From positions 1 to 19,648 of the forward strand of contig JAYPQH010000019.1 of assembly GCA_038131935.1 (NCBI GenBank): 19,648 nucleotides of DNA, written 5' to 3'. The stretch comes from Alphaproteobacteria bacterium. GTDB taxonomy: Bacteria > Pseudomonadota > Alphaproteobacteria > UBA8317. A program made the position numbers and the translations under genes. Positions 1 to 19,648 of this stretch are shown here, piece after piece. A model generated the notes under the pieces. It saw only the letters and a list, made by a program, of their open reading frames with translations. It did no database searches and was not told the origin of the DNA. Each line of letters opens with the position of its first letter. Position 1 is the stretch's first letter.

Positions 1-54
1 GCAGCTGAAGAGGTCATGGATGAAAACCGCACGCTCCTTCAGGCGCTTGCGTGA
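1..54 (+). CDS. 3' end of putative antitoxin (Doc partner, probably AbrB/MazE-like addiction-module antidote); truncated by window edge
   Basis: Frame 1 reads AAEEVMDENRTLLQALA-stop. Its TGA (52-54) overlaps the doc GTG start (51-53) as GTGA, the usual antitoxin-toxin coupling. Family is inferred from position and the amphipathic C-terminal helix only. Confidence 0.65.
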   Translation, partial: AAEEVMDENRTLLQALA

Positions 55-440
55 GCGAACCAATATGGGTTCCAGTGAAAGCGGTTCACATCATTCATGA
101 TCGCCAAATTGCACGTCACGGAGGCATATCGGGGCTTCGTGATAGCGGATTGCTTCAAAACGCTGTGAACCGACCCGTAAACAAATGGCAGTATGAAGAC
201 ACTGATATATTCGAATGTGCAGCCGCGTATGCTTTTGGCATTGCCAAGGCGCATGCATTTGTTGACGGAAACAAACGGACTGCATTTGTCACGAGCGCGA
301 CTTTCTTAAGGTTGAATGGATGGTATTTTGTGACTGAACCCGCAGAAGGTGTCACCTTTATGGAAGGTCTCGCATCAAACGTGGTTTCTGAGGAAGAGTT
401 TAAGAACTGGTTGGGATGTGGTTCTAAGAAAATTCAATAA
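51..440 (+). CDS. doc: Type II TA toxin, death-on-curing (Doc/Fic) family
   Basis: 129 aa with N-terminal IHDRQIARHGG..GLRD.GLL and the Doc-type Fic motif HAFVDGNKRTA. Confidence 0.93.
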   Translation: MSEPIWVPVKAVHIIHDRQIARHGGISGLRDSGLLQNAVNRPVNKWQYEDTDIFECAAAYAFGIAKAHAFVDGNKRTAFVTSATFLRLNGWYFVTEPAEGVTFMEGLASNVVSEEEFKNWLGCGSKKIQ

Positions 441-525
441 TGCTAGCGCTTTTGCATGTCCCAACGTTGGGGTGCTATGGGTAACTCGAATTTAAAAATG
501 CAGATGATGGTAAGTCGCTCGGTGA

Positions 526-554
526 TCGACAAAAGTACGTTTTGGCCTACGCAT
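526..554 (+). promoter_or_regulatory. Candidate yefM-yoeB promoter/autorepression operator
   Basis: TCGACA (526-531, -35-like) is followed by AAAAGTACGTTTT (531-543), with GTAC at 535-538 and a degenerate CTAC at 547-550, 12 bp apart. This resembles the paired TGTACA-core repeats of the E. coli yefM-yoeB operator. The -10 box is poor. Confidence 0.35.
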
Positions 555-573
555 TTTCAAAAGGGTAATTGTC

Positions 574-816
574 ATGACAACTGTGAATGTGACCGAGGCG
601 CAGGCCAATCTGTATAAATTGATCGATGATGCATCTGCGAGCCACGAGCCGGTGGTCATCACTGGCAAGCGTGGAAATGCAGTGCTTCTGGCGGAAGACG
701 ATTGGAACGCGATCAACGAGACATTGTATCTGCTTTCTGTCCCTGGCATGCGTGAGTCAATCATTGAAGGCATGCAGGAAAGCCTCGACGAGACATCAAC
801 TGAGTTAGAGTGGTGA
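574..816 (+). CDS. yefM: Type II TA antitoxin, Phd/YefM family
   Basis: 80 aa: MTTVNVTEAQANLYKLID...HEPVVITGKRGNAVLLAEDDWNAINETLYLLSVPGMRESI, the typical YefM/Axe pattern. Its stop overlaps the next GTG. Confidence 0.93.
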   Translation: MTTVNVTEAQANLYKLIDDASASHEPVVITGKRGNAVLLAEDDWNAINETLYLLSVPGMRESIIEGMQESLDETSTELEW

Positions 817-1075
817 CTTGGACGCTGCACTACACAAAGCAGGCCCAGAATGATTTAAAAAAATCGCGTCCTCTGGCCTCAAAGCCAAGGCGCAAGCGCT
901 TCTAGCAATACTCGAAAAAGACGCTTGGCAAAACCCGCCACCGTTGGCAAAGCTTGTGGGCGATTTGAGTGGGGCTTACTCAAGACGCATCAATATTCAA
1001 CACCGTCTTGTCTATCAGGTTTTGGAAGCAGAAAAGGCTGTAAAAATATTACGGCTTTGGACGCATTATGAATAG
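813..1075 (+). CDS. yoeB: Txe/YoeB-family toxin, interrupted by an apparent 1-nt deletion in an A7 run (857-863)
   Basis: GTG at 813 (GTGA overlap) gives MTWTLHYTKQAQNDLKK. The -1 frame continues IASSGLKAKAQALLAILEKDAWQNPPPLAKLVGDLSGAYSRRINIQHRLVYQVLEAEKAVKILRLWTHYE, stop at 1073-1075. The SRRI..HRLVY and C-terminal HYE motifs mark YoeB. Absent from the ORF track. Confidence 0.88.
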
Positions 1076-1081
1076 AAACAC

Positions 1082-1332
1082 ATGACGCAGCTTTATCAGT
1101 CAAAGATTTTTGCAAACGGTTCAACGACCCTGCCGAAGCCCGTGCGCGATGCGCTCGGCGTCAAAGTAGGTGATCGCGTTCGCTGTTGCATTTTCGGAGA
1201 ATTGTGCAGGCATTAACAATGCGTATGGTTTGTGAATTGGTAGATATGCCCGCTTGGCATGATCAGCCGACTGTATCACTTCGTGAGATGCAAAATGTCA
1301 TTATTTATCGCGCAATCAAGAGTGAAAAATGA
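1082..1332 (+). pseudogene. Degenerate AbrB/MazE/SpoVT-family antitoxin, frameshifted near 1200, no cognate toxin downstream
   Basis: ATG 1082 gives MTQLYQSKIFANGSTTLPKPVRDALGVKVGDRVRCCIFGE (AbrB motif G.TTLPKPVR.ALG...GD.V), stop at 1214-1216. The -1 frame continues VQALTMRMVCELVDMPAWHDQPTVSLREMQNVIIYRAIKSEK to TGA 1330-1332. Confidence 0.7.
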
Positions 1333-1365
1333 CTCAATGAGTCCATTATCTCATACCACCTGATG

Positions 1366-1803
1366 TTAGATCGACACAGGCACCATGGTGCCTGTCATCA
1401 TAGCGATATGGGTTTTGGCGTTACCATGCATCGCCCAGACGTCTGCACGAACCACAACCAATCGCCTACCCTGTTTCACAACATGCCCCTCAGCCAGAAG
1501 ATAATCCCCTTTTGCTGGTGCCAACAAATTGGTCTTCATTTCCGCGGTCAATACGTCAAAACCCTCTTGCATCTGGCTGAGTGCAGCATAGCCTGCTGCC
1601 GTATCGCCTATTGAAAACCCAACCCCCGCATGTGCAAAGCCATGATGCTGCTGCGTTGTTGCCAGCAAGGGACAACGTATACTCACAAAACCAAGCTCAA
1701 CATGAACAAGTTCAGCACCAAGCGTTGACATCATTGATTGAGATGCAAAGCTCTTTTCTATCCTTTGGCGTGCGCGCAATATTTCATATGTATTTTCTGT
1801 CAT
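1366..1803 (-). CDS. PaaI-family hotdog-fold thioesterase
   Basis: SFASQSMMSTLGAEL...QHHGFAHAGVGFSIGDTAAGYAA...VLTAEMKTNLLAPA hotdog motif. ATG at 1803 preferred over GTG at 1830. Confidence 0.88.
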   Translation of the reverse strand: MTENTYEILRARQRIEKSFASQSMMSTLGAELVHVELGFVSIRCPLLATTQQHHGFAHAGVGFSIGDTAAGYAALSQMQEGFDVLTAEMKTNLLAPAKGDYLLAEGHVVKQGRRLVVVRADVWAMHGNAKTHIAMMTGTMVPVSI

Positions 1804-1843
1804 ATTGATGAAGCTGATATTTGTGATCACATAAAGTTAAATC

Positions 1844-2674
1844 TTATTCAGGGATATCCCCAGCCAATGTGATACGGTGTAGCAACCTTCTTTGACCATG
1901 GTAATCATTGATCGGGTAATGCATAGCACAGCGATTATCCCAAATTGCTAAGTCACCATATTTCCACTGTAATCGGCATTGGTATTCCTCCCGTATTTGA
2001 TGACGGTAAAGCATATCAAGAAGGCCTTCTGATTCTTGCTCTGTCCACCCTTCAAACTGTGTTGTGTGGGCTGGGTTCACATACAACGCTTTTTTACCTG
2101 TTTCCGGATGGGTACGAAAAACAGGATGAATACCTTGCAACCAATCTTTATCCACATCCCGACCTGTCTCATCAATGCGTGCTTGTCTTGTCTGGCTGAC
2201 ACGCTTTTTATCCGAACGGAAAACCGCTCGAACACCTTTTAAGGCAGATTTTAACCCTTCGCTCAAACCCTCATAAGCAAGATATTGATTGGAAAAAAGC
2301 GTGTCACCTCCAATGGAAGGCAATTGCTTCGCCAACAACATGGTCGCCATAGGAGGGCGATCTTGATAAGCTGTGTCTGTATGCCAAATACCACCAAAAT
2401 TAACCTTTTCATTCTCTTTTTTGAGAACCGGTGTGATAACATCAAAGCCATCCAAACCTTTCAAAAAAGGATAAGCGACAGGCTGCCCCCAACGTTGAGC
2501 AAATTGTAGATATTGCTCAGATGATAATTCTAGCCCACGAATAACGATGACAAGATGCTCAAGCCATAAATTTCGTAGCTGCGATGTCACTTCATTACTT
2601 AAGGGCTGCGACAAATCTACACCTTCAACATACGCACCCATACCAGCAGACATTGGCGTAACAATGAGAGACAT
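1844..2674 (-). CDS. TauD/TfdA-family Fe(II)/2-oxoglutarate dioxygenase
   Basis: GAYVEGVDL start, WHTD (HxD), GGDTLF, HPVFRTHPETGKKALYVN, WDNRCAMH and RLLHRITL motifs. ATG at 2674 has GGAGG at 2681-2685 on the minus strand. Substrate not established. Confidence 0.92.
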   Translation of the reverse strand: MSLIVTPMSAGMGAYVEGVDLSQPLSNEVTSQLRNLWLEHLVIVIRGLELSSEQYLQFAQRWGQPVAYPFLKGLDGFDVITPVLKKENEKVNFGGIWHTDTAYQDRPPMATMLLAKQLPSIGGDTLFSNQYLAYEGLSEGLKSALKGVRAVFRSDKKRVSQTRQARIDETGRDVDKDWLQGIHPVFRTHPETGKKALYVNPAHTTQFEGWTEQESEGLLDMLYRHQIREEYQCRLQWKYGDLAIWDNRCAMHYPINDYHGQRRLLHRITLAGDIPE

Positions 2675-2827
2675 AACTTTCCTCCAAACATAACATGTGC
2701 AAAAGTTTAATGTCGCTAGAAAGAAGACAGCAAGAGCAAAATGCGCATAGCTAAAATGCATCTTCACCTGTTGCCAAACAACATCTTTTACGATGACATA
2801 TGGTATCTGTAAAAAAGGACTTTTAAA

Positions 2828-3553
2828 ATGCTAGAAGATATCCGTGAACTACTATGTCCCTCTGGAACACTGCGTGTTGGTATTAATCTCAGTAATTTTC
2901 TTCTTGTGTCTGGTGGCGTGGTTGATGGAACCCCAGTTGGGGTAGCTCCAGATATGGCTGCATCTATTGCCCAAAAATTAGATGTCGACATCACATACCA
3001 TTGTTATGAGCGCCCTCATTTATTGGCCAATGATGCGGGAAACGATGTGTGGGACATAGGCCTTATCGGAGCTGAAAAGCAGCGCGCTGAATCCATTAGC
3101 TTTACAAGCGCTTACAGCGAAATAGAAAGTACTTATCTTGTTCCTGCGAACTCACCATTGAAATCCATAGCCGATGTGGATCAACCAGGGGTTAAAATTG
3201 CCGTTGCAGAAAAAACAGCCTATGGATTGTGGCTTGACCTTCATATCAAACAAGCTGAATTGGTTTATGCCTCCAGTCTAGATGCTTCCAGGGATCTGTT
3301 TTTGCAAAACAAGTTGGATGCATTGGCTGGTCTTCGTCCAAAGCTCATTGCTGATCAAGCCATTATAGAAGGTAGCCAAATCATACCTGGATATTTTTCC
3401 ACCGTGCAACAAGCTATTGGAACGCCTATATCAAAAGCGCGTGCAACAGAATTTCTTCAACAATTTGTTGATGACGCTATTTCTGGAGGTCTTGTGGCAG
3501 CACTTATTGAAAAACACCAAGTCATAGGACTGTCCGTAGCATCAAGATCATAG
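2828..3553 (+). CDS. Solute-binding-protein family 3 (polar amino acid type) fold protein, no signal peptide
   Basis: GTLRVGIN..., GVAPDMAASIAQKLDV, WDIG, ISFTSAY, SIADVDQPGVKIAV and LDALAG are typical PBP type 2 segments. AAGGA RBS at 2815-2819. Confidence 0.82.
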   Translation: MLEDIRELLCPSGTLRVGINLSNFLLVSGGVVDGTPVGVAPDMAASIAQKLDVDITYHCYERPHLLANDAGNDVWDIGLIGAEKQRAESISFTSAYSEIESTYLVPANSPLKSIADVDQPGVKIAVAEKTAYGLWLDLHIKQAELVYASSLDASRDLFLQNKLDALAGLRPKLIADQAIIEGSQIIPGYFSTVQQAIGTPISKARATEFLQQFVDDAISGGLVAALIEKHQVIGLSVASRS

Positions 3554-3563
3554 GACACATCAA

Positions 3564-4490
3564 TTGGCCTTTCGTCCTACTGGAAATTTTCTTGGTATTA
3601 TCCTTATTTCCATTGCTGTGCTTGGAAGCCTCACCACATCTATCGTCATTAAATTTTTCCCTCAGGATGTTGGTATAGCTACCCTCTTAGGGTTGAGATT
3701 TGTTGCAGCGATGCCGCCATTAATCTTGCTTGCCTGGTGGATAAGAGGCTGGGATGCTCTTCGTATTGAGCGAACCGATCGAATGATCTTTCGTATGCTT
3801 ATTGGACATACAGCTATTTTATTTTGGTTTCTGTCCGTGCGCCACTTAAGCTTAGGTCAGGCAACTGCATTATCACAGTCCTCCGCTATCTTCGTGACAG
3901 CTTTGGCACCTTTTGTCTTGGGGGAAAACGTAGGGGCACGACGCTGGGCGGCGGTCATCGTTGGTCTTATTGGCGTTATTTTCATTACAAATCCCTTTTC
4001 AGAAGATCTTAACTGGGGAATTTTGTATGGTTTGGGCTCTGCAATCACAGGTGCTTGGTTAGCTATTATCTTACGTATCCTAGGCAAGACAGAACAACCC
4101 ATCACTGTTGCTTTATGGCATAATGGAGCGGGAGCTATAGGATATCCATTAGGCTTGGCATTGATCGTAGGAACACCAACATCCATCACAGATCTTATTC
4201 AAGCACCTCATGGATGGGTTGCAACGGTTGTCATTGGACTTGCGGCAGCCATAATGCAATTTGGTTTCACTTCAGCATATCGACATGGGGAAGCAGCCGT
4301 CATCGTACCCATCCGTTATCTCGCAGTTCCACTCGCAACACTCGTGGGCTGGCTTGGATGGGGTGAGCGTCCATCAGTAGCTGAATACATAGGTATGAGC
4401 TTGGTGATTGGATCTTGCTTATTTATCGCGATGCGCGAATACAAAATACAATCAACAAACCAAACCAAAACCACAAATACGCAATCTTGA
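3564..4490 (+). CDS. DMT/EamA-family transporter
   Basis: About 10 hydrophobic segments in two EamA repeats (LGENVGARRWAAVIVGLIGV; GWLGWGERPS). TTG start after AGGA. Confidence 0.88.
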   Translation: MAFRPTGNFLGIILISIAVLGSLTTSIVIKFFPQDVGIATLLGLRFVAAMPPLILLAWWIRGWDALRIERTDRMIFRMLIGHTAILFWFLSVRHLSLGQATALSQSSAIFVTALAPFVLGENVGARRWAAVIVGLIGVIFITNPFSEDLNWGILYGLGSAITGAWLAIILRILGKTEQPITVALWHNGAGAIGYPLGLALIVGTPTSITDLIQAPHGWVATVVIGLAAAIMQFGFTSAYRHGEAAVIVPIRYLAVPLATLVGWLGWGERPSVAEYIGMSLVIGSCLFIAMREYKIQSTNQTKTTNTQS

Positions 4491-4549
4491 TACAATGCCT
4501 ACCCACGTAATGAAATATATGGCGGCCTAAATAGTCACCTGCGATAAGT

Positions 4550-5419
4550 TCAACCTGTTTGCATCGGACGATCTGTTTTCCCAGCCCATTCGCTCAGAGA
4601 ATTGTCATAAAGTTTCCACGTCTTTTGTCCCAATTGCTCTGCCCAAAAAACAGTGGCACTCGCAGCAATCCCTCCACCACAATAAGCAACCAAGCAGCCT
4701 TCATCAGGAAGATGACAGGAAGAAAAGTGCTCAGCAATAATACCCTCATCAAGAAAATGAGCTCCATCATCAGCGAGTAAACTTTTGGTGGGTATATTGA
4801 GCGAACCTGAAATGCGGCCCGGTCTACCATAATGCGTTCCACCACCTTGATGCTGCTCACGTGACAACGCATTCACCACAAGGTCTCCCTGATCCAAGGC
4901 ATGCTGAACATCTTCCGCCGTGGCAATATACTGCTCTTGGGGTATGCCCTCAAAGTGTTGCGGCGCATACTGAAATCTACCCTGCTCCAAGGGCAGTCCC
5001 TGGCCTACCCAGCCTAATAACCCGCCGTTCAATATACTTACCCTGTTAAAGCCTACTGTTTTTAACAACCACCAAACCCGCGTGGCCCATTGTGGGGAAT
5101 GAGTGGTGTAGAGAACAACATGTGAATCTTGAGAAATGCCCAATTGCCCAAATGACAACTGAAGAGCCTTAAACCCAGGATGCGTGTAACGTAAGGGACT
5201 TGCCGCATCACTTAAATCTCGCTGAATATCGATATAGGCGGCTTGAGGGATATGACCGTTTAACCAATCCTTTTCGCCAGAACCGTGTACATAGGTCTTG
5301 ATGGGATCCGGTATCAATTTTGCGCTACAGTCAAACAGACGCAAACCAGGTTGAGACAACATTTGATTGAGTTGGGCCGCATTGATCACGGCTGGAACGG
5401 TCGTGTCGTCAAATGACAT
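4550..5419 (-). CDS. Two-domain rhodanese / SseA-like sulfurtransferase
   Basis: GHIPQA, ATRVWWLLK..G...VSILNGG, GRISGSLNIP, active-site loop YCGGGIAA and C-terminal LYDNSLSEW. ATG at 5419 follows GAGGTG. Confidence 0.9.
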   Translation of the reverse strand: MSFDDTTVPAVINAAQLNQMLSQPGLRLFDCSAKLIPDPIKTYVHGSGEKDWLNGHIPQAAYIDIQRDLSDAASPLRYTHPGFKALQLSFGQLGISQDSHVVLYTTHSPQWATRVWWLLKTVGFNRVSILNGGLLGWVGQGLPLEQGRFQYAPQHFEGIPQEQYIATAEDVQHALDQGDLVVNALSREQHQGGGTHYGRPGRISGSLNIPTKSLLADDGAHFLDEGIIAEHFSSCHLPDEGCLVAYCGGGIAASATVFWAEQLGQKTWKLYDNSLSEWAGKTDRPMQTG

Positions 5420-5540
5420 ATTCACCTCATCTATCTATTAACATTTGTCTACGGTCTTGTTTGCATACGGTTTCTTGTTTAGCGTCCTTGCTGCTCTTCA
5501 AAAAACGAAACCTTCCAAACCATCTTCAAGGACTATGCGC

Positions 5541-6885
5541 ATGCCAACCCCGTTGTTCAATAGCACTATTTTTGGAAATATGTTTACCACCCCCGCGATG
5601 CAAAAGGTATTCTGTGACGAAAACCTTCTAAAACCTACATTGAGGTCAAATTGCCCTTGCCAAAGTCCAAGCAGACTTGGGGATTATTCCTCATGATGCC
5701 TATCAAACAATTGCAAACCATGCGTCCATAGATCTCATAGATAGAGAAGAATTACAGCGTCGCACAGAAATTGTTGGTTACCCTATTTTGCCGTTGGTTG
5801 AACAACTCAGCGCAAAGTTACCAAACGGACAAGGTCAGTTTCTCCATTATGGTGCCACCACGCAAGATATCATGGACACCGCCTTTATCCTCCAGATGCG
5901 TGAAGGTTTAAACATCCTCTCAAGGGAACTAACGAAGTTGCGTCAACATCTTGTTGATCTTGCCAAAGATCATGCCACAACGGCTATGCCAGGACGTACG
6001 CATTTACAGCATGCATTACCCATCTCCTTTGGTCATAAAGTTGCAGGTTGGCTAAGTGGGCTCGACCGTCATGCGGAACGTTTACAACAACTTAGACCAA
6101 GGTTAGAAGCTGTATCCTTTTTTGGAGCGGCAGGAACCTTAGCCTCTCTTCATGGCCGAGGTATCCAGGTACAAGAAGCTTTGGCATTAAATGGAACTGC
6201 ATGTACCAGATACAAGCTGGCACGATCCGCGATAATATTGCCGAAGCAAGTGGATGGCTTGCCAATGGTAACCGGCAGCATCGGGAAAATGGGTTATGAC
6301 ATTATGTTCATGATGCAGACAGAAATCGATGAGGTGCGAGAACCATTCCTCCCAGGACGCGGTGCGAGTTCGACAATGCCACAAAAACGCAATCCAATAT
6401 CCAGTGAAATTATGCTTGCCAATGCCGCCCTGGTTCGCGCTGAACATGTTACAACTTTAACAGCTATGATTAATGATCACGAGCGCGCAACCGGTCCATG
6501 GCATATGGAGTGGCATGCCATCCCTACTGCCTTCTTATGCACTGCTGGGAGTTTGGAAAGTGCAAATTTTGCCATCGCCGGACTTGAAGTTGATACAAAA
6601 AATATGATGCGCAACCTAAATTCCACTTCGGGATTGATCGTCGCTGAAGCTGTTATGATGGCCCTCGCACCTCATATTGGACGGCAATATGCCCATGATC
6701 TTGTCTATGATTGTTGCCGATCAGCTATTTCAAATCAAACAAGCCTTTATGATCAACTCAGCAAACATGACGAAGTGACCAAAGTGCTAAGCGACGAAGA
6801 ACTGCGCGCATGCACCAACCCACAGAATTATTTGGGTGAGGTCGACGTGATGATCAGCAAGGTTTTAAAAGCACATCATATTTAA
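5541..6885 (+). CDS. Class II fumarase/aspartase superfamily lyase (PcaB/3-carboxy-cis,cis-muconate cycloisomerase- or adenylosuccinate lyase-like); apparent frameshifts at about 5632, 5648 and 6190-6265
   Basis: Motifs HYGATTQDIMDT, MPGRTHLQHALP, GAAGT, signature GASSTMPQKRNP and HER..GPWH.EW. The N-terminus MPTPLFNSTIFGNMFTTPAMQKVFCDE starts at ATG 5541 (AAGGA upstream) in another frame and joins via (T)YIEV(E)IALAKVQADLGIIP. Confidence 0.85.
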
Positions 6886-7682
6886 GAAGATGAAGGATAC
6901 CACTGAGGGTCACGCTTTTCGATAAAACTCGCTATACCCTCGGCTGCTTCCCAACTTTGCCGTTTACGCGCATGAATATCAGCAAGAGCCCGGACATCAG
7001 AGGATGACAAATTTAATCCACAAGCATCCATAATGACCGATTTTGTATCAGCTAGAGCTTCGGGGGCACTTTTTAAAAAGCCATCAATCACCTTAGCTGC
7101 AGTCGTTTCCATATCTTCTAAGGCGCACACCTCATGCACCAAGCCTAGTTCTTGCGCGCGCTTGGCATCAAACTTTTCACAACTCATGGCATAGCGCCGA
7201 ACATGGCGACTTCCCATGGCTTCATTAAGATGTGGTATAATGGGAGCGGCCATCAATCCCCAACGTGTCTCTGAAATTGCAAAAATGGCATTGTCCGCTG
7301 CAATAACGACATCACAAGCTGCCAAGATTCCTGTTCCACCCCCTATGCAGGCTCCTTGCACGAGAGCCATTGTGGGCTTGGAAAGATTATTCAAAAAATC
7401 TACCGCTTGCCCAAGCTTGTATGAAACATCAAAATTTTCTTGTGCAGTACCCTGTGATGTTTGTTTAAGCCAATTTAAGTCTGCACCCGCTTGAAAATGC
7501 TTGCCCTCACCGCGAAACAACAATAGCCGAACATCCTCATCGGCTGCAGCCTCAATCACTGCAGATGCAAGACCATCAACAACTGCACCATTGTATGCAT
7601 TATTTTTCTCAGGTCTATTTATCGTTATTGTTGCAACACCACGTGCATCTTTTTCCCAAAAAACATCCTTGTTGGTCATCAC
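6882..7682 (-). CDS. Enoyl-CoA hydratase/isomerase, methylglutaconyl-CoA hydratase (LiuC/AtuE)-like
   Basis: TITINRPEKNNA, FQAGADL, GACIGGGTGI (first catalytic Glu replaced by Gly) and FAISE (second Glu kept), EAAEGIASFIEKR.P.W. GGAGG RBS; start at 7682 (GTG) or 7679 (ATG). Confidence 0.88.
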   Translation of the reverse strand: MMTNKDVFWEKDARGVATITINRPEKNNAYNGAVVDGLASAVIEAAADEDVRLLLFRGEGKHFQAGADLNWLKQTSQGTAQENFDVSYKLGQAVDFLNNLSKPTMALVQGACIGGGTGILAACDVVIAADNAIFAISETRWGLMAAPIIPHLNEAMGSRHVRRYAMSCEKFDAKRAQELGLVHEVCALEDMETTAAKVIDGFLKSAPEALADTKSVIMDACGLNLSSSDVRALADIHARKRQSWEAAEGIASFIEKRDPQWYPSSS

Positions 7683-7690
7683 ATAACCTC

Positions 7691-9213
7691 CTAATTTTCA
7701 ACAGTGAGTGATGGGTATCTCCCATCAATTAACTGATAACGCTCTAATATTCTGTCACGCAGTTGACGACGACTGATTTTGCCTTGTGGATTTCGTGGCA
7801 AAGAAGGCATCGCCACAAACAATCTAGGCTGGTTATGCTTTGATAAGCCTGTCAATTGTAGGCGTACCCGATCCTCCCAACCCATTTGCGGGTTTTCTGC
7901 CACAGCCGTGATAACCTCGCCCCAATAATCAGAGGGCAATGAGCAGATAACAACAGCTTGAGCATAAGCAGATGGATCAAGATTTGCTTCGACTTCATCA
8001 GGGTGCACACGATATCCCCCTGTTTTTATGACATCAGCAAGCCTGCCAGTAAGCCATAACCGACCTTGTTCATCCCATGCCCCAAGATCACCCGTAGCAT
8101 GCCAACCATCTGGTTCATGTTGCAGCAATTGCCCTGCTACAACATAGCCATCAGACATATGTTGTGCACGCAACCAAACTTCATTTTCATCACCTTCGGC
8201 ATGCTGAACAGGTGGACCAATGGAAACTTCCACCCCAGTGGCGGGCCAACCAACGCATGAGCCCTCATAGCCTGCAGCGAATGCTTTCTCTAACTGGTTT
8301 GCAGTAAGAACCGTAATGGGATTGATGCACTCTGTTTTTCCATAAGTAACCCTAGTAATAGGACCAAACACAGATTTTACCCGTGCATAAAGGCTCGGAG
8401 ACAAAGGCTGTGTGCCCGTCATGATGGCTTTCAGCCCTGCCCAATTTTGACCTTTATGTACGCTCAAAATTTTGGCCAATACGGTAGGCGGTGCAAACAT
8501 CACTGTAAGACCTTGTGCTGACAATAGTGCTTCTACATTCTCAAGGTGCACCCCATCATGGATAATAACTTCACCACCCCCATCTAACCACGCCTGGGTC
8601 ACAATACTTGCACCATGAACAAAGGGCGTCATAACCAGTAATTTTTCGCCTGGTTTTGGATGATGAGGTAAGGTCGCCTTTTGCAATGTCTCCCCCACAA
8701 AGCGTTTTGCATGGGAGTATACCAAACATTTAGGCTGCGATGTTGTGCCTGAGGTGAAGGCAAACGCCCCCATATGTCTCCCGGCACTGCTGGCAATTGC
8801 TCTTCCAACTCAGTGGGCATGATCGTGTCACAATCTACAACATCAAGACCGAGATCCCGGCAGCGTTCTGCCCATTTGCCAACACTGATCACATACTTCA
8901 GACCAGAGCTCTTAACTGACCACATAACCTCTTCGTCTGTGTATACCGATGACATCGCTACCTCTGCCATGCCCGATATTTTGCAGCCATACATTCCCCA
9001 AATGGCCTGCAAACCATTTGGTAGAAATGTACCAACAGGAGTTCCAAAAACCAGGCCCATTGACCGAAGGCGTTCGGCCAACCCATGTGCGAAGGCCGAT
9101 AACTCACGAAAAGTAAGAGAATTACCTTCTCGATCACGAATAGCATCCCGGTCCTCGTACTGTTCAGCAAGAACCCTAAGAGCGTTTGACCAAGGTATAT
9201 TGGGGGCAGACAT
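7691..9213 (-). CDS. AMP-binding acyl-CoA synthetase (ANL superfamily), apparent 1-nt frameshift near 8760
   Basis: The N-terminal ORF (LTFREL..., GDIWGR) joins the ORF carrying FTSGTTSQPK, YGKTE, TGDLG, GRLADVIKTGG and PRNPQGKI. ATG at 9213 overlaps the upstream TGA (TGATG). Confidence 0.87.
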
Positions 9214-10557
9214 CAATATACCTTAAGGTCATTGAGACTGTTCTGCTGCTCCATGGAGGTGAGTAAATGTAAAAGCTGATCACGTCCTTCAACACCTTCG
9301 GTACAATCCCTAAATTTGGCATCAAGATCAGCCTTGCTTAATGGAAGTAAAGCATTGCCTCTAGCAAAACGAATATCACCACTGTCGAGTACCCGACCAT
9401 TTGACAATGTGATTTTCACCCGGTCATGTTCTGAAAAAACCGGTTCGATTGGACATGAACCTTGCCGTTTTGTGATTTCAATACGTTTCATTACAGATTG
9501 AACTTCCTTGGTATTTACAAAATCATCAACCAACTCACCTAAGCCGTTTACGGCGCACCACTGCAGATGCCACAGCAAATTCTAATGAAAATTTTGCTTC
9601 CAAACCTGTTTTTGGTTCATGATTGCGAAGCATGGAAGCCTGAGCTTCACCTATCTCCGCCTCAACATGTACAATATCGCTTGGCTGTAAATCTTCTTTA
9701 TTCACGAGATCTAAAACCCCATCTGCCACACGATGAACGGCATAGCATGCAGGGTACTTTTTGATAGAGAGACCATTTTCTCCAATCCGCAATCTACCAT
9801 GACCAATATGACTTGAATCAGAAATATCGACCCTACCCAAAGAGGAAAGTGCCGCTAAGAATCCTGCATGATGCTCTAATGCATCATCAGAAGCAGTCAT
9901 GCCTGCCAATGCAAGATCTACAGCACGAATACCATTGGCAGCAGCTTCACCAGCGTGAAATGGCTTTGTCATGGTGCCAAAATTTGCAACCAGTGCTGAT
10001 GCTAAACTTGCTGCGATTGCTAAGGCTGTTTTCGCCTGGACAGGCTGCAACTTCCGCAGGAATGCGGCACAAGCAGCCGCTCCAATGGTTCCTAAAACTG
10101 CGGTGGGATGCCAACCTTTCAAATGATAAGGGTCTTTTTCACGGACAAAAAGGTCTGCCCAAACTTCATAACCTACAAGATATGCATCGAGAACTTGCTG
10201 GCCGCTTGCCCCCACCTCTTCTCCCAAAGCCAATGCTGTTGGCACCAATACCGTCGATGGATGTCCCCCCAAAGCGACATCATCAAAATCAAGTGCATGC
10301 CCCGCAGTCGCGTTTATTCTTGCAGCATCAACCGCTGAGGCCTTTTGCTCTCCCAAAAGGATGGATGAAAGACCTTTACTTGCTGCACGATCATGTTGTG
10401 CCAGAAGTATCTTAACAACTGGCTCGTTTCGGCCCGCAATCATCGTAGCAATGGTATCGATAAAACCACTTTTAACGATATCCAACTCTTTTGTGGAACG
10501 CGCAGACCACTGTGGTTGCGCAATGAATTGTCCATATTGTTTTGTGAGATCCACCAT
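9213..10557 (-). CDS. MmgE/PrpD-family protein (epimerase/isomerase/decarboxylase-like branch), apparent frameshift near 9547
   Basis: NATAGHALDFDD..GHPS, GWHPT, NFGTMTKPFHAG, KKYPACYAVH and P.TGLEAKFS motifs. The C-terminus GLGELVDDFV...ARGNALLPLS..L.AKFRDC is in a shifted frame. Confidence 0.88.
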
Positions 10558-10583
10558 ATTGTTACCTTCTTTAGAACAAAGGG

Positions 10584-11792
10584 TTAATAAGACCTGGGCA
10601 TGCCTAAAATATGTTCAGCTATATAGGAAAGAACGAGATTTGTTGAAATTGGGGCAATCTGCATCAACCTTGTTTCTCGCCACTTTCTCTCTACGTCATA
10701 TTCCCGCGCCATCCCAAAGCCACCATGGGTCTGCATGCAAGCCTCTGCAGCATGCCATGCCGCTTCACTAGCGAGCAGTTTCGCCATATTGGTTTCTGGA
10801 CCACAAGGCTGTCCATGCGCAAATAAACAGGCTGCTTTTCGTAAAAGCATATAGGCAGCCTCGGTTTCGGCATGAGCCCTAGCAATAGGAAATGATATCG
10901 CCTGATTTTGCCCAATAGGACGATCAAACACCACCCTTTCTTTAGCATAGTTAACGGCTGTTTTAACAAACCACCTTGCATCCCCAATCGACTCAGAAGA
11001 GACAAGAATACGCTCTGCGTTCAAGCCATCAATAATATACCGAAAACCCTTACCCTCTTCTCCAATAATATTCTCAGCAGGAACTTTTAGATTGTCAAAG
11101 AACACCTCTGTAGCATGGTGATTCACCATTGCTTTGAGTGGTTTGATGGTCATTCCTTTTTCTAAACTCTCGCGGATATCCACCAGAAAGACAGAGAGTC
11201 CCTCTGTTTTTTTTGCCACTTGATCTAAAGGTGTTGTGCGCGCCAAAAGCAACATTAGGTCGGAATGCAAAGCCCGTGACGTCCAAACTTTTTGACCATT
11301 TATGATATAGTGATCTCCCTGTCTGACAGCTCTGGTTTTGAGTTTGGTTGTATCGGTACCGCTGGTTGGTTCTGTAACACCAAAAGCCTGCAGCCTAAGA
11401 TTCCCTGAGGCAATCTGAGGCAGAAATCTCTCTTTTTGCTCATTTGACCCATGACGCAACAACGTACCCATAATATACATTTGCGCATGACAAGCTCCAG
11501 CGTTACAGCCACTTGCATGAATTTCCTCAAGAATCGCTGCCGCAGCATCAAGCGGCAGACCAGATCCACCATATTCTTCGGGTATCAATGCCGCCAAAAA
11601 TCCTGCTTCCGTTAGCGCCTGCACAAAAGCAGTAGGATATGCTTCATTCGCTTCCAAGTCTTGCCAATATGTTCCAGGAAAATTTTCGCAAATACGTCGC
11701 ACAGCGGCACGAATTTCTGGGAATGTTTCCCCTAGAGATAAAGAGAGGCCTTCCTGTACGTCCCATTCTTTTTTGCTCTGTGTCTGTGACAT
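10584..11792 (-). CDS. Acyl-CoA dehydrogenase family protein
   Basis: IPEEYGGSG, GVTEPTSGTD, INGQKVWTS, GLNAERI (IVD/LCAD-position catalytic Glu), QTHGGFG and RETRLMQIAPISTN. Intact 402 aa. Confidence 0.95.
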   Translation of the reverse strand: MSQTQSKKEWDVQEGLSLSLGETFPEIRAAVRRICENFPGTYWQDLEANEAYPTAFVQALTEAGFLAALIPEEYGGSGLPLDAAAAILEEIHASGCNAGACHAQMYIMGTLLRHGSNEQKERFLPQIASGNLRLQAFGVTEPTSGTDTTKLKTRAVRQGDHYIINGQKVWTSRALHSDLMLLLARTTPLDQVAKKTEGLSVFLVDIRESLEKGMTIKPLKAMVNHHATEVFFDNLKVPAENIIGEEGKGFRYIIDGLNAERILVSSESIGDARWFVKTAVNYAKERVVFDRPIGQNQAISFPIARAHAETEAAYMLLRKAACLFAHGQPCGPETNMAKLLASEAAWHAAEACMQTHGGFGMAREYDVERKWRETRLMQIAPISTNLVLSYIAEHILGMPRSY

Positions 11793-11804
11793 ATTCTGCC
11801 TCTT

Positions 11805-12746
11805 TCAACGTCTTTCAGCTGGAACATAATGAGCCGGGAAGCCCGCCCTGGCGAACGCACCATGCATAGAGATGTCAGGCAAAGATTTTTGAACCAACTC
11901 TCTAACCGCTACCAATTTTTCTAAATCGACACCCGTACGAAGCCCCATTGAATCCAGCATGAAACAAAGATCATCCATAACAATATTGCCCGTTGCACCT
12001 GGCGCAAATGGACAACCACCAATACCAGCAAGTGAGGCATCAAAATATTTTACGCCGCAATCTAAAGCTGCCAACACATTGGCAAGCCCAGTCCCTCTGG
12101 TATCGTGAAAATGAGCTGTCACAGGAAGGTCACCCAACTCCGCTATCACCGCGGTAAATACCTCACGAACCAAAACAGGATCAGCATAGCCAACGGTGTC
12201 TGGAAGCGCGACTTCACATGCACCTAATTCAGCCATTTGCACAGCGTAATGCACCACATCCCGCACTGATACACGGCCTTCAAATGAACAACCTAGAGAT
12301 GTGGCAAGCCCTACGCCAACAAGTGGCCTTTGATTTTCTGGCAACTCACCAACCATCTGCATAATAGATTGAAAATCAGCAACTGACTCTTCACGCTCTC
12401 TACGCACATTTTTTAAATTATGTGTCTTACTTACCGACATCACAAAATTAATTTTATGCACACCCAGCGCGACACCTCTTTCTGCACCTTTTTTATTTGG
12501 CACCAGTGCTGCCACGCGCAGTCCTGGCACACGCAGTGCTGCCTGTGTAACTTCAGCTGCATCGACAAACTGTGGTATCAGTTTAGGGGGAACATAAGAG
12601 GTGACCTCAATATCCTTAACGCCAGCATCCGCCTCAGCTTCTATCCATGATATTTTATCTTCCGTTGCCATAAAAGTAGGGTGAATTTGCAGCCCATCAC
12701 GCAAACCTACTTCTCGAACAAACACATCTACCGTATTATTGGACAT
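11805..12746 (-). CDS. Hydroxymethylglutaryl-CoA lyase-like DRE-TIM metallolyase
   Basis: EVGLRDGLQ, LPDTVG, HFHDTRG and GGCPFAPGATGN motifs. ATG at 12746 follows AGAGGT. Confidence 0.92.
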   Translation of the reverse strand: MSNNTVDVFVREVGLRDGLQIHPTFMATEDKISWIEAEADAGVKDIEVTSYVPPKLIPQFVDAAEVTQAALRVPGLRVAALVPNKKGAERGVALGVHKINFVMSVSKTHNLKNVRREREESVADFQSIMQMVGELPENQRPLVGVGLATSLGCSFEGRVSVRDVVHYAVQMAELGACEVALPDTVGYADPVLVREVFTAVIAELGDLPVTAHFHDTRGTGLANVLAALDCGVKYFDASLAGIGGCPFAPGATGNIVMDDLCFMLDSMGLRTGVDLEKLVAVRELVQKSLPDISMHGAFARAGFPAHYVPAERR

Positions 12747-12790
12747 ATCCAGATACCTCTTCACATCTTGTTGAGATCAAACATAAACTT

Positions 12791-13588
12791 CTATTGGCCC
12801 TTGAATTTGGCTGGACGCTTTTCATTAAAGGCTGCCACACCCTCCAAACGATCTTCCGTATCAATCAAGTGGTTATAAGCCTCTATCTCAAAGCGAAATG
12901 CCGTACGCAGTTCCATTTGGCCACCAAACCGAACAGATTTTTTGACCTGCTTTACAGATAGTGGCGCGTTTTGGGCTATAATCTTGGCGGTTTCCATAGC
13001 TTCTTTGAGAACATTTGCTGCTGGAAGAACTCTATTGAGAACACCGAAACGTTCTGCATCTTGCGCCGTGATCGGTCGACCAGTCATCAATATTTCCTTC
13101 GCACGGCGCTCGCCAATAGCCCGTGGCAAATTCTGGGTACCACCTGCTCCAGGCATAATGCCCAGGGTAACTTCTGTGAGTGCAAAGCGAGCCATTTCCG
13201 AACCATATGCAAAATCACAACAGAGAACCATTTCGAAACCACCTGCGTAAGCATGACCATTCACAGCAGCAATCACAGGAAGAGGCAAATCCACCAAACT
13301 CCAGTAGCCGCGCTCAAAAAGCTCATGTTGCATCACCCATTGTTTTTTTGTCATTCCATTACGTTCTTTAAGATCCCCACCCGCACAGAATATTCGCTCA
13401 CCTGCACCGGTAAGCACAACCACACGAACAGGCCCAGCATCCTCGGTTAGCCTTGTCCAAAGATCGAACAGATCTCTTCCCATCTGTGTATTTAATGCAT
13501 TGGCAACTTCAGGCCTATTCAGCGTCACCAGTAGAATGTGATCTTCACATATTTCAGTACGAATGGTTTCGTATGCAGGTAAATTCAT
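12791..13588 (-). CDS. Enoyl-CoA hydratase (crotonase) with both catalytic glutamates
   Basis: VTLNRPEVANAL, FCAGGDLKE, AGGFE, FALTE..LGIMPGAGGTQ and EGVAAFNEKRP. ATG at 13588 follows GAGG. Confidence 0.92.
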   Translation of the reverse strand: MNLPAYETIRTEICEDHILLVTLNRPEVANALNTQMGRDLFDLWTRLTEDAGPVRVVVLTGAGERIFCAGGDLKERNGMTKKQWVMQHELFERGYWSLVDLPLPVIAAVNGHAYAGGFEMVLCCDFAYGSEMARFALTEVTLGIMPGAGGTQNLPRAIGERRAKEILMTGRPITAQDAERFGVLNRVLPAANVLKEAMETAKIIAQNAPLSVKQVKKSVRFGGQMELRTAFRFEIEAYNHLIDTEDRLEGVAAFNEKRPAKFKGQ

Positions 13589-13598
13589 CGCCAAAACC

Positions 13599-14735
13599 TC
13601 ATTTTTCTTGATCGGGAAACAGAACATGATTGTGCGCCCCAAGATGAGGAGGGACACCTTGTGGTGCTGGGCGCACACCATCAATTTTTATAGGCAAACC
13701 AAACATTGTCATATCAGTGCCAGGCACAGGCTGCATGATCCCCACCGCCTGGGTTTGAGGATGGTCCACCAATTGGGCCAATGTTTGCACCGGTGCGCAC
13801 GGTATGCCTGCCTCATCCATCAAGTCTATCCAGGTAGCATTTGATTTGGCCTTCATCACATTCTCAATCATTGGATAAAGTGTGGTTTGATGATTGACCC
13901 GATCGGGGTTTGATAAAAAACGTGGGTCACTAGCCCATTCTGGATGCCCCAAAACCTGAGTCAGTCGGCGAAAAAGCTCATCTCCCCCTGCCGCGACAAC
14001 CACTTCACCATCCAATGTTGGAAATGCACGATAAGGAACAATGCTCGCCACCCCGGAGCCTTGTTTCTCCATCAATTCACCACTTGCAAGGTATTGTGAC
14101 CCCAAAAGTGAAGACCAGTTGGTAGCCGTTTCAAAAAGCGCGACATCAACAACATGCCCACGCCCTGTGATTTGCCGATCCCATAAGGCCATAAAAATTC
14201 CTAATACGCCCCATAGTCCGGTTCCCATATCGACAATAGAAGCACCCACACGCACGGATGGACGCCCTGGCTCGCCAGTTGTCGCCATGATACCACCAAA
14301 TGCCTGCATAAGCGGGTCATAACCCGGGCGGTCTTTCAACGGACCAGTTGTGCCAAATGCTCCGACATTGCAGTAAATGAGAGCTGGGTTTGCAGCACAT
14401 AATGTCTTCGCATCCAATCCTAATTTTTCAACTTGTCCTGGCCTCATATTCTGTATCACGATATCCGCGTGCTGTGCGATGAATTCGCATAATTTTGCGC
14501 GCTGTTCTTCATCACGCATATCGCAGACAACTGATTGTTTACCCCGATTCAAGGTTTGAAAAAATGCTCCAGCTCCATTCCAAAAAGGAGGCCCCCAATG
14601 ACGAGCATCATCACCAGCACCTTTTTCATTCTTGACGACCTTGGCTCCAAAGTCCGCAAAAATTTGACCTGCGAATGGGGCTGCAACGGAATTTCCCAAT
14701 TCTACCACCACAAGGTCTGCAATATTTGCCAGCAT
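13599..14735 (-). CDS. CaiB/BaiF (class III) CoA-transferase
   Basis: VAAPFAGQIFADFGAKVVK.E...GDDAR, LNRGKQSV, GYDPLMQA.GG and catalytic Asp in SIVDMGTG. Confidence 0.93.
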   Translation of the reverse strand: MLANIADLVVVELGNSVAAPFAGQIFADFGAKVVKNEKGAGDDARHWGPPFWNGAGAFFQTLNRGKQSVVCDMRDEEQRAKLCEFIAQHADIVIQNMRPGQVEKLGLDAKTLCAANPALIYCNVGAFGTTGPLKDRPGYDPLMQAFGGIMATTGEPGRPSVRVGASIVDMGTGLWGVLGIFMALWDRQITGRGHVVDVALFETATNWSSLLGSQYLASGELMEKQGSGVASIVPYRAFPTLDGEVVVAAGGDELFRRLTQVLGHPEWASDPRFLSNPDRVNHQTTLYPMIENVMKAKSNATWIDLMDEAGIPCAPVQTLAQLVDHPQTQAVGIMQPVPGTDMTMFGLPIKIDGVRPAPQGVPPHLGAHNHVLFPDQEK

Positions 14736-14999
14736 GTTTCTTTTTCCCCTACCCTCTAACAGTTCATTTTGTTGTGATGAAGAGCAATGAATTGTTTTGT
14801 GTTTTGCACAATGCTATCGGTAGGTTATGCTACCAAAGCAGCATGCGCAATAAGGCACCTCATTCATCATCATCGGCAAAATTAACACTTGCAAAAGCAA
14901 TCTATTGTGCCGTTTACTTCCATTGTGTTTTTAAACACTCTTCTCTTTTTTCAACTCAATTCTCTAAAATATTTATATTTTTGAAGGGCCATTACTACC

Positions 15000-16188
15000 A
15001 TGCCAAGCCAAAATCTTTGGCAGACCATCATTGTTTTATTTTTCTTGATCGCGGTCCAAGCCACCTCAGCAATTTCAGGTTTTTGGTTACCTGCCATTGC
15101 ACCAAATGTTGCCCAGGACCTTGGCGTCGATGCGGCACTCGTTGGGGTTGCCGTCATGATTTTGTATTTTGCCGCAATGTTATCGAGTTTGGCTGTGGGT
15201 GGTTTTGTCCGCAGATTTGGAGCTTGGCGAACATCTCAAATCGCTCTTGCAGGATTTGCTTTGGCGCACATCATACAAATGCAAGGAAGCCTTTGGAGCA
15301 TCGCTTTAGGCGCCATCATTCAAGGCATTTCTTATGGTTTCGTTACCCCTCCAGCTTCACATTTGTTACAAAAAGTTGTCACCCCCAAAAACCGCAACCT
15401 TCTTTTCTCTATCCGCTTTACAGGTGTTCCTCTTGGCGGTGTTGTCACAGGATTGTTGGCACCCCCATTGACCCTTGAACTAGGGTGGCAATCTGCCATG
15501 TTGTTTGTGGTCTTCTTCTCTTGTTTTTTGATCATTGTGATGCAGCCATTAAGAAAGAGCTGGGATCATGATCGTGATCATTCCGCTGCGCTATTACGTG
15601 ATCCACGCAGCGATATGATTAAATCCTGGCAATCCAAGTCTCTTCGCTATGTGGTTTCTTTCAGTTTGCATGGGGCTGTTCAAACAACTTTAACACATTC
15701 ACCACAACAGCATTGGTAGCTGATGCCCATTTAAGGCTTGTTGTTGCAGGTTTAGATTGGCCTATCTTCAATTTGGGGTATTTGGTCGACTTTGGGGTTG
15801 ATGCAGACAAATGGGCCAGGGTATGGTGGTCGCAGCATTTGTTGCCGTCATAGCGGCCATCTCCAATATGTCCGCTATGCTGTTAAATGAAGGATTAGGC
15901 ACGACCATCATTTTCGTAGGTTGTTTTATCCTAGGGCTTACAGGATTAGGATGGAATGGTGTATATGCCAGTGAAATCGCAAGGCGTGCGCCCAAAGATC
16001 AAGTAAGTCAGATCACTGGGGCTAGCATGTTCTTTACATTTTCCGGTGTGTTCTGGGGACCATCCATTTACCTTTTTGCCCATGCCCTCTTAGGCAGTTA
16101 TGCCCTAGCATTTTTAGCATCGGTTATCATGGCAGGTTTGGCAGCGTTATGTTGTTACATGGCACAACGGAATGTTCCAAATCCCTAA
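15000..16188 (+). CDS. MFS transporter, apparent frameshifts between about 15650 and 15810
   Basis: Hydrophobic N-domain with a motif A-like GGFVRRFGAWR and R......SIRFTGVPLGG. The C-domain fragment (15811-16188) has GWNGVYASEIARRAP and is in a different frame. Confidence 0.82.
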
Positions 16189-16934
16189 ACTTGCGTAACA
16201 ACACCGCCATTCACTTGTAGCATTTGGCCGCTCATGAAACCACCATCATCTGAACATAAATAGCTCACAAGACCAGCAATATCTCGACTTTTTCCTAGCC
16301 TACCTGACGGGTTACCTAGCCGCAATTGCTCAAACGAACCGCCAGAATCAATAACAACATCATCTCCAGGAAATGTTCCAGGCGATATCATATTGCAGGT
16401 AACACCATCCCGACCATGCTCTACACATAAGGATTTCGTAAGCCCCCACAAAGCATGCTTTGATACGGAGACAGCTGTTTTCCCGACATAACCTTTTTGT
16501 GCATTCATCCCCGTGAAATGTATAATCTGACCCCAATTTGCTTGTATTCATATCGGGTAACAAACCACGCGCCAGCCAAACTGCTGAATGAAAATTCACG
16601 TCCATAACCTTATCCCAAACAGCCATATCTTCATCCAAGAAAGGTGCTGAAGGTCTAATTGCCGCATTATTGATAAGGACATGAACAGGTCCAAAGTGCT
16701 TATGTGTACTGTCAATCAATCGATCGATATCGCTGCGTTGTCCGATATCAGCCATACAAAAATGAGCAGACCCACCGTTTGCTTCAATCTCAGACACAAC
16801 AGATTGACACGCGGCCTCATCTTTTGAACCATTAACCACAACGTTAAAGCCATCCTCTGTAAGACGCATAGCGATCCCCCCTTTACCGATGCGCGCACCA
16901 GATCCTACGTCATTGTGGCGGTTTTTTTGAGCAT
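16185..16934 (-). CDS. SDR-family (FabG-like) oxidoreductase, atypical active site; apparent frameshifts near 16905 and 16540
   Basis: ATG 16934 after GAAAGGAAG gives MLKKTA. Then GSGARIGKG, ADI, VLINNAAIRP and VMDVN follow, and after a shift WGQIIHFTGMNAQKGYVGKTAVSVSKHALWGLTKSL, NMISPG and FMSGQMLQVNGG. Confidence 0.82.
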
Positions 16935-17109
16935 TTACTCTTCCTTTCTTCAACCATATGCAAAACGAACATAGTATTGTTGCATGCTTAAGTGCTTGTG
17001 ATGGACGAGGTAAACATTTAGCATTCTGAATACAAACCAGAATAAATGTGTTCTTGGTCCACAAAAATGAGCGAAACATGGCCAAAGATTTCGATCAAGA
17101 GGGGAAAAT

Positions 17110-18321
17110 ATGGCAGAAAGCATTGGTGTTGACGGGGCATGGGACCCAAATCTCAAAGGAAGCTTGCACGGCGTTCGTGTTTTGGACATGTCTCGTCTGG
17201 TGGCAGGAAACGCGTTAACCCATGTTTTGGCTGACCATGGTGCGGAAGTTATCAAAGTTGAACGTCCAGGACGTGGCGATGATTTGCGAAATTGAAAACG
17301 AAGGACATGCCACACACTGGAAAGTTTTACCGCCAAAACAAGCGCAGTGTGACATTAGATTATCGCGCAGAGGGTGAACGAATTGTTTCTAAATTAGTGA
17401 AAACAGCTCATGCCCTTGTAGAAAATTTCAAGCCAGGAACCTTGGAAAAAATGGGGCTGGGAACTGATGTTCTTCATAAGATCAATCCTAAACTCGTCAT
17501 CGTCAGAATCTCAGGTTGGGGACAAGATGGTATGTGGAGCCACAAACCCGGCTTTGGCTCATTGGTAGAAGCCATGGGAGGCTATGCGTCTGTAAGCGGA
17601 TTTTCTGATCGTCCTCCTTTGCTCCCCCCCACAGCCTTGGCTGACATGATTGCAGGGTTGTACGGCTCCATGGCTGTGATGGCCGCGATTAGGCATGTCG
17701 AGGTTGAAGGGGGTAATGGCCAAATTATTGATTTGCCGCTGTTGGATGCCATTCATTCTGTACTTGGCCCTCTTGCCGCTAATTATGCGCTAACAGGTCA
17801 AGAGCCCGAGCGTATTGGATCATTATCTGATCAAACAGCCTCGAAATGTGTATCAGTGCCGTGACGGCAAACATGTTGCACTCAGCGCATCTATGCAAGC
17901 CATGGCAGAACGACTTTTTCGCGCCATGGGTCAGCCAGAGCTCATTGATGACCCCCGCTTTCGGACCAATTCAGATCGCGTAGCTCATAAGGAAGAGCTC
18001 GATGCTATTGTTGCAAACTTTATGGCAAGCCATGACCAAAAAGACTTGTTAGACCTTTTTGAGCGCGAAGATGTTACCGTAGGCCCAGTTGTTGGGATCG
18101 CAGAATTTGTACAACATCCTTATGTGCATGATCGGCGCGTGGTTTTGAATATGCCTGATGAGGATGCGGGACAAATACCCATGCATCATGTTGTTGCTAG
18201 GATGTCCGATACTCCAGGTGGCATGATAAGACAGGCACCAGCCCTTGGCCAAGACAATGACCAAATATGGCGTAGTATTGGTGAAGACCCAGATTATTTA
18301 CGATCAAAAGGAGTAATATGA
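17110..18321 (+). CDS. CaiB/BaiF (class III) CoA-transferase, apparent frameshifts at about 17293-17330 and 17838
   Basis: Three consecutive ORF pieces: LHGVRVLDMSRLVAG...LADHGAEVIKVERPGRGDDLR; NKRSVTLD...ENFKPGT...ALADMIAG (catalytic Asp); PRNVYQCRDG...APALGQDN. Confidence 0.88.
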
Positions 18322-19190
18322 TGCTCACCGATGCTTTACGTTCATTGTTATACATCCCAGTACTGGGCGAAAAATTTATTGCACGCGCCTCAGAGCGTGG
18401 TGCAGATGGCATTATTTTGGATTTGGAAGATGCTATTGCACCACATATGAAAGAGGAGGCAAGAGAAGCACTACCGCAGGCCATTCAAGCATTACGCCAA
18501 CAGAATATTCAACAAATTCTGGTACGTATTAACCGCCCATTGGGACTTGCTATCCCAGACATTAAAGCTGCGATCGATGCAGGTGCAGATGCTCTGTGTT
18601 TGCCCAAAATTGACCATCCAGAACAAATACATCTGATTGATGAATATGTTGATGAGTGTCAACAAGGCTCTGATCATCAAGATGTCCATTATTTGGTTCT
18701 TATTGAAACGGCGCGTGGGATACAAAATGTTGCTGACATCGCACAAGCAAGCCCACGTATAAAAGCGATTACAATGGGCAATGAAGACCTAGCTGCAGAT
18801 CTTGGCCTACCTGATTCAGATCCCGAATTGATGGCTTCCTATGATGCCCTGGTGCGTTTGGTAGCAAGAGCAGCAGGTGTGATCTCCATGGGTTACAATT
18901 GCTCTATCGCGGAATTCATTGATCTGACAAATTTGAGAAAGCGTGAGGGCAAAGTGCATGGGGCATTTGGGAGGCATGTGTATTCACCCAAAACAAGTTC
19001 CTTGCCTGAACAGAGCTTTTCAACCAGACCCAGAGGATGTCGTTGAAGCCGAAGCTCTTTTAGATGCATTCAATACAGCTTTGGCACAAGGTTTAGGGGC
19101 TGTCGCATACAAAGGTAAAATGATTGATAAGCTATTGTAGAAAGGGCTGAACGTTTGGTAGCACGCGCAAAACTCATTGGAACCTTGTAA
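18318..19190 (+). CDS. HpcH/HpaI aldolase / citrate lyase beta (CitE)-family CoA-ester lyase, apparent frameshifts near 18940 and 19132
   Basis: RSLLYIP, ADGIILDLEDAI, LVRIN, LPK, LIETARG and GNEDLAADLG. Shifted frames supply MGHLGGMCIHPKQV...GKMIDK and (P)IVERAERLVARAKLIGTL, stop at 19188-19190. The start overlaps the upstream stop (ATGA). Confidence 0.88.
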
Positions 19191-19240
19191 ACCTCAGATG
19201 AGATGATTGGAACTTACGTAACCACAAATTAGGAAATGAC

Positions 19241-19636
19241 ATGTCGAAACAAACAAAACCCAATATGGATGAACTTCTCGAAAAGGGATTGGCCAAAAGA
19301 CGCGCAACGCTTGGAGACGCTTATGTTGACCGCGCAATGAGTGGCGAAGATGAATTGATGGCGGAATTCCAGCCTGCAATGACGGCTTGGGCTTGGGGAT
19401 TTGGCTGGGGAGATGAAACAATTGATGTCAAAACACGCTCCATGATGAATCTGGCCATGATAGCTGCATTGGGCAAAATGCACGAATGGGAACTACATTG
19501 CCGCGGCGCTTTGCGTAATGGTGTCACAAAGGATGAAATCAAAGCCATTATTCACGTCGTTAATCTATTGTGGTGTCCTCAATCATTAGAATGTTTCCGT
19601 GTGCCAAAAAGGTTTTTAGCAAATAATGTAAATTGA
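19241..19636 (+). CDS. Carboxymuconolactone decarboxylase (PcaC/CMD)-family protein
   Basis: GLAKRRATLGDAYVDRA, FQ..MT..AWG..W, KTRSMMNLAMIAALG..HE..LH.RGALRNGVTKDEI. The conserved IYCGVP is readable only in an alternative frame at about 19563-19579. Confidence 0.87.
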   Translation: MSKQTKPNMDELLEKGLAKRRATLGDAYVDRAMSGEDELMAEFQPAMTAWAWGFGWGDETIDVKTRSMMNLAMIAALGKMHEWELHCRGALRNGVTKDEIKAIIHVVNLLWCPQSLECFRVPKRFLANNVN

Positions 19637-19648
19637 ACAAGTACAACA

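Follow-up and report, generated by a model that had tools for sequence, protein, structure and literature searches.

What does a run of acyl-CoA enzymes degrade when it pairs relatives of a known itaconate cluster with a hydratase and a lyase of other folds? The window, by which we mean the whole 19,648-nt stretch of alphaproteobacterial DNA analyzed here, carries on its minus strand seven genes that Pfam assigns to a family III CoA-transferase (CaiB1), a crotonase (ECH_B), an HMG-CoA-lyase-like enzyme (HMGL), an acyl-CoA dehydrogenase (ACAD), an MmgE/PrpD protein, an AMP-forming ligase and a second crotonase (ECH_A), with 8–26 nt between neighboring genes or the genes abutting (Table 1), just as the original prediction had described this tight, co-oriented run. 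The second unit named there, a CoA-transferase followed by a CitE-like lyase, has the predicted Pfam families and lies on the plus strand, which had been left unsaid; both lyase folds are indeed present, the HMGL-like one in the operon and the HpcH/CitE-like one in the plus-strand unit. The gene content given for the locus was right, but the MFS transporter and the SDR, which sit between the two units, and frameshifts in seven genes had been overlooked. Our tentative reading, to which we give slightly less than even weight, is that the locus may be a variant methylsuccinate/mesaconate route via (R)-citramalyl-CoA, an island for a branched C5 dicarboxylate, likeliest methylsuccinate, mesaconate or itaconate.

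Table 1. Genes of the locus, with their positions in the window.
Gene product	Position	Strand	Pfam match	Reading frame	Placement
CaiB1, family III CoA-transferase	13599..14735	-	CoA_transf_3, E 1e-111	intact	operon gene 1
ECH_B, crotonase	12791..13588	-	ECH_1, E 7e-72	intact	
HMG-CoA-lyase-family lyase	11805..12764	-	HMGL-like, E 3e-43	intact	
ACAD	10584..11792	-	three ACAD domains	intact	
MmgE/PrpD	9213..10557	-	MmgE_PrpD_N/C	two frames	
AMP-forming acyl-CoA ligase	7691..9216	-	AMP-binding on both pieces	two frames	
ECH_A, second crotonase, LiuC/AtuE-like	6882..7682	-	ECH_1, E 3e-44	intact	final operon gene
MFS transporter	15000..16188	+	MFS_1, E 8e-21 on first piece	split	divergent from operon
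SDR, short-chain dehydrogenase	16185..about 16935	-	adh_short on both pieces	split	
CaiB2, second family III CoA-transferase	17110..18321	+	CoA_transf_3	three frames	
CitE/HpcH-type lyase	18318..19140	+	HpcH_HpaI, E 6e-34	two frames	
Adenylosuccinate-lyase/PcaB-family lyase	5677..6885	+	Lyase_1		convergent with operon
Carboxymuconolactone-decarboxylase-family (CMD) protein	19241..19636	+	CMD, E 4e-15		flanks locus

The operon is widely conserved among bacteria, with carriers in culture such as Pollutimonas bauzanensis and Bordetella hinzii. Eighty genome loci were found with HMGL, most of the named ones in Burkholderiales, and orthologues of ECH_B, CaiB1, ACAD and PrpD occur at 73, 62, 61 and 55 of them. 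A check of synteny, suggested with the original prediction, found the core order CaiB–crotonase–HMGL–ACAD–PrpD colinear in 32 of the 57 genome loci with room for five genes; among metagenome loci found with CaiB1, 44 had room, 21 of them with ECH–HMGL–ACAD–PrpD and 19 with ECH–ACAD–PrpD. The gene arrangement is thus not due to chance, because dozens of other genomes show this order too, and the cluster can do without an HMGL-type lyase, which those 19 loci lack. The outer genes recur less often: orthologues of the AMP-ligase (46–53% identity) are found at 14 of the 80 genome loci, a homologue of the CMD protein at four, an orthologue of ECH_A at one and a CitE-like gene at one. The crotonase comes directly after the CoA-transferase in most related loci, and no Ich-like (MaoC) or Ccl-like (CitE) gene lies within 10 kb at any of 80 metagenome loci, which agrees with the proposal that a crotonase stands in place of MaoC. 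Among the genome loci searched, the only Ich-like match beyond the canonical cluster L103 (see below) is in the class-relative locus L013; the window holds no MaoC-type Ich homologue, and the sole one in the genome is on contig C22, at 37% identity.

The ACAD and MmgE/PrpD genes are neighbors, 26 nt apart, and the same two families lie directly side by side in the canonical itaconate–methylsuccinate cluster, a five-gene cluster of Pseudomonas aeruginosa and Cupriavidus necator (Ict, Ich, Ccl, Mcd, Msi; PA0878–PA0883; PMC12290011, PMC9875883 and PMC13491972) that likewise has a family III CoA-transferase. According to the available text of PMC12290011, which demonstrates the functions of the pair, Mcd is the methylsuccinyl-C4-CoA dehydrogenase and Msi the (S)-(R)-methylsuccinate isomerase, and the isomerase gene always adjoins the dehydrogenase gene. 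The original prediction had made no use of this 2025 assignment. All our canonical comparisons use one anchor cluster, L103 of Pollutimonas bauzanensis (gene order PrpD–ACAD–MaoC–CitE–CaiB), with its own proteins rather than the characterized PA0879/PA0881 as reference; its MaoC protein matches PDB 8khg, “itaconyl-CoA hydratase” (E 1e-52). The window ACAD is 66% identical to that of L103, a value that does not fix its substrate, and 70–84% identical to its syntenic orthologues, while PrpD is 44% identical to its L103 counterpart; with this canonical pair standing beside MaoC and CitE, the suggested likeness to the itaconate/methylsuccinate locus holds. For each of canonical Msi, Mcd, Ict and Ccl, the best match in the source genome falls in the window. 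In the tree of this ACAD family, all but one of the 57 HMGL-adjacent ACADs group in a single clade (SH-aLRT 91), the window ACAD among them; in that of PrpD, the canonical protein groups with all 52 from variant clusters (SH-aLRT 99), separate from five paralogues. By alignment, the window PrpD matches the carboxylate-binding and catalytic residues H85, D88, H99, H150, K198 and K266 of IDS epimerase, named in the available part of PMC12290011 as common to that enzyme and methylsuccinate isomerase. A tyrosine is proposed there as the second base of the isomerase; at the position aligned with IDS-epimerase Tyr145 (His-Tyr), the window PrpD has Tyr-His and the canonical-context PrpD His-His. We predict the ACAD to be methylsuccinyl-C4-CoA dehydrogenase-like and the MmgE/PrpD protein to be methylsuccinate-isomerase-like.

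Would the same architecture serve a different succinate substituted at C2, for example an acid derived from itaconate or the ethyl-, hydroxymethyl- or carboxymethyl- compound? PrpD would then epimerize C2, the ACAD desaturate, the crotonase hydrate, and the HMGL-type lyase release acetyl-CoA and a larger 2-oxo acid. Pollutimonas bauzanensis has both the canonical cluster and a variant one (L023) in the same genome, which argues against pure redundancy and hints at different substrates, and the variant ACADs are a clade of their own. The PcaB-like gene that abuts the operon points the same way, as the fumarate-lyase superfamily acts on substituted succinates; it misses every cut-off in the NCBIfam profile comparison, lacks about 45 N-terminal residues (the Lyase_1 match runs from profile position 98) and has internal indels. 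The isomerase pocket, too, could accept larger C3-modified substrates (PMC12290011, available part). We nevertheless regard such a substrate as unlikely: none of the genes indicates a candidate compound, the identity of the ACAD to the canonical-context enzyme is high, and the source genome (89.9% complete) is without a canonical cluster on search, so that the variant would be its only methylsuccinate-type route.

CaiB1, 55–65% identical to syntenic orthologues and 47% to the CoA-transferase of L103, is a predicted succinyl-CoA:methylsuccinate (or related dicarboxylate) CoA-transferase. The likely start of ECH_B is the ATG at 13588, 10 nt past the CaiB1 stop, and orthologue alignments begin at about 13600. 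The two catalytic glutamates of crotonases are Glu144 and Glu164 in the rat enzyme. Read by eye from the translations, ECH_B keeps both, 20 residues apart; in ECH_A, Gly replaces the first and the second is Glu. ECH_B is a predicted mesaconyl-C4-CoA hydratase. The CitE/HpcH-type lyase, 39% identical to Ccl of L103 and located outside the operon in the divergent second unit, is predicted to be (S)-citramalyl-CoA-lyase-like.

The HMGL is a clear family member, with 276.3 bits to the NCBIfam subfamily PRK05692 (cut-off 246), 148.7 bits to Pfam HMGL-like (cut-off 29) and E 4e-65 against PDB HMG-CoA lyases. We predict an (R)-citramalyl-CoA lyase-like retro-aldol enzyme; a score over the HMG-CoA-lyase subfamily cut-off would fit true HMG-CoA as substrate equally well, and it is an argument for a C6 route from 3-methylglutarate, 3-methylglutaconate or HMG, in which CaiB1 or the ligase would activate the acid, the ACAD form 3-methylglutaconyl-CoA, either crotonase hydrate it, and cleavage of genuine HMG-CoA give acetoacetate and acetyl-CoA. 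Several below-cut-off matches lean the same way: ECH_A, which NCBIfam places nearest to gamma-carboxygeranoyl-CoA hydratase (235 bits, cut-off 426); CaiB1, with 257 bits to succinate-glutarate CoA-transferase; and the ACAD, with 209 bits to non-decarboxylating glutaryl-CoA dehydrogenase. The AtuE/LiuC type is also among the closest NCBIfam and PDB relatives of ECH_A. This route is improbable, and its substrates are the least favored of those weighed here. As 3-methylglutarate lacks a stereocentre, it would leave the conserved PrpD idle; no named glutaryl-CoA enzyme comes nearly as close to the ACAD as the canonical Mcd-type one; conservation of the cluster does not extend to ECH_A; and the source genome already has a liu cluster. 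Known MmgE/PrpD substrates, moreover, have a succinate backbone in common, according to the available text of PMC12290011.

That liu cluster also bears on whether the window holds a housekeeping set. LiuABCDE and AtuABCDEF likewise use an ACAD, a crotonase (LiuC/AtuE resembles ECH_A) and an HMG-CoA lyase, but the locus is without biotin carboxylase or carboxyltransferase, and its conserved partners are CaiB and PrpD. No Carboxyl_trans match falls in the window; those in the genome are on contigs C17, C37, C18 and C1 only, and C37 carries a distinct liu run (ACAD–carboxyltransferase–crotonase–HMGL, 62.6–69.0 kb) whose HMGL and crotonase are 34–36% identical to those of the window (34% for the HMGL). 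We reject a housekeeping liu set, which the original prediction had named as counting against it, on these grounds. Four families are shared with the carnitine operon caiTABCDE (CaiB transferase, CaiA ACAD, CaiC ligase and CaiD crotonase), but the scores with the NCBIfam cai equivalogs lie far under the cut-offs, at 71 for CaiB (cut-off 413), 159 for the CaiA type (540) and 172 for the CaiD type (500), and neither HMGL nor PrpD belongs to carnitine metabolism.

Seven genes are split by frameshifts in this assembly's copy, which raises the alternative of a decaying remnant, its frameshifts real mutations and the pathway non-functional in the source organism. PrpD lies in frames 9535–10557 and 9213–9578, with a shift near 9545–9562 where orthologue HSPs switch frame, and the AMP-ligase in frames 8629–9216 and 7691–8773, with a shift near 8761–8779 located by the frame switch against orthologues of 504–570 aa. 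We compared the window with contigs of four public metagenome runs from four studies, with 12 of 46 indel sites listed. In the SDR, split near 16531–16556, one letter at 16547 is absent in all four runs and its removal gives one 247-aa frame; in CitE, adopting the single-letter change that run X1 shows at 18953 joins the pieces into a 284-aa frame. CaiB2 is in pieces at 17110–17295, 17292–17864 and 17815–18321 (CoA_transf_3 profile positions 1–41, 58–228 and 228–366), with one letter at 17325 absent in all four runs, and in the PcaB-like gene, where all four runs likewise carry indels, other runs have insertions behind 5628, 5647, 6189, 6191 and 6220; neither gene is rejoined by the 12 of 46 indels listed. 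Over the MFS gene (pieces 15000–15719 and 15811–16188), the other runs' contigs carry 14 gap letters in 13906–15962.

The number of split genes itself speaks for decay, as does the clustering of indels: gap letters number 0 in 1040–4465 and in pieces spanning 9896–13924, against those 14 in about 2 kb. Substitution density is greater in the broken genes (1.5–2.3% vs 0.6–0.9%), the genome retains 18 open frames of at least 1000 aa, one of 6333 aa, which indicates that error is not uniform, and several accessory genes on contig C29 are split as well, as genome-wide decay would give. A genus mate (84% complete) has no copy by DNA search, which would make the island dispensable. Against this, at the sites listed the four assemblies from four studies share a reading that differs from the window, and a mosaic of errors, typical of partly polished assemblies, would fit as well. 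For an organism that is abundant, free-living and encountered in 11 studies, inactivation of seven genes together at about 1% divergence would be unusual. The breaks appear private to this assembly, because the metagenome contigs differ by indels, two of which restore the SDR and CitE frames to full length. Assembly error is more likely than decay, which we hold to be rather unlikely, if less so than either alternative substrate.

For the methylsuccinate reading, we infer the substrate, the stereochemistry and every catalytic step from the gene families, their synteny and their homology to the canonical pair. The first module would be the ACAD and MmgE/PrpD, homologues of Mcd and Msi of the Pseudomonas/Cupriavidus itaconate cluster, and the second CaiB, crotonase and HMGL-family enzyme, doing the job of Ict–Ich–Ccl with unrelated hydratase and lyase folds. 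After import of the acid by the MFS protein, PrpD would racemize free methylsuccinate, CaiB1 (or the AMP-ligase) would form the C4-CoA ester, and the ACAD would convert it to mesaconyl-C4-CoA. ECH_B would then hydrate this to (R)- rather than (S)-citramalyl-CoA, expected because crotonases and MaoC hydratases add water in opposite facial senses, and the HMGL-family lyase would cleave it to acetyl-CoA and pyruvate. The precedent for this step, likened by description, is the (R)-citramalyl-CoA lyase of the 3-hydroxypropionate bi-cycle of Chloroflexus aurantiacus, reportedly described by Friedmann, Alber and Fuchs in 2007 as of the HMG-CoA-lyase family; unlike the lyase here, it serves an autotrophic cycle and has other partner enzymes. 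The divergent CaiB2–CitE pair may handle (S)-citramalate via (S)-citramalyl-CoA, and C. necator operon3 (ict3–ccl2; available part of PMC13491972) is likewise a CoA-transferase–CitE pair.

The canonical cluster follows the logic proposed here (activate, dehydrogenate, hydrate, cleave). In the variant, in contrast, a crotonase replaces the MaoC-type hydratase, the operon lyase belongs to the HMGL family and not to CitE, the gene set also includes an AMP-ligase and a second crotonase, and the predicted intermediate is (R)-, not (S)-citramalyl-CoA. The variant thus looks like the known logic of methylsuccinate/itaconate breakdown with two of its enzymes exchanged for unrelated ones.

The host genome (2.48 Mb in 67 contigs, 89.9% complete) carries the locus on contig C19, all of which is the window, and the listing of open reading frames together with Pfam scans bears out the minus-strand run named in the original prediction: a family III CoA-transferase (CaiB1), a crotonase (ECH_B), an HMG-CoA-lyase-family protein (HMGL), an acyl-CoA dehydrogenase (ACAD), an MmgE/PrpD protein (PrpD), an AMP-forming ligase and a second crotonase (ECH_A). 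The genes abut or are spaced by 8–26 nt.

Genes of the window and positions at which their reading frames switch.
Feature	Coordinates	Strand	Basis or position	Frame switch (orthologue alignment)
Fic/DOC-domain ORF	51–440		Upstream part of window (1–5425)	
4HBT thioesterase overlapping by context with TauD-family dioxygenase	1366–2767	−	Upstream part of window	
Adenylosuccinate-lyase/PcaB-family (fumarate-lyase-superfamily) gene	5677–6885		Flanks locus, convergent with operon	
ECH_A, second crotonase	6882–7682	−	ORF, Pfam	
AMP-forming ligase	7691–9216	−	ORF, Pfam	near 8761–8779
MmgE/PrpD protein	9213–10557	−	ORF, Pfam	near 9545–9562
ACAD, acyl-CoA dehydrogenase	10584–11792	−	ORF, Pfam	
HMG-CoA-lyase-family protein	11805–12764	−	ORF, Pfam	
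ECH_B, crotonase	12791–13588	−	ORF, Pfam	
CaiB1, family III CoA-transferase	13599–14735	−	ORF, Pfam	
MFS transporter	15000–16188	+	In region divergent from minus-strand run	
SDR, short-chain dehydrogenase	16185–about 16935	−		near 16531–16556
CaiB2, second CoA-transferase	17110–18321	+		near 17292–17322 and 17830–17852
CitE/HpcH-type lyase	18318–19140	+		near 18946–19031
Carboxymuconolactone-decarboxylase-family gene	19241–19636		Flanks locus	

None of the locus proteins reaches an NCBIfam equivalog cut-off, the HMG-CoA-lyase subfamily model being the only NCBIfam model passed among them. The translation of ECH_B has both crotonase glutamates, and that of ECH_A has a glycine at the first position, presumably as in bacterial methylglutaconyl-CoA hydratases. 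The upstream 1–5425 also holds genes for a solute-binding protein, an EamA transporter and a two-domain rhodanese. In C. necator, according to PMC12290011, an adenylosuccinate-lyase-family gene lies beside a second pair of itaconyl-CoA hydratase (Ich) and CoA-transferase; the PcaB-like gene may be one that repeatedly accompanies genes for C5 dicarboxylates.

The CaiB-crotonase-HMGL-ACAD-PrpD core is a real, conserved operon, as its order recurs in both genome and metagenome loci. With the HMGL protein as query, a search limited to a single genome for each species gave 80 loci (48–76% identity), the named ones mostly from Burkholderiales (Pollutimonas, Orrella, Bordetella hinzii and genomosp. 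12, Polaromonas, Limnohabitans, Ramlibacter, Jezberella, Sheuella), with a few from Alphaproteobacteria. Orthologue-level matches were found in these loci for ECH_B (73/80), CaiB1 (62/80), ACAD (61/80) and PrpD (55/80), and for the ligase (14/80), CaiB2 (3/80), CitE (1/80) and ECH_A (1/80). The five genes are colinear in 32 of the 57 loci with enough flanking sequence on both sides, 8 more have CaiB-ECH-HMGL-PrpD without the intervening ACAD, and the other 17 are incomplete or rearranged. A second, independent set, of 80 metagenome loci matched by CaiB1 (60–65% identity), included 44 with room for the neighbors: 21 with ECH-HMGL-ACAD-PrpD, 19 with ECH-ACAD-PrpD without HMGL, and four others; no homologue of a MaoC-type Ich or a CitE-type citramalyl-CoA lyase (Ccl) was found in any of the 80. 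The conserved synteny for which the original prediction had called thus exists, while ECH_A, the CaiB2-CitE pair, the SDR and the MFS gene belong to a variable accessory set. The frequent HMGL-less sub-variant (L107–L112, L115, L122–L127, L131, L133, L179 and others) is often accompanied by a second MmgE/PrpD gene, lying divergently upstream and only distantly related (26–29% identical to the canonical protein).

In the six loci examined from the 30 same-class relatives searched, ACAD orthologues (63–69% identical) are accompanied by a distant (~33%) CaiB in four of the six and by ECH_B in one; the whole cluster is in none of the six. In a plasmid collection all 109 HMGL matches were below 60% identity; plasmid 2 of Variovorax sp. 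RA8 (L185, 121837–128537) has a distant CaiB-crotonase-HMGL trio (50% identity) directly after hydantoinase/oxoprolinase A and B genes and before TctC-type binding proteins. That position beside the hydantoinase genes suggests that the trio may be a portable unit, which would activate, hydrate and cleave in other pathways.

To our knowledge, the only characterised route for itaconate and methylsuccinate is that of the MaoC hydratase and CitE lyase, encoded in a cluster of CoA-transferase (Ict), Ich, Ccl, ACAD (Mcd) and MmgE/PrpD isomerase (Msi). Gonner et al. 2025 studied the ACAD and the MmgE/PrpD protein encoded in the itaconate cluster of Pseudomonas/Cupriavidus, and the isomerase gene is described there as always adjoining the dehydrogenase gene, mostly in Betaproteobacteria (PMC12290011). 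As canonical anchor, defined by gene context, we took a second locus of Pollutimonas bauzanensis (L103) with the order PrpD-ACAD-MaoC-CitE-CaiB, whose MaoC protein matches PDB 8khg, “itaconyl-CoA hydratase,” at E 1e-52. The window proteins are 66% (ACAD), 44% (PrpD), 47% (CaiB1) and 39% (CitE) identical to those of L103 and are the best matches to the canonical set within the host genome, in which, at 89.9% completeness, the canonical cluster itself was not found. In the ACAD tree a single clade (SH-aLRT 91) gathers 56 of the 57 sequences that adjoin an HMGL and leaves out the enzyme from the canonical context as well as the class relatives; the nearest relative of the window ACAD is from a Quisquiliibacterium MAG (84% identity). 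The PrpD tree groups all 52 proteins of variant clusters with the canonical-context one in a single clade (SH-aLRT 99) with unresolved internal branching, and sets five paralogues apart. The window PrpD keeps the residues aligned to H85, D88, H99, H150, K198 and K266 of IDS epimerase; no position in the alignment could be assigned to the tyrosine proposed as second base. The host has four further MmgE/PrpD genes (frames of 411–551 aa on contigs C25, C1 and C35; L096, L097, L099, L100), and a total of five, beside 16 ACAD matches, is unusually rich for 2.5 Mb. The CaiB2-CitE pair resembles operon3 of C. necator (ict3-ccl2), which PMC13491972 describes as induced mainly by mesaconate. Our full-text literature searches turned up no paper on a cluster of the crotonase/HMGL type; in the main text of PMC12290011, whose supplements list differently organised clusters, the terms crotonase, enoyl-CoA hydratase and HMG-CoA do not occur.

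The original prediction would have fallen had these genes been the housekeeping leucine set. They are not, since a separate run of ACAD, carboxyltransferase, crotonase and HMGL on contig C37 (62.6–69.0 kb) is the housekeeping leucine-catabolism run, and the HMGL and crotonase encoded there share only 34% and 36% identity with their window counterparts.

Our proposal is that the operon would combine Mcd and Msi homologues with a trio standing in for Ict-Ich-Ccl. Crotonases add water to trans-2-enoyl-CoA with the facial sense opposite to that of MaoC hydratases. Because of this, and because the carboxylate outranks the CH2-CO-SCoA arm under the priority rules, a crotonase acting on mesaconyl-C4-CoA would give (R)-citramalyl-CoA, where MaoC would give the (S) form; by the same reasoning (S)-HMG-CoA would correspond in space to (R)-citramalyl-CoA. 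Chloroflexus has the only (R)-citramalyl-CoA lyase that we know of, and it belongs to the HMG-CoA-lyase family. The swap of hydratase fold would force a swap of lyase fold, which would account for the joint occurrence of both replacements. The CaiB2-CitE pair could serve (S)-citramalate. A C6 route through true HMG-CoA would agree with the HMGL subfamily score but would leave the conserved PrpD without a role, and we consider it improbable. Another 2-substituted succinate as substrate is somewhat less improbable, though still unlikely; Pollutimonas harbours both the canonical and the variant cluster, as such a substrate would lead one to expect. We favor, tentatively and with less than even confidence, a second, stereochemically mirrored bacterial route for branched C5 dicarboxylates, in which the matched crotonase and HMG-CoA-lyase-family pair would degrade methylsuccinate, mesaconate or itaconate by way of (R)-citramalyl-CoA and not, as MaoC and CitE do in the textbook route, by way of (S)-citramalyl-CoA, and which would be widespread in Burkholderiales and reach an abundant lineage of marine and saline-water plankton.

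Seven genes of the window are interrupted, a feature that had gone unnoticed in the original prediction. Alignment of full-length orthologues places frame switches in six of them; the PcaB-like gene lacks its N-terminus, and the ORF listing spreads the MFS gene over at least two frames. The stretch is present in at least 20 runs from 11 studies of salt-lake, marine, seawater and estuary metagenomes. We aligned contigs from four runs (X1–X4), from four studies, to the window; one of these contigs, 21 kb long, covers 1–19617 and differs from the window by 148 substitutions and 51 gap letters. Among the 12 of 46 indels listed, all four runs have insertions behind 5628, 5647 and 6220 and deletions at 16547, 16880, 16906 and 17325, those covering the site (all but X4) share insertions behind 6189 and 6191, and a letter at 18953 is missing from X1 only. 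With the shared differences applied, the SDR becomes one frame of 247 aa, and with that of X1, CitE becomes one of 284 aa; the first and second pieces of CaiB2 are not rejoined by these 12 of the 46, nor is the PcaB-like gene. A search for near-identical metagenome contigs with intact alleles, in a collection that may lack records close to the window, had a best match of 65% identity. Gap letters are absent from the aligned pieces 1040–4465, 6683–8548 and 9896–13924 and pile up over the MFS gene (14) and over 16024–19617 (26), where substitutions are denser too. No long homopolymers were found at the frame junctions, 17325 lying within four T and 16547 within TT.

Our conclusion is that the frame breaks are peculiar to this assembly; whether error or decay is the cause, at least the SDR and CitE genes do occur intact in nature. 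The host genome has 18 open frames of at least 1000 aa, one of 6333 aa, so error is not uniform genome-wide, and patchy assembly error is the probable cause. Strain-specific decay of the island is the less likely cause, but contig C29 (9000–17300, L015) does have several more genes seemingly split between adjacent frames. These encode a second Mcd-like ACAD (62–70% identical to that of the window), an ornithine-cyclodeaminase-family protein, an amine oxidoreductase and an SBP_bac_5 binding protein. The 6333-aa frame, uninterrupted from near 130.7 kb on contig C30 with frames of 1849 and 1998 aa close by, probably encodes a giant protein of the surface or adhesin type. Genome-wide frameshift gauges (ORF coverage and a junction heuristic) were too crude to yield a rate, the heuristic giving only three window sites, one of them false. 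ORF-free stretches of ~20 kb were rejected as a sign of assembly error, their coding score being like that of shuffled DNA and not of frameshifted genes. Two such contig-terminal stretches, C18 215000–234999 (L101) and C5 72000–91826 (L102), have no frame of at least 200 aa; nine of ten frames tested in L101 lack a Pfam match, the C5 stretch has a G+C of 37% against 45.5% for the genome, and both may be DNA of foreign origin, the product of a misjoin, or non-coding.

The island is accessory, since a DNA search of the genus mate G001 (84% complete) found only an ACAD paralogue. The ACAD tree suggests a Burkholderiales origin of the cluster. Island G+C (46.9%) matches the host genome (45.5%), with eight related loci checked ranging from 51% to 67%; a transfer, if from Burkholderiales, was therefore not recent.

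Itaconate and methylsuccinate metabolism is relevant to immunometabolism, soil carbon turnover and bioplastic upcycling. If the proposal is true, the Mcd/Msi pair would have been kept while hydratase and lyase were swapped for stereochemically matched unrelated folds, a clean case of coupled non-orthologous replacement, and pathway-design toolkits would gain an (R)-citramalyl-CoA module. It would also give a function to the very common trio of CaiB, crotonase and HMG-CoA lyase, at present only generically annotated, and would suggest that marine plankton use such acids.
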